Source: Elusimicrobiota bacterium (GTDB lineage Bacteria > Elusimicrobiota > Elusimicrobia > UBA1565 > UBA9628). From it: a stretch of DNA of 64,000 bases. The position numbers were made by a program, and so were the translations under genes. The stretch lies in assembly GCA_016207605.1 (NCBI GenBank), contig JACQPJ010000059.1, positions 1,238 to 65,237 on the forward strand. The letters run 5' to 3'. How positions within the stretch are numbered: position 1 is the first letter of the stretch; the number at the start of each line of letters is the position of its first letter. Below, piece after piece: positions 1 through 64,000 of this stretch. The notes under the pieces were generated by a model. The model did no database searches. It saw nothing but the letters and a program-made list of their open reading frames with translations, and had not been told where the DNA came from.

Positions 1-95
1 TCTTGTCCAAGACGGACGTCGAGCTGGAAGCCGTCCGGGACCTCCCCGGCTACCGCGCCGCGGTCGCCGACGCCCGGCGCGTCGCGCGGCGCTGA
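1..95 (+). CDS. 3' end of an upstream gene (partial)
   Basis: Open frame from position 3 (LSKTDVELEAVRDLPGYRAAVADARRVARR) ending in TGA at 93-95; codon usage resembles the host genes. Confidence 0.5.
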   Translation, partial: LSKTDVELEAVRDLPGYRAAVADARRVARR

Positions 96-129
96 AGCGA
101 CGCAGGTCCTTAGTATATAATGGCGTCTC

Positions 130-837
130 ATGGCCTACTCGCGCCGCGAGGCCCCCAACTGCGACTGGTGCCCCTATCGTAGGAACTGCTTCTACGACCT
201 CCTGGGCACCAAGGAGGCCCGCAAGGCCTGGCGCGAGATGCGCCTGGCCAACTCCTTTCGCCGCGGCGAGGTCGTGCTCCAGGAAGGCGCCCTGCCCCAG
301 GGCGTCTACGTCGTCTGCACGGGCAAGGTCAAGGTGTACAAGTCGAGCCGCACGGGCCAGCAGCTGACCACCCGCATCGAGAGCCCCGGCGACCTGCTCG
401 GCCACGTGAGCTTGTTGGCCGCCGAGGGGCCCTATATGGCCACCTGCGAGACCCTCGAGCCCAGCGTCGTGTCGATGGTGGACGCGCGCACCTTCCGCGA
501 CTTCCTCGCCAAGTTCCCGCAGGCCTCCATGGCCCTCATCCGGGAGCTGGCGCGCGACGTGCGCCGGGGGGAGAACAAGGCCCGCGACATCGCCTTCAAG
601 TCCGCGCGCGGCCGCCTGGCCGACATCCTCCTGCGCATGATGCAGGGCGGCCGCCCCTGGCCCATCGTGGCCGGAATCCGGCGCCGCGACCTCGCCGAGC
701 TGGCGGGGCTCACCATCGAGACGACCGTGCGCCTGCTCAAGGAGTTCGAGGGCGACGGGATACTGCGCAAGCGCGGCAAGGACCTGCTCATCGTCGCCGC
801 CGAGCGCCTGCGCGCGGTCTCCGGAAACGCCGCCTAA
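130..837 (+). CDS. Crp/Fnr family transcriptional regulator with N-terminal Cys cluster
   Basis: cNMP-binding-like region (FRRGEVVLQEG...PGDLLG), C-terminal HTH (RRDLAELAGLTIETTVRLL), N-terminal C11-x2-C14-x5-C20. Confidence 0.92.
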   Translation: MAYSRREAPNCDWCPYRRNCFYDLLGTKEARKAWREMRLANSFRRGEVVLQEGALPQGVYVVCTGKVKVYKSSRTGQQLTTRIESPGDLLGHVSLLAAEGPYMATCETLEPSVVSMVDARTFRDFLAKFPQASMALIRELARDVRRGENKARDIAFKSARGRLADILLRMMQGGRPWPIVAGIRRRDLAELAGLTIETTVRLLKEFEGDGILRKRGKDLLIVAAERLRAVSGNAA

Positions 838-846
838 CGGCGGCCG

Positions 847-906
847 CTAGGCCGCGATCCTGCGGACGCGGCACAGATGCGTCGAGGAAAGGTTCATAGC
901 ATCTAG
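847..906. repeat. CTAG-bounded 56-bp double-hairpin repeat unit (copy A)
   Basis: CTAG at 847 and 903; near-identical reverse-complement copy at 24926-24985; related units at 15712-15884. Confidence 0.85.
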
Positions 907-1529
907 GTCCCGAAGAGGCGGTCCCCGGCGTCGCCCAGCCCCGGGACGATGAACCCGCGGCGGTCGAGCGCGGGATCGACGGCGGCGGTGTAAATGGGGA
1001 CGTCGGGATGCTCGCGGCGCACGCGCGCCACGCCCGGCCGGGCCGAGAGCAACGTCAGCAGGGAGACGCTGCGGGCTCCCGCCTCCTTGAGCACGCGCAG
1101 GGCCTCGCAGGCCGAGCCGCCGGTCGCCAGCATGGGATCGCAGAGCACGACGAAGCTCCGCGACAGGCGCGGGGGCAGGCGCAGGCAATAGCGCACGGGC
1201 CGGAGGGTCTCCTCGTCGCGATAGAGGCCGACGTGGCCGACCGCGGCCTCGGGCGCCAGCGCCAGCAGGCCGGGCAGCATGCCCAGGCCGGCCCGCAGGA
1301 CCGCGACGAAGACGAGCGGCTGGTCGAGCACGCGCGCAGGCGCGGATTGAAGCGGCGTGCGGACCTTTGCGGCGCGCGTGCGCGCGCCCCGCAGAATCTC
1401 CCCGCCGATGAGCGCCGCGACCTCCGCCGTCAGACGGCGGAAGCTCTCCGAGGACGTGGACTTGTCGCGCAGGCGCGCGAGCTTGTCCTGCACGAGGGGA
1501 TGAGCGCTGACGCGAAGACCGCCTTTCAT
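903..1529 (-). CDS. upp: uracil phosphoribosyltransferase
   Basis: MKGGLRVSAHPLVQDKLARLRD..., VLRAGLGM, PRPP motif LCDPMLATGGS, C-terminal VPGLGDAGDRLFGT; 208 aa from ATG at 1529. Confidence 0.97.
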   Translation of the reverse strand: MKGGLRVSAHPLVQDKLARLRDKSTSSESFRRLTAEVAALIGGEILRGARTRAAKVRTPLQSAPARVLDQPLVFVAVLRAGLGMLPGLLALAPEAAVGHVGLYRDEETLRPVRYCLRLPPRLSRSFVVLCDPMLATGGSACEALRVLKEAGARSVSLLTLLSARPGVARVRREHPDVPIYTAAVDPALDRRGFIVPGLGDAGDRLFGT

Positions 1530-1537
1530 GAAGTCTC

Positions 1538-2845
1538 CTATTTCACCACGCCTAAAATGACGCGGCCGCGGCGAGGGGGCTTGGGCCCGATCGACAGCGC
1601 CTCGCGAAAGGCCGCCTCGCCCGCATCGAGGCGCGCCGCGTCGGACGCGTACAGCACGGCCAGAGACCCACCCCGGCGCGCGCGTTCGCCGACCTTGGCG
1701 CGCAGGGCGATGCCCGCGCCGTGGTCGACGGCCTGCTCGCGGTCGGCGCGGCCCGCGCCCAGGAGCACGGCGGCCTCGCCGACGCGGCGCGCGTCGAGGC
1801 GCGCCACCCAGCCGTCGCGCGGGGCGGGCACGACGCGGGACAGCCTGGACGCGGGCAGGCGCCCGGGGTCGTCCACGACGGCCGGGTCGCCGCCCTGAGC
1901 CTTGACGACCTCCCGGAAGGCGCGCAGCGCGGAGCCGTCGCGCAGGCGCGCCGACGCCAGCTCCCGGCCCCGCGCCGGAGACGCGGCCTTGCCCGCCAGC
2001 GCCAGCATCCAGCCGGCGAGGGCGAGGAGGCACTCCAAATAGTCGGCGGGGGCCTCGCCCCCGCGCAGGACCTCGACGGCCTGGCGCACCTCCAAGGCGT
2101 CGCCCACGCAGCGGCCCAGCGGCTGGTCCATCGCGGTCAGCACCGCGACGGCGCGCATCCCCAGGCCGCGCGCGGTCTTGACCAGGGCCCGCGCCAGCGC
2201 CCGCGCGGAGGCCGCGTCGGAAAAAATCGCGCCGGAGCCGACCTTGACGTCCAGGACCAGGGCGTCGAGCTCCTCGGCCGCCTTCTTGGAGAGAATGCTC
2301 GACACGACCAAGCCGCGCGCCGGGACCGTCGCGGTCGCGTCGCGCAGGGCGTAGAGCGCGCGGTCGGCGGGCGCCAGCGTCTCGGTCTGGCCGAAGAAGC
2401 AGACGCCCAGACGCCGCATCTGCTCGCGCACGGCCGCGGGCGCCAAGCGCACGCGCAGGCCCGGGATCGCCTCCAGCTTGTCCAGCGTGCCGCCCGTGTG
2501 GCCGAGGCCCCGGCCGGACATCATGGGCACGGCCGCGCCGCAGGCCGCGACGAGCGGCGCCAGCGCCAGCGAGACGCCGTCGCCCACGCCGCCCGTGGAG
2601 TGCTTGTCGACCTTGGGCCGGTCCAGCCCGCCCAGGCCCAGGCGCTCGCCGGACCCGGCCATGGCCGCAGCCAGCGCCGCCGTCTCCGCGTCGTCGAGGC
2701 CGCGGCAGAGCGCGGCCATCAGCCACGCCGAGAGCTGGTAGTCCGGGACTAGGCCGCGCGCGGCCGCCTCCGCCACGAAAGCGAGCTCCTCGGGCGCGTG
2801 CCGCCCGCCGTCGCGCTTCTTGGCGATGAGGTCGAGGAAGCGCAT
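1538..2845 (-). CDS. pdp: pyrimidine-nucleoside (thymidine) phosphorylase
   Basis: MRFLDLIAKKRDG, DKHSTGGVGD, MSGRGLGHTGGTLDKLE, SILSKK, LDVKVGSG; start ATG at 2845. Confidence 0.96.
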   Translation of the reverse strand: MRFLDLIAKKRDGGRHAPEELAFVAEAAARGLVPDYQLSAWLMAALCRGLDDAETAALAAAMAGSGERLGLGGLDRPKVDKHSTGGVGDGVSLALAPLVAACGAAVPMMSGRGLGHTGGTLDKLEAIPGLRVRLAPAAVREQMRRLGVCFFGQTETLAPADRALYALRDATATVPARGLVVSSILSKKAAEELDALVLDVKVGSGAIFSDAASARALARALVKTARGLGMRAVAVLTAMDQPLGRCVGDALEVRQAVEVLRGGEAPADYLECLLALAGWMLALAGKAASPARGRELASARLRDGSALRAFREVVKAQGGDPAVVDDPGRLPASRLSRVVPAPRDGWVARLDARRVGEAAVLLGAGRADREQAVDHGAGIALRAKVGERARRGGSLAVLYASDAARLDAGEAAFREALSIGPKPPRRGRVILGVVK

Positions 2846-2853
2846 GGTCCGCG

Positions 2854-3684
2854 TCAGAGCGCGCGCAGAAAATCGGAGAGAACGCCGCGCAAATTCCTTG
2901 AGACGCGTCCGCCTAACGCCAGGACCTCGGCATGGTCCTGCGTCGAGCCGGGCAGGCCTGCGGCCATGTTGGAGACCCACGCCAGGGCCGCGGCCCGCAC
3001 GCCCATCTGGCGCGCGGGGATCACCTCCGGCGCCACCGACATGCCTACGACGTCGGCGCCGAGGCGGCGCAGCGCGCGGATCTCGGCGGGCGTCTCGTAG
3101 GAGGGACCGCTCAACGCGGCATAGACGCCCTCGCGCGCCGGCGCACCCGCTCGGCGGCACGCGGCCAGCAGGGCCCGGCGCAGGGCCGGATCGTAGGCAT
3201 TCAATAGGCTCGGGAACATGGTCCCATATTTTTTTTGATGGAAACCCCGCAAGGGGTTGGCGCCCATCAAGTTGATGTGGTCCGAAACGACGACAAAATG
3301 TCCCGGCTTGGCCTCCTTTCGCAGCGAGCCGACCGCCGCCGTGACGATCAAGGTCTCTAGGCCGAGCGCGCGAAGCGCGCGCAGAGGCAGGGCGATGTCC
3401 TCCATCGCGTGGCCCTCGTAGTAATGGAAGCGGCCCTGAAGGACAGCGACGCCGCGGCCGACCGCTCGGCCCAGGATCAGCCGGCCCTCGTGGCCCGGCA
3501 CCGTGGGTCGGGGGAAACCGGGAATGCCGCGGTACGAGATCGCCGTCGTCTCGTCGAGAGAGGGGACCGCTCCGGCCAGGCCCGAGCCGAGAACGACGGC
3601 GACCTCCGGCCGGAACCCCGGCGCCTTTCTCCGGAGGGCGGCCGCCGCGGCGCGGACCCGCGCGGAATAATTCCCTTCGCTCAT
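2854..3684 (-). CDS. punA: purine-nucleoside phosphorylase (trimeric PNP type)
   Basis: VVLGSGL, QGRFHYYEG, GPSYETPAE, GADVVGMS, VSNMAAG. Confidence 0.95.
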   Translation of the reverse strand: MSEGNYSARVRAAAAALRRKAPGFRPEVAVVLGSGLAGAVPSLDETTAISYRGIPGFPRPTVPGHEGRLILGRAVGRGVAVLQGRFHYYEGHAMEDIALPLRALRALGLETLIVTAAVGSLRKEAKPGHFVVVSDHINLMGANPLRGFHQKKYGTMFPSLLNAYDPALRRALLAACRRAGAPAREGVYAALSGPSYETPAEIRALRRLGADVVGMSVAPEVIPARQMGVRAAALAWVSNMAAGLPGSTQDHAEVLALGGRVSRNLRGVLSDFLRAL

Positions 3685-3722
3685 CTGCCGAGAATTCTAC
3701 TTGTTTTTGGTAAAATGGGCCC

Positions 3723-4553
3723 ATGCCCACCGCGACCGCCGCCCCAACGGATCTTCGCGAGCTCATCCGCCGGATGAGGGTCGACATCATCCGCATGATC
3801 GAGGCGGCCGGCTCGGGGCATCCCGGCGGCTCCCTCTCCGTCATCGACCTGCTCGCCGTGCTCTACTGGAAGTTCCTCAAGCACGACCCGCGCCGTCCGA
3901 ATTGGCCGGAACGCGACCGCCTCATCCTCTCCAAGGGCCACGCCTGCCCCGCGCTCTACGCGGTCATGGCGCAGCGCGGCTACTTCCCCGCCGAGGAGCT
4001 GCCGAGCCTGCGCAAGCTGGACAGCCCGCTCCAGGGCCATCCCGACCGCCTGCGCCTGCCCGGCATCGAGTTCTCGTCGGGCTCGCTCGGCCAGGGCCTT
4101 TCCGTCGGCCTGGGCATGGCCCTGGCGGCCAAGCTGGACAAGGCCGCCTGGAAGACCTACGTCGTGCTCGGCGACGGCGAACTGCAGGAAGGCCAGGTCT
4201 GGGAGGCCTTCATGGCCGCGCCCAAGTTCAAGCTCGACAACCTGGTCGCGATCGTGGACCACAACAACGGCCAGATCGACGGCCCGGTCCAGCAGGTCAT
4301 GGACCTCGAGCCCCTGGCCGACAAACTGCGCGCCTTCAACTGGGACGTGCAGGCGATCGACGGCCACGACCTGGCCGCGGTGGAGAAGGCGCTCTCCGCG
4401 GCCTCGGCCGCCGGCGGCCGGCCGCGCGCGATCATCGCCAAGACCGTCAAGGGCAAGGGCGTCTCCTTCATGGAGCACAACATCGCCTGGCACGGCTCGG
4501 CGCCCAAGAAGGCCGACGCGGACAAGGCGGTCCAGGAGATCCTCGATGCCTAA
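3723..4553 (+). CDS. tkt: transketolase, N-terminal (TPP-binding) subunit
   Basis: GSGHPGGSLS, LSKGHACPALY, LQGHP, GSLGQGLS, GDGELQEG. Confidence 0.96.
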   Translation: MPTATAAPTDLRELIRRMRVDIIRMIEAAGSGHPGGSLSVIDLLAVLYWKFLKHDPRRPNWPERDRLILSKGHACPALYAVMAQRGYFPAEELPSLRKLDSPLQGHPDRLRLPGIEFSSGSLGQGLSVGLGMALAAKLDKAAWKTYVVLGDGELQEGQVWEAFMAAPKFKLDNLVAIVDHNNGQIDGPVQQVMDLEPLADKLRAFNWDVQAIDGHDLAAVEKALSAASAAGGRPRAIIAKTVKGKGVSFMEHNIAWHGSAPKKADADKAVQEILDA

Positions 4554-5487
4554 GGCCACGCGCGAATCCTTCGGCGAGGCGCTCCTGGCGATCGCCGAGA
4601 AGAACCCCGACGTGGTCGTGCTGGACGCGGACCTCTCCAAGTCCACGATGACCCAGCCCTTCCTGAAGAAGTTCCCCGAGCGCCACTTCGAGCTGGGCAT
4701 CGCCGAGCAGAACATGGTCGGCGCGGCCGCGGGCCTGGCGCTGTCCGGCAAGATCCCGGTCCTGACCTCCTTCGCCTGCTTCGTGACCGGCCGCCTGGAG
4801 ACCATCCGGATCTCGGCCGCCTACAACCGGACCAACGTCAAGATCGTGGGCACCCACGCGGGCATCGGCATCGGCGAGGACGGCACCTCGCAGATGGGCC
4901 TGGAGGACGTCGCGGCCATGCGCGCCCTGCCGCACATGACCGTGCTCCAGCCCGCCGACGACGCCGAGACCCGGCAGGCCGTCGCTTGGATGATCGAGCA
5001 CGAGGGCCCCGTCTACCTGCGCCTGACCCGCCAGAAGATGCCCGACGTCCACGGGCCCGGCTACCGGTGGGAGCTCAACAAGATCGACGCGGTCTTCGAG
5101 CCGGCCAAGAAGCCCGCCAAGCACCAAGCCACCATCATCGCCTCCGGCGGTCCCGTGCCCTGCGCCGTCGAGGCCGCCAAGAGCCTGGAGGCCAAGGGCT
5201 TCGCCGTGCGCGTGGCCAACGCCTCGACCCTCCAGCCTTTCGACGGCGAGGCCGTCGCGCGCTTCGCCGCGGACTCCCAGCGCCTGGTGACCGTCGAGGA
5301 CCACAACGTCCACGGCGGCCTGGGTTCGGCGGTCTGCGAGGCCGCCGCCGAGCGCGGCCTCGCCGTCCCCGTCGTGCGCGTCGGCCTGCGCGACTTCGGC
5401 GAGTCCGCCTCTCCCGATGAACTCTACGAGAAGTACGGCCTAGCCGCGCCCGCGATCGCCGAGGCCTGTCTTAAAAATCTGGGCTGA
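4546..5487 (+). CDS. tkt: transketolase, C-terminal subunit
   Basis: ATRESFGEAL, DADLSKST, GIAEQNM, GEDGTSQ, VTVEDHNVHGGLG; overlaps the N-terminal subunit gene. Confidence 0.95.
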   Translation: MPKATRESFGEALLAIAEKNPDVVVLDADLSKSTMTQPFLKKFPERHFELGIAEQNMVGAAAGLALSGKIPVLTSFACFVTGRLETIRISAAYNRTNVKIVGTHAGIGIGEDGTSQMGLEDVAAMRALPHMTVLQPADDAETRQAVAWMIEHEGPVYLRLTRQKMPDVHGPGYRWELNKIDAVFEPAKKPAKHQATIIASGGPVPCAVEAAKSLEAKGFAVRVANASTLQPFDGEAVARFAADSQRLVTVEDHNVHGGLGSAVCEAAAERGLAVPVVRVGLRDFGESASPDELYEKYGLAAPAIAEACLKNLG

Positions 5488-5502
5488 GGCGGCGCGCCGG
5501 CC

Positions 5503-5655
5503 GACGAGCTTCGTCTCGACTGGACGCGGGAACTGCCGTTCTATATGGCGGCGGCGGCCGCGCACGCGGCGCTGCTTTTCCTCAACCCGACGATCCAATG
5601 GAGGGCGACGCGGTCATGCCGGCAAGGGGCGTGCGTATTGCGCTATTTTGCATAG
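5503..5655 (+). pseudogene. relic 5' fragment of a tonB-like gene
   Basis: Translates DELRLDWTRELPFYMAAAAAHAALLFLNPTIQWR, 21/33 identical to the N-terminus of the intact TonB-like protein at 6292; no start codon after the tkt stop; frame then ends at TAG. Confidence 0.75.
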
Positions 5656-5668
5656 TGTATTACACTAT
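5652..5668. promoter_or_regulatory. palindromic operator upstream of the toxin-antitoxin pair
   Basis: ATAGTGTA-T-TACACTAT perfect 8-bp inverted repeat overlapping a TACACT -10-like box, 9 nt before the toxin ATG. Confidence 0.65.
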
Positions 5669-5676
5669 ACAGAGCA

Positions 5677-6021
5677 ATGGCGAAGTTTAAGTTCGTCGAA
5701 TGGCTGTTCCTGTGGCTGCAAGAAACTTCGCGCTTTGAGTTCAATTGGGACGATGGAAACCGGACAAAAAGCACGACGAAGCACTCGGTCACAACGACGG
5801 AAGCAGAAGAGGTCTTCTTGTTGGGCCAGGCAGCACCTTTAGGAGTGCAAATAAGTCCGGAGGCTCCCGAGGAACGGCTGGGCATCGTGGGAACGACATC
5901 CGGGGGACGCAGCCTGCATGTGGTCTTTACCTTGAGGGAAGGCAAGGTTCGACCGATCAGCGCGCGGCCTGCCCACAAAAAGGAGAGAGAATTCTATGAA
6001 GCATACCTACGTGAAGTCTGA
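5677..6021 (+). CDS. brnT: BrnT-family (DUF497-like) type II toxin
   Basis: FEFNWDDGNRTKSTTKHSV...EAEEVF...EERLGIVG...LHVVFTLREGKVRPISARPAHKKEREFY. Confidence 0.85.
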   Translation: MAKFKFVEWLFLWLQETSRFEFNWDDGNRTKSTTKHSVTTTEAEEVFLLGQAAPLGVQISPEAPEERLGIVGTTSGGRSLHVVFTLREGKVRPISARPAHKKEREFYEAYLREV

Positions 6022-6244
6022 AGGCGCGTATGACGTCGTGTCTGGATTCGAAAAAAAGAAAATCCTTGCGGCTGCCCGGCGCCTCAAGAAAACGCGCAAG
6101 CTCCCCACGAGCGTGGCTCTGGAGGAAAGGACAATCAGGGAATTGAAGGCCATAGCGGAATGGCGCGGAATGCCTTATCAGGTTCTCATGCGAATGTTCA
6201 TCCTCGACGGCTTGCATAAATCCCAGCCGGCGAACGCGCACTGA
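5996..6244 (+). CDS. BrnA/CopG-like ribbon-helix-helix antitoxin
   Basis: 82 aa, overlaps toxin 3' end; TSVALEERTIRELKAIAEWRGMPYQVLMRMFI is an RHH-type motif. Confidence 0.8.
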   Translation: MKHTYVKSEGAYDVVSGFEKKKILAAARRLKKTRKLPTSVALEERTIRELKAIAEWRGMPYQVLMRMFILDGLHKSQPANAH

Positions 6245-6291
6245 CCGCGCCCTTCTTACGGCCAAGATTAACCGGCGCTATTCTAGCGGCA

Positions 6292-7245
6292 ATGTCGTTC
6301 GTGGATGAACCCAACGTCGAGTGGCGGAGCGATATCCCGTTCTATCTCATCGCGGCGGCGGCGCACAGCGCGCTGCTGATGCTCAACCCGACGATCCAGT
6401 GGAAGACCCCTCGACGCGCGATTGCGGCGTCGGTGCCCGTCGAGTTCGTGGCCCGGCTTCCCGCGCCGCCCGCGCCGTCGCCGCGCCTGGCGCCCGCGCC
6501 GCCGCCCTCCAAGGAGATCGGCCGCGGCGGCTCCCCGCGCCGCGCCGTCCAACGCCGATGGACCGCCAAGCCGAGCCCCGCCGCCGAGGCCGCCCGCCAA
6601 CGCCGCGCCGCGCGGGCCGCCTCCCAGGCCGCGGCCCGAGCGGCCGCGCAGGCCGCCGCGCGCAAGCGCCGGCGGGAGCGCGCCCTGGCCGTCGCCGCGG
6701 CCGCGGCCCAGCAGCGGGAGACCACAGCCAAACGCGCCGCAGCGCTGGCCGCGGAGCGGGAGGCCCGGGCGCGCAGGAAAATCCTGCTGGCGCAGGCCCT
6801 GGCGCAGGCCGGCGGACCCGCGGAGGCGGCGGGAGCCGCTGAAGCGGGCGCGCTGCCGGGAGCAGAGGCCGCGACGGTCCTGGCGGAATCCCCCGAGCCG
6901 GGCGACGGGACCGACGGGGCGGCGGACGGACGCGGGACGGCCGGCGGCGGAGAAGGGGTCTCCTGGGCGGTGGAAGGCCCTACGGGAAGCCGCCGCGCCC
7001 TGCGGCGCGAAGCGCCGATCAGCCCGGCCTGGGTGGGCGAACGGGGTCTCGACCTCACGGTCGCGGTGCGCTTCCAGGTTCTCGCCGACGGTTCGATCAA
7101 GGGCGGGGCCGTGATTCGGAAGACCTCGGGCTATCCCGAGCTCGACCGCCGCGCGCTCGCGGCGCTGTCGCACTGGCGCTTCGAGCCCGCGGCCGCGGGC
7201 GGCCCGCCCGTCTGGGGACGCGCCTCCTTCCGCTTCGCGCGATGA
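6292..7245 (+). CDS. TonB-family energy transducer (TonB_C domain)
   Basis: N-terminal TM with His (AAAAHSALLML), Pro/Ala-rich linker, C-terminal VAVRFQVLADGSI...KTSGYPELDRRALAALSHWRFEP. Confidence 0.85.
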   Translation: MSFVDEPNVEWRSDIPFYLIAAAAHSALLMLNPTIQWKTPRRAIAASVPVEFVARLPAPPAPSPRLAPAPPPSKEIGRGGSPRRAVQRRWTAKPSPAAEAARQRRAARAASQAAARAAAQAAARKRRRERALAVAAAAAQQRETTAKRAAALAAEREARARRKILLAQALAQAGGPAEAAGAAEAGALPGAEAATVLAESPEPGDGTDGAADGRGTAGGGEGVSWAVEGPTGSRRALRREAPISPAWVGERGLDLTVAVRFQVLADGSIKGGAVIRKTSGYPELDRRALAALSHWRFEPAAAGGPPVWGRASFRFAR

Positions 7246-9116
7246 GGCGAGCGTCGAAGGCGGCCCTGCTCGCGGCCGCGCTGGCCGCGGCCGCGAACGC
7301 GCCGGCGCGGGCCGCGGCGCCGGCGGCGGACGCGCCCTACGTGCCCGCCCTGCCCGCGGCCACGCCCGAGGAGGGCTTGAGCCGGCTGCGCGAGGCCGTC
7401 GCGCGGCGGCAGGAGGACGCCGCGCTGGGCGAGGTCTACGACTTCCTCAAGCGCTACCCCGCGCGCGAGGAGGGCGGCGAGCTGCGCCTGGCCGCCGGCG
7501 CCCTGCACTTGCGCCGCGGGGAGTTCGGGCGCGCGGCGGAGTTTCTGCGCCCCCTGGCGCAAGACGCCGGCTCGCCCCTGAGCGGCCGCGCGACGCACCT
7601 GCTGGGCGCGGCCCTGCTCGCGCTCGACGACGACGCCGGCGTGCTGGAGGCGGTGCCGGCCGCGGACCCGACCGCGGGCGCGGACCCCTGGCTGGCGCGC
7701 GCGCAGGTCTGGCGCGCCGCCGCCGAACGAAACCAAGGCCGCGTCGAGGACGCCGCTCGGCGCGATCAGGCCCTGGCGGAGGCGGGGATCGAGTCGCCGG
7801 TCCGCGCCTACGCGGCGGCGGCCGCGGCCGCTGACGAGGACCGCCGCGGACGGCCCGAACGGGCGCGCGGCGCGCTCGCGCGCGCCGAGGCCGACGCCGC
7901 GCGCTGGGGCCTGGCGCGGCTGCGCGAGGTCCTCAAGCTCTCCCGGGCGGGACTGGACGCCCGGAATGGACGCCTGGCGGAGGCGGCCGAGGGCTACGCC
8001 CGCTTCGCCGCGGAACACCCCAAAAGCCCTCTGCTGGCCCAGGCGCTCTACGAACGCGGCCTCGCGCTCAAGGGCCTGGACCGCCGCGCGGACGCGGCCG
8101 AGGTTTTTGGCTCCCTGCTCCGGCGCGTCCCCGGCTCGGTCTACGGCGCCGACGCCCACCTTCAGCTTGGGCTGATCGCCGCCGAGCAGGGGCGCGCGGA
8201 GCAGGCCGCCGCCGAATACCGGAGCATGGCCGAAGCCGCGGGAACGCCGGAGGCCGGTCGCGAGGCGCTTCTCCTGACGGCCCGGGCGTACTACAACGCC
8301 AAGCGCTGGGCCGAGGCCGTTCCGTTGTACCGGCGCGCCTTGGAGGGCGCGGCGGACGTTCCCCGAACGCGCGAGGTGAGGGGACTGCTCTTCGTCGCGC
8401 TGTGGGAATCCGACCGCGCCGACCCCGAGCTCACGGCCCTCGCCGAGGCGCTGCCCCAGCACCCGCTCGCGCCCCGTGTCCGCTGGGAGCTGGCCGCCGC
8501 GGCCTACCGGCGCGGCGGCTGGGCCGAGGCCGCGGACCGCTTCGGCCGCGAGCTCGCGGTCGACCCGAAGGGGCCCCGCGCGGCCGACGCGGCCTTCCAC
8601 CGCGCCGAGGCCCTGCGCCAGCTCGGGCGCGGCGCCGAGGCCGCGAACGCCTATCGGGACTTCCTGCGCGCCCATCCCCGCCACCCGCGGGCCAAGGACG
8701 CCGCGGCGCGCCTGGACGCCGAGGACGCGGACGCCGCGCGCGCCCGCGCGCAGGCCCTGGGCGAGAGCGGGGCCGCTGCCGCGGCCTGGGAGGCATTCGG
8801 CCGACGCTGGCCGCGCCATCCCAAGGCCGCCTGGGCCTGGTGGCAAGCGGGACGCCTGCGCGAGAGACAGGGCCGGACCGCGCAGGCCAGGTCCGCCTAC
8901 GCCCAGCTGCGGGACGCCGCGCCTGCCGATGACCCCGCCCGAGTCTCCGGCCTCCTGCGCCTGGGGCTCCTGCTCGAGCTCGACGACCGGCCGCGCCAGG
9001 CCGCCCCGCTCTACGTCGAGATCCTCCGCCGCGCCGGCCGGCGCAGCCCGGCCTTCGAGACCGCGCGCCGGCGCCTGCAGGCGCTCACCGGCGACAAGTC
9101 CCTGCTGAAGCGCTGA
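7242..9116 (+). CDS. secreted tetratricopeptide-repeat protein (BamD/CpoB-like repeats)
   Basis: Signal peptide; repeated F...HPKSPL..QALY / YGADAHLQLG / HPRHPRAKDA helical motifs; ATGA overlap with tonB. Confidence 0.8.
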   Translation: MRRASKAALLAAALAAAANAPARAAAPAADAPYVPALPAATPEEGLSRLREAVARRQEDAALGEVYDFLKRYPAREEGGELRLAAGALHLRRGEFGRAAEFLRPLAQDAGSPLSGRATHLLGAALLALDDDAGVLEAVPAADPTAGADPWLARAQVWRAAAERNQGRVEDAARRDQALAEAGIESPVRAYAAAAAAADEDRRGRPERARGALARAEADAARWGLARLREVLKLSRAGLDARNGRLAEAAEGYARFAAEHPKSPLLAQALYERGLALKGLDRRADAAEVFGSLLRRVPGSVYGADAHLQLGLIAAEQGRAEQAAAEYRSMAEAAGTPEAGREALLLTARAYYNAKRWAEAVPLYRRALEGAADVPRTREVRGLLFVALWESDRADPELTALAEALPQHPLAPRVRWELAAAAYRRGGWAEAADRFGRELAVDPKGPRAADAAFHRAEALRQLGRGAEAANAYRDFLRAHPRHPRAKDAAARLDAEDADAARARAQALGESGAAAAAWEAFGRRWPRHPKAAWAWWQAGRLRERQGRTAQARSAYAQLRDAAPADDPARVSGLLRLGLLLELDDRPRQAAPLYVEILRRAGRRSPAFETARRRLQALTGDKSLLKR

Positions 9117-9141
9117 CCCCTTTTTATCTAGAATCCCCCCC

Positions 9142-10449
9142 ATGAAACCGATGAAGACGGAGTGGATCGTCTCCTTGAGCCTGGTCATCCTGGCCGGCCT
9201 GCTGGGACTCTGCGTGTCCGCGGCGCCGCCGATCGTCGTGGGCGGGCCGATCTCGACCGGCGACACGGCCTGGATGCTGACGGCCACGGGCCTGGTCCTG
9301 CTGATGACCCCCGGCCTGTCCTTCTTCTACGGCGGCATGGTCCAGCGCAAGAACGTCATCTCGACCATGCTGCAGAGCTTCATCTCGATGGGCGTGCTGA
9401 GCCTGGTCTGGGTCCTGGTCGGCTTCTCGCTCTCCTTCGGGGAAAGCTGGGGGGGCCTCATCGGCGACCCGCGCACCTATCTCCTCTTCCGCGGCGTCGG
9501 CGGAGCGACGCATCCGCTGCTCGCGCCTACCATCCCCCTGGCGCTCTTCGCCATGTTCCAGCTCAAGTTCGCGATCATCACGCCCGCCCTGATCACGGGC
9601 TCCTTCGCCGAGCGCGTGCGCTTCTCGAGCTACCTGCTGTTCATCACGCTCTTCTCGCTCTTCATCTACTGCCCGCTGGCCCACTGGACCTGGCATCCGG
9701 ACGGCTTCCTGCGCCGCTGGGGGGTCCTGGACTTCGCCGGCGGCACGGTCGTGCACATGTCCGCGGGCTTCGCCGCCCTGGCGGGGGCGATGTACCTGGG
9801 CCGCCGCAAGGTCCACCTCGCCCACGAGTCGCACGCCCCGGCCAACATCCCCTTCGTGCTCCTGGGCACGGGGATGCTCTGGTTCGGCTGGTTCGGCTTC
9901 AACGCGGGCTCGGCCCTGGCCGCCAACGACGTCGCGGTCCTGGCCTTCATCAACACCAACACCGCCTCCGCGGCGGCCATGCTGGCCTGGGTCTTCTTCG
10001 ACGCGGTGCGCGGGCGCCGCCCCTCGGCGCTGGGCGCCTCGGTCGGCGCGGTGGTGGGCCTGGTGGCCATCACGCCCGCCGCCGGCTACGTGCCCGTCGG
10101 GGCGTCGATCGCCATCGGGGCCGTCTCCAGCATCGTCTCGAACCTGGCCGCTCATTGGAAGTCGAAGTCCACGCTGGACGACACGCTGGACGTCTTCCCC
10201 TGCCACGGAGTCGGCGGCATCCTGGGCATGATCGCCACCGGCGCGCTCGCCGACAAGGTGGGTCTGATCCACGGCGACGCGACCGTGTTCCTGCGCCACA
10301 TGGCCGCGATCGCGATCGTGGGCGTGTTCTCCTTCGGCGGCTCCTGGCTCCTCTACAAGATCACGGACATGGCCATCACGCTGCGCGTCCGAGCGGAGCA
10401 GGAGGAGGCCGGCTTGGACTTGAGCCAGCACGCCGAGAGCCTCAGTTGA
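9142..10449 (+). CDS. amtB: ammonium transporter
   Basis: GDTAWML, LMTPGLSFFYGG, DFAGGTVVHMSAG, WFGWFGFNAGS, FPCHG (twin His), E..GLD C-terminus. Confidence 0.97.
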   Translation: MKPMKTEWIVSLSLVILAGLLGLCVSAAPPIVVGGPISTGDTAWMLTATGLVLLMTPGLSFFYGGMVQRKNVISTMLQSFISMGVLSLVWVLVGFSLSFGESWGGLIGDPRTYLLFRGVGGATHPLLAPTIPLALFAMFQLKFAIITPALITGSFAERVRFSSYLLFITLFSLFIYCPLAHWTWHPDGFLRRWGVLDFAGGTVVHMSAGFAALAGAMYLGRRKVHLAHESHAPANIPFVLLGTGMLWFGWFGFNAGSALAANDVAVLAFINTNTASAAAMLAWVFFDAVRGRRPSALGASVGAVVGLVAITPAAGYVPVGASIAIGAVSSIVSNLAAHWKSKSTLDDTLDVFPCHGVGGILGMIATGALADKVGLIHGDATVFLRHMAAIAIVGVFSFGGSWLLYKITDMAITLRVRAEQEEAGLDLSQHAESLS

Positions 10450-10459
10450 CGGCCCCGCG

Positions 10460-11071
10460 ATGACCCTCGGCCAGGCCCTGCGCGCGGGCGCGGCGATGCC
10501 GCTCCTGCTTCTTCTCTCGCTGGCGGTCCTGGCCCAGGCGCTGGAGAGGGCCTTCGCCTACGCCCGCCTGCGCCTGCCCTCGGACCTCTGGGAGCGGATG
10601 CGCCAGCGGCTGGCGTCGGGGGACCGGCTCGGGGCGCTGGCGCTGGCGCGGCGCGACGCGAGCCCGGTGGGCGCGGCGCTGGCCGCGCTCCTGGCCCTGG
10701 AGACCGCGGACGCCGAGCGCCTGGTCGAGGCCTTCCAGGTGCACCGCCAGCGCCTGAGCCTGGCGCTCAACCGGCGCGTCGGCCTCTTCGGCACGGCCAG
10801 CTTCATCGCGCCCCTGGTCGGCCTGCTGGGCACCGTGCTCGGCATCATGCGCGCCTTTCACGATCTCGCCGCGGCCGGCTCCGGCGGCCCCGCCGTCGTG
10901 GCCGCGGGGATCTCCGAAGCCCTGGTCTCGAAGGCCTTCGTCATCGGCGTGGCCGTGGCCGCCGCCTTCCTCTACAACTGCTTCACGCTGGCCTCCCGGC
11001 AGCGGCTGGGCACCGCGGACCTCTGGGTCCTGGAGCTGGCCGAACTCCTAGGCTCCAAGCGCGGCCTTTGA
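10460..11071 (+). CDS. exbB: MotA/TolQ/ExbB proton-channel protein
   Basis: APLVGLLGTVLGIMRAF...VAAGISEAL. Confidence 0.9.
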   Translation: MTLGQALRAGAAMPLLLLLSLAVLAQALERAFAYARLRLPSDLWERMRQRLASGDRLGALALARRDASPVGAALAALLALETADAERLVEAFQVHRQRLSLALNRRVGLFGTASFIAPLVGLLGTVLGIMRAFHDLAAAGSGGPAVVAAGISEALVSKAFVIGVAVAAAFLYNCFTLASRQRLGTADLWVLELAELLGSKRGL

Positions 11072-11523
11072 CGACGACGCCTAACCCCTGGGGCCGGGAG
11101 GAGGACCCCGCCCCCATCGCCGACGTCAACGTCGTGCCGCTGGCCGACGTGTCCCTGGTCCTGCTCATCCTCCTGCTGGTGCTGGCGCCCATGACCTCTC
11201 AGTCCATGCTGCGCGTGCAGTCGTCCGGGGCACGGGCCCCCGCCGCCGGCGAGACCACGTCCGCGCCCGGGGCCGGGGAGCCCGCGCTGATCCTCCTCCT
11301 GTCGCGGGCCGGCTGGGCCGCCGAAGACGGACCCATCGGCGACGACGCCGCCCTGAGGGCCTGGCTGGCGCCGCGGCTGGCGCGGCGCGGCGACAAGCGA
11401 GTCTTTCTCGCTCCGGAGCCGGACGTCCCCAACGGGCGCCTCGTCTCCGGCGTCGAGGCGCTCCAGGACTGCGGCGCCGCCGTCGCCCTGGTCCAGGCGC
11501 GCGACGAGCCGCAGGCCCGCTGA
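11068..11523 (+). CDS. exbD: ExbD/TolR family protein (copy 1)
   Basis: DVNVVPLADVSLVLLILLLV with conserved TM Asp; TTG start overlapping exbB stop. Confidence 0.85.
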   Translation: MTTTPNPWGREEDPAPIADVNVVPLADVSLVLLILLLVLAPMTSQSMLRVQSSGARAPAAGETTSAPGAGEPALILLLSRAGWAAEDGPIGDDAALRAWLAPRLARRGDKRVFLAPEPDVPNGRLVSGVEALQDCGAAVALVQARDEPQAR

Positions 11524-11948
11524 TGGCGCGCTACGCCCTGGCGCGCCTGGGCGCGCAGACGCCGCGGCCCGAGCCGGTGACCGAGGTCAGCGTCGTGCCC
11601 GTCATCGATATCTCCCTCGTGCTCCTCGTGATCCTGTTCGTGACCGCGCCCCTGCTGTCCGATCCCGGCCTGCCCGTGGCCCTGCCCGCCGCGCGCCGGG
11701 CCGCGGACCCCGGCGACGCGCTCGCCGTCACCTGCACGGCCGACGGGCGCCTCTCGGTGCTGGCCGCGCCTTCGTCCTGGCCGGCGCTGGCCGCGGACCT
11801 CCAGAGGGAGCTCGCGCGCCGGCCCGGCGCGGAGGTGCTCCTGCGCGCGGACGCGGACGCTCCCTACCGACTCGTCTCGCGCCTGCTGGCCGCGGCCAAG
11901 GCCGCGGGCGCGGAGCGCATCGCTTTGGCGACGGCCCCCGTGAAATGA
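11523..11948 (+). CDS. exbD: ExbD/TolR family protein (copy 2)
   Basis: EVSVVPVIDISLVLLVILFVTAP, VLLRADADAPY..V..LL.AAKAAG...IAL. Confidence 0.9.
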   Translation: MARYALARLGAQTPRPEPVTEVSVVPVIDISLVLLVILFVTAPLLSDPGLPVALPAARRAADPGDALAVTCTADGRLSVLAAPSSWPALAADLQRELARRPGAEVLLRADADAPYRLVSRLLAAAKAAGAERIALATAPVK

Positions 11949-12850
11949 ACGCCTCGCTCCTTTTAGCGGCCGCCGCGCTCGCCGCCGCGGCCGGCGCGAG
12001 CCGCGAGGCCGCCGCGCCCCAGGACGCCTCGATCCAGGCCCGCTCCCCAGGCCCGGGGCTGGCGGTCCCGCCGCCCGAGCCTGCCCCGGCCGTGGTGGAC
12101 GAGGTCCTGGACTCCCTGCTTCTCGGCCGCGGACGCGGCGGGCCCGCGCCCGCGCGGGTGGGGGTGACTCCCGAGCCGGCGCGCGCCCCGCGTCCCTTTC
12201 CCGAGCCGCCCTACCTGGCGCTCTCGCCCGCCAACATCGAGGCCCTCTACGACGCCTGGATTTTCGAAGTGTTCGACGGCCTGGAATTGGTGTTCCGGTC
12301 GGAGGGCATCGGGCTGCTGCAGGAGCCTTTGGAGTGGGCGGGGGAAGGCTCGGACGGACGGACGGCCGCCGTCGCGGGGCGCGGCTACCGCTATCGCTTC
12401 ACCGGGCGCAGAGGCTCGCGCTCCTTCCTCATCGACAGCGAGCCCGTCCGACTCGACTCGCTCTCGCGCCCCGAGTTCTCGGGCGCGACGCGCCTGGAGG
12501 CCGCGGCCTCGGCCCTGTTTAAGGAGGGGCAAGCGGAGTTCGCGGACTCGGCCAAGCTCCTGCTCGACGCCCTCGTCGAGCGACTGCGCCCGCCCGAGGC
12601 CCGCCCCGGCGGCGTCTGCCGCCTGGCCTTTTACGCCTTCAAGCCGCGATCCGCCGCGGCCAAGGCCCGCGCCGAGGCCCTGTCCGGCTTTCTCACGTCC
12701 GCCCTGCGCCTCAAACCCTCCCAAGTGGAGGTCTCCGTCCTGCCCGCCGAGAGCGGCGAAATCCTCGCCGTCGTCATGCCGCCGTCCTCAGGTCCGATTT
12801 TTCAGCTCGACCAGCCGAACCACCCCGATCGAGAGCGCGTAGAGCCCTAG
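11945..12850 (+). CDS. secreted hypothetical protein with FlgD-Ig-like and degenerate OmpA-like regions
   Basis: Signal peptide; W.G.GSDG....G.GY.YRF motif; LF..G.A pattern typical of the OmpA domain start; ATGA-coupled to exbD. Confidence 0.55.
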   Translation: MNASLLLAAAALAAAAGASREAAAPQDASIQARSPGPGLAVPPPEPAPAVVDEVLDSLLLGRGRGGPAPARVGVTPEPARAPRPFPEPPYLALSPANIEALYDAWIFEVFDGLELVFRSEGIGLLQEPLEWAGEGSDGRTAAVAGRGYRYRFTGRRGSRSFLIDSEPVRLDSLSRPEFSGATRLEAAASALFKEGQAEFADSAKLLLDALVERLRPPEARPGGVCRLAFYAFKPRSAAAKARAEALSGFLTSALRLKPSQVEVSVLPAESGEILAVVMPPSSGPIFQLDQPNHPDRERVEP

Positions 12851-13576
12851 GAGCACGACGCCGAAAAGAGCGCTCGTGGCGATCACGTCTCCGGGAGTGA
12901 GGAAGGCGGCGGCAAGCAGAATGGCGACGGCCGCCTCGCGCCAGCGGCGGAGCATGGCGCGAGAGCCGATCAGCTCGAAGCGGGCCAGGAAGTAGAACAA
13001 GACGGGCGCCTCGAAGCAGGCTCCCACGCCCGCCACCGTATAAAGGAGAAGATCGAGATACTCGGCCGGGCGCAGGCTGGGACGCAGGCCCGCGGCGAAC
13101 GCCTCGTCCAGGAGCAGGTCGCACAAGAGGGGGAAGGCCAGGACGTAAGCGAAGGCCGCGCCCGCGGCGAAACAGACGCTGGTCGCGGCGACAAAGCGCG
13201 TCGCCAGGACGCGGTCGCGCGGCCGCAGGGCGGGACGCACGAAGGCCCAGACCTGGTAGAACAGATAGGGCGAGACAAGCAAGACCGCGGCCCAGAAGGA
13301 CAGGCGCATGAAGGAAAAGAAGGGTTCGGCCAAGCCGGTGTAGGCGAACGGGGCCAGCTCGGCGGCGTCCGCCCGGCGCGAGGCCAGCGCGGCCAGCAGG
13401 GGGCGCTTGGCCAGGGCCCAGAGGCGCAGGCGCAGAACGTAGCACGCCGCGGTCCCCGCCAAGAGGGCCAAGGCCGCGGCGACGAGGCGCACGCGCAGCT
13501 CGCCCACGTGGGACCAGAAGGGCAGGGGACGGTCCTCGTCGAGGCCCGGCAGGGCGCGGGGGACCAGCGCGCTCAC
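12788..13576 (-). CDS. tatC: twin-arginine translocase subunit TatC
   Basis: PFWSHVGELRVRL, EPFFSFMR, YQVWAFVRPAL, FEAPV, AAFLTPGD; probable GTG start overlapping yraN stop. Confidence 0.93.
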   Translation of the reverse strand: MSALVPRALPGLDEDRPLPFWSHVGELRVRLVAAALALLAGTAACYVLRLRLWALAKRPLLAALASRRADAAELAPFAYTGLAEPFFSFMRLSFWAAVLLVSPYLFYQVWAFVRPALRPRDRVLATRFVAATSVCFAAGAAFAYVLAFPLLCDLLLDEAFAAGLRPSLRPAEYLDLLLYTVAGVGACFEAPVLFYFLARFELIGSRAMLRRWREAAVAILLAAAFLTPGDVIATSALFGVVLLGLYALSIGVVRLVELKNRT

Positions 13577-13932
13577 GAGCCCGCCTCGAAGGCCGCGGGG
13601 ATGTGCTCCAGCCGTCCCGCCTCCAGCGCCACGACGTCGAAGCGGCAGGGACCCTCCCAGCGGCGCGCGGCCAGCCACCGCCGGGCCGCGCGCGCGATCC
13701 GCGCGCGCTTGGCCCGGTCCACCGAGGCCGCCGCGCCGCCGAAGCCCGCGCCGGCGCGGGAGCGGACCTCCACGAAGACCACCTCCTCGCCGTCGCGCGC
13801 GACCAGATCGATCTCGCCCGCCTTGGTCCGGAAGTTGCGCTCAAGGACCGCCATCCCGCGGGAGGCCAGGTACGCGGCGGCGCGCTCCTCGGCGTCGCGC
13901 CCGGCCGCGGCGCGTCCCGCGGGGAGCGTCAT
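13573..13932 (-). CDS. yraN: YraN family endonuclease
   Basis: GRDAEERAAAYL, ERNFRTKAGEIDLVA, VFVEVRSR, CRFDVVA; ATG at 13932. Confidence 0.93.
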   Translation of the reverse strand: MTLPAGRAAAGRDAEERAAAYLASRGMAVLERNFRTKAGEIDLVARDGEEVVFVEVRSRAGAGFGGAAASVDRAKRARIARAARRWLAARRWEGPCRFDVVALEAGRLEHIPAAFEAGS

Positions 13933-14555
13933 CGGAGCGCCTCGGCGACCGGAGCGAAGGAGCGGCGGTGCGCGGCGCAGGGGCCCAGGCGCTTGAGCGC
14001 GGCGGCGTGCGCGGAGGTGCCGTAGCCCTTGTGGCGGGCGAAGCCGTAGCCGGGATAGCGCCGCTCCAGGCGCGCCATCCAGCGGTCGCGCACGACCTTG
14101 GCGACGATGCCGGCGGCCGCCGCGCACAGGGACTTGGCGTCGCCGTCCACGACGGCCTCCTGGGAGAGTTCCAGGCCCGGGACCCGGCGGGGGCCGTCCA
14201 CGATCGCATGCGCGGGACCGCCCGCCTTGGCGGCCGCGCGGCGCGCGGCGCGCCCCATCGCCGCGAGCGTGGCGCGCAGGATGTTGTCGCGATCCACCGC
14301 GGCGGGATGCGCCCAGGCAAGGGATACGGCGACGGCCTCGCGGCGCACGAGGCCGTAAAAGCGCTCCCGCGCCCGCGGGGTCAGGGTCTTGGAGTCGCGC
14401 GCGGCCGCCAGCCCCGCGGACGGCCGCTCCGGCAGAACGACGGCCGCCACCACGACCGGGCCCGCCAGCGGACCCCGCCCGGCCTCGTCCACGCCGACCA
14501 GCCGCGCGGCGCCCGCGCGGATCCTGGCCGCTGCGTCGAAGCGACGGCCGTCCAA
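13929..14555 (-). CDS. rnhB: ribonuclease HII
   Basis: GVDEAGRGPLAGPV, DSK, GDAKS, GFARHKGYGT, HRRSF. Confidence 0.96.
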   Translation of the reverse strand: MDGRRFDAAARIRAGAARLVGVDEAGRGPLAGPVVVAAVVLPERPSAGLAAARDSKTLTPRARERFYGLVRREAVAVSLAWAHPAAVDRDNILRATLAAMGRAARRAAAKAGGPAHAIVDGPRRVPGLELSQEAVVDGDAKSLCAAAAGIVAKVVRDRWMARLERRYPGYGFARHKGYGTSAHAAALKRLGPCAAHRRSFAPVAEALR

Positions 14556-14560
14556 TCGCG

Positions 14561-15016
14561 CTACTGGGCGACGGGCCTGGGCTGAGGCTGGGGCCGGGAC
14601 GCGGGCTTGAGCTTGGACTCCGCCTTCGGCGCGGGCTTGGCCTCGGGCTTGAGTTCCAGCTTGGGCTCGGGCGGCTTGGCGGCCTCGGACTCCGCGCGCT
14701 CGTCGAGCCGCGCGGAACGGCCCGTCAGGCCCCGCAGGTAATAGAGGCGGGCGCGCCGCGCGCGGCCGGCGCGCACGAGCTCCACCTTGTCGATGTGCGG
14801 CGAAGCCAAAGGAAACGTCCGCTCCACGCCCACGCCGAAGGAGACCTTGCGGACCGTGAAGGTCTCTCCCGGTCCGCGGCCGCGCCGCGAAATCACCACG
14901 CCCTCGAAGACCTGGACGCGCTCGCTGTCGCCTTCCCGGACCTTCATGTGCACCCGGACGGTGTCGCCGGGACGGAACATCGGCACGACCTGCTTGTCCT
15001 CCATTGCAACCATCAT
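14561..15016 (-). CDS. rplS: 50S ribosomal protein L19
   Basis: [10 protein letters not shown]...[11 protein letters not shown]...[17 protein letters not shown]...RRARLYYLR; AGGAG upstream; ATGA overlap with trmD. Confidence 0.97.
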
Positions 15017-15711
15017 GCGCTTTCTCCTGACGTCCTGGTTCGCCCCGCCGCTATAAGATCGGGACGCTTGCGCCGCGTCGAGGCCAGGGCGGCTTGGCGC
15101 CGCCAGGCCCGGATCTTGGCATGGTCCCCGGAAAACAGCACCTCGGGGGCCTTGCGGCCGCGCCAAACGCGCGGCCGCGTGTACTGCGGAAAATCGAGCA
15201 GGCCGGACGCGAACGACTCGTCGGCCGCGGCCTCGTCCTTCTTGAGCACGCCCGGAATCTTGCGGACCACGGCGTCGGCCACGACCAGGGCGGGCAGCTC
15301 CCCGCCGGTGAGGACGTAGTCGCCGATGGAGAGCTCCTCGTCGAACAAGCGCAGCGCGCGCTCGTCGACCCCCTCGTAGCGCCCGCAGACGAGCACCAGG
15401 CGCTCCCGCTGGGAGAGCCGGACCGCGGCGGCGTCGTCGAAGGTCACGCCCTGCGGCGATAGGAAGATCACCGCCGCGTCCTTGGTCCTCACGCGGCGCA
15501 CGGCGCGAGCCAGGGGCTCGGCCATGAGCACCATGCCGGCCCCACCGCCGAAGGGGCGGTCGTCGACGCGGCGGCGCTTGTCCGCGGAAAAATCGCGCGG
15601 GTTGACGCAGCCCCAGGACAGCAGCCCCTTGTCCCGGGCGCGGCCCAGGATGCCGGCGTCCATCACCGGGGGGAACAGCTCCGGGAACAGCGTGACGAAG
15701 TCGATGCGCAT
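15013..15711 (-). CDS. trmD: tRNA (guanine-N1)-methyltransferase
   Basis: [48 protein letters not shown]. Confidence 0.98.
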
Positions 15712-15884
15712 CTAGGCCTCGACCCGTTGGGCTCGGCACAGGTGTGCTGAGGAAAGGTTCATAACACCTAGGCCTCGACCCGTTGGGCTCGGCACAGGTG
15801 TGCTGAGGAAAGGTTCATAACACCTAGGCCTCGACCCTTCGGGCTCGGCACAGATGCGGCCGGGGAGAGCCTGGTCGCATCTAG
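15712..15884. repeat. three tandem CTAG-bounded double-hairpin units (56, 56, 57 bp)
   Basis: CTAG at 15712, 15768, 15824, 15881; units 1 and 2 identical, unit 3 has a variant second hairpin. Confidence 0.92.
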
Positions 15885-16108
15885 TCGATCTCCACGACCG
15901 CGTGCCGGCCGGCCTTCTGCGCCGCCACGCCCACCAGGGCGCGGATCGCCTTGATCACCTTGCCCTGGCGGCCGATGATCTTGCCCTTGTCCGCCTCGTC
16001 GACGATGAGCTTGAGGACGGAGGCGTCGCCGTCCCGGCTCTCCTCGACGCGCACCGCGTCGGGCCTGTCGGCCAGGCGGGAGACGACGTAGAGCGCGAGC
16101 TCCTTCAT
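15881..16108 (-). CDS. khpA: KH-domain RNA-binding protein
   Basis: MKELALYVVSRLADRPDAV...DKGKIIGRQGKVIKAIR; 75 aa between rpsP and trmD. Confidence 0.93.
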   Translation of the reverse strand: MKELALYVVSRLADRPDAVRVEESRDGDASVLKLIVDEADKGKIIGRQGKVIKAIRALVGVAAQKAGRHAVVEID

Positions 16109-16112
16109 CGGC

Positions 16113-16373
16113 TCACTTCGGCGCGGCGGCCTTGCGCGCCGCCTTGACCAGAGCCTCGACGGTCTCGGACGGCCTGGCGCCGACCTTGATCCAATGCTCG
16201 TAGCGCTCGTTCTTGAGCGCGATCTTGCGCCCGGCGGATTCCTCGCGCGGGTTGTAGGTGCCCAGCACCTCCACGGGCTTGCCCGCGGCCGCGCGCGCCT
16301 TCTCGATGGCGACGACGCGATAGTAGGGCTGGTGCGGCTTGCCCGTGCGCTGCAGTCTGATGACGACGGCCAT
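16113..16373 (-). CDS. rpsP: 30S ribosomal protein S16
   Basis: MAVVIRLQRTGKPHQPYYRVVA...EVLGTYNP...W...GARPSETV. Confidence 0.97.
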   Translation of the reverse strand: MAVVIRLQRTGKPHQPYYRVVAIEKARAAAGKPVEVLGTYNPREESAGRKIALKNERYEHWIKVGARPSETVEALVKAARKAAAPK

Positions 16374-16391
16374 GTGTTTCCTCCGTTGCTT

Positions 16392-17078
16392 CTAAGTCTG
16401 CGAAGCCTTGGCCGCGAACGCGGCCCGGGCCCGGGCCTCGAGGGCGCGGAACGCCGCGGCGCAGTCCGGCGCGCCGAAGACGGCCGAGCCCGCGACCAGG
16501 CTGTCGGCGCCCGCGCCGGCCGCGGCCGCGATCGTGGACGCGCCCACGCCCCCGTCCACCTGGATCCAGCAGTCCAGGCCGCGGGCGTCGACGGCGGCGC
16601 GCAGGGCGGCCACCTTGGGCAGCATGTCCGCCATGAACGCCTGGCCCCCAAAGCCCGGCTCGACGGTCATGACCAGGGCGAGGTCGCAGGAGTCCAGCGC
16701 GGCCAGCAGCGGGGCGACGGGAGTGCCCGGCTTGACCGCCAGGCCCGCCCGCACGCCCAGGCCGCGCACGGCCGCCAGCGCCGCGGCCGCGTCCGCCACG
16801 GCCTCCTGGTGGATGGTGACGAGGTCGGCCCCGGCCCGCGCGAACCACGGCGCGGCCGCCAGCGGATTGGAGACCATGAGGTGGGCGTCCACGAAGAAGC
16901 CGCGGGACTTGGCCAGGCGCGCGAAATCGGGGCCGAAGCTGAGGTTGGGCACGAAGTGGCCGTCCATGACGTCCACCGAGACCCAGCCGCAGCCCGCCGC
17001 CCTGACCGCGTCGAGCTGGGCTCCGAGCCGGGCAAGGTCGCCGGCCAGCAGGGAGGGCACGACCTCCGGGGTCTTCAC
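16392..17078 (-). CDS. rpe: ribulose-phosphate 3-epimerase
   Basis: PSLLAGD, DVMDGHFVPN, DAHLMV, MTVEPGFGGQ, IQVDGG, LVAGSAVF; GTG start overlapping PASTA gene stop. Confidence 0.93.
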   Translation of the reverse strand: MKTPEVVPSLLAGDLARLGAQLDAVRAAGCGWVSVDVMDGHFVPNLSFGPDFARLAKSRGFFVDAHLMVSNPLAAAPWFARAGADLVTIHQEAVADAAAALAAVRGLGVRAGLAVKPGTPVAPLLAALDSCDLALVMTVEPGFGGQAFMADMLPKVAALRAAVDARGLDCWIQVDGGVGASTIAAAAGAGADSLVAGSAVFGAPDCAAAFRALEARARAAFAAKASQT

Positions 17079-18031
17079 AGGTCCCGCTCCTCGACCAGGA
17101 CGTCGTTGACGTAGATCTTGACCCGGCCGCCGCCCGAGGACTCGACCGGGACCTCGACCTTGGCGCCGGGCCCGCGCAGGCCGTTGAAGAGCTCCCTCTC
17201 GCCGTACCTGTCCGCCAGCAGGATGCGCACCTGGCTGTCCGAGCCCCCCGGCCCCAACTGGTAGCGGAAGGTCCGGACCGCGCCCTGGACCGCGCTCGGG
17301 CGCCCGCTGGCCGTCACCAAGATCGCGGCGTCGGGGGACAGGGCGGCGTCGGGCGCCGGGCTTTGGGTCAGCACCGTGCCGGCGGGAAACGGGGAGGACG
17401 CATCGACGCGCACGTCCACGCGCATGCCCGCGCCCGCGGCCCAGGCCTGGACGGCGCCGACGGTCTTGCGCTGGAAGTCGGGCATCAGCGTCACGCCCGC
17501 GGGCGGCGGGCCGCCGGACAAGACGAGGCTGACCAAGGTCCCCTTCTCCACGCCCGCCTCGGAGCGCGGGTCCTGGGAGAGCACCAGTCCCTTGTCCATC
17601 TTGAGCGAATAGGCCTCGCCCACCTCGCCCAGGGCGAGCTGGGACTGGCGCAGGAGCATCTCGGCGTTGCGCAGGGGCAGGCCCGCGAGGGAGGGCGTCA
17701 GCACGGCTTGCCCGCCCTGGCTGACGACGACGCGCACGGTCTTGCCTTCCCGCACCACGGTCCCGGCGGCGGGCTCCTGGCGCAGGACCGCGGCGATGGG
17801 CGCCGAGGCGTCGAACTCCGCGCCGGTCTTGCGCAGCCCGAGGTTCAAGGAGGAGAGCAGGTCCAGGGCGTTGGCGATCGAACGGCCCTTCAGATCGGGC
17901 ACGACCTGGGTCCGTCGGCTGTGCACCAATCCCTCCAGACTCCAATTGACGGCCCAGGCGGCGAACGCGCAGACGACGGCCGCCGTCGCCGCCGTCTCCA
18001 TCCACGTCGCCCTCGCGCTTTTCGTCGTCAA
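17075..18031 (-). CDS. membrane-anchored PASTA-domain protein (three PASTA repeats, no kinase)
   Basis: N-terminal TM; VVPDLKG, TPSLAG, MPDFQ repeat starts with VLRQEP/VLSQDP/VLTQSP motifs; alternative ATG start at 18001. Confidence 0.88.
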   Translation of the reverse strand: MTTKSARATWMETAATAAVVCAFAAWAVNWSLEGLVHSRRTQVVPDLKGRSIANALDLLSSLNLGLRKTGAEFDASAPIAAVLRQEPAAGTVVREGKTVRVVVSQGGQAVLTPSLAGLPLRNAEMLLRQSQLALGEVGEAYSLKMDKGLVLSQDPRSEAGVEKGTLVSLVLSGGPPPAGVTLMPDFQRKTVGAVQAWAAGAGMRVDVRVDASSPFPAGTVLTQSPAPDAALSPDAAILVTASGRPSAVQGAVRTFRYQLGPGGSDSQVRILLADRYGERELFNGLRGPGAKVEVPVESSGGGRVKIYVNDVLVEERDL

Positions 18032-18981
18032 GCCTCGCTCCCGGAAACGGGCAAAAAATCGCCCTCGGCCAAACGCAGGCCGTTGGCGAATTCCGCAGCG
18101 TTCAGCGTCTTTTTTCCCTCAGGTTGCACGTCGAGGAGCCACAGACGACTGCGGGACGCGCATTCTACCAAAATCCCGCGGCCTCGTTCAACGCGCAGAA
18201 CGCGCCCCGGGCGGCCGGTCCCGGGCGGATCCTCGGGCCCCGGCAGCGCCGCGCGCAGGACCCGCAGGGAGCCGCCGCCCCGCCGCTCCAGCCAGGCGCG
18301 CGGCCAGGCTCGGAACGCGCGCACGCGGTCGTGGAGCTCCCGCGCTGGACGCGACAGGTCCAGGCGCGCGTCCTCCCTCCGGATCAGCGGCGCCGGGCTC
18401 GCCTCCCCGGACTGCGGCCGACGGACCGCGCGCCCCGCCGCGAGCTCGGCCAGGGCCTCGTCGAGCAGGCCCACGCCGAGCGGCGTCAGGCGCTCGAGCA
18501 GGGCCGGCGCGTCCTCGTCGAGCCCGATGGCCGCCTCGCGGACGGACTGGACGGGCCCGGTGTCGAGGCCCTCGTCCAGCCAGAAGAGAGTGACGCCGGT
18601 GCGCGCCTCCCCGCGGGCCAGGGCCCACTGCACCGGCGCGGCGCCGCGGTATTGGGGCAGGACGGAGAAATGAACGTTGAGAAAACCCAGGCGCGCGGTC
18701 CTCAACACGTCGGACGCGAGCAGGCGGCCGTAGGCGACGACGACGGCCAGATCGGGGGCCAGGGCCTTGAGTTCGTCGACGGCGTCCGCCGGGCGCTCGG
18801 GCTGCAGCACGCGCAGGCCCAGCCCGACCGCCGCCGCCTTGACCGGCGTCGGCGCCAGCGCCAGGCCCCGGCCCGCGGGCCGGTCCGGCTGCGAGACGAC
18901 GGCGAGCACTTCGGTCCTTGCCGCCAGGAGGCGCAAAAAGGGAACGGCCGTCTTGGGCGTGCCGAAGAAGACGGTGCGCAT
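18028..18981 (-). CDS. fmt: methionyl-tRNA formyltransferase
   Basis: VFFGTP, SQPDRPAGRG, VVVAYG, NVHFSVLPQYRGAAP, GLDTGP. Confidence 0.96.
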   Translation of the reverse strand: MRTVFFGTPKTAVPFLRLLAARTEVLAVVSQPDRPAGRGLALAPTPVKAAAVGLGLRVLQPERPADAVDELKALAPDLAVVVAYGRLLASDVLRTARLGFLNVHFSVLPQYRGAAPVQWALARGEARTGVTLFWLDEGLDTGPVQSVREAAIGLDEDAPALLERLTPLGVGLLDEALAELAAGRAVRRPQSGEASPAPLIRREDARLDLSRPARELHDRVRAFRAWPRAWLERRGGGSLRVLRAALPGPEDPPGTGRPGRVLRVERGRGILVECASRSRLWLLDVQPEGKKTLNAAEFANGLRLAEGDFLPVSGSEA

Positions 18982-19021
18982 CACCGCTTGCTCCGGAACA
19001 AGCCGCGGCGCCGGCACATCG

Positions 19022-19534
19022 TTAAGCCCAGCCCGGCTTGACGCGCTTGACCACGTCGAGGACCTTCAGGCGCTCCTCGAAAGGCAGGCGATCCACGTAG
19101 AGCTTGCCGTCGAGGTGGTCGATCTCGTGCTGGAGGGCCCGCGCCAGCAGGCCCTCGGCCGCCAGCTCGAAAGGCCTCCCGCGCTCATCGAGCGCGCGAG
19201 CGCGCACGCGCGCGGCGCGCGCCAGCGGGGCGTAGACGCCCGGCAGGGACAGGCAGCCCTCCTCCTCCCTCTGCTCGCCCTCGGCCCAGACGAGCTCGGG
19301 GTTGACGAGCACCAGCCGCCGCGAGCGGCCCTCGGGCCTGACGTCGACGACGGCCAGGCGCAGCGAGAGGCCCACCTGCGGCGCGGCCAAGCCCACGCCG
19401 CGCGCCGCCTCCATCGTGGCCCATAGATCGCGCAGGAGCGCGGGCAGCCGCGGGGCCAGCGCCGCGAAGTCGACGGGCGGACAGGGCGTCTTCAGGACCC
19501 GCTCGCCGTGCTTGACGACGCGGCGGATCGGCAT
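19022..19534 (-). CDS. def: peptide deformylase
   Basis: GVGLAAPQVG, EGCLS, QHEIDHLDG. Confidence 0.97.
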   Translation of the reverse strand: MPIRRVVKHGERVLKTPCPPVDFAALAPRLPALLRDLWATMEAARGVGLAAPQVGLSLRLAVVDVRPEGRSRRLVLVNPELVWAEGEQREEEGCLSLPGVYAPLARAARVRARALDERGRPFELAAEGLLARALQHEIDHLDGKLYVDRLPFEERLKVLDVVKRVKPGWA

Positions 19535-19538
19535 GGGT

Positions 19539-19991
19539 CTAGTCCCGCGCGCGCAGGAGCGCCAACGCGGCGGCCGGGTCCGGGGCGGCGGCCAGGAGCT
19601 CCAGGAGCGCGGGCGTGAACAGGGCCGCGGCGTCGCGCAGGAACTGAAGATGCCGGGGCAAGTCCTCCGGCCGGTCGGGGGAAAAGAACAGGAAGACGGC
19701 GCGGACGGGACGGCCCGCGTCGCGCGCGGGCGTCTTGAAGACGCTCAGGCCGGCCAGGAAGGCGGTCAGCCCGCCCACGCGCGCGTGCGGCAGGCTCAGG
19801 CCCGTGTCCAGGATCGTCGAGATCCCGCGCTCGCGCTCCCGGACCTTGGCCAAAAGCGCGGCCGCGTCGGCGACGCCCGCCCGACGGCAGATCGCGCCGG
19901 CCAGGGCCTCCAGGGCGGCGTCCTTGCCGGCGTCCGCCGGCGCAAAGAGCACCACGTCCTCGCTGAGCAGGTCGGAGATGCGCTCGATCAT
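19539..19991 (-). CDS. PTS EIIA (fructose/Ntr-type) domain protein
   Basis: RERERGISTILDTGLSLPHAR (phospho-His motif), HLQFL. Confidence 0.85.
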   Translation of the reverse strand: MIERISDLLSEDVVLFAPADAGKDAALEALAGAICRRAGVADAAALLAKVRERERGISTILDTGLSLPHARVGGLTAFLAGLSVFKTPARDAGRPVRAVFLFFSPDRPEDLPRHLQFLRDAAALFTPALLELLAAAPDPAAALALLRARD

Positions 19992-20092
19992 GAGGGAGGA
20001 ATTTTACAATACCTCCCCCGATGGATAGAATGCCCCCATGACCGAGCATAGGCGAGGAAATGGTTGCTCCAAGCGGAGCGAGTAAAGCAACC

Positions 20093-20860
20093 ATGCGCAA
20101 TTCACTCGCCGGGAAAACGGTGATCGTGACGCGGCCGGAGGACCGCGCCGGGGGATTGGCCGCCGCCTTGCGGCGCCGCGGCGCGCGCGTCGTTCTCGCG
20201 CCGCTGATCCGGACGCGGCCCCCGCGGTCCTGGAGGCGCCTCGACGCCGCCCTGCGGGGCCTCGCCCGCTTCGACGCGGTCGTCTTCGCCAGCGCCGCCG
20301 GCGTGGAGGCTTTTTTCGCCCGCGCCCGGAGGCTCGCGGTCCGCACGCCGCCGCCGGCCGCGGCCGCGGCGGTGGGACCGGCCACGGCGCGGGCCCTGGC
20401 CGCGCGCGGCTGGCGCGCGTCGGTCGTGCCCGAGGAGAGCCGCGCCGAGGGTTTGGCGGCCGCCCTGCGCCAGGCGCGGGGGCGCCGCGCGCTCCTGCCG
20501 CGCGCGGAGCGCGGGCGCGAGGCGCTGCCCCGCCTGCTGCGCGCGGCGGGCTGGCGCGTGCGCGTCGCGGCGGCCTACCGCACCGCCGGCGACCCCGCGG
20601 GCCGGCGCGCCCTGCGCCGGGCCCTGGCCGCCGGCGCCGACGCCGTGTGCTTCGCCTCCGGCTCGGCCGTGGACTCGGCCGCGGCCGCGCTCGGCGGCGC
20701 GAGGCTGCGCCGGGCCCTGCGCGGCTGCGCCGCGGTCGCCATCGGCCCGGTCACGGCCGCGGCCCTGCGCGGACGCGGCATCCCGGCCGCGGCCGTGGCG
20801 GCGCGCGCCGACGGCAACGCCCTCGCCGCGGCCGTCGCCCGCGCCTTGAGGACGAAGTGA
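20093..20860 (+). CDS. hemD: uroporphyrinogen-III synthase
   Basis: VIVTRP, VVFASAAGV, AVGPATA, AAYRT, FASGSAV, AIGPVTA; ORF extends upstream to 20060. Confidence 0.88.
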   Translation: MRNSLAGKTVIVTRPEDRAGGLAAALRRRGARVVLAPLIRTRPPRSWRRLDAALRGLARFDAVVFASAAGVEAFFARARRLAVRTPPPAAAAAVGPATARALAARGWRASVVPEESRAEGLAAALRQARGRRALLPRAERGREALPRLLRAAGWRVRVAAAYRTAGDPAGRRALRRALAAGADAVCFASGSAVDSAAAALGGARLRRALRGCAAVAIGPVTAAALRGRGIPAAAVAARADGNALAAAVARALRTK

Positions 20861-21642
20861 CCCGGCGCGAATCGCTCGCCGACGTCATGCGCCGCGCCGG
20901 GCGCGTGCTCTCCCGGCTCTTCGGCAGGGTTGGCTACCGCCGGAAGCGCCGCGCCGACCTGGTCACGGCCGCGGACCTGGAGAGCCAGCGTGAGATCCTC
21001 GGCGTCGTCCGCCGCGCCTTTCCCGGAGACGACTACCGGGCCGAGGAGGACGCGGTCAAGGACGCGGGCGCCGAGCACCTCTGGCTCATTGACCCGCTCG
21101 ACGGCACCACCAACTACGCCCACGGCTACCCCGCTGCCTGCGTCTCCGTCGGCGTCCTGCGCCGCGGGCGCCCGCTGCTGGGCGGCGTGCTCGATCCGTT
21201 CCGCGGGGAACTCTTTCTCGCGGAGCAAGGCAAGGGCGCAACCCTCAACAGCCGATCCATCCGCGTGACCAAGACAAATCACGTCTCCGACGCCCTGCTG
21301 ATCACGGGATTCGCCTACGACCGCGCGGAGCGCGCCGACTTCTACCTCGCCCGCTTCAAGGCCTTCATGACCCGCTGCCACGACGTGCGCCGCTCCGGCT
21401 CGGCCGCGCTGGACCTGGCCTGGGTCGCGGCGGGCCGCGCCGACGGCTTCTGGGAGTACGGCCTGAGTCCCTGGGACGTGGCCGCGGGCTGGCTCCTCGT
21501 CGGCGAGGCGGGGGGCAAGGTCAGCGACTTCTCCGGCCGCCCCTGGCGCGACGTCAAAAGCCTCGGCGCCGAGACGCTCGCGACCAACGGCCGCGTCCAC
21601 GCCGGGATGCTCGCCGTTCTCAGAAACGAACGGCGAACGTGA
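20857..21642 (+). CDS. suhB: inositol monophosphatase family protein
   Basis: DLVTAAD, WLIDPLDGTTNY, RRSGSAALDL, WDVAAG; GTG start overlapping hemD stop. Confidence 0.94.
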   Translation: MTRRESLADVMRRAGRVLSRLFGRVGYRRKRRADLVTAADLESQREILGVVRRAFPGDDYRAEEDAVKDAGAEHLWLIDPLDGTTNYAHGYPAACVSVGVLRRGRPLLGGVLDPFRGELFLAEQGKGATLNSRSIRVTKTNHVSDALLITGFAYDRAERADFYLARFKAFMTRCHDVRRSGSAALDLAWVAAGRADGFWEYGLSPWDVAAGWLLVGEAGGKVSDFSGRPWRDVKSLGAETLATNGRVHAGMLAVLRNERRT

Positions 21643-22444
21643 GGCGGTGGGAGTCGCCCACGTCCCCGAAGGGGACCCAGGCGTAGTCCACGCGCAAGGC
21701 GGCGAAATCCAGGCCCAGGCCGAAGGACCCGCCGGAAAAGCCCTCGATGCCGGTGGAGCGCGCGGAGTCGTAGCCGGCGCGCAGGGCCGCGGTCCAGGGC
21801 AGGACCGAGCCGGCCGGGCCGACGAGGAAGCGCCGCTCGACGCCGACGGCGACATAGGCGGCGTCGTCGACCGGGAAGACCGCGTCCAGGGCCGCCTCGA
21901 AGGATGGGGACGCGCGCCAGGAGAGGCCCGCGCGGGCGCTCAGCGGCAGGGGATCGGCGGCGGAGCCGAGCTTGAGCCGGGGGCCGAGGTTCAGCAGCGC
22001 GGCGCCGAAGTCCACCGGGGCGCCGGCCAGGTCCGAGGCGTCCGGCGCGACGACGCCCAAGTCGACGGCGGCCCCGTCGGCGCGACGGTCGCTGAGCGCG
22101 GAGTGAATGAGCTTGAAGGCGGCGCCGACGTCCCAGGCGCCGACGCGGCGCGCCAGACCCGCTCCCGCGGCCAGATCGAGCGGCGTGAAGCGGCCCGCCG
22201 CGTTGCCCTGCGAGTCGTAGGCGGTCTGGGGAGACTGCGAGGCGTAGACGAGACCCACGCCCAGGGCGCCCTGCTCGCCCAGCGGCCGCGCGTAGGCCAT
22301 CGAGCCCTGGTAGGCCGTCTCAAGCAGCGCGTCGTAGCCCAGGGCGGCCTCGGCGGGCGAGCCGGGCCTGAAGCGCGCCAGCGCCGCGGGGTTCTGGAAG
22401 AGGGCTTCCGCCCCTTGCGCCGACGCGGCGACGGCGCCGCCCAT
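21620..22444 (-). CDS. PorV/PorQ-family outer-membrane beta-barrel protein (start probably further upstream, near 22600)
   Basis: In-frame upstream FLLAAAALAL signal and GTTGASFLK.P.GARAAAMG motif; FQNPAALA; C-terminal YAWVPFGDVGDSHRLTFAVRF. Confidence 0.8.
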   Translation of the reverse strand: MGGAVAASAQGAEALFQNPAALARFRPGSPAEAALGYDALLETAYQGSMAYARPLGEQGALGVGLVYASQSPQTAYDSQGNAAGRFTPLDLAAGAGLARRVGAWDVGAAFKLIHSALSDRRADGAAVDLGVVAPDASDLAGAPVDFGAALLNLGPRLKLGSAADPLPLSARAGLSWRASPSFEAALDAVFPVDDAAYVAVGVERRFLVGPAGSVLPWTAALRAGYDSARSTGIEGFSGGSFGLGLDFAALRVDYAWVPFGDVGDSHRLTFAVRF

Positions 22445-22587
22445 GGCGGCGGCGCGCGCGCCGAAGGGATTCTTGAGGAAGGAGGCCCCCGTGGTGCCGA
22501 CGGCCGACGAGGAAAACGCGCCGGGAGGAAGCAGGCCGGCGCGGACGACGGAGGGCAGGGCCAGGGCCGCGGCGGCGAGGAGAAACG

Positions 22588-23190
22588 TCAGACCGGCCAG
22601 ACGGGCCCCCGGCGGGGCGGCGTCGCCTCGGCGGGCGCGTCCACGGACGCCGGGGGAGAGGCGACCTCGACGGACGCCTCGGCCGGGACGGCCAGCGGCA
22701 ATTCCACGGCGGGCTCCGGCGCCGGGGCAGGCTCGAGCCGGCGGACTCTCCTGGGGGCGGCCTCGGCCGCGGGCGCCTGGAGCTTCTCGACGCTGCGGGC
22801 GAGCGCGTCCAGGCGCTCGATGAGGAACTCGTCGCGTCCCGTCAAGGACTCCAGCCGCCCCGCCACGCCCCGAATCTCGCCGCGCAGGCTCTCCAACGCG
22901 ATCTGGAGCTCACGGAGGGCCGCCGCGGATGCCTGCTCCGGACCGCCCTCCGGGGCCAGCGACGCGACCGCGGGCGGAGCTTCCTCCGCCTCGAACACGG
23001 GACTCGCCGCGGGCTCCGGGACGGACCCGGACTCGAGCTCAGACTCGGCGTCCGGCTCGCGGCGGTCGGCCGCCTCCGCCGCGGCGCGATATTGGCTCAG
23101 GAGGAAGAAGAACAAGCGGCCGCTCACCAGCAGGCCCGCCGCCGAGACGTAGAACCAGCCGTCCGTCAGAAGCCCCGCCATGTTTTCCAT
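22588..23190 (-). CDS. hypothetical membrane-anchored protein with coiled-coil
   Basis: N-terminal TM (WFYVSAAGLLVSGRLFFFLL), acidic/Pro-rich linker, LRELQIALESLRGEI heptads; TACCAT box 9 nt before ATG. Confidence 0.6.
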   Translation of the reverse strand: MENMAGLLTDGWFYVSAAGLLVSGRLFFFLLSQYRAAAEAADRREPDAESELESGSVPEPAASPVFEAEEAPPAVASLAPEGGPEQASAAALRELQIALESLRGEIRGVAGRLESLTGRDEFLIERLDALARSVEKLQAPAAEAAPRRVRRLEPAPAPEPAVELPLAVPAEASVEVASPPASVDAPAEATPPRRGPVWPV

Positions 23191-23280
23191 ATCCTGGCAA
23201 TGGTACCCGCGCGCGGGGCAAGGTGTCAAGCGCGCCGCACTCGTGCTAAGATACGAACTCGCCGTTCGCCCCCGACTTCC

Positions 23281-24912
23281 GTGAAACGAATCCTCAACGC
23301 CCGCCGGGCCGCCGCGGCCGTCCTCGCCGCGGGATTCCTGTTGACGGCGGCGCGCCCGCGCGCCGCGACCTTCGGCCTGCCCCGCTTCCCGGCCATGACC
23401 CAGACCCTGGCGCTGGAGGCCCTCGCCGACTTCCTGCAAAGCTCAGACGCGGCGCCGACGCAGGCCGTCCTGAACGCATGCGCCTTCCTGGGCGATCTTG
23501 ACTCCGCCGATGTCCCGGCCGCCGGAAACGCCCTTGGGGCCGCGACGGCGATCTCCGCTTTTCGGACGGCCGCGGCCGCGATCCCTCGGCTGACGTCCCG
23601 AGCCGAAGCGCGGGCCAACCCGGCGGCGGCCGCCAAATCGGTCATCCTCCATCGCCTGCGGCGCGTCCTGCCGCTCGACGCCAGGGAGCGAGCCAAGCTC
23701 GCGGCCAACCTCCGGCTCGTCCCGCCAGCCGCGCGCGCCGAGCTGGCGGCGCCGTTTGGGACCGCCCAAGCCATGCGGCACGCGCGGCAAATCGCGGAGG
23801 CGCTCCCAATCGATAAGATCGACGCTCAGCCCGACACGGCCGCGGGACCGCGAACCGGCTGGCGGCCCGAGCAGACGCTCCGGAATATGTCCGCGATCCT
23901 GGAGGCATACCGGAACGACCCCGGACAACGCGCCTTCATTGCGCGCGGTCTCGAAGCTGCCGGCATCGAGCTCGATCCGAACCACGGCAGCTCCGGCGAG
24001 CAGCCTCGCACGCTGCGGTACGTGAGCCTCCGCGATCCGCGGCTGATCCAGCTCGTCAAGGACATGATCGAGGACGGGCTGCTGCGGGCGCTGCTCGACT
24101 CCTGGGGCATCGAGGAGAAGCTGCGGCTCATCCTGTTCGGCGGCGAAGTGACCCTGGACGTCTTCAGAGCCCGGGACCAAGGCGGACCCCTGGCCGCGAC
24201 GATCTGGAGGTACGCCAACGGTCAAGGCGAAGAATATCCTGTTCCGCTGCAGCCCAACGGCGAAAACGACGCCAGCATCGTGACGTCCATCCAGGAACAT
24301 TTCCTGCGCGAGCACGCGCTTGCGAAAATCAACGCTCTTCGCCCCGGGGTCGGCCGGCTGCTGGAAACCAGCTGGTTCGACCCGCTCGGCGACGACTATT
24401 ACGACGCCTACTTCATGCTCCTGGCCCTGGGCTACGACGTGGACGTGGCGGCCGCCGGCGAGGACTACATGCGCCGGGTAGACGACGCCCGCGCGGCGCG
24501 ATCGTTCCGCCGCGAGGTCCGGCGGGATCCCGGCTTCTTCGCGTCGCAGGCGCCCGCGGGCGACGCCGCGCTGGACGCGCTCGCCGAACAGGCAAGAAAA
24601 GCCTATCTCCAAATTGTGACCGCGCTGGGCGTGCTCGCCCGGCACCCGGACCGCCGCCTCGTGAGCCACAACGCGCGCTCGAGCCAGGACCACAGCCGGG
24701 GACCGGTCGGGGTGATCACCGAGGAAGAGTTCCAACGGCACTATGCGAGAAGAGGCTACCGGCTGGTCGTGGGAAAAGCCAAGCCCTCGGCGCTGCTCGA
24801 CGGCGTGCTGGTGCGGCCGGAGTTCCTAGACTTGCTCCGCTTCGTCCAAGGCGAGTTGGGCTACCGTTATGACGCGGCACAGGCGGCCTGGCTCCCCGCG
24901 GACGTCCCCTGA
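23281..24912 (+). CDS. secreted hypothetical protein (paralog 1)
   Basis: GTG start, signal peptide (RRAAAAVLAAGFLLTAA), 543 aa; C-terminal similarity to 25058-26734. Confidence 0.7.
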   Translation: MKRILNARRAAAAVLAAGFLLTAARPRAATFGLPRFPAMTQTLALEALADFLQSSDAAPTQAVLNACAFLGDLDSADVPAAGNALGAATAISAFRTAAAAIPRLTSRAEARANPAAAAKSVILHRLRRVLPLDARERAKLAANLRLVPPAARAELAAPFGTAQAMRHARQIAEALPIDKIDAQPDTAAGPRTGWRPEQTLRNMSAILEAYRNDPGQRAFIARGLEAAGIELDPNHGSSGEQPRTLRYVSLRDPRLIQLVKDMIEDGLLRALLDSWGIEEKLRLILFGGEVTLDVFRARDQGGPLAATIWRYANGQGEEYPVPLQPNGENDASIVTSIQEHFLREHALAKINALRPGVGRLLETSWFDPLGDDYYDAYFMLLALGYDVDVAAAGEDYMRRVDDARAARSFRREVRRDPGFFASQAPAGDAALDALAEQARKAYLQIVTALGVLARHPDRRLVSHNARSSQDHSRGPVGVITEEEFQRHYARRGYRLVVGKAKPSALLDGVLVRPEFLDLLRFVQGELGYRYDAAQAAWLPADVP

Positions 24913-24925
24913 CCGAACGGAGGTC

Positions 24926-24985
24926 CTAGATGCTATGAGCCTTTCCTCGGCGCATCTGTGCCGCGTCCGAAGGATCGCGGCCTAG
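24926..24985. repeat. CTAG-bounded 56-bp double-hairpin repeat unit (inverted copy)
   Basis: Reverse complement of 847-906 with 3 mismatches. Confidence 0.88.
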
Positions 24986-25057
24986 GCCCAGGTCCTAGTC
25001 AAGGTAGGACCAAAGGCTCATGCGGCCCTGCCGGAGCTTTCGGTAGAATAAAAGGCC

Positions 25058-26734
25058 TTGACGAAGCATCGAGACGCGATAAGCCTTTCCTCAGCCCTGG
25101 CCGCCTGCCTCCTCCTTGCCGCGCCGGCGGCGCGGGCGGCCGTCCCGATGGAGGGAAGGGCGGAACAGCCTTCCATCGCGGACGCGCCGAGCCTGGAAAG
25201 CCCGACGCCCCCGGCGGAAGAGCTCTCGCCCCTGATCGCGCTGAACGTGCTGACCTTCGCCCTTCGCGGCGACCTCAATAATATGCCCGAACTCGCGCGG
25301 GCCACGGCGCGCCTGCGCGCGTTGGACGCGGACCAGATCGGAGCGTTGGCTCGGTATACGGGCCTCGTGGACGCTTACCGCAGCGCCGTCGAGGAGGTGC
25401 TGGAGAAATCCGACGCGGCGCAGGCCGCGACGCGCCTCGCGGCGGCGCCACACCTCGCGCCGGAAACCGCGCTCGCGTCGAGCCGCAAGCTCGCCCTGCT
25501 GAGTCACCTGCCCGCCGCCCTCGCCCTTTTGAGCCGAGAGACGCACCAAGACGGGCGGGTCCGAGCGTTTTGGAACGCGCTCCCCGAACCCGCCAAACAA
25601 CGGCTTGAGCGGGACCTGACTGCGCGCGGCATCCCCGCAGCGAACCGGTGGCGGGATGGCCTGACGGCGGACGCACTGAGAAAAATCGGAGAGGCCGCGC
25701 CGTGGGGCAAGGCAACCCCGGCGGGCAAGACCGCAAGCCCGGGGTCGGCGCGGCCGGTCAAGGCCGCGCCCATCCAGCCTGCGGGGTTGGGGGAACTGAT
25801 GGGGCTGGCGCGCAATTATGCTCAAGCCGACGAGCGGGAAGCGGGCCGCATCGAACAGCTCATCCAAGACGCCGGGGCCGCCGTCCGCTTGGACGGCGAC
25901 GCCCGCCACGACGATCTGGACGAAGCCCACGAGTCCCTGGTCCCCGACGGGTTGATCCATCTGACGATCTCTCGACCCGCCGCGATCGAGGACGTCAAGA
26001 CGAAGCTGCAGCAGGGCTCGCTTCTGCGTCTTCTGCGCCAGGGGGGCGTCTACCGGCTCACGCTGGATATCGGCGACGGCGCGCGCCTCACGCTCCTGCC
26101 CATGCGGGATGGCCGCGCCCGGCAGGACGTGTTTGGGATACGGCGGCTGGATCGGGACGGCGAAATGGAGTACCAGGACCTTGCGCAGGCCAGAGCCGCC
26201 GACGGCCCCTGGAAGATCGTCTCCCTGATTGACGAGCTGATCCAGCAGCGCCATGGCTCGGCCATGCTGGCGGGTCTGGGCTACAAGAATCTCTCCGCGC
26301 TCCTCGAGGCCTTCAGGAACGCCGGCCAGCTCGGGAACGCCGATTCGCACATTCGGGCCATGCTTCTCGCCAAGAACCTGATCGCGGACCTCTCGGCGCG
26401 CGAGACGAATTACCTGCGCCTTATGCGCTCGGGCGAGGCGGCCGACGCATTCAAGCGCGAGACGAGGAGCCGGCTTCTGTCCGCGTATTCCCGCCCGGAG
26501 GGAGAAGCCTCGACTGAGCAGGACGCCGCCTCCGCGATCCGCGCGATCTACCTCAAAATCCTGGGAGCCCTGGGCATCTTGAGCGAGATCGAGGGGTTCA
26601 TGCCGCGATCCTACGACGGCGCCTCCGTCGTGGACGGCTTAGCGGTGCCCGCCGCCTTCGCCTTCGCCGTTTGGCACGTCCAGCAGGAGCTGGGCTACTC
26701 CTACGGCCCGGCCGGCTGGCGCAGGCCGAAGTGA
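25058..26734 (+). CDS. secreted hypothetical protein (paralog 2)
   Basis: TTG start 8 nt after TAGAAT; signal peptide (ALAACLLLAAPAARA); shares YL.I..ALG.L and VQ.ELGY.Y motifs with paralog 1. Confidence 0.7.
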   Translation: MTKHRDAISLSSALAACLLLAAPAARAAVPMEGRAEQPSIADAPSLESPTPPAEELSPLIALNVLTFALRGDLNNMPELARATARLRALDADQIGALARYTGLVDAYRSAVEEVLEKSDAAQAATRLAAAPHLAPETALASSRKLALLSHLPAALALLSRETHQDGRVRAFWNALPEPAKQRLERDLTARGIPAANRWRDGLTADALRKIGEAAPWGKATPAGKTASPGSARPVKAAPIQPAGLGELMGLARNYAQADEREAGRIEQLIQDAGAAVRLDGDARHDDLDEAHESLVPDGLIHLTISRPAAIEDVKTKLQQGSLLRLLRQGGVYRLTLDIGDGARLTLLPMRDGRARQDVFGIRRLDRDGEMEYQDLAQARAADGPWKIVSLIDELIQQRHGSAMLAGLGYKNLSALLEAFRNAGQLGNADSHIRAMLLAKNLIADLSARETNYLRLMRSGEAADAFKRETRSRLLSAYSRPEGEASTEQDAASAIRAIYLKILGALGILSEIEGFMPRSYDGASVVDGLAVPAAFAFAVWHVQQELGYSYGPAGWRRPK

Positions 26735-26774
26735 GCCCGACATAGTATAATGGCGGGTCGAGGGAGGCCCGATC

Positions 26775-28373
26775 ATGGCGGATAAGGACGCCGTCAAGGA
26801 CGTTAAGACGCCGCGGCCCGCGGCCGCGAGCGTGCAGAGGCTGCGCAAGGCCGTGGAGAAGGCCCGGGGCGGGGGCGGCGCGGCCCGGGTCGAGGCGCAG
26901 AAGGCGCGGGGCAAGTTCACGGCGCGCGAGCGCGTCCAATACCTGCTCGACGAGGGCAGCTTCCAGGAGCTCGACCTGCTCGTGTCCACGCGGGCGACGG
27001 CCTTCGGCCTGCAGGACCGGGAGATCCCCGGCGACGGCGTCGTCGCGGGCTTCGGCCAAGTCAACGGGCGGGAGGTCTGCGTGTACGCGCAGGACTTCAC
27101 CGTGCTGGGGGGCTCGCTGGGCCTGGCCCACGCGCAGAAGATCTGCAAGGTCATGGACCTGGCGCGCGACAACCGCGTGCCCGTGATCGGCCTGCTCGAC
27201 TCGGGCGGGGCGCGCATCCAGGAGGGCGTGGACAGCCTGGACGGGTACGCGGAGATATTCCTGAGAAACGTCCAGGCTTCGGGCGTGATCCCGCAGATCT
27301 CGGTGATCCTGGGGCCCTGCGCGGGGGGAGCGGTCTATTCGCCGGCGCTCACCGACTTCGTCTTCATGGTCGAGGGCATCAGCCACATGTTCGTGACCGG
27401 ACCGGACGTGGTCAAGGCCGCCACCGGCGAGGAGGTGAGCTTCGACGCGCTCGGCGGCTGCGAGGCGCACTCCGCCAAGTCGGGGGTGTGCCACTTCGTG
27501 GCCAAGTCCGAGCCCGACTGCTTCCGCCAGGTGCGCGAGCTGCTGAGCTACCTGCCGCAGAGCCGCGAGGAGAAGCCCCCGCGCGTGGCCAACCCGGACC
27601 CGGTGCGCCGCGCCGTGCCCCTGCTCGAGAAAATGTGCGACCTGGACCCGCGCAAGCCCTACCGCGTCCACCACGTGATCTGGCAGATCGCCGACGAGCA
27701 CAAGTTCTTCGAGGTGCAGGCCCCCTACGCCAAGAACCTCGTGACCGGCTTCTGCCGCCTGGGCGGCGAGACCGTGGGCATCGTGGCCAACAACCCGGCG
27801 CACCTGGCCGGGGCGCTCGACATCAACGCCTCGGACAAGGCCGCGCGCTTCATTCGCTTCCTCAACGCCTTCAACATCCCCATCCTCACCCTCGCGGACG
27901 TGCCCGGCTACTGGCCCGGGGTCCAGCAGGAGCACGGCGGCATCATCCGCCACGGCGCCAAAATCCTCCACGCCTACGCCGAGGCCACGGTGCCCAAGAT
28001 CACCGTGGTCCTGCGCAAGGCCTACGGCGGCGCCTACATCGCGATGAGCTCCAAGCACATGCGCGGCGACTTCAACTTCGCCCTGCCCTGCGCCGAGATC
28101 GCGGTCATGGGCCCCGCCGGCGCCGTGGAGATCCTCTACTCGCGCGACCTGGCCGCGTGCCGAAGCGAAGCCGAGCGGGCCGCGCTCAAGACCAGGCTCA
28201 CCGCCGAGTACGCGGCCAAGTTCGCCTCGCCCTACCAGACCGCGTCGGCGGGCTCCCTGGACGAGGTGATCGAGCCGGCCCAGCTGCGCCACAAGGTCAT
28301 CCGCGCCCTGCGTTTCCTCAAGGACAAGCGGACCCCCGGAACGCACGAGAACCGCGGCAACATCCCGCTGTGA
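26775..28373 (+). CDS. pccB: acyl-CoA carboxylase carboxyltransferase (beta) subunit
   Basis: GKFTARER, PGDGVV, QDFTVLGGS, DSGGARIQEG, GPCAGGAVYSPA, LRKAYGGA; TATAAT and GGAGG upstream. Confidence 0.93.
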   Translation: MADKDAVKDVKTPRPAAASVQRLRKAVEKARGGGGAARVEAQKARGKFTARERVQYLLDEGSFQELDLLVSTRATAFGLQDREIPGDGVVAGFGQVNGREVCVYAQDFTVLGGSLGLAHAQKICKVMDLARDNRVPVIGLLDSGGARIQEGVDSLDGYAEIFLRNVQASGVIPQISVILGPCAGGAVYSPALTDFVFMVEGISHMFVTGPDVVKAATGEEVSFDALGGCEAHSAKSGVCHFVAKSEPDCFRQVRELLSYLPQSREEKPPRVANPDPVRRAVPLLEKMCDLDPRKPYRVHHVIWQIADEHKFFEVQAPYAKNLVTGFCRLGGETVGIVANNPAHLAGALDINASDKAARFIRFLNAFNIPILTLADVPGYWPGVQQEHGGIIRHGAKILHAYAEATVPKITVVLRKAYGGAYIAMSSKHMRGDFNFALPCAEIAVMGPAGAVEILYSRDLAACRSEAERAALKTRLTAEYAAKFASPYQTASAGSLDEVIEPAQLRHKVIRALRFLKDKRTPGTHENRGNIPL

Positions 28374-29062
28374 TCATCAAGGCGCGAATTCTCGTGGTCG
28401 AGGACCAGGCTCCCACCGCGAACCTGATCCTGGACGTGCTTCAGGCGGAGGGCTACGGCGCCCAGGCCGTCTCCTCGCTGGCCCAGGCGCGCGAGCGGCT
28501 GCGCAAGGCCCCGCCGGAGCTCGTCATCCTGGACCGCACCCTGCCCGACGGCGACGGCGCCGACCTCCTCGCCGAGATCCGCCGCGACGAGGCGCTCGCG
28601 CGCCTGCCCGTGCTCATCCTCACGGCCCGCAAGGACCCCGCTGACAGGGTCGCCGGCCTGCGCGGCGGCGCCGACGACTACGTGGCCAAGCCCTTCCACG
28701 TCGAGGAGCTGGCCGCGCGCGTCGGGGCCCTGCTGCGCCGGTCCGGCCGCGCCGAGGAGGAGCCCTCCGCGCTCGAGGCCGCGGGGCTCAAGCTCGACCG
28801 CGCGGCGCGCACGGCATGGACGCAGGGCCGCAACGCCGGGCTCACCGCCCGGGAGTTCGACCTGCTCTGGCTGCTGGTCCGGCGCCGGGGCAGCGTGCTG
28901 ACGCGCGACTTCCTGCTCCAGCACATCTGGGGCTACGACCAGGGCGCGGAGCTCACCACCAAGGTGATCGACGTCACGCTCTCGCATCTGCGCCGCAAGA
29001 TCGGCGCGCCCGCCGACAAGATCGCCGCGGTTCGCGGCTTCGGCTACCGCTTCGACGGCTGA
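28370..29062 (+). CDS. OmpR-family response regulator
   Basis: ILVVED, VILDRTLPDGDG, GADDYVAKPF, LTAREFDLL, IDVTLSHLRRK, VRGFGYRF; GTGA overlap. Confidence 0.94.
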   Translation: MIIKARILVVEDQAPTANLILDVLQAEGYGAQAVSSLAQARERLRKAPPELVILDRTLPDGDGADLLAEIRRDEALARLPVLILTARKDPADRVAGLRGGADDYVAKPFHVEELAARVGALLRRSGRAEEEPSALEAAGLKLDRAARTAWTQGRNAGLTAREFDLLWLLVRRRGSVLTRDFLLQHIWGYDQGAELTTKVIDVTLSHLRRKIGAPADKIAAVRGFGYRFDG

Positions 29063-29068
29063 GCCGGC

Positions 29069-29731
29069 ATGCTGCAGGACATAACCCACCCCTATACGAG
29101 GGTCGAATCGTTTGTTTATGACAAAATGATGGCTCCCGCGGTCGCATCCGTCGCAGAGCAGCGGGCAGGACCATTGATCAACGCCGTTCCGGAGAACGGC
29201 GCGATTCTCGACGTCGGCTGCGGCGGAGGACAGATGATCTGCGTCATCAAGAAACTGCGGCCTGATCTCCGCGCCTGGGGCATCGATCTCTCAAAACAAC
29301 AAGTCATAAGAGCCCGAAAGCGAACCAAATCCCTTGGGGATGCGGTCGATATCAAGGAAGGCTCGGCGCTGCAGATGCCTTACGACAGCGGTTGTTTCGA
29401 TCTCGTCGTCTCCATCGCATCCATCAAGCACTGGCCCGACAGGGCGCGCGGCCTGCGGGAATGCGTCAGGGTCTTGAAGCCGGGCGGAAGGCTTTTCGTC
29501 TCCGAGGTCGATAAGGAGTTCGATCGCGCGGCGGGGATGGAGTTTGTCGGCAACTGGCGGATTCCCTTTTTTCTAAGACCCGTGGCGCTGCGCTTTTTCA
29601 CACGATATGTGGCCGATCCCTCACTTGGACTCGACGAAGCTAAAATGCTCGCAGCGCAGCTGCCGGCAACGGAGGCGACCGCGTCAAAAACCGATGGGCT
29701 GCCGGTCTGGGAAATCCGCGTCACAAAATAA
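29069..29731 (+). CDS. class I SAM-dependent methyltransferase
   Basis: ILDVGCGGG, GIDLS, FDLVVS, LKPGG; lower GC than neighbours. Confidence 0.88.
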   Translation: MLQDITHPYTRVESFVYDKMMAPAVASVAEQRAGPLINAVPENGAILDVGCGGGQMICVIKKLRPDLRAWGIDLSKQQVIRARKRTKSLGDAVDIKEGSALQMPYDSGCFDLVVSIASIKHWPDRARGLRECVRVLKPGGRLFVSEVDKEFDRAAGMEFVGNWRIPFFLRPVALRFFTRYVADPSLGLDEAKMLAAQLPATEATASKTDGLPVWEIRVTK

Positions 29732-29765
29732 TTCGCGCCTTATCGCGCAGGAACACAACTCGGAT

Positions 29766-30101
29766 TCACGACGCGAACCGAACCGCCGGCTCCACCCGTA
29801 AACGAAGCTTGGACGCGACCATCACCCGGACGATGCTCTTCCAGTCCGGGTTTCCGCGCTTGGAAAACATCTTGTTAAGGCTCACCCGATCCTTGCGCGC
29901 GTGAGCGCCGTCTTTCGCGTCTTCGGAGGAAGGCGACGGCGTCCGCACGGCGTCAAAGCCAAAGGCGCCGAACAGGCTCTGCAAGGTTGTCCAGCGCGCG
30001 TCGCCGCCGCGCTCGAGCCGAGCAATGACGGCTTGGTCAATGCCCGCTGTCTCGGCGAGATGGCGCTGAGAAATGCCGCGGAAACAGCGCAGCGCGTGCA
30101 A
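29766..30101 (-). pseudogene. chimeric HTH remnant (XRE-type N-part plus addiction-module-antidote-type C-part)
   Basis: SQRHLAETAGIDQAVIARLERG (XRE HTH) followed by RVSLNKMFSKRGNPDWKSIVRVM (second HTH tail). Confidence 0.55.
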
Positions 30102-30238
30102 TTGCTCGCGCGGAGAGGCCCGACATCAAGCGCCGGGGATTGAATCGGCAGCGCGGAAGACCCGATCCAAAGTTTCCTGAAGTTCCACCCTCTATATACG
30201 CGCCGGGGGGTCTAAAAGCTTCCGTCAAAAACGGCCTC

Positions 30239-30709
30239 TCAGCGGTCAGGGATCGGAACGGAAAAGCGCAGGGCGTCGCCTTCCTTGAGTTTATGGCGCG
30301 CGGCGGCGCCGGAGGGGAGCTCCAGGACGTACTGGCCGAGGCCGCTGGCGCGCGCGACCCGGTCTTCGGGAGTATCGAGGCGGGAAGCGGGAAGACGGGA
30401 ATGGACCGCGGTCACGCGCTTGTCCGCGCCGATCCAGAGGAGGTCGAGCGGCACGAAGGTGTTCTTCATCCAGAACTGCAGGCTCATCTCGCGGGGGAAG
30501 ACGAAGAGCATGCCGTAGTCCTTGGGCAGCTTGGTCCGGCACATCAGCCCGATCTCCCGAGTCGCCGGAGCGTCCACGACGTCCACGCGCAAGGTCCGGC
30601 CCGAGGGCAGCGTCAGGACGGCGTGCTTGGCGGCGGTCTGCGGCCGGCAGGCTGGCGCGGCCGCGGCGGCGGGCGGCGCCAAGGCCGCAAGCAGGATGAA
30701 AATCATCAT
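30239..30709 (-). CDS. DUF192 family secreted protein
   Basis: Signal peptide; VDVVDAPATREIGLM, GMLFVF, FWMKNTFVPLDLLW, YVLELPSG. Confidence 0.9.
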   Translation of the reverse strand: MMIFILLAALAPPAAAAAPACRPQTAAKHAVLTLPSGRTLRVDVVDAPATREIGLMCRTKLPKDYGMLFVFPREMSLQFWMKNTFVPLDLLWIGADKRVTAVHSRLPASRLDTPEDRVARASGLGQYVLELPSGAAARHKLKEGDALRFSVPIPDR

Positions 30710-30773
30710 TGAGCCGGATCATATGATATACTGCGCCGTTCGAGAATCTCGTCGAGAAGCGGAGGCAATCCCG

Positions 30774-31007
30774 ATGGTGACCGGACTGGTGCTGGTGCGT
30801 CTGATGGCGGGCCAGGAGAAGAAGGCCCTGACCCGGATCAAGGAACTCAAGGGCGTCTCGCACGTGACCGCGGTGTTCGGGCGGTGGGACCTGGTCCTGG
30901 ACATCGAGACCGAGGACGTGGGCACGCTCTCCAACGTGGTCGTGCGCGACATCCGCGCCACCCCCGGCGTGCTCTCCACCGAAAGCCTGGTCACGACCTC
31001 GATCTAG
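30774..31007 (+). CDS. stand-alone Lrp/AsnC ligand-binding domain protein
   Basis: 77 aa, GVSHVTAVFGRWDLV, IRATPGVLSTES; GGAGG upstream. Confidence 0.85.
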   Translation: MVTGLVLVRLMAGQEKKALTRIKELKGVSHVTAVFGRWDLVLDIETEDVGTLSNVVVRDIRATPGVLSTESLVTTSI

Positions 31008-31013
31008 GACCTC

Positions 31014-31991
31014 GTGGAGCCCGTCCTCTCGGTCCGCGGCCTGCGCGCGCATTTCGTGACGCCGGAGCGGACGGTGAAGGCCGTCGACGGCATCAGCTAC
31101 GACCTGCACGCGGGCAAGACCCTCGCCGTCGTCGGGGAGTCGGGCTCGGGCAAGAGCGTCCACGCGCTGTCCATCCTGGGCCTGCTCCCCTCGCCGCCCG
31201 CCAAGGTCGTCGGGGGAGAGATTCTCTTCGGCGGACGGGACCTGCTCCGGGCGACCCCCGCGCAGATGCGCGCCGTCCGCGGCAACCGCATCGGGATGAT
31301 CTTCCAGGAGCCCATGACCAGCCTCAACCCCGTCCTGCGCGTGGGCGAGCAGATCGCCGAGGCCGTGCGACTCCACCGGAAGGCCTCCCCGGCCGCGGCC
31401 TGGGCCAAGGCCGTGGAGCTCCTGCGCAAGGTCGGCATCCCCAATCCCGAAGAGAGAGCGCGCGACTTCCCGCACCAATTCTCCGGGGGCATGCGCCAGC
31501 GCGCGATGATCGCCATCGCCCTGTCCTGCGAGCCCGACGTGCTCATCGCCGACGAGCCCACCACCGCGCTCGACGTCACCATCCAGGCGCAGATCCTGGA
31601 GCTGATGCGGGAGCTCCAGAGGGAGTACAAGACCGCCTTGGTGCTCATCACGCACAACATCGGCGTGGTCGCGCGCATGGCCGACGAGGTCGTGGTCATG
31701 TACGCCGGGCGCGCGGTCGAGCGCGCGCCGGTCGACGCCTTGTTCAAGACCCCGGCGCATCCCTACACGCGGGGCCTGCTGGCCTCGGCCCCGTCCCTCT
31801 ACGAGCGCCGCGAGCGCCTCGACGCCATCCCGGGCCAGCCGCCGGACCTGGGCGGGGAGCTGGCGGGCTGCCCCTTCGCGCCGCGCTGTCCCCAGGTCAT
31901 GGACCGCTGCCGCATCGAGGATCCGCCCTTCTTCCGCCTGACCGGCGGGCGCCGTTCGAACTGCTGGAAGAGCGAGGCCGCGGCGGCATGA
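31014..31991 (+). CDS. oppD: oligopeptide ABC transporter ATP-binding protein
   Basis: [41 protein letters not shown]. Confidence 0.95.
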
Positions 31992-33007
31992 GCGCGCCTC
32001 TGCTCGAGCTGCGCGGCGTGCGCAAGCGCTTCGCCGCGCGCCAGGGCCTTTTCGGCGGGACGGCGTCGGTGCGCGCGGTGGACGGCGTGTCCCTGGCGAT
32101 CGCGCCCCGGGAAAGCTTCGCGGTGGTCGGCGAGTCGGGCTGCGGCAAGACCACGCTCGGCCGCCTGGCCCTCGCGCTGGAGGCCCCCAGCGAGGGGCAG
32201 GTCCTCTTCGAAGGCCAGGACCTCGCGGCTCTCTCCGGCGCGCGGCTGCGGCGCGTGCGCCGCAGCCTCCAGGTGATCTTCCAGGACCCCTACGCCAGCC
32301 TCAACCCGCGCATGACCGTCGAGCGCATCATCGCCGAGCCCTGGGACATCCACGGCCTGCACAAGAGCCCGGCGGAGCGCGCCCGGCGGCTCGACAAGCT
32401 CCTCGACGACTGCGGCATCGCCCGCGGCCTGCGCGCGCGCCATCCCCATGAGCTCTCGGGCGGCCAGCGCCAGCGCGTGGGCATCGCGCGCGCGCTGGCC
32501 CTGGAGCCCAAGCTCGTCGTCGCCGACGAGCCGGTCTCGGCCCTCGACCTCTCCGTCCAGGCGCAGATTCTCAATCTGCTCAAGGACCTGCAGGCCGAGC
32601 ACCAGCTCGCCTACCTCTTCATCTCCCACGACTTCTCCGTGGTGCGCCACCTCTGCACCCGCATCGCGGTGATGTACCTGGGCCGGATCGTGGAAACGGC
32701 CGACTCCGAGAGCCTCCTGCGCGACCCCCAGCACCCCTACACCGAGGCCCTCCTCTCCGCCGTCCCCGTCCCCGACCCCGAGGCGGAGAGGCTCCGTCGG
32801 CGCGTGATCCTGTCGGGCGACGTGCCCAGCCCCTTGAGGCCGCCGCCCGGCTGCCGCTTCCACCCCCGCTGCCGCTACGCCGTCGCCGCCTGCCGCACCG
32901 AGGACCCGGCGCTGGCCGAGGCCAAGCCCGCTCACCTCGCCGCCTGTCCCGTCCTGCCGTTCCGGGCCCGGCCCAGCGAGGCGGCCCTGACCGCCCCCGG
33001 ACATTGA
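31988..33007 (+). CDS. oppF: oligopeptide ABC transporter ATP-binding protein
   Basis: [48 protein letters not shown]. Confidence 0.95.
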
Positions 33008-33017
33008 GGAGAAATCC

Positions 33018-35159
33018 ATGAGCCACGCGCCCGCCGAAACCGCGACCGCGCCGCCGCCGGCCTACGTCCCGGCCCAGTCCCGCGTCCCCGAATTCACCAT
33101 CCAAGCCGTGATCCTGGGCTTCGTCCTCTCCATCGTCTTCAACGCGGCCAACGCCTACCTGGGCCTCAAGATCGGCCTGACGGTCTCCGCCTCGATCCCC
33201 TCGGCCATCATCTCGATGGGCGTGCTGCGCATGCTCTTGCCCCGGCTGATCGGGCGCGGCGGCACCGTCCTCGAGAACATGGTCGTGCACTCCATCGCCT
33301 CCAACGGCGAGGCGCTGGCCGCGGCCGTGATCTTCACCGTGCCCGCGCTCCTCTTCATGGGCCAGGGCCTGTCCAATTCGCGCGTCTTCCTGCTCGGCGC
33401 CGTGGGCGGCGTGCTCGGCATCCTCATCATGATTCCGCTGCGCCGCTCGATGGTCGTCCAGGAGCACGGCCGCCTGCCCTTCCCGGAGGGGACCGCCTGC
33501 GCGCAGGTCCTCATCGCCGGCGACAAGGGCGGCGCCAGCGCCAAGCCCGTGTTCATGGGCATCCTGGCCGGCGGCTTGTTCCGCTTCGCGATGTCGGGGC
33601 TCAACCTGTTCAAGGACATCCTCTTTTGGTCCTCCCCGCGACTGAACATGGCCGGCTTCGGCTACGAGGTCTCGCCGCTGCTCGTGGGCGTGGGCTACTT
33701 GGTGGGCCTGCGCATCACGGCCATGATGCTGGCCGGCGGCCTGCTCGGCTACTGGGTCCTCATCCCGCTCATCCACGCCTTCGGCGGCCACAACGTCGTC
33801 GCCCCGGGCGCGATCCCCATCGACGAGATGAGCACCGGCGCCCTGCGCGCCACCTACGTGCGCTACATCGGCGCGGGAGGCGTGGCCTTCGGCGGGCTGG
33901 TGAGCCTGCTCAAGTCCCTGCCCGATATCCTCTCCTCGATCCGGGAGAGCCTGGCCACCCTGGCCGCGGCGGGCGGCGCGCGGGGAGGGGGAGAAAAGGC
34001 GGAGACGGACCGCGAGCACCGGGCCGTCGTTTTCGGCGGCGGGCTTCTCGGCTTCCTGGTCGGCGCCTTCGTCGGCGACCACGACTCGGCCTCCGCGATG
34101 GCCCTGCAGGTGGTCCTGGGCGGCGGCGCGGGCGCGCTCGTCGGCGCGGGGCTCTTCCACTGGCTGGCGCGCGGCGCCGTGCGCTGCGGCGCGGGCGCGG
34201 CGCGCACCGACCACGACCTGCCCCTGCCCTTCGTGGGCCTGGGCATCGCCGCGATGTTCGCGGCCCTCTGGCTGACGCCCGCCTTCGGGCTGAGCTTCCT
34301 GGAGACGCTCATCGTCGTGGTCTTCTGCGTCTTTTTCGTCGCCGTGTCGGCGCGCATGGTGGGGCTCATCGGCACGACCAACCAGCCCGTCTCAGGCATG
34401 ACGATCACGGCCCTGCTGGCGCTCACGCTGCTCTTCGTGGCCCTCGGCCACGACGCGGGGAGCGTGCAGACCGCGGCGATCATGGGCGGCGCCGTGGTGT
34501 GCATCGCCATTTCCCTTTCGGGGGACTTGTCCCAGGACCTCAAGACCGCGATGCTGGTGGGCGCCACGCCGTGGAAGATCCAGCTCACCCACGTCATGGG
34601 GACCCTGGTCTCGGCCGTGCGCTCGGGCTTCATCCTGCTCATCCTGTACAAGGCCTACGGCTTCGGCGCGCCCACGCTCGAGCACCCGCATCCGCTGGAG
34701 GCCCCGCAGGCCCGCTTGATGGCCGACTTGGTCCACGGCGCGACCGGAGGGAACCTGCCCTGGACTTTGCTCCTGCTCGGCGCGGGGATCGGTCTGATCG
34801 CGGAGCTCTGCGGGCTCTCGGCGCTGGCCCTGGCCATCGGTCTCTACTTGCCGCTGACGAACTGGCCGATGATGGCGCTGGGCGGCCTGCTGGCCTGGGT
34901 CATGGCCCGGCGCCACGGCGGCCATGAGCGCGAGGACAACCCCGGCTCCCTCTTCAGCTCCGGCCTCATCGCGGGCGACGCCCTGATGGGCATCGGCCTG
35001 GCCCTGATCACCGTGCTGGGCAAGGCCGCCTTCCTCAATATGCGCCCGGGCCTGCCCGAGGCGAGCACGGCCGCGGAGACCCTGCTCTCCACCGCGCTCT
35101 ACGCCGGCGTCGTGCTCCTGCTCTGGCGCTGGGCCTCGGGCCGCCGGCGCCATGCGTAG
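33018..35159 (+). CDS. OPT-family oligopeptide transporter
   Basis: ANAYLGLKIGLTVSASIP, LPFPEGTACA, NQPVSGMTI, QDLKT, APQA, SGLIAGDAL. Confidence 0.94.
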   Translation: MSHAPAETATAPPPAYVPAQSRVPEFTIQAVILGFVLSIVFNAANAYLGLKIGLTVSASIPSAIISMGVLRMLLPRLIGRGGTVLENMVVHSIASNGEALAAAVIFTVPALLFMGQGLSNSRVFLLGAVGGVLGILIMIPLRRSMVVQEHGRLPFPEGTACAQVLIAGDKGGASAKPVFMGILAGGLFRFAMSGLNLFKDILFWSSPRLNMAGFGYEVSPLLVGVGYLVGLRITAMMLAGGLLGYWVLIPLIHAFGGHNVVAPGAIPIDEMSTGALRATYVRYIGAGGVAFGGLVSLLKSLPDILSSIRESLATLAAAGGARGGGEKAETDREHRAVVFGGGLLGFLVGAFVGDHDSASAMALQVVLGGGAGALVGAGLFHWLARGAVRCGAGAARTDHDLPLPFVGLGIAAMFAALWLTPAFGLSFLETLIVVVFCVFFVAVSARMVGLIGTTNQPVSGMTITALLALTLLFVALGHDAGSVQTAAIMGGAVVCIAISLSGDLSQDLKTAMLVGATPWKIQLTHVMGTLVSAVRSGFILLILYKAYGFGAPTLEHPHPLEAPQARLMADLVHGATGGNLPWTLLLLGAGIGLIAELCGLSALALAIGLYLPLTNWPMMALGGLLAWVMARRHGGHEREDNPGSLFSSGLIAGDALMGIGLALITVLGKAAFLNMRPGLPEASTAAETLLSTALYAGVVLLLWRWASGRRRHA

Positions 35160-36897
35160 CCGCGCCCTGGCCGCGGCCGCGCTGCTGGCGGCCGCGGGAG
35201 CCGCGTCGCCGGCGTCCGCGGACAACCCCGGCACACTGGTCTACGACCTAGCGGCCGACGTGGACACGCTCGACCCCGCCTGGGCCTACGACTCGACCTC
35301 CCTGTTCGTCATCTCCCAGATGTACGAGGGTCTGGTGGCCTTCGACGGCCCGGCCCTCGACCGCTTCCAGCCCCGCCTGGCCTCGGTCGTGCCCACGCGC
35401 GAGAACGGCTTCCTCTCCGCCGACGGCCTGACCTACGCCTTCCCCCTGCGGCGCGGAGTCACGTTTCATGACGGGAGCGCCGTGACGCCGGCGGACGTGA
35501 AGTATTCCCTGATGCGCTTCCTGCTCACCGACCGCGACGGGGGACCCTCCGCCCTCCTGCTCGAGCCCTTGATCGGCCGCCGCCGCGCGGCGGGCCCCGA
35601 CGGCCGCCCCGACCCCGCCGTCTTTGACGCCGCGGACAAGGCCGTCTCGATCGAGGGCGGGGCGCTGGTCCTGCGCCTCAAAAAACCGTTCGCGCCGCTC
35701 TTGTCCGTGCTCGCGGGCTTCGCGCCCGCGATCTCGCGGGCCGACGTCGCCGCCCACGGCGGCTGGGACGGGACCAAGCAGGCCTGGCCCGCGCACTGGA
35801 ACCCGCCCAAGACCGCGGCCGCCCTCCACGGCCGCGCCGACGGCACCGGACCCTTCAAGCTCGCGGCCTGGGACCGGGCCGGCCGGGTCCTCCTGCTGGC
35901 GCGCCACGACGGCTACTGGCGCCGGCCCGCGGCCCTGGCCGCGGCGCGCCTGGAGACGGTCCCGGACGACCGCGAGCGCCGCCGGCGCCTCCTGCGCGGC
36001 GACGCCGACGTCATCCAGGCCGATCCGGTCCTGGCGGCCTCGCTGGCCTCCAGCACGGGCGTGACCGTGGAGGCCAACCTGCCCGCGCTCGAGGTGCCCG
36101 GCGTCGTTCTCTTCAACTTCTCGGCCGCGGCCCAAGACAACCCCTGGCTCGGCTCCGGCCGCCTGGACGGCGACGGCGTGCCGCCGGACTTCTTCGCCGA
36201 CCGAGCCGTGCGCAAGGCCTTCGCGCTCGCCTTCGACGGCGACGCCTACATTCGGGAGAGCTGGCGCGGCCTGGCCCGGCGCGCCGCGGGGCCCATACCG
36301 CCGGGCTTGCCCGGGTACACGCCGACCCTGGCGGGCTGGACGCGCTCGCTCGAGCTTGCCGCGCAGTCCCTGCGGTCGGCGCGCGGGGGGGCGATCTGGG
36401 CTGCGGGCTTCCGCCTGCCCGTCGCCTACGTGGAGGGCCGCGGCGAGAGTCTGGCCGTCTGCCGCCGCCTCCGGGCCGACCTCGCCGCTCTCGACCCGAA
36501 GTTCCGCGTGGAGTGCCGCGGCCTGCCCCAGCCCGCCCTGCTGGGCGAACTGCGCGCCCGCCGCCCGGCCTGCCTGATCCACCGCTGGATCCTGGACTAC
36601 CCGGACTCCCACAACGCCGCGGAGCCCTTCCTCGGCGCCCACGGCGTCTTCGCCGAACCGCTGGGCTACGCCAATCCCAAGGCCAACGCGCTCGTCGAGC
36701 AGGCCGCCGCGGAGTTGGACCCCAACCAGCGCAAGCCGCTCTATGCGGAGCTCCAGGCCCTGGCCGTCTACGACGCCCCCCAGCTCTACACCGTCAACAC
36801 CTACGGCGCGCTGGCCCGCCGCGCGAAGGTGCTCAACTGGACCTACAACCCCGTCCAACCCCACGGAAACTTATATGAGGTCTCGAAACTCCCATGA
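35152..36897 (+). CDS. oppA: peptide ABC transporter substrate-binding protein (family 5), paralog 1
   Basis: Signal peptide; TLDPAWAYD, FHDG...T..DVKYS, GTGPFKL, DYPD. Confidence 0.88.
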   Translation: MRSRALAAAALLAAAGAASPASADNPGTLVYDLAADVDTLDPAWAYDSTSLFVISQMYEGLVAFDGPALDRFQPRLASVVPTRENGFLSADGLTYAFPLRRGVTFHDGSAVTPADVKYSLMRFLLTDRDGGPSALLLEPLIGRRRAAGPDGRPDPAVFDAADKAVSIEGGALVLRLKKPFAPLLSVLAGFAPAISRADVAAHGGWDGTKQAWPAHWNPPKTAAALHGRADGTGPFKLAAWDRAGRVLLLARHDGYWRRPAALAAARLETVPDDRERRRRLLRGDADVIQADPVLAASLASSTGVTVEANLPALEVPGVVLFNFSAAAQDNPWLGSGRLDGDGVPPDFFADRAVRKAFALAFDGDAYIRESWRGLARRAAGPIPPGLPGYTPTLAGWTRSLELAAQSLRSARGGAIWAAGFRLPVAYVEGRGESLAVCRRLRADLAALDPKFRVECRGLPQPALLGELRARRPACLIHRWILDYPDSHNAAEPFLGAHGVFAEPLGYANPKANALVEQAAAELDPNQRKPLYAELQALAVYDAPQLYTVNTYGALARRAKVLNWTYNPVQPHGNLYEVSKLP

Positions 36898-38648
36898 ACT
36901 GCATGCAAAACGCCATCGTCCTGGCCATCCTCGCCGTCCCAGCCGGCGCGGCCGTCAAGAATCCCGACACCTACACCTACCTGACCATCGGCGACGTGGA
37001 CAACCTCGACCCGGCCTGGGCCTACGACACGTCCAGCCAGCATGTCATCCAGAACGTCTACGAGCACCTCCTCTCCTTTCCGGGGACGGGCCTGCGCGCC
37101 GAGGACCTCGCGCCACGGATCGCAACCCGGGTTCCCAGCCGCGCCAACGGCCTGATCTCCGCCGACGGACTGACCTACCGCTTCCCCATCCGGCAGGGCG
37201 TGAAGTTCCACGACGGCTCGGCGCTGACGCCGCAGGACGTGCGCTACTCGCTCCTGCGCTTCATGCTCCTCGATCGCGCCGGCGGCCCGTCGTCGCTGCT
37301 CCTGGAGCCGATCCTGGGCGCCGTCTCCACTCGCCGGAACGGCGCGCTCTCCCCCGACATCGCGGCACAGGCTTTCGCCGCCGTGACCGTCGAAGGGGGC
37401 ACGGTCGTCGTGCGGCTGGATCGCCCGTTCACGCCTTTCCTGTCCGTACTGGCAAGCTTCGGCGCGGTGATGTCCCAATCCTGGTGCACGGCCAACGGAC
37501 AGTGGGACGGCCGCCCTGAAACCGCGGCCCGCTTCAACGACCCGCGCCGCGAGGGCACTTTAGGCGCGCGCATGAACGGCACCGGCCCTTTCCGGCTCGA
37601 CCGCCTGGACCCCGTCCTCAAGCAGATCACGCTGAAACGCCACGACGCATACTGGCGCGGGCCCGCGCGGCTCAAAACCATCCTCGTCAAAACCGTGGAT
37701 GAGTTCGCCACCCGCAAGCTCATGCTCGAGGCTGGGGACGCGGACTCGATTTACGAGCGGCAGAGCAACTTCTCCCAGCTCCAGGGACTGCCGGAGGTGC
37801 GGATCATCGACGACTTGCACGGGTTGGAGCGCATGGAGGTGCTGTTCTTCACCTTCAAGATCAACCCCTCCGCCAACGGCAACATTGGCTCCGGCCGATT
37901 GGACGGCCACGGCATCCCGCCGGATTTCTTCTCCGACAGGGACGCGCGCGAGGCGTTCGCCGCCTCCATCGACTACGAGGGCTTCTCGCGCGACGTCGGC
38001 CGCGGCCGGACCAGCCAGTCGGCCGGCTTCCTCCCGCCGGGGCTGACGGGCTACGATCCGGCGCGGTGCCCGCGGCACCGCTTCGACCTGGCTGAGGCCA
38101 AGACGCGCTTACAAAAGGCCTGGGGCGGCAAGGTGTGGGACAAGGGTTTTCACGCCGCGCTCGTCTTCAACGCGGGCTCGATCGAAGCCCAAGCTCTCTG
38201 CCAGATGCTCAAGAAGAACATCGAGTCGCTCAACCCCAAGTTCCGCCTGGACGTGCGCATGCTGCAGTGGTCGAGCTATGTGGAACAGTCGCGCCAGCGC
38301 AAGCTCCCCATCTTCCTCGGGGCCTGGCAGGCCGATTATCCCGACGCGCACAACTTCGCCTTTCCGTTCCTGCATTCCGCCGGCTACTTCCCGACCAAAC
38401 AGGGCTTCTCCGACCCGGCCGCGGACCGGCTCATCGAGGAGGCCGTCGCGACGCTCGATGAGACCCGGCGCGCCGCGCTCTACGGCCGACTGGAAGACCT
38501 CGCCGCCGAGCAGACGCCCTTCGTCCCCGTCTTCGACGGCACGCGCTACCGCGCCCAGCGCTCCTGGGTGAAGGGTTTCGTTTTCAAGCCCACCTTCCCG
38601 GCGATGCCCTACGCCAGCGACTATTACGACCTATACAAAGCCGAGTAA
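36894..38648 (+). CDS. oppA: peptide ABC transporter substrate-binding protein (family 5), paralog 2
   Basis: NLDPAWAYD, VKFHDG, NGTGPF, WQADYPD. Confidence 0.9.
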   Translation: MNCMQNAIVLAILAVPAGAAVKNPDTYTYLTIGDVDNLDPAWAYDTSSQHVIQNVYEHLLSFPGTGLRAEDLAPRIATRVPSRANGLISADGLTYRFPIRQGVKFHDGSALTPQDVRYSLLRFMLLDRAGGPSSLLLEPILGAVSTRRNGALSPDIAAQAFAAVTVEGGTVVVRLDRPFTPFLSVLASFGAVMSQSWCTANGQWDGRPETAARFNDPRREGTLGARMNGTGPFRLDRLDPVLKQITLKRHDAYWRGPARLKTILVKTVDEFATRKLMLEAGDADSIYERQSNFSQLQGLPEVRIIDDLHGLERMEVLFFTFKINPSANGNIGSGRLDGHGIPPDFFSDRDAREAFAASIDYEGFSRDVGRGRTSQSAGFLPPGLTGYDPARCPRHRFDLAEAKTRLQKAWGGKVWDKGFHAALVFNAGSIEAQALCQMLKKNIESLNPKFRLDVRMLQWSSYVEQSRQRKLPIFLGAWQADYPDAHNFAFPFLHSAGYFPTKQGFSDPAADRLIEEAVATLDETRRAALYGRLEDLAAEQTPFVPVFDGTRYRAQRSWVKGFVFKPTFPAMPYASDYYDLYKAE

Positions 38649-38667
38649 ACTCGGCTAGAATGGGGCC

Positions 38668-40431
38668 ATGAAACGACGATCGCTCCTCCCTGTTGTCGTC
38701 CTAAGCCTATCCTTGGGAGTTGGCGGCGCGGCGGCCGAGACCGTCAAACACCCCGACACCTACACCTACCTAACCATCTCCGACGCCGACAGCCTGGACC
38801 CGGCCTGGTCCTACGACGTGGGCAGTCATCTCGTCGTCCTCAACATCTACGAGCCCCTGTTCCAGTTCGACGGCTCCTCGACCGAACGCCTGCTCCCGCT
38901 CAGCGCGGCCAAGGTCCCCTCGCGCGCCAACGGCCTGATCTCCGCCGACGGGCTCGTCTACACCATCCCCATCCGCCAGGGCGTCAAGTTCCACGACGGC
39001 GCGCCCATGACCGCCGAGGACGCGCGCTATTCCATCCTCCGCTTCATGCTCCAGGATCGGGCCGCCGGCCCCTCGTCTTTGCTCCTGGAGCCCCTGCTTG
39101 GCTATGCGGGCACGCGCGGACCGGATGGCAAGACTCTCCCCAACGTCTGGGAGGACGCCAATCGCGCCGTGACGATCTCGGGCGACAACTTGGTCCTGCG
39201 CCTGCCCAAGCCCTACGCGCCGCTGGTGGGCATACTCGCCTCCTGGGCGCCCGTCCTGTCCAAGGACTGGGCAACCAAGAACGGCGACTGGGACGGAACC
39301 GAGGCGACGTGGGCCAAATACAACAACCCGCAAAAATCCGCCTCGCCCTTCTTCGAGCGCGCCAACGGCACCGGCCCCTTCAAGCTGGAGCGCTGGGACC
39401 GCAAGACCAAGGAGTTCATCCTGACGCGCAACGACGGCTACTGGCGCGCGCCCGCCCAGCTCAAGACCGTGGTGATCAAGGCCGTCGACGAGTTCGGCAC
39501 GCGCAAGCTCATGCTTCAGGCCGGCGACGCCGACAACATCCGCGCCGATTTGCCCATGCTGTCCCAGCTTCAGAACCTGCCGGGCGTGCAGATCGTCGAC
39601 AACCTACCCACGATGAACATGGACCCGACCGTGTTCTTCACCTACAAGATCACCGCGGCGGGAAACTCCTTCCTCGGCTCCGGCCGCTTGGACGGAAGCG
39701 GCATTCCGCCGGACTTCTTCTCCGACGCGGACGTGCGCAAGGGCTTCGCCTACGCCATGGACTACCAGGGCTTCATCGCCGACGTCCAGCGCGGCAAGAG
39801 CACCCAGGCCACGGGCGCCATCCCCAAAAGCCTGCCCGGCCACAACCCCAAGGGACGCCAATACCGCCTGGACTTGGCCAAAGCGAAAGAACACTTCCGG
39901 AAAGCCTGGGGAGGCAAGGTCTGGGAGCAAGGCTTCAAGTTCACGATCGCCTACAACACGGGGAATATCCCGCGTCAGACCCTTTGTCAAATCCTCAAGG
40001 GCAACGTGGAGCGCCTCAACCCCAAGTTCCGGATCGACGTGCGCGCCGTGGACTGGCCGACCTTCCTGGACGCCTACAAGGCCTCCAAACTGCCCATCTT
40101 CGTGATGGGCTGGAACGCGGATTTCCCGGATCCGCACACCTTCGCCTTTCCCATGCTGCACTCACAGGGTGACTACCCGGCCACGCAAAAATTCGGCCGG
40201 CCGGACTTCGACCAGCTCATCGAGCAGGCCAAGTTCGAGTTGGATCCGGCCAAGCGCAAGGCCCTGTACTACAAGCTTCAGGACCTGGCTTTCGATGAGT
40301 GTCCCCAGCTCTACATCAACGACGACGTGCGCTATCGGGCCCAGCGCAGTTGGGTGAAAGGCTGGACCCCCAATCCGGTCTTTCCGGACCCTCCGTGGGG
40401 CAGCTACTACTACCCCATCTCCAAGCGATAG
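38668..40431 (+). CDS. oppA: peptide ABC transporter substrate-binding protein (family 5), paralog 3
   Basis: SLDPAWSYD, VKFHDG, NGTGPFKL, WNADFPD; own TAGAAT box 6 nt before ATG. Confidence 0.92.
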   Translation: MKRRSLLPVVVLSLSLGVGGAAAETVKHPDTYTYLTISDADSLDPAWSYDVGSHLVVLNIYEPLFQFDGSSTERLLPLSAAKVPSRANGLISADGLVYTIPIRQGVKFHDGAPMTAEDARYSILRFMLQDRAAGPSSLLLEPLLGYAGTRGPDGKTLPNVWEDANRAVTISGDNLVLRLPKPYAPLVGILASWAPVLSKDWATKNGDWDGTEATWAKYNNPQKSASPFFERANGTGPFKLERWDRKTKEFILTRNDGYWRAPAQLKTVVIKAVDEFGTRKLMLQAGDADNIRADLPMLSQLQNLPGVQIVDNLPTMNMDPTVFFTYKITAAGNSFLGSGRLDGSGIPPDFFSDADVRKGFAYAMDYQGFIADVQRGKSTQATGAIPKSLPGHNPKGRQYRLDLAKAKEHFRKAWGGKVWEQGFKFTIAYNTGNIPRQTLCQILKGNVERLNPKFRIDVRAVDWPTFLDAYKASKLPIFVMGWNADFPDPHTFAFPMLHSQGDYPATQKFGRPDFDQLIEQAKFELDPAKRKALYYKLQDLAFDECPQLYINDDVRYRAQRSWVKGWTPNPVFPDPPWGSYYYPISKR

Positions 40432-40432
40432 C

Positions 40433-41461
40433 GTGCTGAAATACGTCCTCAAGCGCCTGGCCTTCCTGCCGCTGGTGATGGCGGGGGTCACGCTCCTGCT
40501 GTTCGCCTGCCTGCAGTTCCTCTCGCCGGAGATGCGCGCCTCGCTCTACGTCCGGGACCCGCGCCAGCTCAACCAGATGGAGGCGATCATCGAGAAGTAC
40601 GGCCTGCGCAAGCCCATGCCCGTGCAGTACGGGCGCTGGCTCAAGCAGGTGGCGCGCGGCGACCTGGGCTACTCGGAGACGGCCAAGATGCCCGTGTCCG
40701 AGGCCATCGGCGCCTTCTTCCCCGCGACCTTCGAGCTGACGCTCGTGACCTTCTTCCCGATCCTGGCCGTGGGCGTGGCGCTGGGCGTGCTCTCGGCCGT
40801 GTACAAGGACCGCTTCCTGGACCACGCCTCGCGCTTCATCGCGGTCACGGGCTACTCCCTGCCCAGCTTCGTGCTCGGCCTGGCCCTGCTCATGGTCTTC
40901 TACGGCCGCCTGCACTGGTTCCCGCCGGGGCGCTACGGCCTGGAGACCGACCTTCTCGTGCACGGCGCAGGCTTCCGGCATTGGACCGGCCTGCTCACCC
41001 TGGACTGCCTGCTCAACGGGCGCTGGTCCGCTTTCGCGGACGTCGTCAAGCACTTGGTCCTGCCGGCCTGCACTCTGCTCTACATCTCGGTCGCCCTGCT
41101 CCTGCGCATCACCCGCTCCTCGATGCTCGAGGAGCTCTCCAAGGACTACGTGCGCACGGCCCGCGCCAAGGGCCTGCCCGAGCGCGCCGTCATCTTGAAG
41201 CACGCCCTGCGCAACGCCCTCATCCCCCTGGTCACGCTCTCCAGCCGGCTCTCCATCGGCCTGCTCGGCGGCGACGTCATCACCGAGACCATCTTCGACT
41301 TCCCCGGCATCGGCCGCTGGGGCGTGCAGGCCGCCCAGCAGCTCGACATCCCCGGCGTGCTGGGCTCGACTTTGCTCGCCGCCGGCCTCTTCGTGCTGGC
41401 GAACCTGGTCGCCGACCTGCTCTACGCGGTCGTGGACCCGCGCATCCGCGTGGGGAGCTGA
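40433..41461 (+). CDS. oppB: oligopeptide ABC transporter permease
   Basis: YVLKRL, GDLGYS, PATFEL, EELSKDYVRTARAKGL, HALRNA. Confidence 0.95.
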   Translation: MLKYVLKRLAFLPLVMAGVTLLLFACLQFLSPEMRASLYVRDPRQLNQMEAIIEKYGLRKPMPVQYGRWLKQVARGDLGYSETAKMPVSEAIGAFFPATFELTLVTFFPILAVGVALGVLSAVYKDRFLDHASRFIAVTGYSLPSFVLGLALLMVFYGRLHWFPPGRYGLETDLLVHGAGFRHWTGLLTLDCLLNGRWSAFADVVKHLVLPACTLLYISVALLLRITRSSMLEELSKDYVRTARAKGLPERAVILKHALRNALIPLVTLSSRLSIGLLGGDVITETIFDFPGIGRWGVQAAQQLDIPGVLGSTLLAAGLFVLANLVADLLYAVVDPRIRVGS

Positions 41462-41465
41462 TCCG

Positions 41466-42347
41466 GTGGAGCGCTTGAAGGGAATCTGGAAGGTCCTGAG
41501 GCGCAGGCCCATGTCCCTGCTCGGCTGCGCCCTGGTCGGCTTCTTCCTCCTCGTCGCCGTCGCCGCGCCCCGGCTGGCGCCGCCGCCGGCGGGCAGCCGC
41601 GACCCCTACCTCATGCCGCAGAGCGGCTACAGCCCCGATCCCGTGCTCCCGTCCCAGGAGCACCGGTTCGGGACCACCGAGCAGCAGTACGACCTCTACT
41701 ACGGCATGGTCTGGGGCGCGCGCACCGCCTTCAAGGTCGCGCTCTCGGTCGTGGGCTCCGCGGCGCTGGTGGGCATCCTCCTGGGCGGCGTGGCCGGCTA
41801 CCGCGGGGGCTGGACCGACGAGCTGGTCATGCGCCTGACCGACGTGATCCTGGCCTTCCCCGACATCGTGCTGGCCGTCGTGATCGTGGCGGTCTGGGGC
41901 CCCAGCCTCCTGCACGTCATGGGGGCCGTGGCCTTCACGGCCTGGCCCTCCTACGCCCGCCTCATGCGCGGCGACGTGCTCTCGGTCAAGGAGCGCGACT
42001 TCGTGACCGCGGCGCGCGCGCTGGGCGCCTCGGACGCGCGCATCCTCCTGCGCCACATCATCCCCAACGCCATCTACCCCGTGCTGATCGTGGCTTCGCT
42101 GTCGATGGGCCGGACCGTGATCACGGCCGCGGCGCTCTCTTTCCTCGGTCTGGGCGAGCCCGCGGGCTACGCCGACTGGGGCCAGCTCATCTCGCTCTCG
42201 CGCAACTGGATCATGGGCTCCGCGGGCGACCCCTTCGCCTACTGGCACACCGTCTTCATCCCCGGAGCGGCCATCTTTCTTTTCGTGCTGGGCTGGAACC
42301 TGCTCGGCGACGCCGCCCGCGACATCCTGGATCCGCGGCAGAAATAA
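41466..42347 (+). CDS. oppC: oligopeptide ABC transporter permease
   Basis: HRFGT, RLTDVILAFP, KERDFVTAARALGA, LSFLGLG, WNLLGDAARDILDP. Confidence 0.95.
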   Translation: MERLKGIWKVLRRRPMSLLGCALVGFFLLVAVAAPRLAPPPAGSRDPYLMPQSGYSPDPVLPSQEHRFGTTEQQYDLYYGMVWGARTAFKVALSVVGSAALVGILLGGVAGYRGGWTDELVMRLTDVILAFPDIVLAVVIVAVWGPSLLHVMGAVAFTAWPSYARLMRGDVLSVKERDFVTAARALGASDARILLRHIIPNAIYPVLIVASLSMGRTVITAAALSFLGLGEPAGYADWGQLISLSRNWIMGSAGDPFAYWHTVFIPGAAIFLFVLGWNLLGDAARDILDPRQK

Positions 42348-42438
42348 ATATCTCGGCGCTTTCCCGTACGACCGCGCGTATGCGTCTCTTGCGTGAATAA
42401 TGCTTTACATTTGAGAGCGGATATGCCATCCTCCGACC

Positions 42439-43824
42439 ATGGACGCTCCGCTCTCCGTCCTGGTCGTTGAAGACGACGCGCTGGCGCGCAAGGTCCTAGC
42501 GGCGCACCTGGCCCCGCACCGGGCGGACCCCGCGCCCGACGCCGAGACGGCCCGCCGCAAGCTCGCCTCGGGCCGCTACGACATCGCCTTCATCGACCTT
42601 CAGCTCGACGCAAGCGGCGGCTACGCCGGCCTGGAGCTCATCAAGCCCGCCTCCGCCAAGGGCATCTACACCGTGGTCATGTCCGGCCACGACTCCGAGA
42701 AGTGCGTCGAGCGCGCCTACGAGCTCGGCTGCGACGACTTCTACGCCAAGGGCAACGAGCAGGACAACGTCGGCCGGGTGCTGGCGCGCTTCCTGGAGAG
42801 CCGCGACGGCGCCCGCAGGGAGCGTTTGTTCACCGAGCGCTTCGTCACCGGGGACGCCGACACCCGCGCCGCCGTCCTGGCCGCGCTGGAGTACGCCCCC
42901 TCCGAGCTGCCCATCCTCCTCCTGGGCCCCTCGGGCACCGGCAAGACCAGCCTGGCCCGCGTCATCCACGACCACTCCGGCCGCAAGGGGGGGTTCGTCG
43001 CCATCAACTGCTCGGCCTACACCGAGGACCTATTAGAAGCGGAGCTCTTCGGCTACCGCAAGGGTGCTTTCACCGGCGCCGGCGAGAGCCGCAAGGGCAA
43101 GCTGCTTCTGGCCGACCAGGGGACCCTGTTCCTAGACGAGATCGGCGCCATGAGCCTCAAGATGCAGACCAAGCTGCTCAAGGCCATTGAGGAGCGCTCC
43201 TTCTACCCGCTGGGCTGCGACCGGCCCGAGACCTCGCAGTTCCGCCTCGTCAGCGCGACCCTTGAGGACCTGCACGGCCTGATCAAGGGAGGCAGGCTGC
43301 GCTTCGACTTCTTCCAGCGCATCCACGGCTTCACCCTCAAGCTCAAGCCCCTGGCCCAGCGGCCCTGCGACATCCTCCCTCTCGTCGCCTTCTTCACCAA
43401 GGGGGCGCGGCGGCTGTCGTTCTCGGCCGAGGCCAAGGCCAGGCTGCTGGCCTGCCCCTGGCCGGGCAACATCCGCGAGCTCAAGAAGTTCGTGGACCTC
43501 TTGGAGGCCGGCCACGAGGGCCGCGTGGGCCCCGAAGCCGTCGAGCGGCTCCTGGCGGCCCTGCGCGTGGAGCAGGGCCCCGAGGGCTTTGCGAGCGACG
43601 AGCAGTACCGCTTCGCCCTGAGCCGGGGCCTCAACGAGGCGGTCGACCGCTTCATCGACGTCCTCATCCAGCGGAGTCTATCCGACAACGGGGGCAAGAA
43701 GACCAAGGTCCTCGACGACATGAAGATCTGCACCCGGCTGCTCTACACGTCCCTGGCCCGCAGCGGACGTCCGCCCCAGCCCAAAGAGGCCAAGGATGAG
43801 CGCGAGCTCGAAGAAGTCGCTTGA
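42439..43824 (+). CDS. sigma54-dependent response regulator (NtrC family)
   Basis: REC (VLVVEDD, FIDLQL), AAA+ (GPSGTGKT, GAFTGA, LFLDEIG, WPGNIREL), C-terminal Fis-like HTH. Confidence 0.95.
   Translation: MDAPLSVLVVEDDALARKVLAAHLAPHRADPAPDAETARRKLASGRYDIAFIDLQLDASGGYAGLELIKPASAKGIYTVVMSGHDSEKCVERAYELGCDDFYAKGNEQDNVGRVLARFLESRDGARRERLFTERFVTGDADTRAAVLAALEYAPSELPILLLGPSGTGKTSLARVIHDHSGRKGGFVAINCSAYTEDLLEAELFGYRKGAFTGAGESRKGKLLLADQGTLFLDEIGAMSLKMQTKLLKAIEERSFYPLGCDRPETSQFRLVSATLEDLHGLIKGGRLRFDFFQRIHGFTLKLKPLAQRPCDILPLVAFFTKGARRLSFSAEAKARLLACPWPGNIRELKKFVDLLEAGHEGRVGPEAVERLLAALRVEQGPEGFASDEQYRFALSRGLNEAVDRFIDVLIQRSLSDNGGKKTKVLDDMKICTRLLYTSLARSGRPPQPKEAKDERELEEVA
43724..43809 (+). repeat. 86-bp direct repeat, copy 1 (3' end of the NtrC gene)
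   Basis: Matches 49414-49499 with one mismatch. Confidence 0.95.
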
Positions 43825-44011
43825 GAGCCTGATCCACGACGTCGGCTCGAAGTGCGCTTCCCTCAAGAGCGCCGCCGCTCTGTTGAAATCCGCCTCACCG
43901 CAGGAAACCAAGGAATTGTTGGCGTTGATGGCCCAGCAGGCTAAAAGCCTTGCCGAGACGATTCAGAACTTTAGGATGCAATCAGAACATGAGCGGCGGG
44001 CTTTTCACTAA
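43796..44011 (+). CDS. small protein with a histidine-kinase H-box-like (DHp) motif
   Basis: 71 aa; LIHDVGSKCASLKSAAALL resembles HisKA H-box helices; overlaps NtrC 3' end. Confidence 0.6.
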   Translation: MSASSKKSLESLIHDVGSKCASLKSAAALLKSASPQETKELLALMAQQAKSLAETIQNFRMQSEHERRAFH

Positions 44012-45095
44012 TCATATGGGCACAAACTGGTTGCAGGACTCCATCATTGGCGGCCTTCTCAAATTCACGGGCAGCCAGAAATTTCTGACGGCACAACTTA
44101 ACATAACAAACGCCTGCAATCTAAGTTGCGTCCACTGCTATCACGCACACCATTCCAACGCAGGTGCTTTAGATTTCCAAGGATGGCGAAGCATTCTTGA
44201 TCAGTATGAACGACTTGCAAAGAAGCTCTACTTAAAGCCCTTTTTTGTTATTTGTGGAGGGGAACCAACTATCAGCTCCCTGTTCATACCCATGCTCAAG
44301 GAATTAAACTCAAGATGGCCTGGTGTGAGGGTAGACGTTCTTACTAATGGGACACGACTTGCTAGAGGATTTACGGAGTCCCTTAGACAGTTCAATCTAG
44401 GCATTCAGATTTCTCTGGACGGTCCTGATAGAGAAAGACATGATCTTATTCGCGGGCATGGAAGCTTCGATCAGACTCTCAGCGGGCTCAACAATCTGCA
44501 AGAGGCGGGATTAAACGCATGGTTTCTTGCAACGTTATCCCATCGGACTTCATTGTGGATCGAAGACTTCTTTAAGATGGCAGCAATATCCGAAGTAGAG
44601 GGAATGAATTTTACGCGATTTATTCCTGAGGGAACTGGACGCCTGCTAGAAGAAAGTCATGCGGATCGACCGCTCTCAGGAGTTGATCTGCGGGATACTT
44701 ATGCAGCTATTCTTAAATCTTCCAAGGGAACGGGGGTCGCTACCAATACAAATGGCCCATTGTTTCACCTCATTGATTCCAATCTTGGAGCCAATGGTAA
44801 AGCTGGATTCCAAGGGTTGATTATTGACTATAAGGGAAACTTAAAGTTTTCAAGTCGTGTCGATTTCAAGCTCGGCAATATCTTGGAGGAAGGTTTAGAG
44901 AATTTATTTCTTGGCCATCCTCTCATGCGGGCTCTGCGGAACAGAGAGATTGAGGGATGCGGCACGTGTGTTCACTACGAACATTGCGGAGGCGACAGAA
45001 ATGCCTCTTTTGTCGCTACTGGAAGCTTTCTTAAGAAGGACCCTGGTTGTTGGTTGGACACCGCGCCTCAGGAGGTTGTATGCCGAAAAAAATGA
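43989..45095 (+). CDS. radical SAM protein with SPASM-type C-terminal domain
   Basis: CNLSCVHC (Cx3Cx2C), CGGEP, VLTNG, ISLDG, C-terminal CGTCVHYEHCGGDRNA...DPGCW; start uncertain (43950/43989/44015). Confidence 0.93.
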   Translation: MSGGLFTNHMGTNWLQDSIIGGLLKFTGSQKFLTAQLNITNACNLSCVHCYHAHHSNAGALDFQGWRSILDQYERLAKKLYLKPFFVICGGEPTISSLFIPMLKELNSRWPGVRVDVLTNGTRLARGFTESLRQFNLGIQISLDGPDRERHDLIRGHGSFDQTLSGLNNLQEAGLNAWFLATLSHRTSLWIEDFFKMAAISEVEGMNFTRFIPEGTGRLLEESHADRPLSGVDLRDTYAAILKSSKGTGVATNTNGPLFHLIDSNLGANGKAGFQGLIIDYKGNLKFSSRVDFKLGNILEEGLENLFLGHPLMRALRNREIEGCGTCVHYEHCGGDRNASFVATGSFLKKDPGCWLDTAPQEVVCRKK

Positions 45096-45238
45096 AACGT
45101 TGCGGATTGTTGCTGTTGGCGATGATGCCGATTGCATCAGTTGCGTTTGCGGCCAAGGCAGCGCTTAGTATCGCGCAGCTTGGAAAAAAAGGCGTCACGG
45201 ACATTGAATTATATTCATGTTCGTACGACAGTAAATAA
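45080..45238 (+). CDS. 52-aa secreted peptide (candidate precursor/signal)
   Basis: AGGAGG at 45070-45075; MPKKMKRCGLLLLAMMPIASVAFA|AKAALSIAQLGKKGVTDIELYSCSYDSK; overlaps rSAM stop. Confidence 0.65.
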   Translation: MPKKMKRCGLLLLAMMPIASVAFAAKAALSIAQLGKKGVTDIELYSCSYDSK

Positions 45239-45353
45239 AACAATCGGGCGTTTTGTTTGCGAAGGAGCCCCTCCGCCGTCATTTCTGCTCATATTACGGC
45301 GGAGGGGCCTCTTAGACTATAGGGCTTCGTGTTGAATGTAGGATTGGAATTTA

Positions 45354-46925
45354 TTGAAAGCACAAGAATATTTTTTCAATTTTCGGGGCAAGTGGTTGCT
45401 CCTACTTGTCTTCGGTGTAATTTTTATTGCCGGCAAACTATTGATAGAGAGGCATCATGTGGTAACTACGACTAAGACTTTGCTCGTTGGAATCCCGGGC
45501 TATTGGGGAACGGTTGTGCCTCCATTGCAACATTCCGCTTATGGTTCCGCTGTATTGGATAACCAATTCGAACCTTTGGTCCGACGCGGACAGAATGGAT
45601 TAATCGAACCCTTGGCTGCCATATCCTGGGAAGTCAGCCCAGATAATTGCGTATTTCGATTTAAGATCGACACAAAACGACGATTTTCCGATGGTTCAAG
45701 CTTAAGCGCTACAGACTTTAAGAGATCTTGGGAAAACGGGCTTCGCATGCAAGCTAAATCCAACAATAAGGCTGTGGAAGATGCTCTTTACACCGTTAAA
45801 GGCTTCGCAGCATTCGCCGAGAAAGGGACAATTGAAGGAGTCCGGGTTCATGGGCATGACTTATTGGAGATTGAGTTTGACAAACCTGTACGTGTCGCGT
45901 TGGAGTATTTGGCCGGTGTTCGCTATGCCGCCTATAAATTTGTCGGGAATCGCCCAATTGGTACCGGTCCCTACGTCATGGAGGAGAAGGACAATGAGTT
46001 GTTTTTAACTCCCAATACATACTACACAGGGAATGAACCGCGATTCGATAAAATCAAAATTGTAGTAGCAGCTCCAGAGACTGTTGAAAAGAAACTTCAA
46101 TCAGAAGAGATTGATGTGCTGATCTTTGCGGAGCGGACACATATGCCGGGATGTCTTGATGAGTCAGCGGGCAAAATTCGATGCGCTTTCAGCCAGGAAG
46201 CCTCTCATGTTTCTATTGACATCAATGGCTTGCGCGGACGGATTTTCTCCAATCGCAAGTATCGGCTGGCCCTGCAGGCCCTGGTCCACAAGAAACTGGA
46301 AGAGATCGGCTTGCCCAAAGAACTTCAAGCAGGCCATTTTACTTCAGACTCCCAAAGCTTCTTGAAATTTCAATCGGGCAGGCTGTCAGATACTGAGGTA
46401 GGAGAAATCATACGACTCGGGCGCAAATACATTCCTGAGCTTGTAGAGGCTTCGCTGAGGACTCCTGTTTATTTGGTTTCTGCAGATGAATGCCGGTGGC
46501 TGATCACCATTTTGCACGATGAAGGAGTGAAAATTGCCGAGAACTCGGGAAGGACCGAATTCTCCAAAATGCTCGAAATGGAATATAAAACTTACGAACC
46601 GGATATTATCCTGGGCAGTTTCTCTGTTTACAACGGTGATCCTGATGGACTCTATCATTTGCTTGGGAAACATGGGTCCATCTTTTCTCCTATGATGGAT
46701 AGAGAAGGCATAGGAGACTTGTTAGACGCAGGGCGTGAGATCATGGATCGAAATTCATTGGCTCCTCACTATGAGAAATTAGCCCGAGTCATCTTAAAGG
46801 AAGTCCCCTATGTTCATCTAGGCTATACCGCTAGAGTGATCGCTTACAATTCAGATAAAATTCGCGTCAATGATAATTTCATCAGTAGGGACTACCGTCG
46901 ACTAACGATATTAGAGCCCCGATGA
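45354..46925 (+). CDS. family-5 solute-binding protein without a permease partner (probable sensory receptor)
   Basis: N-terminal TM anchor, FEPLV, RFSDGSSLSATDFKRS, IGTGPY, DPDG; TTG start; ATGA-coupled to the kinase. Confidence 0.85.
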   Translation: MKAQEYFFNFRGKWLLLLVFGVIFIAGKLLIERHHVVTTTKTLLVGIPGYWGTVVPPLQHSAYGSAVLDNQFEPLVRRGQNGLIEPLAAISWEVSPDNCVFRFKIDTKRRFSDGSSLSATDFKRSWENGLRMQAKSNNKAVEDALYTVKGFAAFAEKGTIEGVRVHGHDLLEIEFDKPVRVALEYLAGVRYAAYKFVGNRPIGTGPYVMEEKDNELFLTPNTYYTGNEPRFDKIKIVVAAPETVEKKLQSEEIDVLIFAERTHMPGCLDESAGKIRCAFSQEASHVSIDINGLRGRIFSNRKYRLALQALVHKKLEEIGLPKELQAGHFTSDSQSFLKFQSGRLSDTEVGEIIRLGRKYIPELVEASLRTPVYLVSADECRWLITILHDEGVKIAENSGRTEFSKMLEMEYKTYEPDIILGSFSVYNGDPDGLYHLLGKHGSIFSPMMDREGIGDLLDAGREIMDRNSLAPHYEKLARVILKEVPYVHLGYTARVIAYNSDKIRVNDNFISRDYRRLTILEPR

Positions 46926-48985
46926 TCGATCTGAAAGCCTGGATCAATAGTAACGCAAAACAACCACTTATATGCGCAATCAGCGCCGCCATTTGCCTGC
47001 AAGCAGGGTATCTCGTCCATCTAGCTCATGATCATTACTCGGCTCAAATCCACCGTATCGAGCGTGTAGTCCAGACCGCAAGCCTTGGAGTCCAACAGGC
47101 TAATAGGCCACTTGTTGAGTCGGCTCTCATTGCGAGCTTGCATAATTCAGATGCCGTTCAAGTGGCTTTATGCCAGGGAACCAAAGCGGACTTAAGGTAC
47201 CCACTCTCAAACAACGATCCATGTCAGACCGCACCCAAAGGAATTTTTCATTGGACAATTCGAATCCCGGCAATTGGAGTGGCAGGGCATGATTTCGTCT
47301 TCGTGGTCAATAGACTGGATATCTTTGCCTCATTAATGGTGTTGGTCGCCATAACCGCGCTGCTATCCCTGACTATGGTTTTGATTCTTATCCACATGCG
47401 TAGGAAGTTCGAATCGGAAGTCCTCGAGCCGCTTTATCATGGGCTCGATCAGGAGAAGCCGTTGGAGATATCCGAATTAGATGATATTAGGCTCAAAATC
47501 CATGAGCATCATGCGCTAAATCAAAAGCGAGCTGTCTCTGAAGCTCTCTTCGAAATGAGCGCTCAAGTCGCGCATGACATTCGCTCTCCCCTAGCCGCCC
47601 TGGAAACGGTAGTCAAGGATGTTTCCTCATTGCCTGAGAATCACCGGATCATCGTGCGCAGCGCCGTCAGCCGTATACGAGACATTGCCAACAGCTTGCT
47701 TGATAGACGCCGAGAGGCGTCTGGTTCGCAAGTTGCTCAGGTTCAATCTGCTATTGCAGAACCTGTAGCAGCCTGCTTGCTTTCAGGTCTCCTTGACCCG
47801 CTAGTTACTGAAAAGCGCTTGCAATTCCGTTCCCGCATTAATGTCGAGATAGACTTGCGTATGGATGAATTTTTCTGCGGCCTCTTCGCCAAGGTTCAAC
47901 CTGTCGAGTTTCAACGAGCTGTTTCCAATCTAATCAACAATGCGGTCGAGGCGCTGAAAGAGAAAGGAACTGTTACAGTTAATTTAAAGTCTTCGGATAA
48001 TGAGATTCTTATAGAAGTCAGCGATAACGGCGAAGGCATCCCACCTGAAATACTGGCTAATCTGGGCCAAAGAGGCGAAACCCACGGTAAGACCGGGGGC
48101 TCGGGCCTTGGACTTCACCACGCAAGAAGTTTCGCTGAATCTTGGGGCGGGCGGCTTGAGCTTGCGTCCCAAGTCGATAAGGGCACTACTGCTACCATAG
48201 TCTTGCCGCAAGCTTCCGCGCCGGAATGGTTTATATCGCAGCTCTTATTTGAACCGGGGCAGACTGTCGTGATCCTGGATGACGACACCAGCATCCACCA
48301 AGTGTGGCAAGGGCGGCTGGATTCCTTGTGCTCCGCTGGTACCATTCAGGCCATTCATTTCTCGACACCCCAGGAACTTATTAAATGGGTAGGGGAAGAC
48401 AGGGTCAGGGCGCAGGCTGCCTTATACTTGCTCGACTATGAACTTCTGGGCTACAAGGAAACAGGCTTAAAACTTTCCGAGACGCTTGGACTTGGCAAGC
48501 AAACGATCCTCGTGACAAGCCGCTATCAAGAATCTGGCATTCTGGAATGCTGTCGTAAGCTCAAAGTTCGGATGATCCCAAAGGGGCTGGCGGGGCTGGT
48601 GCCTATCCGAATGCGCTGGGTCACGGGACAAGATAATTCAGACAAAATTGATGCCGTTCTCGTTGACGATGACCCATTAGTCCGTGCGACATGGGCTTTA
48701 ACGGCAACCAAGGCGGGGAAGCAGTTGGCGGTATTTTCTTCAGCCGCAGAGTTTTGGGGCGCAATGGCTCGTATTGGTCGCTCCACTCCGATCTATTTAG
48801 ACCAGGAGCTTGGCGACATCGTAAAAGGGGAGAAGCTTGCAGCGCAGTTAAACGGGCTGGGGTTTGCTGAAATCTACTTGGCAACTGGACATAAACTTAC
48901 CCTTGTAAAAACGCCCAATTACATAAAAGGGATTGTCGGCAAGGAGCCGCCTTGGGTGGTTGAAGAAATAGGTGCAACAACTTGA
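46922..48985 (+). CDS. membrane hybrid sensor histidine kinase with two REC-like domains
   Basis: Two TM segments; H box AQVAHDIRSPL; N box NLINNAVEA; G1 DNGEG; G2 GSGLGL; REC-like VVILDDD..LLDYEL and VLVDDD..YLDQEL. Confidence 0.92.
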   Translation: MIDLKAWINSNAKQPLICAISAAICLQAGYLVHLAHDHYSAQIHRIERVVQTASLGVQQANRPLVESALIASLHNSDAVQVALCQGTKADLRYPLSNNDPCQTAPKGIFHWTIRIPAIGVAGHDFVFVVNRLDIFASLMVLVAITALLSLTMVLILIHMRRKFESEVLEPLYHGLDQEKPLEISELDDIRLKIHEHHALNQKRAVSEALFEMSAQVAHDIRSPLAALETVVKDVSSLPENHRIIVRSAVSRIRDIANSLLDRRREASGSQVAQVQSAIAEPVAACLLSGLLDPLVTEKRLQFRSRINVEIDLRMDEFFCGLFAKVQPVEFQRAVSNLINNAVEALKEKGTVTVNLKSSDNEILIEVSDNGEGIPPEILANLGQRGETHGKTGGSGLGLHHARSFAESWGGRLELASQVDKGTTATIVLPQASAPEWFISQLLFEPGQTVVILDDDTSIHQVWQGRLDSLCSAGTIQAIHFSTPQELIKWVGEDRVRAQAALYLLDYELLGYKETGLKLSETLGLGKQTILVTSRYQESGILECCRKLKVRMIPKGLAGLVPIRMRWVTGQDNSDKIDAVLVDDDPLVRATWALTATKAGKQLAVFSSAAEFWGAMARIGRSTPIYLDQELGDIVKGEKLAAQLNGLGFAEIYLATGHKLTLVKTPNYIKGIVGKEPPWVVEEIGATT

Positions 48986-49090
48986 GGAAAATTGTCTGGA
49001 GTCGAGTTCGTTGGCTACAACCTGAAGTATATTCTCTGTTTTGAAAATCTCCTCGGAGAAGCTTACCACCTGTAAGACGCTCAGTTGTTT

Positions 49091-49413
49091 GGCTCATGAC
49101 AGATTTTTGTGAACATGGACCCAGCCCCACGGGGAAAACACGCCCATCCATGGGGTGCAGACTTGGATGATTTTCAGCCGCATGTACTCATCGTCCCGGA
49201 AGCCATAGGCCCGGCGAATGAGATTCTTGGCCTTGAGATTGGTCGCTTCGATGTATCCCAACGATACCCGTTTGTCGCAGCAGGCAAGGATGCCGTCGAA
49301 GTGAGAGTCCACCATGCGGGCGAACTTGTGGTAGGGCTTGAGCCGGCTCCACTTGAGCTGATCGACCCAGGCGTTGAAGAAGCGCCACGCGCAGGTCTTG
49401 GATTTGTAGGTCC
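49091..49413 (-). mobile_element. ISL3-family transposase 3' remnant with terminal end
   Basis: W...LKWSRLKPYHKFARMVDSHFDGIL...LGYIEATNLKAKNLIRRAYGFRDDEY is ISL3-type C-terminus; GGCTC end at 49091; 5' part replaced by the direct repeat. Confidence 0.82.
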
Positions 49414-49499
49414 AGATCTGCACCCGGCTGCTCTACACGTCCCTGTCCCGCAGCGGACGTCCGCCCCAGCCCAAAGAGGCCAAGGATGAGCGCGAGCTC
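49414..49499 (+). repeat. 86-bp direct repeat, copy 2
   Basis: Matches 43724-43809 with one mismatch; followed by truncated mini-gene start (MSASSRE then stops). Confidence 0.95.
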
Positions 49500-49537
49500 T
49501 CGCGAGTGATAAGGCAAGGAGCCCCCGTGGGGAGAAA

Positions 49538-50122
49538 GTGCGATTAGCTGAGCGCCAGACCGTCCATCGTTTTGGCGGAAACCAGTGGTTGTATCATCAG
49601 ATTCCAGATGTCTTCGCCGGTGAGGTTCTATATCCCCTTAATCAATTGGTTGAGATTGCTCCGGAGGTCGCCAAGGTGGCGAAACGAAAATATGAGGGGC
49701 GAGAACATCTGATGAATGTGAGGCTTCCGCTTTTGAACTGCCTGTGGAACGACGTCTTGCATCTTAGTCCGATCCATCCTTCGAGGATCCGAGACGCGCT
49801 CATGGAGACCGGCTGTCTGCGGCAAGCGGATATTAAACCCCGACGTTTTTTTGTCATCGCTCCTGAAGGGTTAGAGCCCAGGCAAACGCTCTATTTCCAA
49901 AACTCTCATGATACCGGCTATAAGTATGATTTTCTGGAGAGCGACTTCGCTTTCTTCGACTTCCAACGCTATCGTGAATTGGCAGCGGTTCCTGACGAAC
50001 AATTTGGATACTTCATTCAAATGAAGGACGCGCAGAAAACTCCATTGCTTTGGGCGCGCACGCCCCATGTGTTTTATCGCGGGGCCATCCGCATGGCAGG
50101 TCTAGAGATCATCGATTGGTAG
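49538..50122 (+). CDS. conserved hypothetical protein
   Basis: GTG start with GGGAG upstream; LYPLNQL..KYEGRE..LNCLWNDVLHLSPIHP looks like a conserved family motif; low GC. Confidence 0.7.
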   Translation: MRLAERQTVHRFGGNQWLYHQIPDVFAGEVLYPLNQLVEIAPEVAKVAKRKYEGREHLMNVRLPLLNCLWNDVLHLSPIHPSRIRDALMETGCLRQADIKPRRFFVIAPEGLEPRQTLYFQNSHDTGYKYDFLESDFAFFDFQRYRELAAVPDEQFGYFIQMKDAQKTPLLWARTPHVFYRGAIRMAGLEIIDW

Positions 50123-50138
50123 GCAAGGAAAACGAATC

Positions 50139-50543
50139 ATGAGAAAACTCAAACCTGCGAAGGAAAATAAAAAATCGCGCATGATGGATCGTCTTTACGG
50201 GACCGGTTATTCGGAGGAAGTATTTCAACAACTGGAAAAACTCGATCCGGCATTCAACGATATTGTTCAACAATTCGCCTATGGCGAGATATGGGCGCGT
50301 AGCGGTCTAAGCATTCGCGATAAGAGTTTGGTGACCATTGCGGCTTTGATCGCGCTGGGTAAAGAAGAACAAACCAAGATCCATATACGTGGATTTTTGC
50401 GCTCAGGCGGTACTGTTGCGGAACTTAAAAGCGTGCTGATCCATCTTGTCGTTTATTGCGGATTCCCTGCGGCAATGAACGGATTCTCCGCTTTGCAAAT
50501 CGTTTTGGAGCGGATGCGCAATGAACATTATGAACGGCAATAA
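50139..50543 (+). CDS. carboxymuconolactone decarboxylase (CMD/AhpD-like) family protein
   Basis: FAYGEIWARSGLSIRDKSLVTIAALIALG...IHIRG...YCGFPAA. Confidence 0.9.
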   Translation: MRKLKPAKENKKSRMMDRLYGTGYSEEVFQQLEKLDPAFNDIVQQFAYGEIWARSGLSIRDKSLVTIAALIALGKEEQTKIHIRGFLRSGGTVAELKSVLIHLVVYCGFPAAMNGFSALQIVLERMRNEHYERQ

Positions 50544-50641
50544 GCGCCAGATGAAGGACTTCGCGGGCTAAACATGAGGGGGGACCAGGAATCCTTGCGG
50601 ATTTGCGAGTTGGCGTCTTGGCGTCTCGGCGGTTCATCGTT

Positions 50642-52246
50642 GTGACGTTGAACGGCCTTCTCGACCGGGCCGCCCAGGAGGGGGGAGAGCGGACGGCGCT
50701 GATCGCGGGAGAGCGCGAGGTCTCCTTCGCGGACCTGCGCCGCGAGGTCCTCTCGCTGGCCGAGGGCCTGCGCCGCGCCGGCGCCGCCAAGGGCGCCCGG
50801 CTCGCGATCGTCCACCGCAACGCGCCCGAGTTCGTCGCCGCCTATTTCGCCGCCCTGCGCCTGGGCGCCATTGCCGTGCCGCTCAACTTCCTGATCCACA
50901 AGCCCGACGAATTGGCTTATCTTCTCAACGACTGCGGCGCCTTCGGCGTCGTGACCCAGGCCGAGTTCCTGCCCGGCCTGAAGGCGGCGGCCGCGCGCTG
51001 TCCGGCCCTGCGCGCCCTCTGGGTCACGGACCGCGCGCGCCATCACGAGGGGGACGAATTGGTCAAGCCGTTCGCCGATCTGCGCGGGCCGGCCGCCGAG
51101 GAATTTAATGCCGACGCCGCGTCGGCCGAGGACGTCGCCGCCGTCCTCTACACCTCCGGCACGACCGGGCGCCCCAAGGGCGCCATGCTCACCCACCGCA
51201 ACCTCGTCTCCAACTGCGCAAGCTCCCTGCGGCGCATGGGGCTGACGCGCCGCGACGTCTCGGTCTGCATCCTGCCCATGTTCCACAGCTTCGCCTGGAC
51301 CGGGCTGGTGCTCGTCTCGCTGCGCCTGGCCATCCCATGCGTGATCGCCCACGCCGTGGCGCCGGCCAAGCCCTGGCTCCAAGCCATGGGGCGGCACGGC
51401 GTGACCCTTATTGCCGCCGTGCCCCAGGTTTACGCGGCCCTGGCCCGCGAGGCCAAGAGCTTCGAGGTCCGCTGGTTCCTGCGCCTGTGGGCCTTCCGCC
51501 GCGTGCGCGTGGCCGTCTCCGGCGCCGCGCCCCTGCCCGCGGCCACGGCCCGCGCCTTCGAGGCGGCCGTGGGCGTCCCCATCCTGGAGGGCTGGGGCCT
51601 CACCGAGACCAGCCCCGTGGCGACCGTCAACCCGCCCGGCCGCGCCAAGCCCGGCAGCGTGGGCCCTGCCATCGACGGCGTGCGCTTGAAGGTCGTGGAC
51701 GAGGAGGAGCGCGAGCTGCCCGTCGGCCAGGACGGCGAGATCTGCGTGCAGGGCGAGAACGTCATGAAGGGCTACTGGGGCCTGCCCGAGGACACCGCCG
51801 CGGCCTTTACGAAAGATGGGTGGTTTAAAACGGGCGACATCGGCGCGCTCGACGCGGACGACTACCTCGCCATTCACGACCGCAAGAAGGACATGGTCAT
51901 CGTCAAGGGCCTCAAGGTCTTCCCCGCGCAGGTGGAGGCGGTGATCGCCGAGCACCCCGACGTCGCCGAGTCGGCCGTCATCGGCGTGCCCGATTCCCTG
52001 GGCGACGAGACCCTCAAGGCCTTCGTCGTGCCCAAGAGCGGGCACGCGCCGGAGAAGGCGGAGCTCCTGCGCTTCTTCAAGGAGCGCCTCGACCACTACA
52101 AGCGCCCGCGCGACGTGGAGCTCGTCGCGGAGCTGCCCAAGAACGCCCTGCACAAGGTGCTCAAGCGCGTCCTGCGCGAACGCGAGCTCCAGAAGCGCGG
52201 CATCAAAAGCGTGAACCACGAAGACGCAAAGAATGTGGGGAACTGA
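50642..52246 (+). CDS. long-chain fatty-acid--CoA ligase (AMP-binding family)
   Basis: LYTSGTTGRPKG, EGWGLTET, FKTGDIG, DRKKDM, P.NALHKV; start uncertain (ORF from 50603). Confidence 0.93.
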   Translation: MTLNGLLDRAAQEGGERTALIAGEREVSFADLRREVLSLAEGLRRAGAAKGARLAIVHRNAPEFVAAYFAALRLGAIAVPLNFLIHKPDELAYLLNDCGAFGVVTQAEFLPGLKAAAARCPALRALWVTDRARHHEGDELVKPFADLRGPAAEEFNADAASAEDVAAVLYTSGTTGRPKGAMLTHRNLVSNCASSLRRMGLTRRDVSVCILPMFHSFAWTGLVLVSLRLAIPCVIAHAVAPAKPWLQAMGRHGVTLIAAVPQVYAALAREAKSFEVRWFLRLWAFRRVRVAVSGAAPLPAATARAFEAAVGVPILEGWGLTETSPVATVNPPGRAKPGSVGPAIDGVRLKVVDEEERELPVGQDGEICVQGENVMKGYWGLPEDTAAAFTKDGWFKTGDIGALDADDYLAIHDRKKDMVIVKGLKVFPAQVEAVIAEHPDVAESAVIGVPDSLGDETLKAFVVPKSGHAPEKAELLRFFKERLDHYKRPRDVELVAELPKNALHKVLKRVLRERELQKRGIKSVNHEDAKNVGN

Positions 52247-52304
52247 TGAAAAATTCCGCTGATTTTTGGCAAAATTTTACTGGCGCCGGCGCCGGTCTTT
52301 TTCT

Positions 52305-53780
52305 ATGCGCCTGACGGCGGAGGCGGTCGCCGCCCTGCGCCGTTTATCGGCTCTGCGCCCGGAGCCCGTCTGGCTCGTCGGCGGCGCCATCCGCGACGCC
52401 GCCCTCGACCGCCCCGTGGCCGACTTGGACGTCGCCTCCCGCGGCGCCAAAGCCTTGGCTCAAGCCGCGGCGCGCGCTTTCGGCGGAAGCTTCGTGATCC
52501 TCGACGCGGAGAATAAGGTCTACCGCGTCGCCCTGAGGCCGCGGCCGCGAAGCGCGCTGCGCCAAATTGACGTCGCGGAGATCCAAGGCAAGGACATCGC
52601 CGAGGACCTGGCCCGCCGCGACTTCACGGTCAATGCCGTTGCTCTTTGGCTTCCCATCGCCTCGACCGCGATCCCGCCCGCGGCATTTCTCGATCCGCGC
52701 CGGGGACTGGCGGATTTGAAACGCCGCGTGCTACGCTGCGAATCCGGACGTTTATTCACGGACGACCCGCTGCGCCTCCTGCGCGCCTTCCGCGTCGCGG
52801 CTCAGTGCGGCCTGACGATCGAGCCCAAGACGCTCGCCCTGATCCGCAAGCACTGCGGCCTGGCGCGCAAGCCCGCGGCCGAGCGCGTCCAGGCCGAGCT
52901 CATGGCCCTGCTCGCCGTCCCCGGCGCTCCCGCCTGGCTCAAGCTGATGGATGACGCCGGCCTGCTGACCGCGCTCCTGCCCGAGCTCGAGCCCGCGCGC
53001 GCCTGCGCCGAGGAGTACTACGGCGTCGGCGGCGTGCTCAAGCACTCCCTGACGGTCTGCGCCCGCCTGGACTTCCTGCTCGAAAACCTGCGCGCGGTCT
53101 ACCCCGACCTGGCCCGCTCCATGGCCGCCGCCCCGCGCGCGCCCCTCATGCTCGCCGCGCTCCTCCACGATATGTCCAAGCCCGAGACCGCGCGCCGCGA
53201 CGGCGACCGCCTGCGCTTCTTCGGCCACGACGAGCGCGGCGCCCAGCGCGCGGAAAAGATTCTGCGCGAGCTCCGCTTTTCCCGGGAGCACGTCCGGCTC
53301 GTCGCGGCGATCATACGCCACCACCTTCGCCCCGGCCACCTGGCCGGGGGGGAGACCATCACCGAGAAGGCCGCCTACCGCTTCTTTCGCGACCTCGGCG
53401 CCGACGCGCCCGGCCTGCTCGCGGTCGCCTGGGCCGACCATGCCTCCTACCTCCCCGCGCCGCGCCTCAAGCGCCTGCTCCCGCAGGCCTGCGCCCGCAA
53501 GCCCGGCCCCTTGGCGCGCATCCGCCCGGCCGAGGCGCGCAAGACCGTCCGCCACCTGCGCCTGGTCTCCTGGCTCCTGCGCCGCTTTTTCAAACACGAC
53601 CAGGCGCCCGTCCCGGTCCGCCTCCTCGATGGCCGCGACGTCATGAAGGCCCTGAAAATCTCGCCCGGCCCCCGCGTCGGCGAAATCCTGGAGCTTCTAC
53701 GCGAGGCCCAGGCTGAGGGCCGCGTTCAAGACCGCGCTCAAGCGCTGGCCTTCGTTTCCCGCCTAGGCCTCGACCCATAA
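52305..53780 (+). CDS. class II tRNA nucleotidyltransferase with HD domain
   Basis: VGGAIRD..L...DLDV, DLARRDFTVNA, DDPLRLLRAFR, LLHDMSKP, GPRVGEIL; ORF extends to 52266. Confidence 0.92.
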   Translation: MRLTAEAVAALRRLSALRPEPVWLVGGAIRDAALDRPVADLDVASRGAKALAQAAARAFGGSFVILDAENKVYRVALRPRPRSALRQIDVAEIQGKDIAEDLARRDFTVNAVALWLPIASTAIPPAAFLDPRRGLADLKRRVLRCESGRLFTDDPLRLLRAFRVAAQCGLTIEPKTLALIRKHCGLARKPAAERVQAELMALLAVPGAPAWLKLMDDAGLLTALLPELEPARACAEEYYGVGGVLKHSLTVCARLDFLLENLRAVYPDLARSMAAAPRAPLMLAALLHDMSKPETARRDGDRLRFFGHDERGAQRAEKILRELRFSREHVRLVAAIIRHHLRPGHLAGGETITEKAAYRFFRDLGADAPGLLAVAWADHASYLPAPRLKRLLPQACARKPGPLARIRPAEARKTVRHLRLVSWLLRRFFKHDQAPVPVRLLDGRDVMKALKISPGPRVGEILELLREAQAEGRVQDRAQALAFVSRLGLDP

Positions 53781-53787
53781 CATCTAG
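53763..53787. repeat. internally deleted CTAG-repeat unit
   Basis: CTAGGCCTCGACCC (start of the 15712 unit) joined to ATAACATCTAG (end of a unit). Confidence 0.75.
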
Positions 53788-53791
53788 CCTG

Positions 53792-53834
53792 TTGATTTTT
53801 TATAGTTTTTAGTTTATACTAAACTATAAACTAT
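53792..53834 (+). promoter_or_regulatory. sigma70-like promoter overlapped by a 15-bp inverted-repeat operator
   Basis: TTGATT(53792)-17 nt-TATACT(53815); ATAGTTTTTAGTTTA-TAC-TAAACTATAAACTAT (53802-53834, one mismatch) covers the -10 and the ATG. Confidence 0.7.
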
Positions 53835-54612
53835 GAAGACTGAGAGTAGATCGAAAATACTCAAAATCATCAATCAAGGCGCCGGGGCAAGACCCATTGA
53901 GCTGGTGAGAAGTCTGGGGATCTCCGCCCAGGCCATCCACCGTCACTTGAAGGCTCTCATGTCGGCCGGCGTCCTCGAGTCTCGCGGCCGCGGACCCTTG
54001 ACTCGCTATTTCATCGCCGGAGCGGCCGAAGTCGGCAAGGCCCGCCGATGGTACTCTTCGACCGGCGCCCCAATCGAAAGCCCGAGCGAGTTCCTCTGCG
54101 GGACGCGCGACGTCTTTTCAGCGCGCCTTGGCCGCCTGAGCTCTCTGCCGAGAGCGGGGCTCAAGGAGCAGGACCTGCCGCTGGTTCTCTCCGTCATCGG
54201 CGAGGTCGGCAACAACAGCTTCGATCACAACCTCGGGAAGTGGCGGGACGACCCCGGCTGCTGGCTCGAAACGCAGATCACGGGAGGGCGCTTGTGGATA
54301 TGCCTCGCCGACCGCGGGCAGGGGGTGCTTCGTTCGCTGTCCCGGGTGGACCCGGCGCTTCAGGACGAGCACGCGGCTCTCACGGCCGCGTTCGAGAGAA
54401 CGCTCTCCGGCCGGGCCCCGGAAAAAAGGGGGAACGGCTTGAAGTTTGTCCGGCGCATCGTCACCGGCAGCGGGGGGCGCGGGCTCGCCTGTCGGTCCGG
54501 AGCCGCGCTGGTGGCCTACGGCGAGCTCGGAGGGATTTGCCGCGAGGAATTGGCCCGTTTTTCCTCTCAGGCCGGCGGAACGGCGACGCTGATCGCATGG
54601 GATTTGAAATGA
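53833..54612 (+). CDS. winged-HTH plus HATPase-like (GHKL) fusion protein
   Basis: N-terminal HTH (LVRSLGISAQAIHRHLKAL); N box EVGNNSFDH, G1 LADRGQG, G2 RGNGLKF; no H box. Confidence 0.8.
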   Translation: MKTESRSKILKIINQGAGARPIELVRSLGISAQAIHRHLKALMSAGVLESRGRGPLTRYFIAGAAEVGKARRWYSSTGAPIESPSEFLCGTRDVFSARLGRLSSLPRAGLKEQDLPLVLSVIGEVGNNSFDHNLGKWRDDPGCWLETQITGGRLWICLADRGQGVLRSLSRVDPALQDEHAALTAAFERTLSGRAPEKRGNGLKFVRRIVTGSGGRGLACRSGAALVAYGELGGICREELARFSSQAGGTATLIAWDLK

Positions 54613-54881
54613 AAATCAAGCTGAGACGTTTCGGGGACATTTTGACGTCGAGGCCCGCCGGCCGCGAGGCGGCGCTGGCCATGAAGGCCTACCAAAGACC
54701 GCCCGCCGATGAAAACGTCGAGCTGGATTTCGAGGGAGTCCTGTCGGTCGGCCCCTCCTGGCTCGATGAAGTCTTGAGCGAGCTGCGCGACGAATTTGGA
54801 CGGGACCGCGTCGTATGCCTGCCGACCAAGAACCCCTCCGTGATCGAGTCCTTGAAGGTGATTGATTCAGCGGACGAATAG
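54609..54881 (+). CDS. STAS-like domain protein (DUF4325-like)
   Basis: FGDILTSRPAGRE...VELDFEGVLSVGPSWLDE; ATGA-coupled; 90 aa. Confidence 0.82.
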   Translation: MKIKLRRFGDILTSRPAGREAALAMKAYQRPPADENVELDFEGVLSVGPSWLDEVLSELRDEFGRDRVVCLPTKNPSVIESLKVIDSADE

Positions 54882-54922
54882 CGCCAAGACCGCGCCCCGG
54901 CCCTCGCCTTCCTCTCCCGTCT

Positions 54923-54948
54923 GAAACAGCGGTTTTCGCCGCTGTTTC
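54923..54948 (+). terminator. hairpin downstream of the STAS gene
   Basis: GAAACAGCGG-TTTTCG-CCGCTGTTTC perfect 10-bp stem; no clear U-tract. Confidence 0.4.
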
Positions 54949-55013
54949 GGCCGTGTTACAAAGCCGCGAAGTCGTCTGGAATTTCGCCGTTTCCCCGTCT
55001 ATCCTTATACCGC

Positions 55014-58000
55014 GTGAACTCCATCTCCGCCCCGGCGTGCAAGCGCTCTCAAGGGATCGCCGTCCTGCTGTCGGCGCTCTTGACGCTGGGCCCTGCCGCG
55101 CCGGGACTCTGTGCCTCCGCGGACGATTACGCGCTGGCCCAGCTCACCGGCGACATCAGGAATCAAAACACGACCTTCTGCGGTCATTTTCGCGCGGGGA
55201 ACTGGCTCGAGGCCGACAAGGATTCCTTCCGTCTCCGCAAAGCAAGGGATGAGGGCAGGAAAAAGCCCGCGCGGATCGCGCAGACCATCGACTACATGTA
55301 TGGGCAGCTGAAGCTCGACGAAAAGCTGACCGCGTACGGCTACCTCACCCAGGCCATCACGCCGGACGCCCAATCCCAGGCGGCGGCCGCGAACGCGAAG
55401 ACACTGGAACGGTTCAACCGCGACCGCAAGACATACATCGACCGGGCCGTCCACGCCTTGGATGATCTGTTCGCGGCAGACGAGTGCCCCCGAACGGACG
55501 TGGGACCCATCGTGGACAATCTCCAGGGCTGGTACAAGAAGCGGATCGAGCAGCCCTTGGCCGCCGCCTTGCGGGCGAAACGCGACGTCGAGGAGAAAAA
55601 CCGCCGGGCGCATCGCTTCATTCGGCAGGAAGCGGCGAAGCTGGGGGTCCCCGCAAACGCGACGAGCGCTCCGCCCGCTCCAACGCAACCCTCCGCCCGC
55701 CGCGCTCCGGACTTGGGCGTCTACCGCACGGACATCGTGGACGGCGAGCTGCGCCAATGCCTCAAGATCACGAGACTCTGCGGCGAGACGACGGTCAGCC
55801 AGTTGAAGCGCATCGTCGAGGCCTACGATCAGACCTGGAGCGCCGAGGACCGCCGGCTCCATCCGGAAGTGCGGCCGTTCGTCGAACGCGCCAGACACTA
55901 CGTGCGGCTCCATCAAGCATTTTTGCGGCTGGTCGAAAGCCGCAGCGGCCGATTCCAGGAACTGGGCCCCATCCTGAGAGCCCTGGGTCCTTGGATGGGC
56001 CCGCAATTTCCCGACCCCGGCGAGCTGTACAAGGGATACGCCGCGCTCGCCAAATCCCTGGTCGGCTCCGCGGTCAACGAGACTCGCGCGCAAGCGGTGG
56101 GCGCGATCCTGGCGCACGGCGGCTTCCTCGTGAAGGTCCCCGGCGTGAAAGGCAGGCCGGGCGGCTGGGGAGTGGATCTGCGCGGACTCGCCGCCGTGCG
56201 GGGCCTGGAGCGCAAGGCCGCCGCCGAGCAGTACGCGGCGGCCGTCCTGCGGGCGCTCGGCAAGACGGGAGAGAGCCGGCGCCTCAAGCCCATCGCGGCC
56301 CTGCTCCTCGACAACCTGGGCCGCATGAACGCGGTCGCGGTCACGGCGGACGGCCAAATGAGCGTGATGCTGCGCGGCGCGCGCGGCTTTGCGCCCGCAA
56401 TGGCGGCCTTTGAGCAGGCGACCTCGCTCCCGGGCACGCCCGGCGGGCAGGCGCTGGTGGTGCGCTCTCTCGACGGCCGGCGCGTCCGAGAATACCTGTC
56501 GGACGGGACGCGGCTGGAATGGTGGGACGGCCGGACGCACCAAAGCGACGGCGTGCTCCCCTGGGAGGCGAGCCGGCGGTCGCGCGGCGTCAATATCACC
56601 CATCAAAGGCGCTTCGGCTCGGGAGCGGAAGAGAAGAGCTGGATCTCCGTCAACGGCCGCGGCAGCACGTTCGCGATCGAGACGCTGAAGACGGACATCC
56701 CGGGCAGCTCCCCGATGGACCGCTGGATGGGAACCTATTACCAGCCCTTGGTCGAGAAGCTCGGCCGCGTGCCGGCGCTGGGCGACGCGGTTCAGTTCCT
56801 CGGCTGGGTGGGGGACTTCGGCTACGCCGGCATCGTCGGCGGCTTCCAAAGTGCCATCGGCGGGGTCACGAACACCGGCTACAACCGTTTGGAGGGACTC
56901 TCCAGCGTTTTGAAGGCCTATCAAGCCTATCTCGGCGTCGATCTGGCCGCCGACTTCGAGAATTCCCTCCAGATCGACAGGGTCGGCAAAACGCTCCAAG
57001 CGCGGGTCGAGGGAACGCCGAAAATCATGGGCGTGATCGCGGCCCTCCAGGCCGAGGGCCCGGAAGCGCTCCAGGAATTGAAGCTCAAGATTTTCCAGAT
57101 GCGCGCCGTCAAACTTCAAGAGGCGGGCCTGACCCCGAACAGGCTGGGCGGCAAGCGCTTCGCCGCCCTGCAGTTCCGCCCCGTGACCAACGAGGAACTC
57201 GCCTACGGCCTGATCAGCTATTTCGGCGTGGGGACTTACGGAGCCCGCGTCAGCCAGGAGTACGGCGGCGTGGCGGGCGGCCTCATGAGCTTCCTCGAGG
57301 AGCAGGGGCGGGGACTGCCGACCCTTCTGGCCTTCTGGGGGCTGGGCAAGCTCGGCCGCCTGGCGGCCGTCCCGAAAACGGGAGCCGCCCTCCCTTTCGA
57401 AAAGGCGGTCCCCATCGTGACCACGTCCCGAGCGGGAACGGCCGCCGTGACCGCGACGCGCGTGGCCTCCAATGCGGCCCATTTCCCGTTCTCGCACTAT
57501 ATGACCCTGCAGTGGGCCTCCGGCATCCCCGCCAACATGACGGGGGTCATCTCGGCCCTGGGGAACGGAAACGGACACGAGTTCACGCAGCGCCTGGCGC
57601 AGCTGACCTTCGACGTCACGATGACCCGCGCCGGCCTCAAGGAGGCGCGGGAAAATCGGCGGCGGCTGATCGGCGACCTGACCACCCTGCGCGACGGCCT
57701 GCTCGGCTACCTGCGCGTCAATCCCGGCGAGCAGGTCTACGAGCGGGCCCTCTCCCAGATCAATGCCGCGTTGTCCCGCCTGGGCTCATACGAAGATGTC
57801 GTCGGCCGCAGTCGAGCGGGGAACCCCGTCCCTGAGGCACCACCGCCTCCGACCGCTCCCTCCGGGACGACGGCGCAAACACCACCTCCCGCGGACTCCG
57901 AGGCGGCTCCACCCGCGGCCGTCGTCGCGACGATGCCGTCGGCTGCGCCGCGCGCAGAACAGCCTGCGGCGGCCCGGCCTCCCTCGGAGCCGGCCCTCGC

Positions 58001-60749
58001 TCTCGAGCCGGCGAGCGCCCGGAATCCCGCCGCCGCGGATCGCAGGATCTCCGCGGCCGACAGGCGCGCCATCGAGCGCAGGAATGCCTTGCTGGCCGAT
58101 TTGAAATCCCTGAAGAGTCACCAAGACAAAATTCGGCGCCTGACGCGCTATCTTGATGAACTGCAGGCCGAAAATCCAGACGGCTTCAACGATGACACGA
58201 TCGTGCGCACCTACCTCCTGGCGTTCGGCACTCAGCTCAACCCCGGCGACTTGCTCTTGTTGAAACGCCAGATGCGGGAGGCCCGCGTGGAGATGGGCGC
58301 GGCCCCGGCGCCGGAGACCGCGCCGCGCGTCCCCGCGGCTCCGCCCAGCCCGACCGTCCGCGCCCAGGAGGATTTCCTGTCCCGACTCAGGGAGGCAAAG
58401 GCAAGGGGGGCAAGCCGCCAGGAACAAATCGATCTCCTCGCGGACCACTTCAGGCAGCTGCTCGCCCTGCGCAGCGGCGTCGGCGAACAAAGGGTCCGCG
58501 ACGGATTCATCACGTTCCTCGGGTTCGGCCATCCCCTCCGCGGCGAGGTGGAATACATCCTAGCCCAGCTCCACCAACCCGCTCCCCGGACAACGCGGAC
58601 GCCGGCCCGGCCGCTGGCGCGCATTCAGGATTCCCTCCAGGCAACGGGGGACTGGCGGACGGCGCGCAATGCGCTGAACCAACTGCTTGAGGCGCACCCG
58701 GAACTCCAAAACACCGCCCCGGCTCTCGACCTCTCTTTGGCGATCAGCGCCGCGCAGGCCAAGCCGCGTCGGATCGAGCTCTTCGGCCGCGGCCGGACGC
58801 AGGCTCCAGCCCCGACCCGTTCCGCCAAACCCGCGGAACCATCGGCAGCGACGTCGCACGAGGTGCCGTTTAGCTTGACTGGGGAAAAAGGCCAACGGCG
58901 TTTCGTGCTCAAGGACGGGCACCCAGCCGCAGCCCGCCCGGCGGACCCAGCTCCTTCTCGAAGGCCGGCACCGTCGCGGGTTCTTACGCTCGCCCGGGAG
59001 CCGAAACCTGCAGGAGATAACGGAACCGTGCGCACCCAGGCAACCGAAGCGCCCGCTCACCGGCTTGCAAGCGGACGGCCCGGCGCGGCCGAGAAGTCGC
59101 CGCGCAGGGGAAGCCTGGAAGCAATTCCCGACGACCATGCGGGCGACAAGAGGCCCGGGGCAGCGGCAGACGAACGCGATTTCCCGCTGCCTCTCGGAAA
59201 AAAAATCACGTTCACGATCGGCATGGGGCCGGGCGCCGCCACGGTCTCGATCACGCGCGTCAGCGATCCGGCAGGGACGAAGCTGGTGATCAAAAGCCCC
59301 GAGGGCACGCGCAAAGTCGCCGCCGGCGCGCTGCCGCGCTCCGGGATCGCGCTGCCCGGACTGACGCTGGTCGGATTCGACGCGGAGTCGGGCACGGTGC
59401 GGCTCAAGAACACGAGCGAGAAGCCGACGCGGGTCCGCGAGCCGGGGGAAGACTTGAGAGTGCCGTTCTCCATCGGCGGCCGCGACGTTCCGGGCGCCGC
59501 CGAGCCCCAGGCCCGTCCCCCTAAGCCGCCGCCGCCGGCCTCTTCGCCCGCCGATCCGCACCGGCTCGCCGACTTCGAGCGATTTTTAAAAAGCCGCGGC
59601 CTTGATCCAGAGAAGGATCCGTCCCCGGACGCGTTCGAGTCCTACTGGAAGCAGGAAGGATTCACGCCCGATCAGGCTCGGGCGCAGTTGGACGCTGGCT
59701 ATGTTGCCAAGTGGCCGAGCACTTTCCGTCTTTCCGGCCGCGCGAAATCCGAGGCCGAGAAGGTCCTGAACCGTTATGCGCGAACCTGGCTGGAGAGCCA
59801 GCCGGCCAAGCCTTTGGAGAACAACCGCATGGCCCCGATGGGCTTGACTCAGAAATACAATTTCCCCGCCGGTTCCGAGGTCCACTTTTTTGAGAAATCC
59901 CAGCGGGTCACGATCAAGGCCTTGGACGACGGCGGCGTGGAGGTCGTCTCGCGGGAGGGACGCGGACGCCATCATCCGGTCAACGGCGCAATCGAGATCA
60001 TCCTTAAAATTGGCGACGACAATAAGCTGACCACCGATGGTTATGGAGGAGTCGTGATGACAATCACTATCGCCAACGGCGAACTCTCGGCCAGAATGTC
60101 CGCGTCCAACCCGCGCGAAGTTCATGCTCTGGCCAACCCGGCGTTCCCTCTCGCCGAAGGTCCCGGACTCACGGGACGCACGTTTGCCACTTATCCCGGC
60201 CGCGATGAGACCCTGCTCGTCAATCCGGAAAGCCCTCCGCTCAAGCAGGCCTTCCAAGAATTCCTCGCTTTTGCGCAAAGGAGACTGCCCCGCCACCAAG
60301 ACGCCGGCAAAGGGCCCGCCTATGCTCAAGCGCAGCTCCTCAGCGACGTCGTCAAATGGATCCACGATAATGTTTCCTACGATCTCGAGCACACCGATTC
60401 CATAAAAGCCAAGCATCTCGACCCTGTTGACCTCGGCGAATTCTTCGCCGGGCCCAGGAAGGCCATCTGCCGCCAGATGGGGGCCCTGGCCGGTTACTTC
60501 GTCGAAGCGCTCCAGGTGCAAGGACTCATTCCCAAAGACGCCCAGGTCTACCTCATCGGCGGCTACAGCCACGCATGGGCCGTCGTGAAGCTGGGCTCCA
60601 AGACCTACGTCCTGGACCCCGCGCAAAGAACCCAGGCCGTGCAGCAGCGCGACCGTAGGCACTCGGGCAGTTTTGGCGGGCGCTATATGTACGAAATCAG
60701 CTTCGATGCCCGGCAACAAGACACCAACCACCACGATCCGAATCGATAA
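55014..60749 (+). CDS. 1911-aa secreted protein with C-terminal transglutaminase/papain-like domain
   Basis: Signal peptide; Pro/Ala linkers; C-terminal WIHDNVSYD...AICRQMG...SHAWAVV...VLDP (Cys-His-Asp). Confidence 0.8.
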   Translation: MNSISAPACKRSQGIAVLLSALLTLGPAAPGLCASADDYALAQLTGDIRNQNTTFCGHFRAGNWLEADKDSFRLRKARDEGRKKPARIAQTIDYMYGQLKLDEKLTAYGYLTQAITPDAQSQAAAANAKTLERFNRDRKTYIDRAVHALDDLFAADECPRTDVGPIVDNLQGWYKKRIEQPLAAALRAKRDVEEKNRRAHRFIRQEAAKLGVPANATSAPPAPTQPSARRAPDLGVYRTDIVDGELRQCLKITRLCGETTVSQLKRIVEAYDQTWSAEDRRLHPEVRPFVERARHYVRLHQAFLRLVESRSGRFQELGPILRALGPWMGPQFPDPGELYKGYAALAKSLVGSAVNETRAQAVGAILAHGGFLVKVPGVKGRPGGWGVDLRGLAAVRGLERKAAAEQYAAAVLRALGKTGESRRLKPIAALLLDNLGRMNAVAVTADGQMSVMLRGARGFAPAMAAFEQATSLPGTPGGQALVVRSLDGRRVREYLSDGTRLEWWDGRTHQSDGVLPWEASRRSRGVNITHQRRFGSGAEEKSWISVNGRGSTFAIETLKTDIPGSSPMDRWMGTYYQPLVEKLGRVPALGDAVQFLGWVGDFGYAGIVGGFQSAIGGVTNTGYNRLEGLSSVLKAYQAYLGVDLAADFENSLQIDRVGKTLQARVEGTPKIMGVIAALQAEGPEALQELKLKIFQMRAVKLQEAGLTPNRLGGKRFAALQFRPVTNEELAYGLISYFGVGTYGARVSQEYGGVAGGLMSFLEEQGRGLPTLLAFWGLGKLGRLAAVPKTGAALPFEKAVPIVTTSRAGTAAVTATRVASNAAHFPFSHYMTLQWASGIPANMTGVISALGNGNGHEFTQRLAQLTFDVTMTRAGLKEARENRRRLIGDLTTLRDGLLGYLRVNPGEQVYERALSQINAALSRLGSYEDVVGRSRAGNPVPEAPPPPTAPSGTTAQTPPPADSEAAPPAAVVATMPSAAPRAEQPAAARPPSEPALALEPASARNPAAADRRISAADRRAIERRNALLADLKSLKSHQDKIRRLTRYLDELQAENPDGFNDDTIVRTYLLAFGTQLNPGDLLLLKRQMREARVEMGAAPAPETAPRVPAAPPSPTVRAQEDFLSRLREAKARGASRQEQIDLLADHFRQLLALRSGVGEQRVRDGFITFLGFGHPLRGEVEYILAQLHQPAPRTTRTPARPLARIQDSLQATGDWRTARNALNQLLEAHPELQNTAPALDLSLAISAAQAKPRRIELFGRGRTQAPAPTRSAKPAEPSAATSHEVPFSLTGEKGQRRFVLKDGHPAAARPADPAPSRRPAPSRVLTLAREPKPAGDNGTVRTQATEAPAHRLASGRPGAAEKSPRRGSLEAIPDDHAGDKRPGAAADERDFPLPLGKKITFTIGMGPGAATVSITRVSDPAGTKLVIKSPEGTRKVAAGALPRSGIALPGLTLVGFDAESGTVRLKNTSEKPTRVREPGEDLRVPFSIGGRDVPGAAEPQARPPKPPPPASSPADPHRLADFERFLKSRGLDPEKDPSPDAFESYWKQEGFTPDQARAQLDAGYVAKWPSTFRLSGRAKSEAEKVLNRYARTWLESQPAKPLENNRMAPMGLTQKYNFPAGSEVHFFEKSQRVTIKALDDGGVEVVSREGRGRHHPVNGAIEIILKIGDDNKLTTDGYGGVVMTITIANGELSARMSASNPREVHALANPAFPLAEGPGLTGRTFATYPGRDETLLVNPESPPLKQAFQEFLAFAQRRLPRHQDAGKGPAYAQAQLLSDVVKWIHDNVSYDLEHTDSIKAKHLDPVDLGEFFAGPRKAICRQMGALAGYFVEALQVQGLIPKDAQVYLIGGYSHAWAVVKLGSKTYVLDPAQRTQAVQQRDRRHSGSFGGRYMYEISFDARQQDTNHHDPNR

Positions 60750-60765
60750 TATTGCGTGTAATAGA

Positions 60766-62196
60766 TCAGCCGATTGAAGCTGGGGCGAACTCCGCGGCCA
60801 GGGGGGACCGGCCCGACGAAAGGTGATCGGCAAGGCCATCGCGCAGGCTGCGCATGGGGTCGAGCGATCTTAAGTGCAGGGTCTGGAATACGGACATCAT
60901 GGCGGCCTGAACGCGAGCTCCGCGCCGGGAGCGATTGCAGTACGAGTTCTTGCGGATGATGACCGCCGGCCGAATCTGCCTCTCGGCGTGGTTGTTGTTG
61001 GAGGGGACGCCGGGCAGGTCAAGAAAGGTAAGAAGCTCCTGCCTGAAGCGGCGAAGCCTGCGCGGCAGCCTGCGGGCGTGTTTGGTTTGAAGATCGGCGG
61101 TATCGCCCAGGAGGACGAGGCGGTCATCGAGCAGGCTTCTCCGGCGATCGAACGAGTCGCTGGGAAGGGCGCTCCTATTGCGCCCAAGCCTGCGCGCGTC
61201 GCCGATCCAGCGACTGAGCCTTTTGCGGAAAGTCTTCCAAGCCAATGAGTCGTCCACCAGGTCCACCTTATCGAGTTCACGGTCGAGATGGACCAGGCAG
61301 CGCTGGCGAAACGCCGGACTCACGGCGTTGTAGGCGGCATAGAAATCCGTCACCAACGTCCCGTCGAATTTCCTGCCCAGCACTTTCCTGACCACGGGAG
61401 ACCCCCGGCTGCGCGCGATGGTGTAATAGGCCAGCCGATCCTGGGTAAAGCACCACAGCCAGTGCGTCTTGCCGCTCAGACGCCAACCCGTTTCATCGGC
61501 GTGCAGGACGGGACTATGCTTGGCTATTTTCCGAAGCTGCTTGTAGTCGATCTCCAGATGATCGGCCAGCCTTTGCCAGGCCTGGATGAGCCCTCCAGCG
61601 GTGACCTTGAAATGGCAGGCCACGTTGAGCATGGTGACGACCTTGTCGACGGTGACGCCCATGCCGTAATGGAGCCAACAGGAAAAAGCGACCAGGTTGT
61701 TTCCCAGAACGCAGCCCGGGAAGGCCTGGGTCACCTTTGGCTCCACGAGCTTGCGGCAGGCGCGGCACCAATAGCGAGGGATGACGTGCTGGGTGACGCG
61801 GGGTCGGGTGGGAGGGATGTCCTCGATATAGCGCGAGCGTGTTTCAACCGGGGCCGCTAAAGGGCCGCGGCAATGGGGGCAATCGGAGAGGGCATGCTCC
61901 TCAACGAGGTCTATCTTGTCGGGCGCCGGTCTGCAATGCCCCTGGTGACCCTCCTTGGCGCCCGGCCGCCGGCTTCGCTTGGAGGGCTCCGGCTTGGCGT
62001 AGACGGGCTGCATGCCGGAGGGCGTTTCGGGGTGATGCTTGGCCAGCGCCAATTGTCCCTTGAGCTTGTTGCTTTCGGCCTCCAGAGTCCGGATGCGCTG
62101 GGCTTGGCGGCGTATGGTCAAGGCTTGGGCCATGAGGACGATGACGGTCGGTCGTCGGCCGCAGCGGTAGAGGGCTACGGCTTCCTGTTTGGTCAT
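60766..62196 (-). CDS. tnpC: IS66-family transposase
   Basis: Coiled-coil, KPGAKEGH-like linker, CPHC/CRAC zinc ribbon, HADETGW, VTDFYAAY, CLVH, NNHAERQIR. Confidence 0.95.
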   Translation of the reverse strand: MTKQEAVALYRCGRRPTVIVLMAQALTIRRQAQRIRTLEAESNKLKGQLALAKHHPETPSGMQPVYAKPEPSKRSRRPGAKEGHQGHCRPAPDKIDLVEEHALSDCPHCRGPLAAPVETRSRYIEDIPPTRPRVTQHVIPRYWCRACRKLVEPKVTQAFPGCVLGNNLVAFSCWLHYGMGVTVDKVVTMLNVACHFKVTAGGLIQAWQRLADHLEIDYKQLRKIAKHSPVLHADETGWRLSGKTHWLWCFTQDRLAYYTIARSRGSPVVRKVLGRKFDGTLVTDFYAAYNAVSPAFRQRCLVHLDRELDKVDLVDDSLAWKTFRKRLSRWIGDARRLGRNRSALPSDSFDRRRSLLDDRLVLLGDTADLQTKHARRLPRRLRRFRQELLTFLDLPGVPSNNNHAERQIRPAVIIRKNSYCNRSRRGARVQAAMMSVFQTLHLRSLDPMRSLRDGLADHLSSGRSPLAAEFAPASIG

Positions 62197-62241
62197 TGCC
62201 TTTCGCGCGACCTATCAGTATAATACTGATAGTAGTACAAT

Positions 62242-62586
62242 ATGTCAATCGGGAAATCATCCGACGTCGGCCTGCGTTACGACCGCCTGCGCCGTTCCTT
62301 GGCGCGGATCGGCTTTGTCTGCAAGGGCAGCATGATCAAGCGCCATATGCCCTGTGGCCGCTCGGGATGCAGATGCGTGGCGGGCCCCAGCCATTGGCAT
62401 GGCCCCTACTTCCAGTGGACTTGGAAGGTTAAGGGCAAGACCGTTTCGGTCCGGCTTACGGCGCAGCAGGCCAAGCTGATGAGCGGCTATGTTCTCAACG
62501 ATCGCCGGCTTCGCCGCGTCGTGGACGAAATGCGGGACCTTTCACTCAAGGTCGTTCAGGAAAAGCTCAAGGCTACCGTTTTGTAG
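62242..62586 (+). CDS. small Cys/His-rich IS-associated protein (DUF6788-like)
   Basis: GSMIKRHMPCGRSGCRC...HGPYFQWT...GKTVSV; inside the IS ends, divergent from tnpC. Confidence 0.75.
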   Translation: MSIGKSSDVGLRYDRLRRSLARIGFVCKGSMIKRHMPCGRSGCRCVAGPSHWHGPYFQWTWKVKGKTVSVRLTAQQAKLMSGYVLNDRRLRRVVDEMRDLSLKVVQEKLKATVL

Positions 62587-62743
62587 CTCAAGGCAGACCC
62601 CCTCGCCCCTGGCCGCGGAGTTCGCCCCAGCTTCAATCCGCTGATCTATTACCATTGCGTTCTACGGATGGGTCCTTCGACCTAGACGGGCCTAGGACTT
62701 TAGGCCCTGGCCTATGCGGCCCCCTGGCGGTACACTCTTGGGG

Positions 62744-62908
62744 ATGCGCATGACGACGCCGCGGATCACCGGGCTGCTTGGCCTGCTCCTCCTGCCGGGA
62801 GCGGGTTTGGCCCAGCCCGTCCCGAAGCTGCACCGGGCCCAGCAAGAATTCTCGTCGAGAACCGCCCCCCAGCGGGTGTACAATATGTGGAGAGGTATAA
62901 GCCCATGA
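62744..62908 (+). CDS. short signal-peptide-bearing ORF
   Basis: TACACT box 7 nt before ATG 62744; MRMTTPRITGLLGLLLLPGAGLA|QPVP...; ATGA overlap with the next gene. Confidence 0.4.
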   Translation: MRMTTPRITGLLGLLLLPGAGLAQPVPKLHRAQQEFSSRTAPQRVYNMWRGISP

Positions 62909-64000
62909 TGCGAACAACCTGCCTGCTCAGCCTGATCGCCCTTTTGCCCGGCTGGGCCCTCGCCCTCAGAAACGACGCCCCCGCCGGAGACGCGAGCGTG
63001 CGCGAGCAGCTACGGTCCGCCGACCGGGCGTTGTACAGCCATTTCACCCAGATCGAGATCTTGGATCAAAACAGCTGCTACCTGCGCGAGGATTTTGAAC
63101 TCTACCGGACCGCTCCGCAGCCGAACGACGAGGAGGGAGAACGGCTGTCCTACGCCTTTGCGCAGCGGAATCTGGATCTCTGCGTGCGATTGTTCGAACA
63201 ACTACAGAAGGGGTCTGCGGAGAGCATTCCCGGCATCGTCAACGCGATGGTCGACTCCTTCAAGCGTTATCCTCCATCCGCCGACGCGCGCGTGCATCTT
63301 CTCGACGCCAACGACCTGATCCGCCGCTACACCGATTCGATCGCCCAGCGAAGGCTGGCCCAGGAAGCGCGGGCCAGGGAAGAGCGTAAGGTGCGCGCAG
63401 TCAAGCTGCAAGGGCACAATCTGACCGACCTGATCCCAAAGACCACGGACGGCAATCAGAGCCGCTTTTATCAGACGCGAGAGGCCGGCCGGCTCGTGTG
63501 GACCAATCCGCATCCTGCGCCGTACGCGCACACGAGCCCTGACGGGACCGTGACGGATGGGAAACAAGAGCAGTTCGAGCGGAGCCATGCGGGCGACGCC
63601 TCGAATCCATATGGGTGGAAGGTCATGCCGGACGGCCGGGTTTGGGGCACCGACGGAAACCGTTATCCCACCGCTGGCAGGCTGCCCTCCAGCAACGTCG
63701 CCCCCATGCTCCGCGTCACCCGGAACGCGGACGGTAGCCGCACTTACACCGTGATCGGAAATCCGGCCGCGCCGACCGCGCCGCTCGCGGCGCCGTCGGC
63801 GCCCAAGGCTCCGCTGGCGGGCGATCCGACAGACATGGACGACAGCGCCCGCCAGCAGTTGGTGTGGGGTAATTGCCACGGCAGCCTCCTGCGCAAAATC
63901 TGGCCCTCGGTGCGCGCGTTCCGGAACTGGAGCCCCGCCGAGCAGGAGCAGTCGGGGTTCAAGGACCGCATGGAGCGGCTGGACCGCTACGTCGCCCTGT
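62905..64000 (+). CDS. secreted hypothetical protein (runs off the window end)
   Basis: MMRTTCLLSLIALLPGWALA signal peptide; frame read open to position 64000; absent from the ORF track because it has no stop. Confidence 0.75.
   Translation, partial: MMRTTCLLSLIALLPGWALALRNDAPAGDASVREQLRSADRALYSHFTQIEILDQNSCYLREDFELYRTAPQPNDEEGERLSYAFAQRNLDLCVRLFEQLQKGSAESIPGIVNAMVDSFKRYPPSADARVHLLDANDLIRRYTDSIAQRRLAQEARAREERKVRAVKLQGHNLTDLIPKTTDGNQSRFYQTREAGRLVWTNPHPAPYAHTSPDGTVTDGKQEQFERSHAGDASNPYGWKVMPDGRVWGTDGNRYPTAGRLPSSNVAPMLRVTRNADGSRTYTVIGNPAAPTAPLAAPSAPKAPLAGDPTDMDDSARQQLVWGNCHGSLLRKIWPSVRAFRNWSPAEQEQSGFKDRMERLDRYVAL

What the first reader, a model, noticed from the sequence alone, without database searches (positions are those of the whole stretch)
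15712..15884. Undescribed-looking 56-bp CTAG-bounded double-hairpin repeat family with covarying stems
Seen: units at 847-906, 15712-15884 (three in tandem sharing CTAG joints), 24926-24985 (inverted) and a deleted form at 53763-53787. Each has two hairpins. The second stem shows compensatory changes (AGATGC..GCATCT versus AGGTGT..ACACCT) at fixed unit length. There are no terminal inverted repeats beyond CTAG. Established: REP/REPIN and IS200/IS605-type non-autonomous elements are hairpin-defined and are moved by HUH enzymes; IS110 elements use a short core without TIRs. Inference: a structure-selected mobile or regulatory element targeting CTAG, mobilised in trans.
Basis: partly seen in the sequence, partly recalled or inferred. 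Interest (0 to 1): 0.7.

Follow-up and report, generated by a model that had tools for sequence, protein, structure and literature searches.

The report
Stop-codon-docking hairpin repeat family
A 56-base DNA repeat that folds into two hairpins has spread to more than 100 places in a small groundwater Elusimicrobia genome, usually landing on the rare word CTAG at a gene's end and rebuilding the stop codon; it is a new family of the known REP/BIME kind of selfish repeat, and the enzyme that moves it was not found.

Summary
The 60-nt unit (56-nt period, CTAG shared at joints) has about 112 copies at 89 loci in this 1.44-Mb Elusimicrobiota MAG. It occurs in 22 of 24 same-genus genomes (1-19 copies each) and in none of 16 genomes of other genera.

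Both hairpins are kept by compensatory changes. In an independent set of 44 copies from relatives, 10 of 15 base pairs show double changes.

Orthologous sites are occupied in one species and empty in another. The KhpA/TrmD junction reads GACTAGATGCGC in two relatives and carries exactly 3 x 56 nt here.

The element is strongly oriented:
- In 47 of 89 arrays, the CTAG next to hairpin 2 is the TAG stop codon of the upstream gene.
- Between co-directional genes the orientation split is 41:11.
- All 23 tandem joints are head-to-tail.

Its closest analogues are tagged REP/BIME repeats moved by RAYT enzymes, which cut at CT. Membership is not shown, for three reasons: the tag is CTAG rather than GTAG, this assembly has no Y1 gene, and none of 43 Y1 genes in relatives has a unit nearby. 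IS110 and IS630 do not fit.

Verdict: a new variant of a known kind, of moderate interest.

The parts
15712..15771 (+). CTAG; hairpin 1 at 15716-15737 (variant with tandem mismatch); ACAG; hairpin 2 at 15740-15769 (GTGT/ACAC stem); CTAG. On the minus (gene-sense) strand it ends ...TCGAGGCCTAG directly before the trmD ATG at 15711.
15768..15827 (+). Unit 2, identical to unit 1. It shares CTAG 15768-15771 with unit 1.
15824..15884 (+). Unit 3, the 61-nt length class, with an ATGC/GCAT stem and a different hairpin-2 apex. Its last CTAG (15881-15884) contains the TAG stop of khpA on the minus strand. It is probably the oldest unit, because relative G007 has one 61-nt unit at the same junction.
   Evidence: (L106)
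847..906 (+). Single unit between convergent genes. CTAG 903-906 holds the TAG stop of the uracil phosphoribosyltransferase gene (903-1529, minus strand). The Crp-like gene (130-837, plus strand) ends 9 nt from the other end.
24926..24985 (-). Single unit, inverted relative to the others, so its gene-sense strand is the plus strand. It lies 13 nt after the TGA stop of gene 23281-24912 and 72 nt before gene 25058-26734. It is co-oriented with both genes but does not sit on the stop.
   Evidence: (I1)
53763..53787 (+). Internally deleted form, CTAG-GCCTCGACCC|ATAACAT-CTAG: the 5' arm of hairpin 1 joined to the 3' end of hairpin 2. The CCA-adding-enzyme ORF (52266-53780) runs into it and stops at a TAA inside it.
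   Evidence: a similar 24-nt form lies next to G000 C40:10218
15881..16108 (-). khpA (KH-domain protein), upstream gene of the array. Its stop codon lies inside the repeat's CTAG.
15013..15711 (-). trmD, downstream gene. Its ATG abuts the last CTAG of the array. In relatives L001 and L002 the khpA stop and trmD start are directly adjacent (GACTAGATGCGC), which is the empty site.
40425..40434 (.). Empty orthologous site in this genome (..GCGATAGCGTGCTGAAA..). Relative G015 (L130) has one unit inserted here.
28369..28372 (.). Empty orthologous site in this genome (..CCGCTGTGATCATC.., overlapping stop and start). Relative G009 (L134) has one unit here.

Best explanation
The 56-nt unit (called R1 here) is a non-autonomous, structure-defined mobile repeat of the REP/BIME kind. 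It has two unlike hairpins. Each carries an xTAG tag at its outer foot, on opposite strands, so a unit reads CTAG-H1-ACAG-H2-CTAG.

Shown:
- It is gained and lost at orthologous sites.
- Where the empty site has the same flanks as the occupied one (the KhpA/TrmD junction), it holds a single CTAG. Most other empty sites, in more diverged genomes, have a different stop (TAG without the C, or TGA).
- Insertion leaves CTAG on both sides, so a gene whose C-TAG stop was hit keeps a TAG stop.
- New units join existing ones only head-to-tail at the regenerated CTAG, and neighbouring units are usually different family members.
- The element points the same way as the gene it follows.

Inferred:
- It moves as folded single-stranded DNA, through a hairpin-recognising HUH/Y1 (RAYT- or IS200/IS605-like) enzyme supplied in trans that cuts at CT.
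- The oriented insertion reflects which strand is exposed, or which orientation is tolerated, behind a translated gene.
- Covariation reflects selection on source copies for the fold the enzyme needs. Resident copies then decay neutrally, except for the TAG that now serves as a stop codon.
- Secondary co-option is likely. The gene-sense 3' end ...TCGAGGCCTAG gives a GAGG Shine-Dalgarno 5 nt before an abutting start codon.
For: Copy number and range:
- 112 hits at 89 loci in 1.44 Mb.
- 22 of 24 same-genus genomes carry it and 0 of 16 from other genera. A collection-wide pattern scan found only Elusimicrobiota MAGs.

Mobility:
- The khpA/trmD site is empty in L001 and L002 (GACTAGATGCGC). It holds 168 nt here and 61 nt in G007.
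- At least eight sites are filled in a relative and empty here. About four are filled in both.

CTAG:
- The genome has 595 CTAG against 4167 expected. Of these, 152 lie in or at units.

Orientation:
- 47 arrays hold a stop in the CTAG at the hairpin-2 end, against 12 at the hairpin-1 end.
- In co-directional contexts the split is 41:11, p = 3.6e-5.
- In relatives the split is 29 against 2.
- 23 of 23 tandem joints are head-to-tail, and only 2 of 17 adjacent pairs are identical.

Structure:
- Covariation is shown.
- G.T and A.C mismatches are equally rare, so there is no RNA-type wobble signature.

Likeness to REP biochemistry (PMC8266576): a tetranucleotide ending AG directly 5' of a GC-rich stem, a bulged stem, a 3-nt loop, and cleavage at CT. 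GTAG REPs are known to donate TAG stops and to form head-to-tail dimers (PMC3733652). Y1_Tnp genes are present in 24 of 25 relatives.

Co-option: the GAGG variant is enriched where a start lies within 15 nt (10 of 14 against 12 of 35, p = 0.027, a post hoc test).
Against: - There is no Y1_Tnp gene in this assembly, which is 75% complete. This is the genome with by far the most copies.
- None of the 43 Y1 genes of same-genus genomes has a unit within 1.5 kb. They carry their own short inverted repeats instead.
- Y1 presence does not track copy number: G003 has a Y1 gene and 0 units.
- The two hairpins are unlike each other. IS200/IS605 ends and REPIN arms are alike.
- The tag is CTAG, whereas E. 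coli TnpA-REP tolerates no change in GTAG.
- Orientation follows the neighbouring genes rather than the local majority strand. That does not fit a simple lagging-strand-template model.
- The exact breakpoints cannot be fixed. The end next to hairpin 1 is variable in older copies.
- No within-population insertion polymorphism could be read from the available assemblies.
Confidence: 0.6

Rival explanations
1. R1 is moved by an enzyme that is not a Y1/RAYT: an unrecognised stop-codon-docking insertion system. It would recognise two different hairpins on one strand, need no inverted repeats, and act in the direction of transcription.
For: Every named candidate failed its association test. Orientation follows local gene direction rather than the majority strand. 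The sharp CTAG end and the variable other end point to an asymmetric, one-directional reaction. Truncated units keep the gene-sense 5' part. Earlier notes of this scan describe CTAG-docking hairpin repeats without a known enzyme in other phyla; these are leads only.
Against: The argument rests on absence in incomplete MAGs. REP-like features (xTAG tag at the stem foot, bulge, triloop, CT at junctions) are explained more simply by a RAYT-type enzyme. No candidate gene was identified.
Confidence: 0.2
2. R1 is mainly a host-useful transcript element. It would act as an intercistronic or 3' RNA hairpin module that protects the upstream mRNA and passes ribosomes on through a built-in chain of stop and start codons. 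Its spread and conservation would be driven by that function, with copying by recombination or gene conversion.
For: - It is co-oriented with the upstream gene and starts inside the stop codon.
- 45 of 66 units carry a complete stop-to-start relay ending at the terminal TAG.
- The window array is an unbroken chain from the khpA stop to the trmD ATG.
- 10 of 11 tight-junction arrays have a complete relay, against 22 of 36 others (p = 0.078).
- In relatives the far end varies among TAG, TGA and TAA, all in-frame stops, next to the downstream ATG.
- GAGG is enriched before close starts.
Against: - No wobble asymmetry marks a functional RNA strand.
- RNA stability is about equal on both strands.
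- The internal ATG is present in only about 77% of 60-nt units, and the ACG-type 61-nt units have no start.
- The peptides change with the compensatory stem changes.
- The relay and GAGG statistics are weak and post hoc.
- Presence and absence at orthologous junctions shows the genes work without it.
- There is no U-tract for termination, no Rfam match, and no RNA data.
Confidence: 0.12
3. R1 is a MITE of a DDE transposase that targets CTAG and duplicates TA or CTAG (IS630/Tc1-mariner or the IS5 group).
For: - The units are bounded by CTAG, which is compatible with TA or CTAG duplication.
- The genome holds one IS630-family copy (C20:86331-87424). That copy inserted with TA duplication into the CTAG of an R1 unit, so such enzymes are active on these sites.
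Against: - There are no terminal inverted repeats. The two ends (GGCCKCGAYCC and the reverse complement of ..CTCATAGCATC) are unrelated.
- The IS630 ends (TACTGATATACGTATAAGTAATAGG) do not occur in R1.
- DDE_3 is found in only 3 of 15 same-genus relatives searched (one of those below the family cut-off), and is absent from the repeat-rich ones searched (G001, G005, G007).
- A palindromic target with a DDE enzyme predicts both orientations and inverted neighbours, but the joints are 23:0 head-to-tail.
Confidence: 0.06
4. R1 is mobilised by, or is a by-product of, an IS110-family (bridge-RNA) recombinase.
Against: DEDD_Tnp_IS110 is absent from this genome and from 9 of 15 same-genus genomes searched, including repeat-rich ones. 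No non-autonomous IS110 derivatives are known (own knowledge).
Confidence: 0.02

Closest known systems
REP/BIME elements and their RAYT (TnpA-REP) Y1 transposases ('REPtrons'), including the GTAG-tagged REP super-family (PMC3733652; PMC8266576; REPINs PMC3116915)
   Same: - Short GC-rich imperfect palindromes in high copy between genes.
- A conserved tetranucleotide ending in AG directly 5' of the stem, a bulged stem and a 3-nt loop.
- CT at the inferred junctions.
- Mosaic clusters and head-to-tail dimers.
- Termini that supply TAG stop codons.
- Genus-level families with large copy-number differences.
   Different: - The tag is CTAG rather than GTAG, and it is present at both ends of a fixed two-hairpin unit.
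- The two hairpins are unrelated in sequence, so this is not a REPIN.
- Units share the tag in strict head-to-tail arrays.
- There is a strong orientation bias relative to the upstream gene.
- No RAYT is flanked by the units, and none is found in the richest genome.
IS200/IS605 family and its miniature derivatives (PATEs)
   Same: - No inverted repeats and no classical duplication.
- A hairpin near each end.
- Insertion 3' of a specific tetranucleotide.
- Oriented insertion.
- A single-strand mechanism would explain stems kept at the DNA level.
   Different: - The left and right hairpins of IS200/IS605 resemble each other and sit some distance from the cleavage sites. Here the hairpins differ and the tag overlaps the stem.
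- The target equals the element's own 3' end.
- Orientation follows genes rather than the apparent replication strand.
- No full-length parent element was found.
MIRUs (mycobacterial interspersed repetitive units; own knowledge, Supply et al. 1997)
   Same: - Tandem units of 46-101 bp inside operons, co-oriented with the flanking genes.
- Small frames whose stop and start codons overlap those of the neighbouring genes.
   Different: MIRUs are not defined by covarying hairpins or by a CTAG tag, and they are unrelated in sequence. The resemblance is functional only.
CTAG/TA-targeting MITEs of IS630 and IS5-group transposons; Correia elements of Neisseria
   Same: Small size, intergenic location, insertion at TA/CTAG, and effects on neighbouring gene expression.
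   Different: Those elements have terminal inverted repeats matching a parent IS and insert in both orientations. R1 has neither property.

Membership tests
REP/BIME-RAYT (REPtron) | Short (20-40 nt) GC-rich imperfect palindrome, high copy number, extragenic | tested here: met
   Hairpin 1 is 22 nt: a 9-bp stem with a bulged A and a 3-nt loop. There are 112 copies, and 85 of 89 arrays lie between called genes.
REP/BIME-RAYT (REPtron) | Conserved GTAG tetranucleotide at the 5' foot of the palindrome | tested here: not met
   The tag is CTAG. Position 1 is C in 60 of 69 units, T in 7 and G in only 2. The last two positions, AG, are conserved. A GTAG-ended subfamily exists in relatives, 6 of 45.
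REP/BIME-RAYT (REPtron) | A RAYT (Y1_Tnp) gene in the genome, flanked by the same repeats | tested here: not met
   There is no PF01797 match in G000 (the assembly is 75% complete). No unit lies within about 1.5 kb of 43 Y1 genes in same-genus genomes. These genes have other short inverted repeats.
REP/BIME-RAYT (REPtron) | Cleavage by the enzyme at a CT dinucleotide beside the hairpin on single-stranded DNA | not testable with these tools
   The sequence is compatible with this: CT lies at both junctions, and older copies end CT-AG, CT-GA or CT-AA. No biochemistry was possible.
REPIN | Two inverted copies of the same REP forming one long hairpin | tested here: not met
   Hairpin 1 and hairpin 2 are unrelated in sequence. 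The consensus fold is two separate hairpins.
IS200/IS605 miniature elements (PATE) | Similar subterminal hairpins at both ends, matching the ends of a full-length TnpA-encoding IS in the same or related genomes | tested here: not met
   The hairpins differ. No Y1 gene is bracketed by hairpin 1 and hairpin 2.
IS200/IS605 miniature elements (PATE) | No inverted repeats, no duplication, insertion 3' of a fixed tetranucleotide in one orientation | tested here: inconclusive
   There are no inverted repeats. CTAG precedes the gene-sense 5' end in 92 of 97 copies, and orientation is biased. A palindromic target that is repeated at the other end cannot be told apart from a 2-4-nt duplication.
MITE of an IS630/Tc1 or IS5-group DDE transposon | Terminal inverted repeats that match a parent insertion sequence | tested here: not met
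   The unit has no inverted ends. The only IS630 copy in the genome has unrelated ends and is itself inserted into a unit's CTAG.
IS110-family element or derivative | A DEDD transposase in the genomes that carry the element | tested here: not met
   PF01548 is absent from G000 and from 9 of 15 same-genus genomes searched.
Any Rfam RNA family | A match to a curated covariance model | tested here: not met
   There are no hits at gathering score in the window. Only chance-level hits appear at E up to 10 on the array.

The most novel reading that the evidence does not exclude
R1 may belong to an undescribed class of 'stop-codon-docking' single-strand elements that do not depend on RAYT. An unknown enzyme would paste a two-hairpin cassette after the CT of a C-T-R-R stop codon, on the sense strand of a transcribed gene. 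The cassette would have evolved to be translationally transparent:
- Its first two bases rebuild a TAG stop.
- Its body is a chain of abutting or overlapping mini-frames (TAG|ATG-CTA-TGA overlapping ATG...GCC-TAG, or one 19-codon frame in the 61-nt class).
- Its end provides GAGG plus a stop directly before the next gene's start.

On this reading it can colonise tightly coupled operon junctions without uncoupling them.
Probability: 0.15. Interest if true: 0.75.

Novelty: new variant of a known kind. Interest (0 to 1): 0.45.

Why it matters
- It gives a clean, well-populated example, with empty sites and rich covariation, of a hairpin-defined repeat that lands exactly on stop codons and keeps them working. 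It does so in a poorly known, uncultured phylum.
- The defining association with a RAYT gene fails here. The family is therefore a useful test of whether all REP-like repeats are RAYT-driven.
- The strict head-to-tail arrays and the co-orientation with genes constrain any proposed mechanism.
- In practice, these units break short-read assemblies: six contig ends of this MAG lie in them. They also create or alter stop codons, start codons and ribosome-binding sites, which matters for annotating Elusimicrobia genomes.
- If the stop/start relay works, it would be a natural "insulating spacer" for operon engineering.

Tried and rejected
- **Rfam**, at gathering and permissive thresholds: nothing.
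- **RAYT association:** no Y1 gene in G000. No unit lies near 43 Y1 genes in relatives. The inverted repeats that flank those genes are absent from G000.
- **IS110:** its distribution does not fit.
- **IS630/DDE_3:** the single copy in G000 is a user of the CTAG site, not a parent element.
- **An 8-nt duplication (CTAG plus the next 4 nt):** the 4 nt after the last CTAG do not match the unit's own 4 nt more often than in shuffles.
- **Choosing the RNA strand:** G.U versus A.C counts and folding energies show no asymmetry.
- **Pseudoknot between the hairpin-1 arm and the hairpin-2 loop:** no covariation by inspection of column counts.
- **Replication-strand explanation of orientation:** orientations are mixed within contigs and follow adjacent genes.
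- **Population-level empty alleles:** Logan contigs break at the repeat and no RNA runs exist. An exact empty-site word found nothing in JGI metagenome contigs.
- **An inverted pair in G022:C120** looked like a repeat-flanked cassette but is a perfectly palindromic contig, that is, an assembly artefact.
- **A multicopy upstream flank in G021/G022/G005** is non-coding, so it is a larger composite repeat rather than a gene.

Full report
**What is there**

The sequence at 15712-15884 is three head-to-tail units of 60, 60 and 61 nt that share their terminal CTAG, giving a 56-nt period. Further units lie at 847-906 and, inverted, at 24926-24985. A 25-nt internally deleted form lies at 53763-53787.

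- CTAG;
- hairpin 1: GCC(G/T)CG-A-(T/C)CC, loop T(T/G)C, then G(A/G)(C)..CGGC;
- ACAG;
- hairpin 2: a 6-bp outer stem AG(A/G)(T/C)G(C/T)..(G/A)C(A/G)(T/C)CT around an inner stem, with the conserved loop GAGGAA;
- AG.

The outer stem of hairpin 2 includes the CT of the terminal CTAG.

**Scale and range**

The window is C45:1238-65237 of a 1.44-Mb, 60-contig, 68.6% G+C assembly that is 75% complete. TrmD relatives place it among groundwater Elusimicrobiota MAGs.

- Iterated nhmmer finds 112 hits. They form 89 arrays: 70 singles, 16 doublets, 2 triplets and 1 quadruplet. Six contig ends lie inside units.
- A covariance model built from 92 distinct units finds 104 copies here. It finds 1-19 copies in 22 of 24 same-genus genomes of 2.5-4 Mb, and none in 16 genomes of 12 other genera of the order.
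- A pattern scan of 185,579 species genomes returned 17 loci, all in Elusimicrobiota MAGs.
- Rfam has no match.

**Structure**

Within the genome, helix 2 is 98% paired and 4 of its 6 pairs change on both sides. In helix 1, pair 12:20 alternates C:G (53) and U:A (35).

In 44 units from other genomes, which were not used for the model:
- 95.4% of cells pair.
- 10 of 15 pairs show double changes: 9:22 C:G to G:C, 13:20, 30:57 G:C to A:T, 29:58, 32:55, 34:53.
- No shuffle out of 500 reaches the observed values, and slid controls fall to 18-41% paired.

G.T and A.C mismatches are equally rare, and RNA folding energies are about equal on the two strands. The stems therefore look constrained as DNA hairpins, or on both strands, rather than as one RNA.

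**Gene context**

I used a simple codon-bias gene caller (1380 genes, 91% coding).

- In 47 of 89 arrays, the CTAG next to hairpin 2 contains the TAG stop of a gene on the opposite strand. The other CTAG does this in 12 arrays.
- Between co-directional genes the element is gene-sense 41 times and anti-sense 11 times (p = 3.6e-5).
- In copies from relatives, 29 of 49 end a convincing ORF at that tag, against 2 at the other end.
- Orientation follows the adjacent genes even where they oppose the local majority strand (7:2).
- Nine arrays have the downstream start codon directly after the far CTAG.

In the window, the array sits inside the bS16-KhpA-TrmD-bL19 operon. The khpA stop lies in its first CTAG and the trmD ATG directly after its last.

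**Mobility**

- Relatives L001 and L002 read ..GAGATCGACTAGATGCGCATCGAC.. at the khpA/trmD junction. This genome has the same flanks with exactly 168 nt between two CTAGs. Relative G007 has one 61-nt unit there.
- I blasted the flanks of 49 units from relatives against this genome. At least eight sites are filled in a relative and empty here, including window 40425 and 28369. About four are filled in both.
- All 23 tandem joints are head-to-tail and none is inverted. Only 2 of 17 adjacent full units are identical. Arrays therefore grow mostly by addition of different family members at the regenerated CTAG, not by local duplication.

**CTAG and the two ends**

- CTAG is strongly depleted: 595 against 4167 expected. 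Of these, 152 are in or at units, 76 are other stop codons, 200 are inside genes and 167 are other intergenic. The stop-codon preference is thus partly a matter of where a tolerated CTAG exists. The orientation bias is not explained that way.
- The gene-sense 5' tag is CTAG in 92 of 97 copies here and in 36 of 45 in relatives. The exceptions, CTAA and CTGG, are compensated in the stem.
- The 3' tag is variable in older copies: CTAG 12, CTGA 6, GTAG 6, CTAA 5 of 45 in relatives.
- Downstream of the last CTAG, ATG or ACG follows in 22 of 48 arrays, against 6 of 80 unoccupied C-TAG stops. These are start codons, truncated older units or a target preference. It is not an 8-nt duplication.
- Truncated units can donate a start codon (G000 C15:30225).

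**Search for the enzyme**

- **Y1_Tnp (PF01797):** absent from this assembly. It is present in 24 of 25 relatives, at 1-7 genes of about 250-290 aa. None of 43 same-genus Y1 genes has a unit within about 1.5 kb. They carry other short inverted repeats, for example GTAGGCCTGACACC, which are absent from G000.
- **IS110 (PF01548):** absent here and from most repeat-bearing relatives.
- **DDE_3 (IS630):** one copy, at G000 C20:86331-87424. It has 26-nt inverted ends and a TA duplication, and is inserted into the CTAG of unit C20:87423-87481. It uses the site but is not a parent of R1, and the family is missing from most relatives.

The mobilising enzyme is therefore not identified.

**Comparison with what is known**

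Di Nocera et al. (PMC3733652) describe GTAG-tagged REPs that form head-to-tail, head-head and tail-tail dimers and often provide the TAG stop of flanking ORFs. They also describe RAYT genes flanked by long inverted repeats rather than by REPs.

Corneloup et al. (PMC8266576) show four things about TnpA-REP:
- It acts on single-stranded REPs.
- It needs the tetranucleotide at the 5' foot, especially its last two bases, AG.
- It needs a stem bulge in E. coli, or a 3-nt loop in S. maltophilia.
- It cuts at a CT dinucleotide.

R1 hairpin 1 (CTAG, bulged 9-bp stem, triloop) and the CT at both junctions match this grammar. Hairpin 2 is a second, unrelated tagged hairpin on the other strand, as in a BIME.

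The defining features tested for membership are not met: an exact GTAG tag, and a RAYT gene flanked by the repeats. I therefore file R1 as working like a REP/BIME but not as a proven member.

**Function, speculative**

In gene-sense orientation most units carry a relay of stop and start codons:
- 60-nt units read TAG|ATG-CTA-TGA, overlapping ATG-AGC...GCC-TAG.
- 61-nt units read TAG|ATG...(19 codons)...TAG.
- 45 of 66 units are complete.

The window array is an unbroken chain from the khpA stop to the trmD ATG. Complete relays are found in 10 of 11 arrays with a tight downstream start, against 22 of 36 others (p = 0.078). The GAGG-bearing variant of the 3' end is enriched before close starts (p = 0.027, post hoc). 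These trends fit an element selected to be harmless in coupled operons, but they do not prove it.

**Limits**

- Gene calls are my own crude ones.
- All genomes are MAGs, and mobile genes are often missing from MAGs.
- Relatives are 70-90% identical, so insertion ages and exact breakpoints are uncertain.
- No RNA or read-level data were usable.

Noticed in passing
G000 C20:86331-87424 (outside the window; locus L205 covers it): An IS630-family element of about 1.1 kb. It has 26-nt inverted ends (TACTGATATACGTATAAGTAATAGG...), a poly-A/T run between the HTH and DDE parts, and a TA duplication. It is inserted exactly into the CTAG of an R1 unit, so the repeat's tag also serves as a landing site for a classical CTAG-targeting transposon.
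   Followed up: partly
window 60758-62652: An IS66-family insertion sequence. It has 50-nt inverted ends (96% complementary) around a 476-aa DDE_Tnp_IS66/zf-IS66 transposase (60766-62196, minus strand), with a DUF6788 ORF at 62242-62586.
   Followed up: partly
L095, L096, L147-L186 (upstream of Y1_Tnp genes in relatives); 11 sites in G000, e.g. C12:4372, C20:13621, C46:8828: A conserved promoter-like motif, GGAACTTTTT-N11-13-(G)CGTATA(C). It precedes the Y1 genes of the genus and also occurs before unrelated genes in this genome. It may be a lineage-specific promoter consensus.
   Followed up: no
L096, L158, L162, L167, L183 and others (relatives): The Y1 (HUH) genes of the genus encode about 250-290 aa with a DnaA-C-like tail. 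They sit at syntenic positions and are bracketed by short inverted repeats such as GTAGGCCTGACACC, resembling the 'TIRYT' class of RAYT relatives. The first 7-8 bases (TAGGCCT) resemble the R1 hairpin-1 head, and this may or may not be meaningful.
   Followed up: partly
L085, L102, L105 (G021), L090 (G022), L120 (G005): In some relatives the R1 unit is the 3' part of a larger non-coding composite repeat. A further 35-110 nt of shared upstream sequence (...GCTGGCCGGTGGATTTCCCCAAGA) points to BIME-like mosaics with other repeat modules.
   Followed up: partly
G000 C15:30225-30264: A truncated unit (CTAGATGCTATGAACCT...) whose internal ATG appears to serve as the start codon of the downstream gene. 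The relative G007 has a full unit followed by the gene's own ATG AAC.
   Followed up: partly
L101 (G022:C120): This contig is a perfect 1378-nt palindrome (1500-2877 against 2878-4255). It is an assembly artefact that mimics a cassette flanked by inverted repeats.
   Followed up: yes
whole genome G000: This assembly is much smaller (1.44 Mb at 75% completeness) than same-genus genomes (2.5-4 Mb), yet it has 5-100 times more R1 copies. That may be a case of repeat expansion in a reduced genome.
   Followed up: no

Follow-up and report, generated by a model that had tools for sequence, protein, structure and literature searches.

Does the gene run at positions 42439 to 48985 of a 64,000-nucleotide stretch of an Elusimicrobiota genome (hereafter the window) encode synthase, signal, receptor and regulator of one peptide-signalling circuit? 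A sequence-only reading had proposed that a radical SAM enzyme (rSAM) matures a small exported peptide, which a binding protein and a hybrid kinase sense to drive sigma54-dependent transcription.

Gene layout of the locus

ORF calls recovered all six co-oriented, mostly overlapping genes of that proposal on the + strand; these and an associated stem-loop are listed below.

42439..43824, + strand: NtrC-type sigma54 activator with REC, AAA+ and a C-terminal HTH-like end; host GC
43796..44011, + strand: stand-alone DHp-like His mini-protein, 71 aa; host-type sequence to about 43972
43989..45095 (alternative start 43950), + strand: rSAM with a reduced SPASM-type C-terminal domain; Pfam Radical_SAM, E 9e-21
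45080..45238, + strand: precursor-like ORF (sORF), 52 aa; Sec-type signal peptide and 28-aa hydrophilic mature part
45262..45313, + strand: GC-rich stem-loop; inverted repeat directly 3' of the sORF
45354..46925, + strand: membrane-anchored family-5 solute-binding protein (SBP); SBP_bac_5, E 2e-26; N-terminal hydrophobic anchor
46922..48985, + strand: hybrid histidine kinase; HATPase_c, E 1e-23; weak HisKA and Response_reg (Pfam)

From the sequence, the NtrC and mini-protein genes overlap by 29 nt, the mini-protein and rSAM genes by 23 nt, and the rSAM gene and sORF by 16 nt; the SBP and kinase genes are joined via ATGA, and the 115-nt gap between sORF and SBP contains the strong hairpin. The six genes span a compositional junction near 43973, with a GC content of about 0.68 in the NtrC and mini-protein genes and about 0.46-0.52 from the rSAM gene to 50600. 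Sequence comparison indicates that this arrangement is beyond chance, because the sORF family comprises at least 27 called proteins and the gene order is widely recurrent.

Recurrence across genomes

We read 10 loci directly (L004, L005, L006, L007 twice, L008, L012, L018, L019 and L022). The rSAM, sORF, SBP_bac_5 and kinase genes stood together in 10/10, and a signal-peptide sORF adjoined the SBP gene in every homologous locus read. Clusters lacking a peptide ORF, named in the sequence-only reading as a refuting outcome, were therefore not observed among them. The SBP gene also lay 250-460 nt downstream of the rSAM gene in 12 of 14 additional copies from 10 further genomes (Elusimicrobiota and Bdellovibrionota), and several genomes carried 2-3 cassette copies. 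Of all cassette features, the sORF-SBP adjacency was the most constant, holding even where the rSAM gene had moved; at L007b the gene order was changed and this adjacency was kept.

Cassettes of the Elusimicrobia normally add a sigma54-like paralog and a 2'-dG-II riboswitch, and type IV secretion genes are often adjacent. The riboswitch (Rfam RF03165; 80-84 bits, gathering score 60) lay directly upstream of the cassette in L004, L005, L006, L007 and L010; none was detected in the window or the whole MAG, and the Bdellovibrionota cassettes were without it. The cassette-type sigma54-like gene was missing beside the window copy.

The signal-peptide ORF

The sORF follows an AGGAGG element (45070-45075, 5 nt upstream) and begins with the signal peptide MPKKMKR-CGLLLLAMMPIASVAFA, with cleavage predicted between AFA and A. 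Its family combines a conserved N-terminal block with a hypervariable tail: P17, F23, A24 and A25 are invariant, and S27, L29 and Q33 occur in at least 90% of members. The signal peptide is the most conserved part and the only one common to the two phyla, and Bdellovibrionota loci carry equivalent signal-peptide ORFs. The mature peptides (28 to 85 aa) are hydrophilic and Ser/Asp/Gly-rich, and the family alignment displayed no conserved Cys or aromatic residue and no conserved Cys/His metal ligands. In the window and in Elusimicrobia-type cassettes the sORF is tightly coupled to the rSAM stop codon. The stem-loop that follows (-46.1 kcal/mol, z = -3.85) has counterparts of different sequence at the same position in L004, L005 and L007, and is a possible attenuator or mRNA stabiliser. 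No exporter or protease is encoded in the cassette; because the host is diderm and the cassette has no exporter, a Sec-exported 28-aa peptide would remain periplasmic.

Binding protein and hybrid kinase

The proposed ligand receptor is the SBP, whose nearest PDB neighbours by sequence bind peptides, nickel/metallophores or opines, and whose NCBIfam matches include NikA, CntA and Opp4A. Its orthologs in 8 loci are 30-57% identical. The SBP was anchored and kinase-coupled in every locus, with overlapping start and stop codons in the window, L004, L005, L018 and L022. The kinase consists of 2 TM segments, a periplasmic domain of ~100 aa that carries a conserved 'QxNRPLIESA..C..C' motif, DHp/CA and two receiver domains, both of which retain their D/T/K residues in the sequence; alignment with 8 homologs revealed invariant N61, R62, E66, C84 and H218.

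The SBP-kinase pair could instead sense a ligand of external origin (oligopeptide, nickel/metallophore complex or opine-like compound), with rSAM and sORF yielding a regulated product, e.g., a periplasmic RiPP metallophore or antimicrobial peptide. The ligands of the solved SBP relatives, the hydrophilic, Ser/Asp/Gly-rich mature peptides, and the bufferins, Sec-exported RiPPs able to bind metal in the periplasm, are in keeping with such a role. So are the host peptide-uptake genes that adjoin the locus: genes for OppB/C-type permeases and an OPT transporter, plus three more for SBP_bac_5 proteins, occupy the DNA immediately 5' of the NtrC gene, and the earlier remark that the binding protein has no permease of its own thus applies to the cassette but not to its surroundings. 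We consider an outside ligand unlikely, since the sORF stays beside the SBP gene even when the rSAM gene moves, the mature peptide lacks conserved metal ligands, and the cassette has no permease while its SBP is always anchored and coupled to the kinase. A peptide encoded by the cassette itself is the ligand that we favor.

The radical SAM enzyme

The previous assignment of this enzyme to the SPASM group was correct in part: 4/7 SPASM Cys are kept family-wide, and the remaining Cys of the full set are not. The family motif, CX3CX2C plus CX2CX5C..C, was invariant in 20 homologs, and the C-terminal domain bears one auxiliary-cluster motif (CX2CX5C..X20..C). Pfam, NCBIfam and alignment revealed no RRE domain, and the cassette contains no PqqD-like gene. 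All NCBIfam scores were far below cut-off, with matches of similar strength that include the small-molecule enzymes AhbD/NirJ/AhbC. Sequence neighbours in the PDB were SkfB and anSME, and the AF2 model (pLDDT 79.5) had SuiB, SkfB, anSME, ChlB, CteB and TigE as top Foldseek matches; the nucleoside and small-molecule enzymes viperin, MoaA and BlsE ranked clearly lower in structure and sequence. The modelled fold and these neighbours, as peptide/protein maturases, fit a modified-peptide signal.

It is quite improbable that the sORF product serves the SBP/kinase complex as a structural part in the periplasm rather than the rSAM as a substrate, and that the rSAM acts instead on the SBP or kinase prior to their export, or on a small molecule, e.g., a guanine nucleoside. 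The missing RRE domain, the single auxiliary-cluster motif, the AhbD/NirJ/AhbC matches and the conservation of the sORF chiefly in its signal peptide would agree with this assignment, and the riboswitch of five Elusimicrobia-type loci ties the cassette to deoxyguanosine. Against it stand the top-ranked neighbours, which modify peptides or proteins, the translational coupling of rSAM and sORF in Elusimicrobia-type cassettes, and the riboswitch-free cassettes of the Bdellovibrionota. Modification of the sORF product therefore remains our preferred role for the enzyme.

Activator and His mini-protein

The NtrC protein (Sigma54_activat, E 2e-52; Response_reg, E 1e-11) is 56% identical over its full length to the L004 activator and is an ortholog of the cassette-linked activator, which is tied to the cassette in other genomes too; hundreds of homologs at 60-70% carry the name Elusimicrobia. 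Intergenic DNA of the window, L004 and L005 yielded no -24/-12 sigma54 consensus.

The mini-protein is a candidate His phosphotransfer step. Its Pfam HisKA match was sub-threshold, yet the His is invariant, as are L9, I13, V16, K19 and C20 around H14 (6 orthologs), and its 'IHDVxSKCxSL' resembles the kinase H-box 'AHDIRSPLAAL'. The AF2 model (pLDDT 91.9) is a two-helix hairpin, for which Foldseek placed the HK853/EnvZ DHp among the top matches (TM 0.75-0.78, with E-values that were not significant). The Bdellovibrionota cassette L012 joins NtrC straight to rSAM without a mini-protein, which is therefore not universally required.

As a trio, the NtrC, mini-protein and sigma54-like genes form a generic output module that adjoins other peptide-modifying clusters. 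Within the phylum it stood beside a lanthipeptide synthetase with a 46-aa ORF; beside YcaO/TfuA with a 33-aa ORF, SBP_bac_5 and HK; and beside a B12-rSAM with a 47-aa ORF, together with a 62-aa ORF, SBP_bac_5 and HK. By analogy, these neighbourhoods are in keeping with SBP and kinase sensing a modified-peptide signal. Contig C52 of the MAG holds an 87%-identical mini-protein remnant, along with ATP-grasp, MFS, Peripla_BP_6 and a paralogous hybrid HK.

A foreign, rearranged island

Four of the six genes lie in the MAG's largest low-GC tract, whose features are as follows.

43973..50600, no strand: low-GC island, GC 0.43-0.55 (about 0.46) vs flanks of 0.65-0.75 (about 0.68)
43724..43809, + strand: direct repeat copy 1, 86 nt; NtrC 3' end and first 14 nt of the mini-protein gene
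49414..49499, + strand: direct repeat copy 2, 86 nt; orphan high-GC NtrC 3'-end piece within low-GC DNA
49094..49423, - strand: ISL3-family transposase, C-terminal fragment, cut off by repeat copy 2
49538..50543, + strand: distal island genes, a 194-aa ORF and a 134-aa CMD protein, outside the conserved cassette

Base composition and gene distribution indicate that the island is horizontally acquired: none of 24 same-genus genomes has the rSAM, and among 16 same-order genomes it occurs in one. The left junction is bracketed by position 43972, where C52-type similarity stops, and the rSAM ATG at 43989. The repeat copies are 99% identical at a spacing of 5690. An independent Logan contig (L097, second assembler) reproduced the high-GC/low-GC junction and had its ends precisely 30 nt inside the two repeat copies; it thus represents exactly one repeat-bounded unit, compatible with an integrated or circular form. 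The ISL3 fragment matched DDE_Tnp_ISL3 (E 2e-20) at profile positions 157-240 of 240. Of the distal genes, the CMD (carboxymuconolactone decarboxylase family) protein matched Pfam at E 3e-18 and the 194-aa ORF had no Pfam match; neither resembled L004 neighbours or plasmid records. The foreign mosaic, the lost sigma54-like gene and riboswitch, and the lack of a detectable sigma54 promoter had not figured in the sequence-only reading.

It seems doubtful that what this genome carries is a non-functional relic or assembly-level composite, formed when a foreign cassette (which may also exist as a repeat-bounded circle of 5.69 kb) recombined with host DNA, its sigma54 paralog, riboswitch and promoter being lost. 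Such an origin would account for the GC break, the 86-nt repeat, the truncated ISL3 gene, the NtrC fragments left orphaned in the window and on C52, the absence of the riboswitch and cassette-type sigma54 gene nearby, and the repeat-bounded Logan contig. Against it, all six reading frames are intact and coupled, two assemblers found the junction, copy 2 is host-type DNA within foreign DNA, a placement that calls for genuine recombination and not an accidental misjoin, and a sigma54-like paralog exists elsewhere in the MAG. Nonetheless, the window copy may be inactive, because the sigma54-like gene and riboswitch are missing and recombination scars are present.

Discussion

The explanation that we prefer, and to which we assign an even chance, is a horizontally acquired, rearranged four-gene sensory cassette (rSAM, Sec-signal precursor, anchored SBP and kinase) behind a host-type NtrC and mini-protein. 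While the precursor is still cytoplasmic, the rSAM would modify it slightly, much as anSME acts on sulfatases. Export by Sec and cleavage by signal peptidase I would then free a ~28-aa mature peptide into the periplasm, as suggested by the n-h-c signal and the cleavage site, with bufferins as a published precedent; the peptide may act there, within its producer alone, or between cells. The conserved translational coupling suggests that the anchored SBP binds this peptide and modulates the kinase through the latter's small, Cys-bearing periplasmic domain. Judging from the domains present and the residues conserved, phosphate would pass from the kinase His to its receiver domain(s), then to mini-protein His14 and on to the NtrC receiver, and NtrC would switch on sigma54-type promoters. 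A native Elusimicrobia cassette would be gated by the 2'-dG-II riboswitch and use its own sigma54-like paralog, often near type IV secretion genes, whereas the window copy, having lost riboswitch and paralog, would depend on read-through transcription from NtrC and the mini-protein. The peptide-sensing interpretation is thus partly supported, by synteny with the sORF, SBP-kinase coupling, the linked NtrC and the maturase-like rSAM; peptide modification, SBP-peptide binding and cell-to-cell signalling are what we infer.

LuxP-LuxQ-LuxU-LuxO (Vibrio AI-2), TorT-TorS and AioX-AioS-AioR are binding-protein-dependent kinase systems. The cassette resembles this group in its periplasmic binding protein as proposed receptor for a membrane hybrid kinase, in a (candidate) His phosphotransfer step and in an NtrC-type sigma54 activator as output. 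It differs in that a membrane-anchored protein of family 5 (peptide/nickel/opine type) does the binding, a DHp-like hairpin of 60-71 aa takes the place of the Hpt four-helix bundle as candidate transfer protein, the operon itself encodes the presumed ligand, a peptide with its own rSAM, and the window NtrC is far under the LuxO cut-off (NF041946, 173 bits vs 800).

AgrBDCA, ComQXPA and nisin NisK/NisR are Gram-positive modified-peptide autoinducer circuits, and ranthipeptides and epipeptide/LiaRS are cases of rSAM peptides affecting signalling. As in the former, peptide, modifying enzyme, sensor kinase and regulator are co-encoded, and the variable mature region and several paralogous cassettes per genome recall pherotype diversification. 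Unlike those circuits, the cassette occurs in diderm hosts, uses a Sec signal without a dedicated exporter or protease, places a binding protein between peptide and kinase, has a sigma54-dependent output and contains none of their enzyme families.

The rSAM has its best sequence and fold matches in the SPASM/twitch maturases anSME, SuiB and SkfB and, like anSME, lacks an RRE domain and has a candidate substrate with a Sec signal; unlike them, its family keeps only part of the SPASM Cys and scores far below NCBIfam cut-offs, and the peptide lacks a sulfatase, Lys-Trp or Cys-containing motif. Bufferins are Sec-signal RiPPs modified by MNIO enzymes in the cytoplasm, exported by Sec and kept in the periplasm (PMC11626156). 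The cassette precursor shares the Sec signal, the proposed cytoplasmic modification and the periplasmic product, but its enzyme is a radical SAM rather than MNIO/DUF2063 protein, it has no conserved Cys, and its operon carries a receptor-kinase pair instead of metal-stress genes.

The architecture had not been recognised as a described system, and this agrees with our literature search, which found no paper describing the cassette, and with an NCBIfam search of the cassette, in which no model attained its cut-off. Because the core order recurs in two phyla and no published description was found, the cassette core is probably an undescribed modified-peptide signalling module, of which the window holds a foreign, rearranged copy.

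Gene organization of the locus

The sequence-only reading had described six co-oriented, mostly overlapping genes and proposed that they form a peptide quorum-sensing-like system; ORF listing and domain scans bore out the gene run itself.

Genes of the window locus
42439-43824, + strand: NtrC-type activator with a receiver (REC) and a sigma54 AAA+ domain
43796-44011, + strand: ORF for a 71-aa mini-protein with a DHp-like His
43989 (ATG) to 45095 (stop), + strand: radical SAM enzyme (rSAM), Pfam PF04055, E 9e-21
45080-45238, + strand: 52-aa signal-peptide ORF (sORF), AGGAGG at 45070
45354-46925, + strand: family-5 solute-binding protein (SBP) with a hydrophobic anchor at the N-terminus
46922-48985, + strand: hybrid histidine kinase

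The overlaps between successive genes measure 29, 23, and 16 nt; the SBP and kinase genes are joined by ATGA. The sole gap, 115 nt located 3' of the sORF, contains a 13-bp GC stem-loop. GC-rich hairpins occupy the matching position in several homologous cassettes; their sequences are unrelated (z = -2.6 to -3.9), which fits selection for structure, e.g., for differential mRNA stability of the peptide gene.

Hairpins 3' of the sORF in the window and in three Elusimicrobia-type contigs (L004, L005, L007)
45262-45313: window
L004:10330-10380
L005:10275-10315
L007:10265-10310 and 10318-10352

Upstream of the NtrC gene, an oligopeptide uptake locus at host GC adjoins the run (33018-42347). It encodes an OPT transporter and two permeases of the OppB/C type as well as three SBP_bac_5 proteins in tandem; no ABC ATPase gene adjoins it.

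Conservation of the cassette in Elusimicrobiota and Bdellovibrionota

More than 400 homologs of the rSAM were found, with identities of up to 73%, and a scan of named genomes gave the family a sharp edge (at least 39% versus at most 31% identity). Its members belong to the Elusimicrobiales and to the Bdellovibrionota (Bdellovibrio, Bacteriovorax, Silvanigrella, and Oligoflexia). On Elusimicrobia-type contigs the run begins with NtrC (455 aa) and proteins of 64 aa and 355 aa, the latter sigma54-like; the rSAM gene follows, then a 53-aa ORF, the SBP_bac_5 gene, and the gene for a ∼685-aa kinase. One Elusimicrobiales chromosome contig carries two cassette copies, one of them rearranged to sORF, SBP, rSAM, and kinase. 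All four Bdellovibrionota loci read in detail contain the rSAM, a signal-peptide ORF, an anchored SBP_bac_5, and a kinase, and one of the four has an NtrC-type gene directly 5' of the cassette. Every locus that we read possessed a signal-peptide sORF; the pattern that the sequence-only reading had named as refuting, rSAM-SBP-kinase clusters consistently devoid of a peptide ORF, was not encountered. The SBP gene lay 250-460 nt downstream of the rSAM gene on the same strand in 12 of 14 copies from 10 scanned genomes, several of which hold two or three paralogous cassettes. Compared with L004, the window proteins are 70% (rSAM), 57% (SBP), 56% (NtrC), 48% (peptide), 46% (kinase), and 34% (mini-protein) identical.

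Binding protein and kinase

The claim that the binding protein is coupled to a kinase and has no ABC permease or ATPase of its own, as in binding-protein-dependent sensor kinases of the LuxPQ, TorTS, and AioXS type, held up: the ATGA junction is present in the window, the coupling is found also in L004, L005, and two further homologous loci (L018 and L022), and transporter genes are absent from the cassettes. The host OppBC-like genes near the window cassette are not conserved with it. The kinases of the cassettes share a periplasmic domain of ∼100 aa (QxNRPLIESA, two Cys), and both receiver domains of the window kinase, as read from the sequence, retain the acidic pocket, the phospho-acceptor Asp, the Thr, and the Lys. 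The closest solved relatives of the SBP bind peptides, nickel/metallophores, or opines. This range would accommodate a sensor for an external ligand with a regulated product, an alternative that we consider unlikely; the conserved coupling of sORF, SBP, and kinase argues for a peptide signal.

Radical SAM enzyme and putative precursor peptide

The enzyme had been labeled rSAM/SPASM; its rSAM domain and CX3CX2C motif were substantiated, but three Cys of the full seven-Cys SPASM motif are missing. Across 20 homologs CNLSCVHC is invariant, and the family as a whole retains CX3CX2C plus CX2CX5C..X20..C; the upstream Cys pair of SPASM and the fourth Cys of CX2CX5CX3C were absent from all 20 sequences. 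No PqqD match indicative of an RRE domain was obtained in the rSAM, where the cluster motif begins at about residue 43, or in the neighboring genes. The small precursor ORF beside the enzyme is a trait of SPASM maturases that the cassette does share. No named NCBIfam rSAM family (ACGX, TIGR04053, MftC, AhbD, NirJ, anSME, PapB, and others) was reached at its curated cut-off, the best score being 112 versus 400 bits for ACGX; MftC gave 96 versus 265 and anSME 50 versus 349. Sequence neighbors in the PDB were SkfB and anSME. The AF2 model (pLDDT 79.5) matched SuiB, SkfB, and anSME over the full length at TM 0.66-0.70, with further matches to ChlB, CteB, and TigE, while BlsE, PqqE, viperin, and MoaA ranked lower. 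The Cys pattern and the NCBIfam matches had raised an AhbD/NirJ-type tetrapyrrole enzyme as a candidate; it was rejected because the scores fall far under the cut-offs and the fold neighbors are peptide maturases.

The peptide family (at least 27 called members aligned) has invariant P17, F23, A24, and A25, with L10, L13, V21, A22, S27, L29, and Q33 conserved in at least 90% of members. The consensus is LAMLPIxAVAFAAxSALxVAQI, after which the tail is hypervariable; the N-terminus is laid out like a Sec signal (n-h-c, with AFA|A). Peptides from Bdellovibrionota share only the signal-like part with this family, and their mature parts extend to 85 aa. No conserved Cys or aromatic residue occurs in the mature region of this family. 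The Tyr and Cys of the window tail YSCSYDSK were considered as modification sites; since these residues are not conserved in the hypervariable tail, they were discarded as a feature of the family. An rSAM with no RRE domain beside a peptide with no conserved target residue is a caveat to the peptide-signal model and would be compatible with a non-peptide substrate; given the maturase-type fold of the AF2 model, which favors a peptide signal, we regard such a substrate as quite improbable.

Mosaic origin of the window copy

The window locus is a mosaic. Composition profiles revealed a drop in GC from ∼0.68 to ∼0.46 just 5' of the rSAM gene that persists to about 50600, making this island the largest low-GC tract of the metagenome-assembled genome (MAG; 1.44 Mb, 75% complete). 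An 86-nt direct repeat (99% identity) consists of the 3' end of the NtrC gene and the initial 14 nt of the mini-protein gene, and its second copy (49414-49499) touches a truncated ISL3 transposase gene. The mini-protein gene is of host type: a remnant on C52, another contig of the MAG, is 87% identical to it and interrupted by an in-frame stop, and the similarity ceases at 43972. The rSAM gene was detected in none of 24 same-genus genomes and in 1 of 16 same-order genomes. The independent Logan assembly of SRR12113385 provided a 5,664-bp contig with the mini-protein, rSAM, peptide, SBP, kinase, and ISL3 fragment, which opens on the final 30 nt of the repeat and closes on its initial 30 nt. Because this contig reproduces the high-GC/low-GC junction, a second assembler supports it; the contig is compatible with an integrated unit, a circular unit, or both. 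Host-type repeat DNA inside foreign DNA points to real recombination and away from a chance misjoin. Neither the junction (43960-44008) nor the repeat core gave any match (0 each) in exact scans of metagenome contigs. A search of 25 same-genus genomes for an orthologous empty site yielded only NtrC paralogs (70-76% identical), none of which spans the 86-nt repeat or the mini-protein gene. That the locus is a relic or composite in this genome appears improbable to us; its mosaic structure is in keeping with such an origin, and its six intact, coupled genes speak against it.

Beyond the second repeat copy the low-GC island runs on (49538-50543) with two genes, a 194-aa ORF that matches no family and a gene of the CMD (carboxymuconolactone decarboxylase-like) family; no relation of these to L004-type elements, plasmids, or cassette neighbors elsewhere was found.

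A parallel module at native GC is located at C52:60000-73260 (in L003, a piece of C52: 2772-2918, 4015-9715, ∼9720-9860, and 9977-10765). It encodes an MFS protein, an ATP-grasp protein, and a Peripla_BP_6 protein ATGA-coupled to a 684-aa hybrid kinase that is 36% identical to the window kinase and lacks the shared periplasmic domain. On its 3' side are the mini-protein gene remnant, whose in-frame stop is TAA, and then an IS5-like transposase gene; on its 5' side are 48 codons from the 5' end of an NtrC paralog gene and the N-terminal piece of an ISL3 transposase fused in frame to Ser/Thr kinase-like sequence.

Putative relay, activator, and sigma54 paralog

In the mini-protein, His14 is invariant within IHDVxSKCxSL, a motif that resembles the kinase H-box AHDIRSPLAAL. 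The protein is predicted to form a two-helix hairpin (pLDDT 91.9) with the His on helix 1, and the DHp domains of HK853 and EnvZ were among its best structural matches, at Foldseek E-values that are not significant. Its Pfam matches fell below threshold, a PDB sequence search with its profile gave only noise, and the Bdellovibrionota locus L012 has no mini-protein.

A sigma54-like paralog of ∼340 aa, 33% identical to the cassette type, is encoded at C52:37186-38208 (L098:4187-5209, L098 being a further piece of C52), 32 kb from the C52 module and near a divergent NtrC-type gene (L098:1766-2983, - strand). This was the only sigma54-family gene found in the 75% complete MAG, where no canonical full-length rpoN was detected. 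Searches for -24/-12 promoters (TGGCACN5TTGCW, at most two mismatches allowed) in the window, L004, and L005 gave counts at or below the shuffled expectation and no matches in the relevant intergenic DNA. The sigma54-like proteins match the DNA-binding domain of sigma54 only in part (positions ∼15-82), so the promoter of the paralog may differ from the consensus searched.

In Elusimicrobia, a trio of an NtrC-type activator, a His mini-protein of 60-66 aa, and a sigma54-like protein of ∼350 aa is abundant.

Trio loci
L004:6195-8829
L005:6027-8661
L090:9001-11604
L092:6298-8884
L093:6604-9154
L095:561-3159
L096:9001-11665

The clusters beside the trio vary. In one, a lanthipeptide synthetase of class III/IV type accompanies a 46-aa ORF; in another, YcaO/TfuA occurs together with SBP_bac_5, a kinase, and an ORF of 33 aa. 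A third pairs a B12-rSAM with an ORF of 47 aa and also has SBP_bac_5 and a kinase with an ORF of 62 aa. Other neighbors are 7TMR-DISM kinases and an NRPS of indigoidine type. The trio resembles a generic output module within the Elusimicrobia.

Riboswitch and conjugation genes in relatives

Directly 5' of the cassette in five Elusimicrobia-type loci is a 2'-dG-II riboswitch aptamer (RF03165) that scores 80-84 bits versus a gathering score of 60.

RF03165 aptamers
L004:8878-8948
L005:8709-8779
L006:3002-3072
L007:16584-16654, - strand
L010:961-1031

To our knowledge, the earlier literature on this class consisted of short metagenomic reads alone, devoid of such context. RF03165 was absent from the window, the whole MAG, and the Bdellovibrionota loci, and an Rfam scan of 41000-52000 (E ≤ 0.1) returned no match. 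Divergent from the trio are T4SS genes (TrbC, TraC/VirB4, and VirB8; L004:1-6003 and L005:1-5831), among which two or three single-domain receiver proteins are scattered; L004 also has two tyrosine integrase genes downstream of its kinase gene. This arrangement suggests that the conjugation genes of L004 and L005 are under phosphorelay control. No VirB4/TraC homolog was found in the MAG, and the window cassette has no T4SS/integrase element context.

Interpretation and significance

A modular signaling architecture is the most economical reading of these data. The genes for a small secreted peptide and for the enzyme that modifies it would lie beside those for a receptor (SBP plus kinase), and this receptor would feed a His-Asp relay ending in a sigma54 activator. 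We hold this peptide-signal model with roughly even confidence. In addition to the conserved gene coupling and the predicted enzyme fold, it draws on the conserved leader and variable tail of the peptide family, the multiple paralogous cassettes per genome, and the presence of further peptide-modifying enzymes beside the regulatory trio. Bufferins, which are Sec-signal RiPPs, set a precedent; the paper on them points out, too, that bulky modifications would hinder Sec export (PMC11626156). Points against the model, or caveats to it, are the sigma54 promoter not found in the window, L004, and L005, the lack of a route across the outer membrane, and a window copy that has neither riboswitch nor sigma54 paralog. 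The model and its three alternatives are not mutually exclusive.

More speculatively, and in our view rather doubtful as a whole, the cassette could be the first member seen of a diderm family of Sec-exported, rSAM-matured peptide pheromones. An anchored family-5 SBP plus hybrid kinase would sense such a peptide, and a minimal phosphotransferase consisting of DHp alone would pass the signal to an NtrC-type activator that works with its own sigma54 paralog; in Elusimicrobia the circuit would be gated by a 2'-deoxyguanosine riboswitch and would control conjugative-element transfer. If so, conjugation would be controlled by a peptide pheromone outside Firmicutes, and the orphan-context 2'-dG-II riboswitch would gain a physiological role.

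We found no description of the cassette in the literature, and no curated NCBIfam model names any of its components above cut-off. Each principle is already known (binding-protein-dependent kinase, modified-peptide autoinducer, and Sec-signal RiPP); what appears new is how they are combined and in which phyla this combination occurs. Signaling by modified ribosomal peptides is well known in Gram-positives but almost unknown in diderms, and here a four-gene unit is conserved across two poorly studied phyla, Elusimicrobiota and Bdellovibrionota. If the mechanism holds, it would entail new rSAM peptide chemistry, necessarily compatible with Sec export, a family-5 binding protein serving purely as a receptor, and a minimal, DHp-only phosphotransfer protein, and the relatives would give the 2'-dG-II riboswitch a genomic as well as a physiological context. 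One output module of activator (bEBP), mini-protein, and sigma54 paralog is plugged into many small-peptide and secondary-metabolite clusters, and its presence beside so many cluster types suggests a general signaling logic in Elusimicrobia.

Follow-up and report, generated by a model that had tools for sequence, protein, structure and literature searches.

Given that a low-GC set of signalling genes in this Elusimicrobiota bacterium lies between two copies of the 3′ end of the adjacent regulator gene, the question raised by the locus is whether the repeat delimits an exchangeable specificity cassette that can excise by recombination, as an earlier note made from the DNA had proposed. The locus was analysed within a stretch of 64,000 nt (the window, to which all positions refer) and compared with its relatives. 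The 86-nt repeat is real, but it does not delimit a neatly excisable cassette. We favour, with a probability of roughly 0.6, the reading that copy 2 is a scar of illegitimate recombination within a decaying mosaic 8.3-kb island inserted in a conserved peptide-uptake operon.

Table 1. Features of the insertion and of its flanks (window positions).
Feature	Position	Strand	GC3	Remarks
Last permease of the peptide-uptake operon	41466..42347	+	0.96	left flank, backbone
Mosaic insertion	42348..50644			not found at this site in any relative examined
NtrC-like sigma54 activator (REC + AAA+)	42439..43824	+	0.94	Pfam Response_reg, Sigma54_activat
Repeat copy 1	43724..43809	+		NtrC codons 429-457 and mini-gene codons 1-5
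HisKA-like mini-protein, 71 aa	43796..44011	+	0.74	overlaps the NtrC stop
Radical SAM/SPASM-type enzyme (rSAM)	43989..45095	+	0.45	Pfam; first cassette gene; overlaps mini-gene end
Putative precursor peptide gene, 52 aa	45080..45238	+		also called in an independent Logan contig
Hairpin 3′ of the peptide gene	45262..45313	+		inverted repeat I6; 21-nt arms, 86% complementary
SBP_bac_5 periplasmic binding protein, putative receptor	45354..46925	+	0.46	Pfam; 57-61% identity with L033/L034
Hybrid histidine kinase HK(1), complete	46922..48985	+	0.52	Pfam HATPase_c; tail ...GKEPPWVVEEIGATT, then stop
ISL3 remnant, 326 bp	49091..49416	-	0.79	intact terminal inverted repeat (GGCTCATGACAG...) and last ~105 transposase codons; ~24% of the element
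Repeat copy 2	49414..49499	+		orphan piece: NtrC 3′ end and mini-gene start
Filler TCGCGAGTGATAA, 13 nt	49500..49512			near-palindrome CGCGAG-CT-CTCGCG with the repeat end
HK2 tail GKEPPWGESAIS, then stop	49513..49551	+		last 12 codons of an otherwise deleted second histidine kinase; 18/22 nt match the HK(1) tail
hyp194	49538..50122	+	0.56	conserved downstream partner of family kinases
CMD-family protein	50139..50543	+	0.47	Pfam CMD; island's last gene
Acyl-CoA ligase (AMP-binding)	50645..52246	+	0.93	Pfam; right flank, backbone

The repeat pair and the extent of the insertion

The two copies form a direct repeat of 86 nt with 85 of 86 positions identical, as described in the earlier note, position 33 being G in copy 1 and T in copy 2. 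The exact blocks (32 + 53 nt) occur nowhere else in the genome (60 contigs of a 1.44-Mb MAG), and chance is thereby excluded. Copy 1 reconstitutes the 3′ end of the NtrC-like gene, which is intact. The mini-gene ATG is positioned inside the repeat, and in copy 2 the same start runs as ATGAGCGCGAGCTCTCGCGAGTGA, which encodes MSASSRE followed by a stop, the aborted mini-gene start that had been noticed.

The DNA between the copies is compositionally foreign, with a GC content of 0.45-0.54 versus 0.65-0.75 in the flanks (400-nt windows), which bears out an impression first gained by eye. The codon profile requested there separates the genes for the radical SAM enzyme, the binding protein and the kinase from those for the NtrC-like activator, the permeases (GC3 0.96-0.98) and the ligase in the same way (Table 1). 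The low-GC island is the largest in the genome and the second-lowest in GC (7.1 kb, 0.499), only a 2.2-kb stretch on contig C55 being lower (0.475). The repeat had been taken to bracket this DNA; it does not, and low GC continues for 1.1 kb beyond copy 2 (49500 to ~50580), through hyp194 and the CMD gene.

The limits of the insertion were set by synteny. By their coordinates, the permease and acyl-CoA ligase genes are adjacent wherever both are found, in 13 genomes of the same genus and six of the same order, and the distance from permease stop to ligase start is 0-25 bp in the eight relatives that were aligned; the same alignment places the true ligase start at the GTG at 50645. The permease is 67-82% identical at the amino acid level in 20 relatives and is directly followed by the ligase gene wherever both occur. 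The high-GC regulator, which had been counted with the backbone, therefore lies within the insertion. Identity to the nearest relatives is 82% for the permease and 69% for NtrC; they have no island at this site and, with none closer, cannot be used to date the events. When the two ends of the island were searched for inverted repeats or a duplicated target site, they shared an 8-bp TCTCGGCG, which is not significant (reached in 52 of 500 shuffles). A composite transposon was rejected, as the ends share nothing else and the single ISL3 stump is internal.

A duplicated gene 3′ end with the gene left intact is the classical signature of an island inserted by a tyrosine integrase, and the 86 nt might be read as attL and attR of one or more islands, including tandemly accreted ones, that targeted the regulator 3′ end and lost their integrase through an ISL3-associated deletion. 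The closest relative of the cassette, L033, does have two tyrosine-recombinase genes right after its kinase. Here, however, a search of every ORF between the copies and beyond them against Pfam revealed no integrase, in agreement with the earlier note, and the repeats (43724 and 49414) are internal, bounding the island neither by synteny (42348-50644) nor by composition (~50580). Copy 2 lies between truncated genes and is followed by a kinase tail, not by the start of a second island, and a search for a third copy at the right end of the island found none. Nor is the site reused: a similar repeat is absent from 63 homologous loci (23 from relatives and 40 on contigs, 36 of them metagenomic and four taken as context), in the loci sampled, relatives that have the regulator carry no island at the 3′ end of its gene, and the regulator of L033 and L058 is internal to a mobile element instead of standing at its border. 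The 53-mer of the repeat was likewise not found among JGI metagenome contigs. Site-specific integration is thus very unlikely.

A host-composition regulator fused to a foreign cassette

The locus joins a regulator of host composition to a cassette of foreign composition. The NtrC-like activator has paralogues and orthologues within the genus that are 57-69% identical; no HTH match was found in it. The HisKA match of the mini-protein is weak (E 0.0065, below the cut-off). Its gene resembles the host family up to ~43972 and is 87% identical in nucleotides over 43829-43972 to a paralogue in the same genome (contig C52, 69717-69860); its place immediately behind NtrC is conserved in 18 of 41 genomes. 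The canonical order in relatives is NtrC, mini-gene, Sigma54_DBD gene and rSAM gene, but the rSAM gene here stands without the sigma54-like gene and without the promoter region of its own that is found in relatives. The absence of the sigma54-like gene between mini-gene and rSAM shows a further novel joint at ~43973-44017.

Within the cassette, the best homologues of the rSAM enzyme are 72-73% identical, and those with a name are Elusimicrobia. The position of the putative peptide gene holds genes of 45-59 aa in L033, L034, L056, L057, L058 and L059. The SBP_bac_5 protein was found in only one of 40 relatives. The N-terminal 192 aa of HK(1) match only the kinases of this cassette type (type 1, below), whereas its core and C-terminus are nearer to other kinases of the family. 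A peptide-pattern scan for the rSAM enzyme in GTDB genomes returned no close relative, and a kinase scan of metagenomes returned 36 homologues, all of at most 58% identity, among which the donor was not identified. The nearest relatives of the cassette have their own regulator and adjoin T4SS/conjugation genes.

A doubtful reading of this arrangement is that the NtrC 3′ end and mini-gene act as a portable homology region for conjugative delivery of cassettes, so that a resident regulator would be re-wired to a foreign peptide signal (pherotype switching), with the 86-nt duplicate as the footprint and the cassette still being gained and lost between the copies. The conjugative elements concerned carry NtrC, mini-protein, sigma54-like, rSAM, peptide, binding-protein and kinase sets of their own.

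Whether the joints are real DNA was addressed with an independent assembly. A Logan contig (k-31, SRR12113385, 5664 bp, 100% identical) begins 30 nt within copy 1 and ends 30 nt within copy 2, and the inner junctions are therefore real. When exact proteins were looked up, SRR12113385 yielded the cassette, but NtrC, hyp194, CMD, the permease and the upstream binding protein were not found, which leaves the outer junctions without independent assembly support; high-GC DNA may have assembled poorly, records may be hidden, or the linkage may differ in that sample. The linkage of the NtrC body to copy 1, that of copy 2 to hyp194, and the phasing of the G/T difference are taken from the MAG assembly alone.

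It is conceivable that the cassette comes from a different molecule or organism and that assembly threaded it in through the 86-nt sequence, the G/T difference then being a population polymorphism split over two passes. The MAG is fragmented, a repeat of this length forms loops in a de Bruijn graph, and the look-ups in SRR12113385 retrieved the cassette only. We regard such an artefact as highly improbable, since both outer flanks are immediate neighbours in 19 relatives, as a chance chimera would not be, and since the low-GC hyp194/CMD part meets the high-GC ligase without any repeat. In addition, the cassette contig begins with the mini-gene sequence that resembles the same-genome paralogue, every piece comes from one gene family system, and the one mismatch is enough to tell the copies apart once k reaches 54.

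Two truncated genes at the second repeat copy

Copy 2 sits inside low-GC DNA and is flanked by two truncated genes, ISL3 on the left and HK2 on the right. That it abuts a 5′-truncated ISL3, as had been reported, is confirmed by a match to Pfam DDE_Tnp_ISL3 (E 3.7e-20) covering only profile positions 157-240 of 240. The remnant is 90% identical in nucleotide sequence to the end of a full-length 1371-bp ISL3 from the same genus (G018:C264), which has its inverted repeats and an 8-bp target-site duplication, ATAAAACG. The intact terminus at 49091 is homologous to the inverted repeat of that complete element and the other end is deleted, and since this end and the target duplication are both gone, the loss reached beyond the element. 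Homology to ISL3 extends through CCAGA, leaving a 3-nt AGA microhomology or overlap with copy 2 at the break, which by itself is weak evidence. The N-terminal half of an ISL3 transposase on C52 (profile positions 1-153) was considered as the missing half and rejected, there being no nucleotide match to the G018 element.

On the right, the filler was compared with the ISL3 left end without a match, and the sequence expected of a fold-back copy of the repeat end does not match it either. The HK2 tail overlaps the hyp194 start, and elsewhere the same kinase tail (GKEPPW.., then stop) overlaps or abuts the hyp194 homologue once in G011:C56 and twice in G020:C1. Because HK(1) retains its own, different tail, a second kinase must once have existed. 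No Pfam match was found for hyp194; its homologues (51-54%) lie directly 3′ of kinase genes in G011 and G020, and in L084 a CMD homologue (61%) adjoins a kinase of the family. That HK(1) is followed by a gene start resembling that of hyp194 is unsupported and is not claimed, the score being reached by 50-752 of 1000 shuffles.

From this anatomy we infer an order of events and a mode of joining. The island would have been built wholly from parts of one Elusimicrobiota signalling-system family, with a long-resident activator and mini-protein of host composition joined to a probably recently acquired low-GC set of rSAM, peptide, binding protein and hybrid kinase. ISL3 would then have landed 105 bp 3′ of HK(1), and illegitimate recombination of the microhomology type may have removed most of it together with whatever followed, trapping the 86-nt NtrC/mini junction piece with the ISL3 stump on one side and, on the other, the final 12 codons of HK2 with hyp194 and CMD. 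Three histories give this same picture and are not separable here: 43724-49416 was duplicated in tandem and the second copy then largely deleted; one replication template switch, in which the 5′ part of ISL3 would be lost and 86 nt pasted in from 5.7 kb upstream; or two systems stood in tandem, their regulators almost identical, and a pair of deletions hollowed out the second. The last is awkward, as the copies are 99% identical, yet the kinase tails have clearly diverged. Copy 2 is functionless under every one of these histories.

We consider it unlikely that the repeat instead records a reversible cassette, in which a circular DNA with one 86-nt copy would integrate by Campbell-type homologous recombination at the regulator 3′ end and loop out again, giving cells with and without the cassette. 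RecA-dependent exchange in E. coli usually needs ~25-30 nt, which the repeats with their 53-nt perfect block exceed; copy 1 leaves the regulator intact, and a k-31 contig ending in the repeat at both sides suits the circle and the integrated form alike. Against this, no replication, transfer or recombinase gene is present between the copies, the right end is a broken ISL3 and no natural element end, looping out would place a kinase stump behind NtrC, which is a dead end and not an alternative cassette, the G/T difference speaks against frequent exchange, and no other family locus has such repeats. The copies could recombine by ordinary homologous recombination, which would delete the mini-gene and the whole cassette, but this would not be regulated excision.

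A family of modular signalling systems

The regulator set, an NtrC-like activator with a HisKA-like mini-protein of ~65 aa and usually a Sigma54_DBD protein, is present in multiple copies in the genus and order and is joined to at least four different sets of signal and receptor genes. Set 1 comprises a SPASM-type rSAM enzyme, a peptide of ~50 aa, SBP_bac_5 and a kinase (here, L033, L034, L058 and G032); set 2 an rSAM-like protein, Peripla_BP_6 and a kinase; set 3 a B12-rSAM enzyme, MFS, TPR, SBP_bac_5, a kinase and hyp194; and set 4 Haem_oxygenas_2, MFS, ATP-grasp, Peripla_BP_6 and a kinase. The proposal of an exchangeable cassette on a conserved regulator thus holds for the family, but the repeat as cassette border, a recombinase, and an alternative cassette at this site do not. 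Comparison of related genomes found the alternatives elsewhere in the family and none here, where the relatives are without the island; no conspecific alternative cassette was demonstrated at the site. A literature search for this system in Elusimicrobia returned nothing relevant.

The analogy drawn with staphylococcal agr, in which the hypervariable agrB-agrD-agrC sensor region lies beside conserved agrA and kinase domain, stands in a loose form. In both, the genes that make and sense the signal change together as one unit beside a conserved response regulator side, and the HK(1) sensor N-terminus follows its own cassette type. Here, however, the variation is among paralogous and orthologous loci of different species and not among alleles of one locus, so there is no allelic series within one species, and allelic replacement at this site is not indicated by any result; the cassettes also vary in enzyme class besides sequence, and the regulator is a sigma54 activator. 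By Pfam domain content the system also appears similar to Vibrio LuxP/LuxQ-LuxU-LuxO, with a predicted binding protein, hybrid kinase, small phosphotransfer-like protein and NtrC-type sigma54 activator. It differs in that the mini-protein is HisKA-like, with no HPt fold by any test run, the signal is apparently a radical-SAM-modified peptide (putative), and relatives add a Sigma54_DBD paralogue.

The parallel for the scar reading is with mosaic islands scarred by insertion sequences. The shared features are foreign composition, a site within a conserved operon, an ISL3 that is truncated and keeps one end intact, a break with microhomology, a joint that holds filler and an orphan gene fragment, and no dedicated recombinase. 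In contrast to these, the piece trapped here repeats almost exactly the end of a functional gene nearby, and the direct repeat so formed is of sufficient length for a complete signalling cassette to be lost by homologous recombination.

As a structure, the locus is what horizontal transfer, insertion of an IS and illegitimate recombination ordinarily produce, and a dedicated excision device is no longer suggested. What emerges for these uncultured groundwater Elusimicrobiota is a family of putative systems for cell-cell signalling that is present in multiple copies, each system with a conserved sigma54 activator, mini-protein and sigma54-like paralogue, in which the genes for making and sensing the signal are swapped among at least four designs and of which some ride on conjugative elements. 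The locus itself, a natural hybrid of a resident regulator and a foreign cassette, offers a concrete place to ask if such re-wiring yields a working circuit.

Insertion into a peptide-uptake operon

The permease and ligase genes that frame the locus (gene order from Pfam search and ORF reading, see the table) are direct neighbours in all relatives in which both were found (13 of the genus, 6 of the order). Eight of these junctions, when aligned, show 0–25 bp between permease stop and ligase start and fix the ligase start in the window. The intervening 8.3 kb (42348–50644), regulator included, is therefore an insertion in a conserved peptide-uptake operon. It separates the last permease from the acyl-CoA ligase, which may have been deprived of the operon promoter. 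Judged by this adjacency in 19 genomes, the high-GC NtrC-like regulator is to be assigned at this site to the insertion and not to the backbone. The insertion ends share nothing but TCTCGGCG, and 52 of 500 shuffles reach as much; a third copy of the 86-nt repeat was sought at these ends and none was found.

Genes and repeat copies in and around the insertion, in window order
Feature	Position	GC3	Remarks
Permease	41466–42347	0.96–0.98	GC3 range of the permeases
NtrC-like activator	42439–43824	0.94	REC and sigma54 AAA+; no HTH match (Pfam)
Repeat copy 1	43724–43809
HisKA-like mini-protein	43796–44011	0.74	71 aa; ATG inside repeat
Radical SAM enzyme (rSAM)	43989–45095	0.45
52-aa ORF	45080–45238
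SBP_bac_5 protein	45354–46925	0.46
Hybrid histidine kinase	46922–48985	0.52
ISL3 transposase fragment		0.79	Minus strand; between hybrid kinase and copy 2
Repeat copy 2	49414–49499
hyp194	49538–50122	0.56	194 aa; 3′ of copy 2
CMD-family protein	50139–50543	0.47
AMP-binding (acyl-CoA) ligase	from 50645	0.93	GTG start; after CMD gene

The locus had been described as a low-GC cassette bracketed by the repeat. The low GC between the copies is confirmed by 400-nt windows (0.45–0.54, flanks 0.65–0.75) and by GC3 per gene; copy 2 does not prove to be a border of foreign DNA. In a genome-wide scan the low-GC island (7.1 kb, GC 0.499) is the largest of the MAG, with lower GC found only in a 2.2-kb stretch of contig C55 (0.475). 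The MAG, with an estimated completeness of 75%, measures 1.44 Mb, same-genus genomes 2.5–4.0 Mb; either its genome is strongly reduced, or it is far less complete than the estimate. The Pfam search returned no integrase-type domain among the ORFs of the locus, in keeping with the cassette's reported lack of an integrase.

A modular signalling family

High-scoring homologues of the regulator (57–69% identity) number up to five per genome within the genus and are directly followed by the mini-gene, which encodes the HisKA-like mini-protein. A ~330-aa Sigma54_DBD protein comes next in 19 of 20 fetched loci, and half of the 20 have a kinase with 48–54% identity to that of the window near the regulator. 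The gene partners of this kinase vary from locus to locus, forming at least four sets: a SPASM-type rSAM, a ~50-aa peptide and SBP_bac_5 (window, relative G032 and homologous loci L033, L034, L058 and L059); an rSAM-like protein with Peripla_BP_6 (relative G002); B12-rSAM, MFS, TPR, SBP_bac_5 and hyp194 (relative G011); and Haem_oxygenas_2, MFS, ATP-grasp and Peripla_BP_6 (contig C52 of the MAG itself).

The rSAM and binding protein of the window have matches in only 1 of 40 relatives; the best rSAM homologues show 72–73% identity, and the named ones are all Elusimicrobia. The full NtrC–mini–Sigma54_DBD–rSAM–peptide–SBP–kinase set adjoins TraC/TrbC conjugation genes in L033, where two tyrosine recombinases are also adjacent, and in the L058/L059 locus. 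The regions next to these closest full systems (L033:1–6088 and 15167–18370; L058:1–4831) hold TraC/VirB4- and TrbC-like genes and single-domain response regulators, a gene context that points to an integrative conjugative element as the carrier.

The Sigma54_DBD-only protein (~330–355 aa) follows NtrC and mini-gene in nearly all loci (L012–L031; L033:8762–9829; L058:6594–7661). The 75%-complete MAG yielded no copy; its sole match, 28% identical, lies on C52 near another sigma54 activator. Upstream of the relatives' NtrC paralogues, segments of 60–170 nt recur at 81–98% identity (L019:833–927 and 4985–5079; several in L021; L064:13886–14139); these could be promoter or enhancer sites that the systems have in common.

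A second system, degenerate too, is present outside the window on C52 (62735–69863). It opens with the promoter of an NtrC paralogue and the initial 48 codons of that gene (78% nucleotide identity to 42403–42582), continues with Haem_oxygenas_2, MFS, ATP-grasp, Peripla_BP_6 and a 684-aa kinase, whose stop overlaps (ATGA) a mini-gene paralogue with an in-frame TAA (87% to 43829–43972), and has an IS5-like fragment 3′ of the latter.

The window regulator reaches 69% identity to genus paralogues, as against 56% to the regulator of the conjugation-linked elements, and the mini-gene, over its part up to 43972, shows 87% nucleotide identity to a paralogue on C52. The sigma54-like gene is absent from the window locus, as is the promoter region that belongs to the cassette itself, and the 3′ end of the mini-gene and the rSAM gene overlap. 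The locus thus consists of a resident-type regulator pair joined at ~43973–44017 to a foreign cassette. The window kinase is itself phylogenetically mixed: residues 1–192 have matches only among kinases of the same cassette type (39–54%), whereas the core (193–460) is closer to other cassette types (56–64%) than to conjugative-element kinases (48–54%), as is the C-terminus (47–52% versus 37–42%).

Truncated genes on both sides of copy 2

The 86-nt direct repeat is as the earlier note had it, with one mismatch at nt 33, which the assembly gives as G in copy 1 (43756) and as T in copy 2 (49446). Neither of its exact blocks (32 and 53 nt) has a further occurrence in the genome (60 contigs, 1.44 Mb). 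The aborted mini-gene start seen at copy 2 is likewise there, the ATG within the repeat opening a frame that reads MSASSRE*. The loci of 23 relatives and another 40 contig loci (36 metagenome, 4 context) showed no counterpart of copy 2. The end of copy 1 falls in an 8-nt palindrome, CGAGCTCG, and the end of copy 2 with the following filler forms a near-palindrome, CGCGAG-CT-CTCGCG (49486–49513).

To the left, copy 2 abuts a 5′-truncated ISL3, as had been proposed: the transposase fragment covers positions 157–240 of the 240 of the DDE_Tnp_ISL3 profile. A complete element in a genome of the same genus (G018:C264; 1371 bp, terminal inverted repeats, perfect 8-bp target duplication) encodes a 437-aa transposase 96% identical to the fragment, and matches the window at 90% nucleotide identity from the exact terminus (GGCTCATGACAG, 49091) to ...GTAGGTCCAGA (49416). 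The stump is therefore 326 bp, ~24% of the element, and its break overlaps copy 2 by three bases, AGA. The other ISL3 end and the target duplication are missing, so the loss reached past the element. In a 641-aa ORF on C52 (60648–62573, minus strand), a Ser/Thr protein kinase domain is fused to the N-terminal part of an ISL3 transposase (zinc ribbon, HTH, DDE profile 1–153); this transposase is cut at nearly the same profile position as the window stump, but at the nucleotide level the elements are different.

To the right, copy 2 is followed by 13 unexplained bases, TCGCGAGTGATAA, and then by GGCAAGGAGCCCCCGTGGGGAGAAAGTGCGATTAGCTGA, encoding GKEPPWGESAIS*, which extends across the GTG start codon of hyp194. 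The same arrangement, with a kinase tail ...VVGKEPPW..* overlapping or directly adjoining a homologue of hyp194, is seen in G011:C56 and twice in G020:C1, both from relatives; a second-kinase stump with its usual partner gene therefore follows copy 2. The complete window kinase has a separate tail, GKEPPWVVEEIGATT*, with 18 of 22 nt common to both. A hyp194-like start sought after this first kinase lacked statistical support. A CMD homologue adjoins a family kinase in one metagenome locus.

Assembly support and origin of copy 2

An independent Logan contig (SRR12113385, 5664 bp) is 100% identical to 43780–49443 and ends exactly 30 nt into each copy, as a k-31 graph requires, so the mini-to-rSAM and ISL3-to-repeat joints are present in reads. 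Exact look-ups of the backbone, hyp194 and CMD proteins gave no match, which may reflect poor assembly of high-GC DNA. That the structure is an assembly chimera is unlikely, since the outer flanks on both sides return to syntenic neighbours, the low-GC DNA joins the ligase without any repeat, and all pieces belong to one system family.

The simplest reading of copy 2 is a rearrangement scar, because it does not bound foreign DNA, is flanked by two truncated genes and has no counterpart in the 63 loci compared. Three histories could have produced it: (a) 43724–49416 would have been duplicated in tandem and the second copy then mostly deleted; (b) in a single template switch, the 5′ part of the ISL3 and neighbouring DNA would have been lost and 86 nt copied from 5.7 kb upstream put in; or (c) two systems whose regulators were nearly identical would have stood in tandem, the second being gutted through two deletions. 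Histories (a) and (b) are favoured because the copies are 99% identical while the kinase tails have diverged.

On physical grounds the copies could plausibly undergo homologous recombination: their perfect block of 53 nt is longer than the known minimum for RecA-dependent exchange in E. coli. Such an event would leave NtrC with a kinase stump behind it, and the system would be lost and not switched. Of the exchangeable cassette proposed earlier, the modularity stands, given the differing kinase partner sets beside the regulators; the excisable, bracketed unit does not, copy 2 lying between truncated genes and not at a border. Structurally, this is an IS-scarred mosaic island of an ordinary kind, and of more interest than the structure is the multi-copy, modular, partly conjugative signalling family of Elusimicrobiota.
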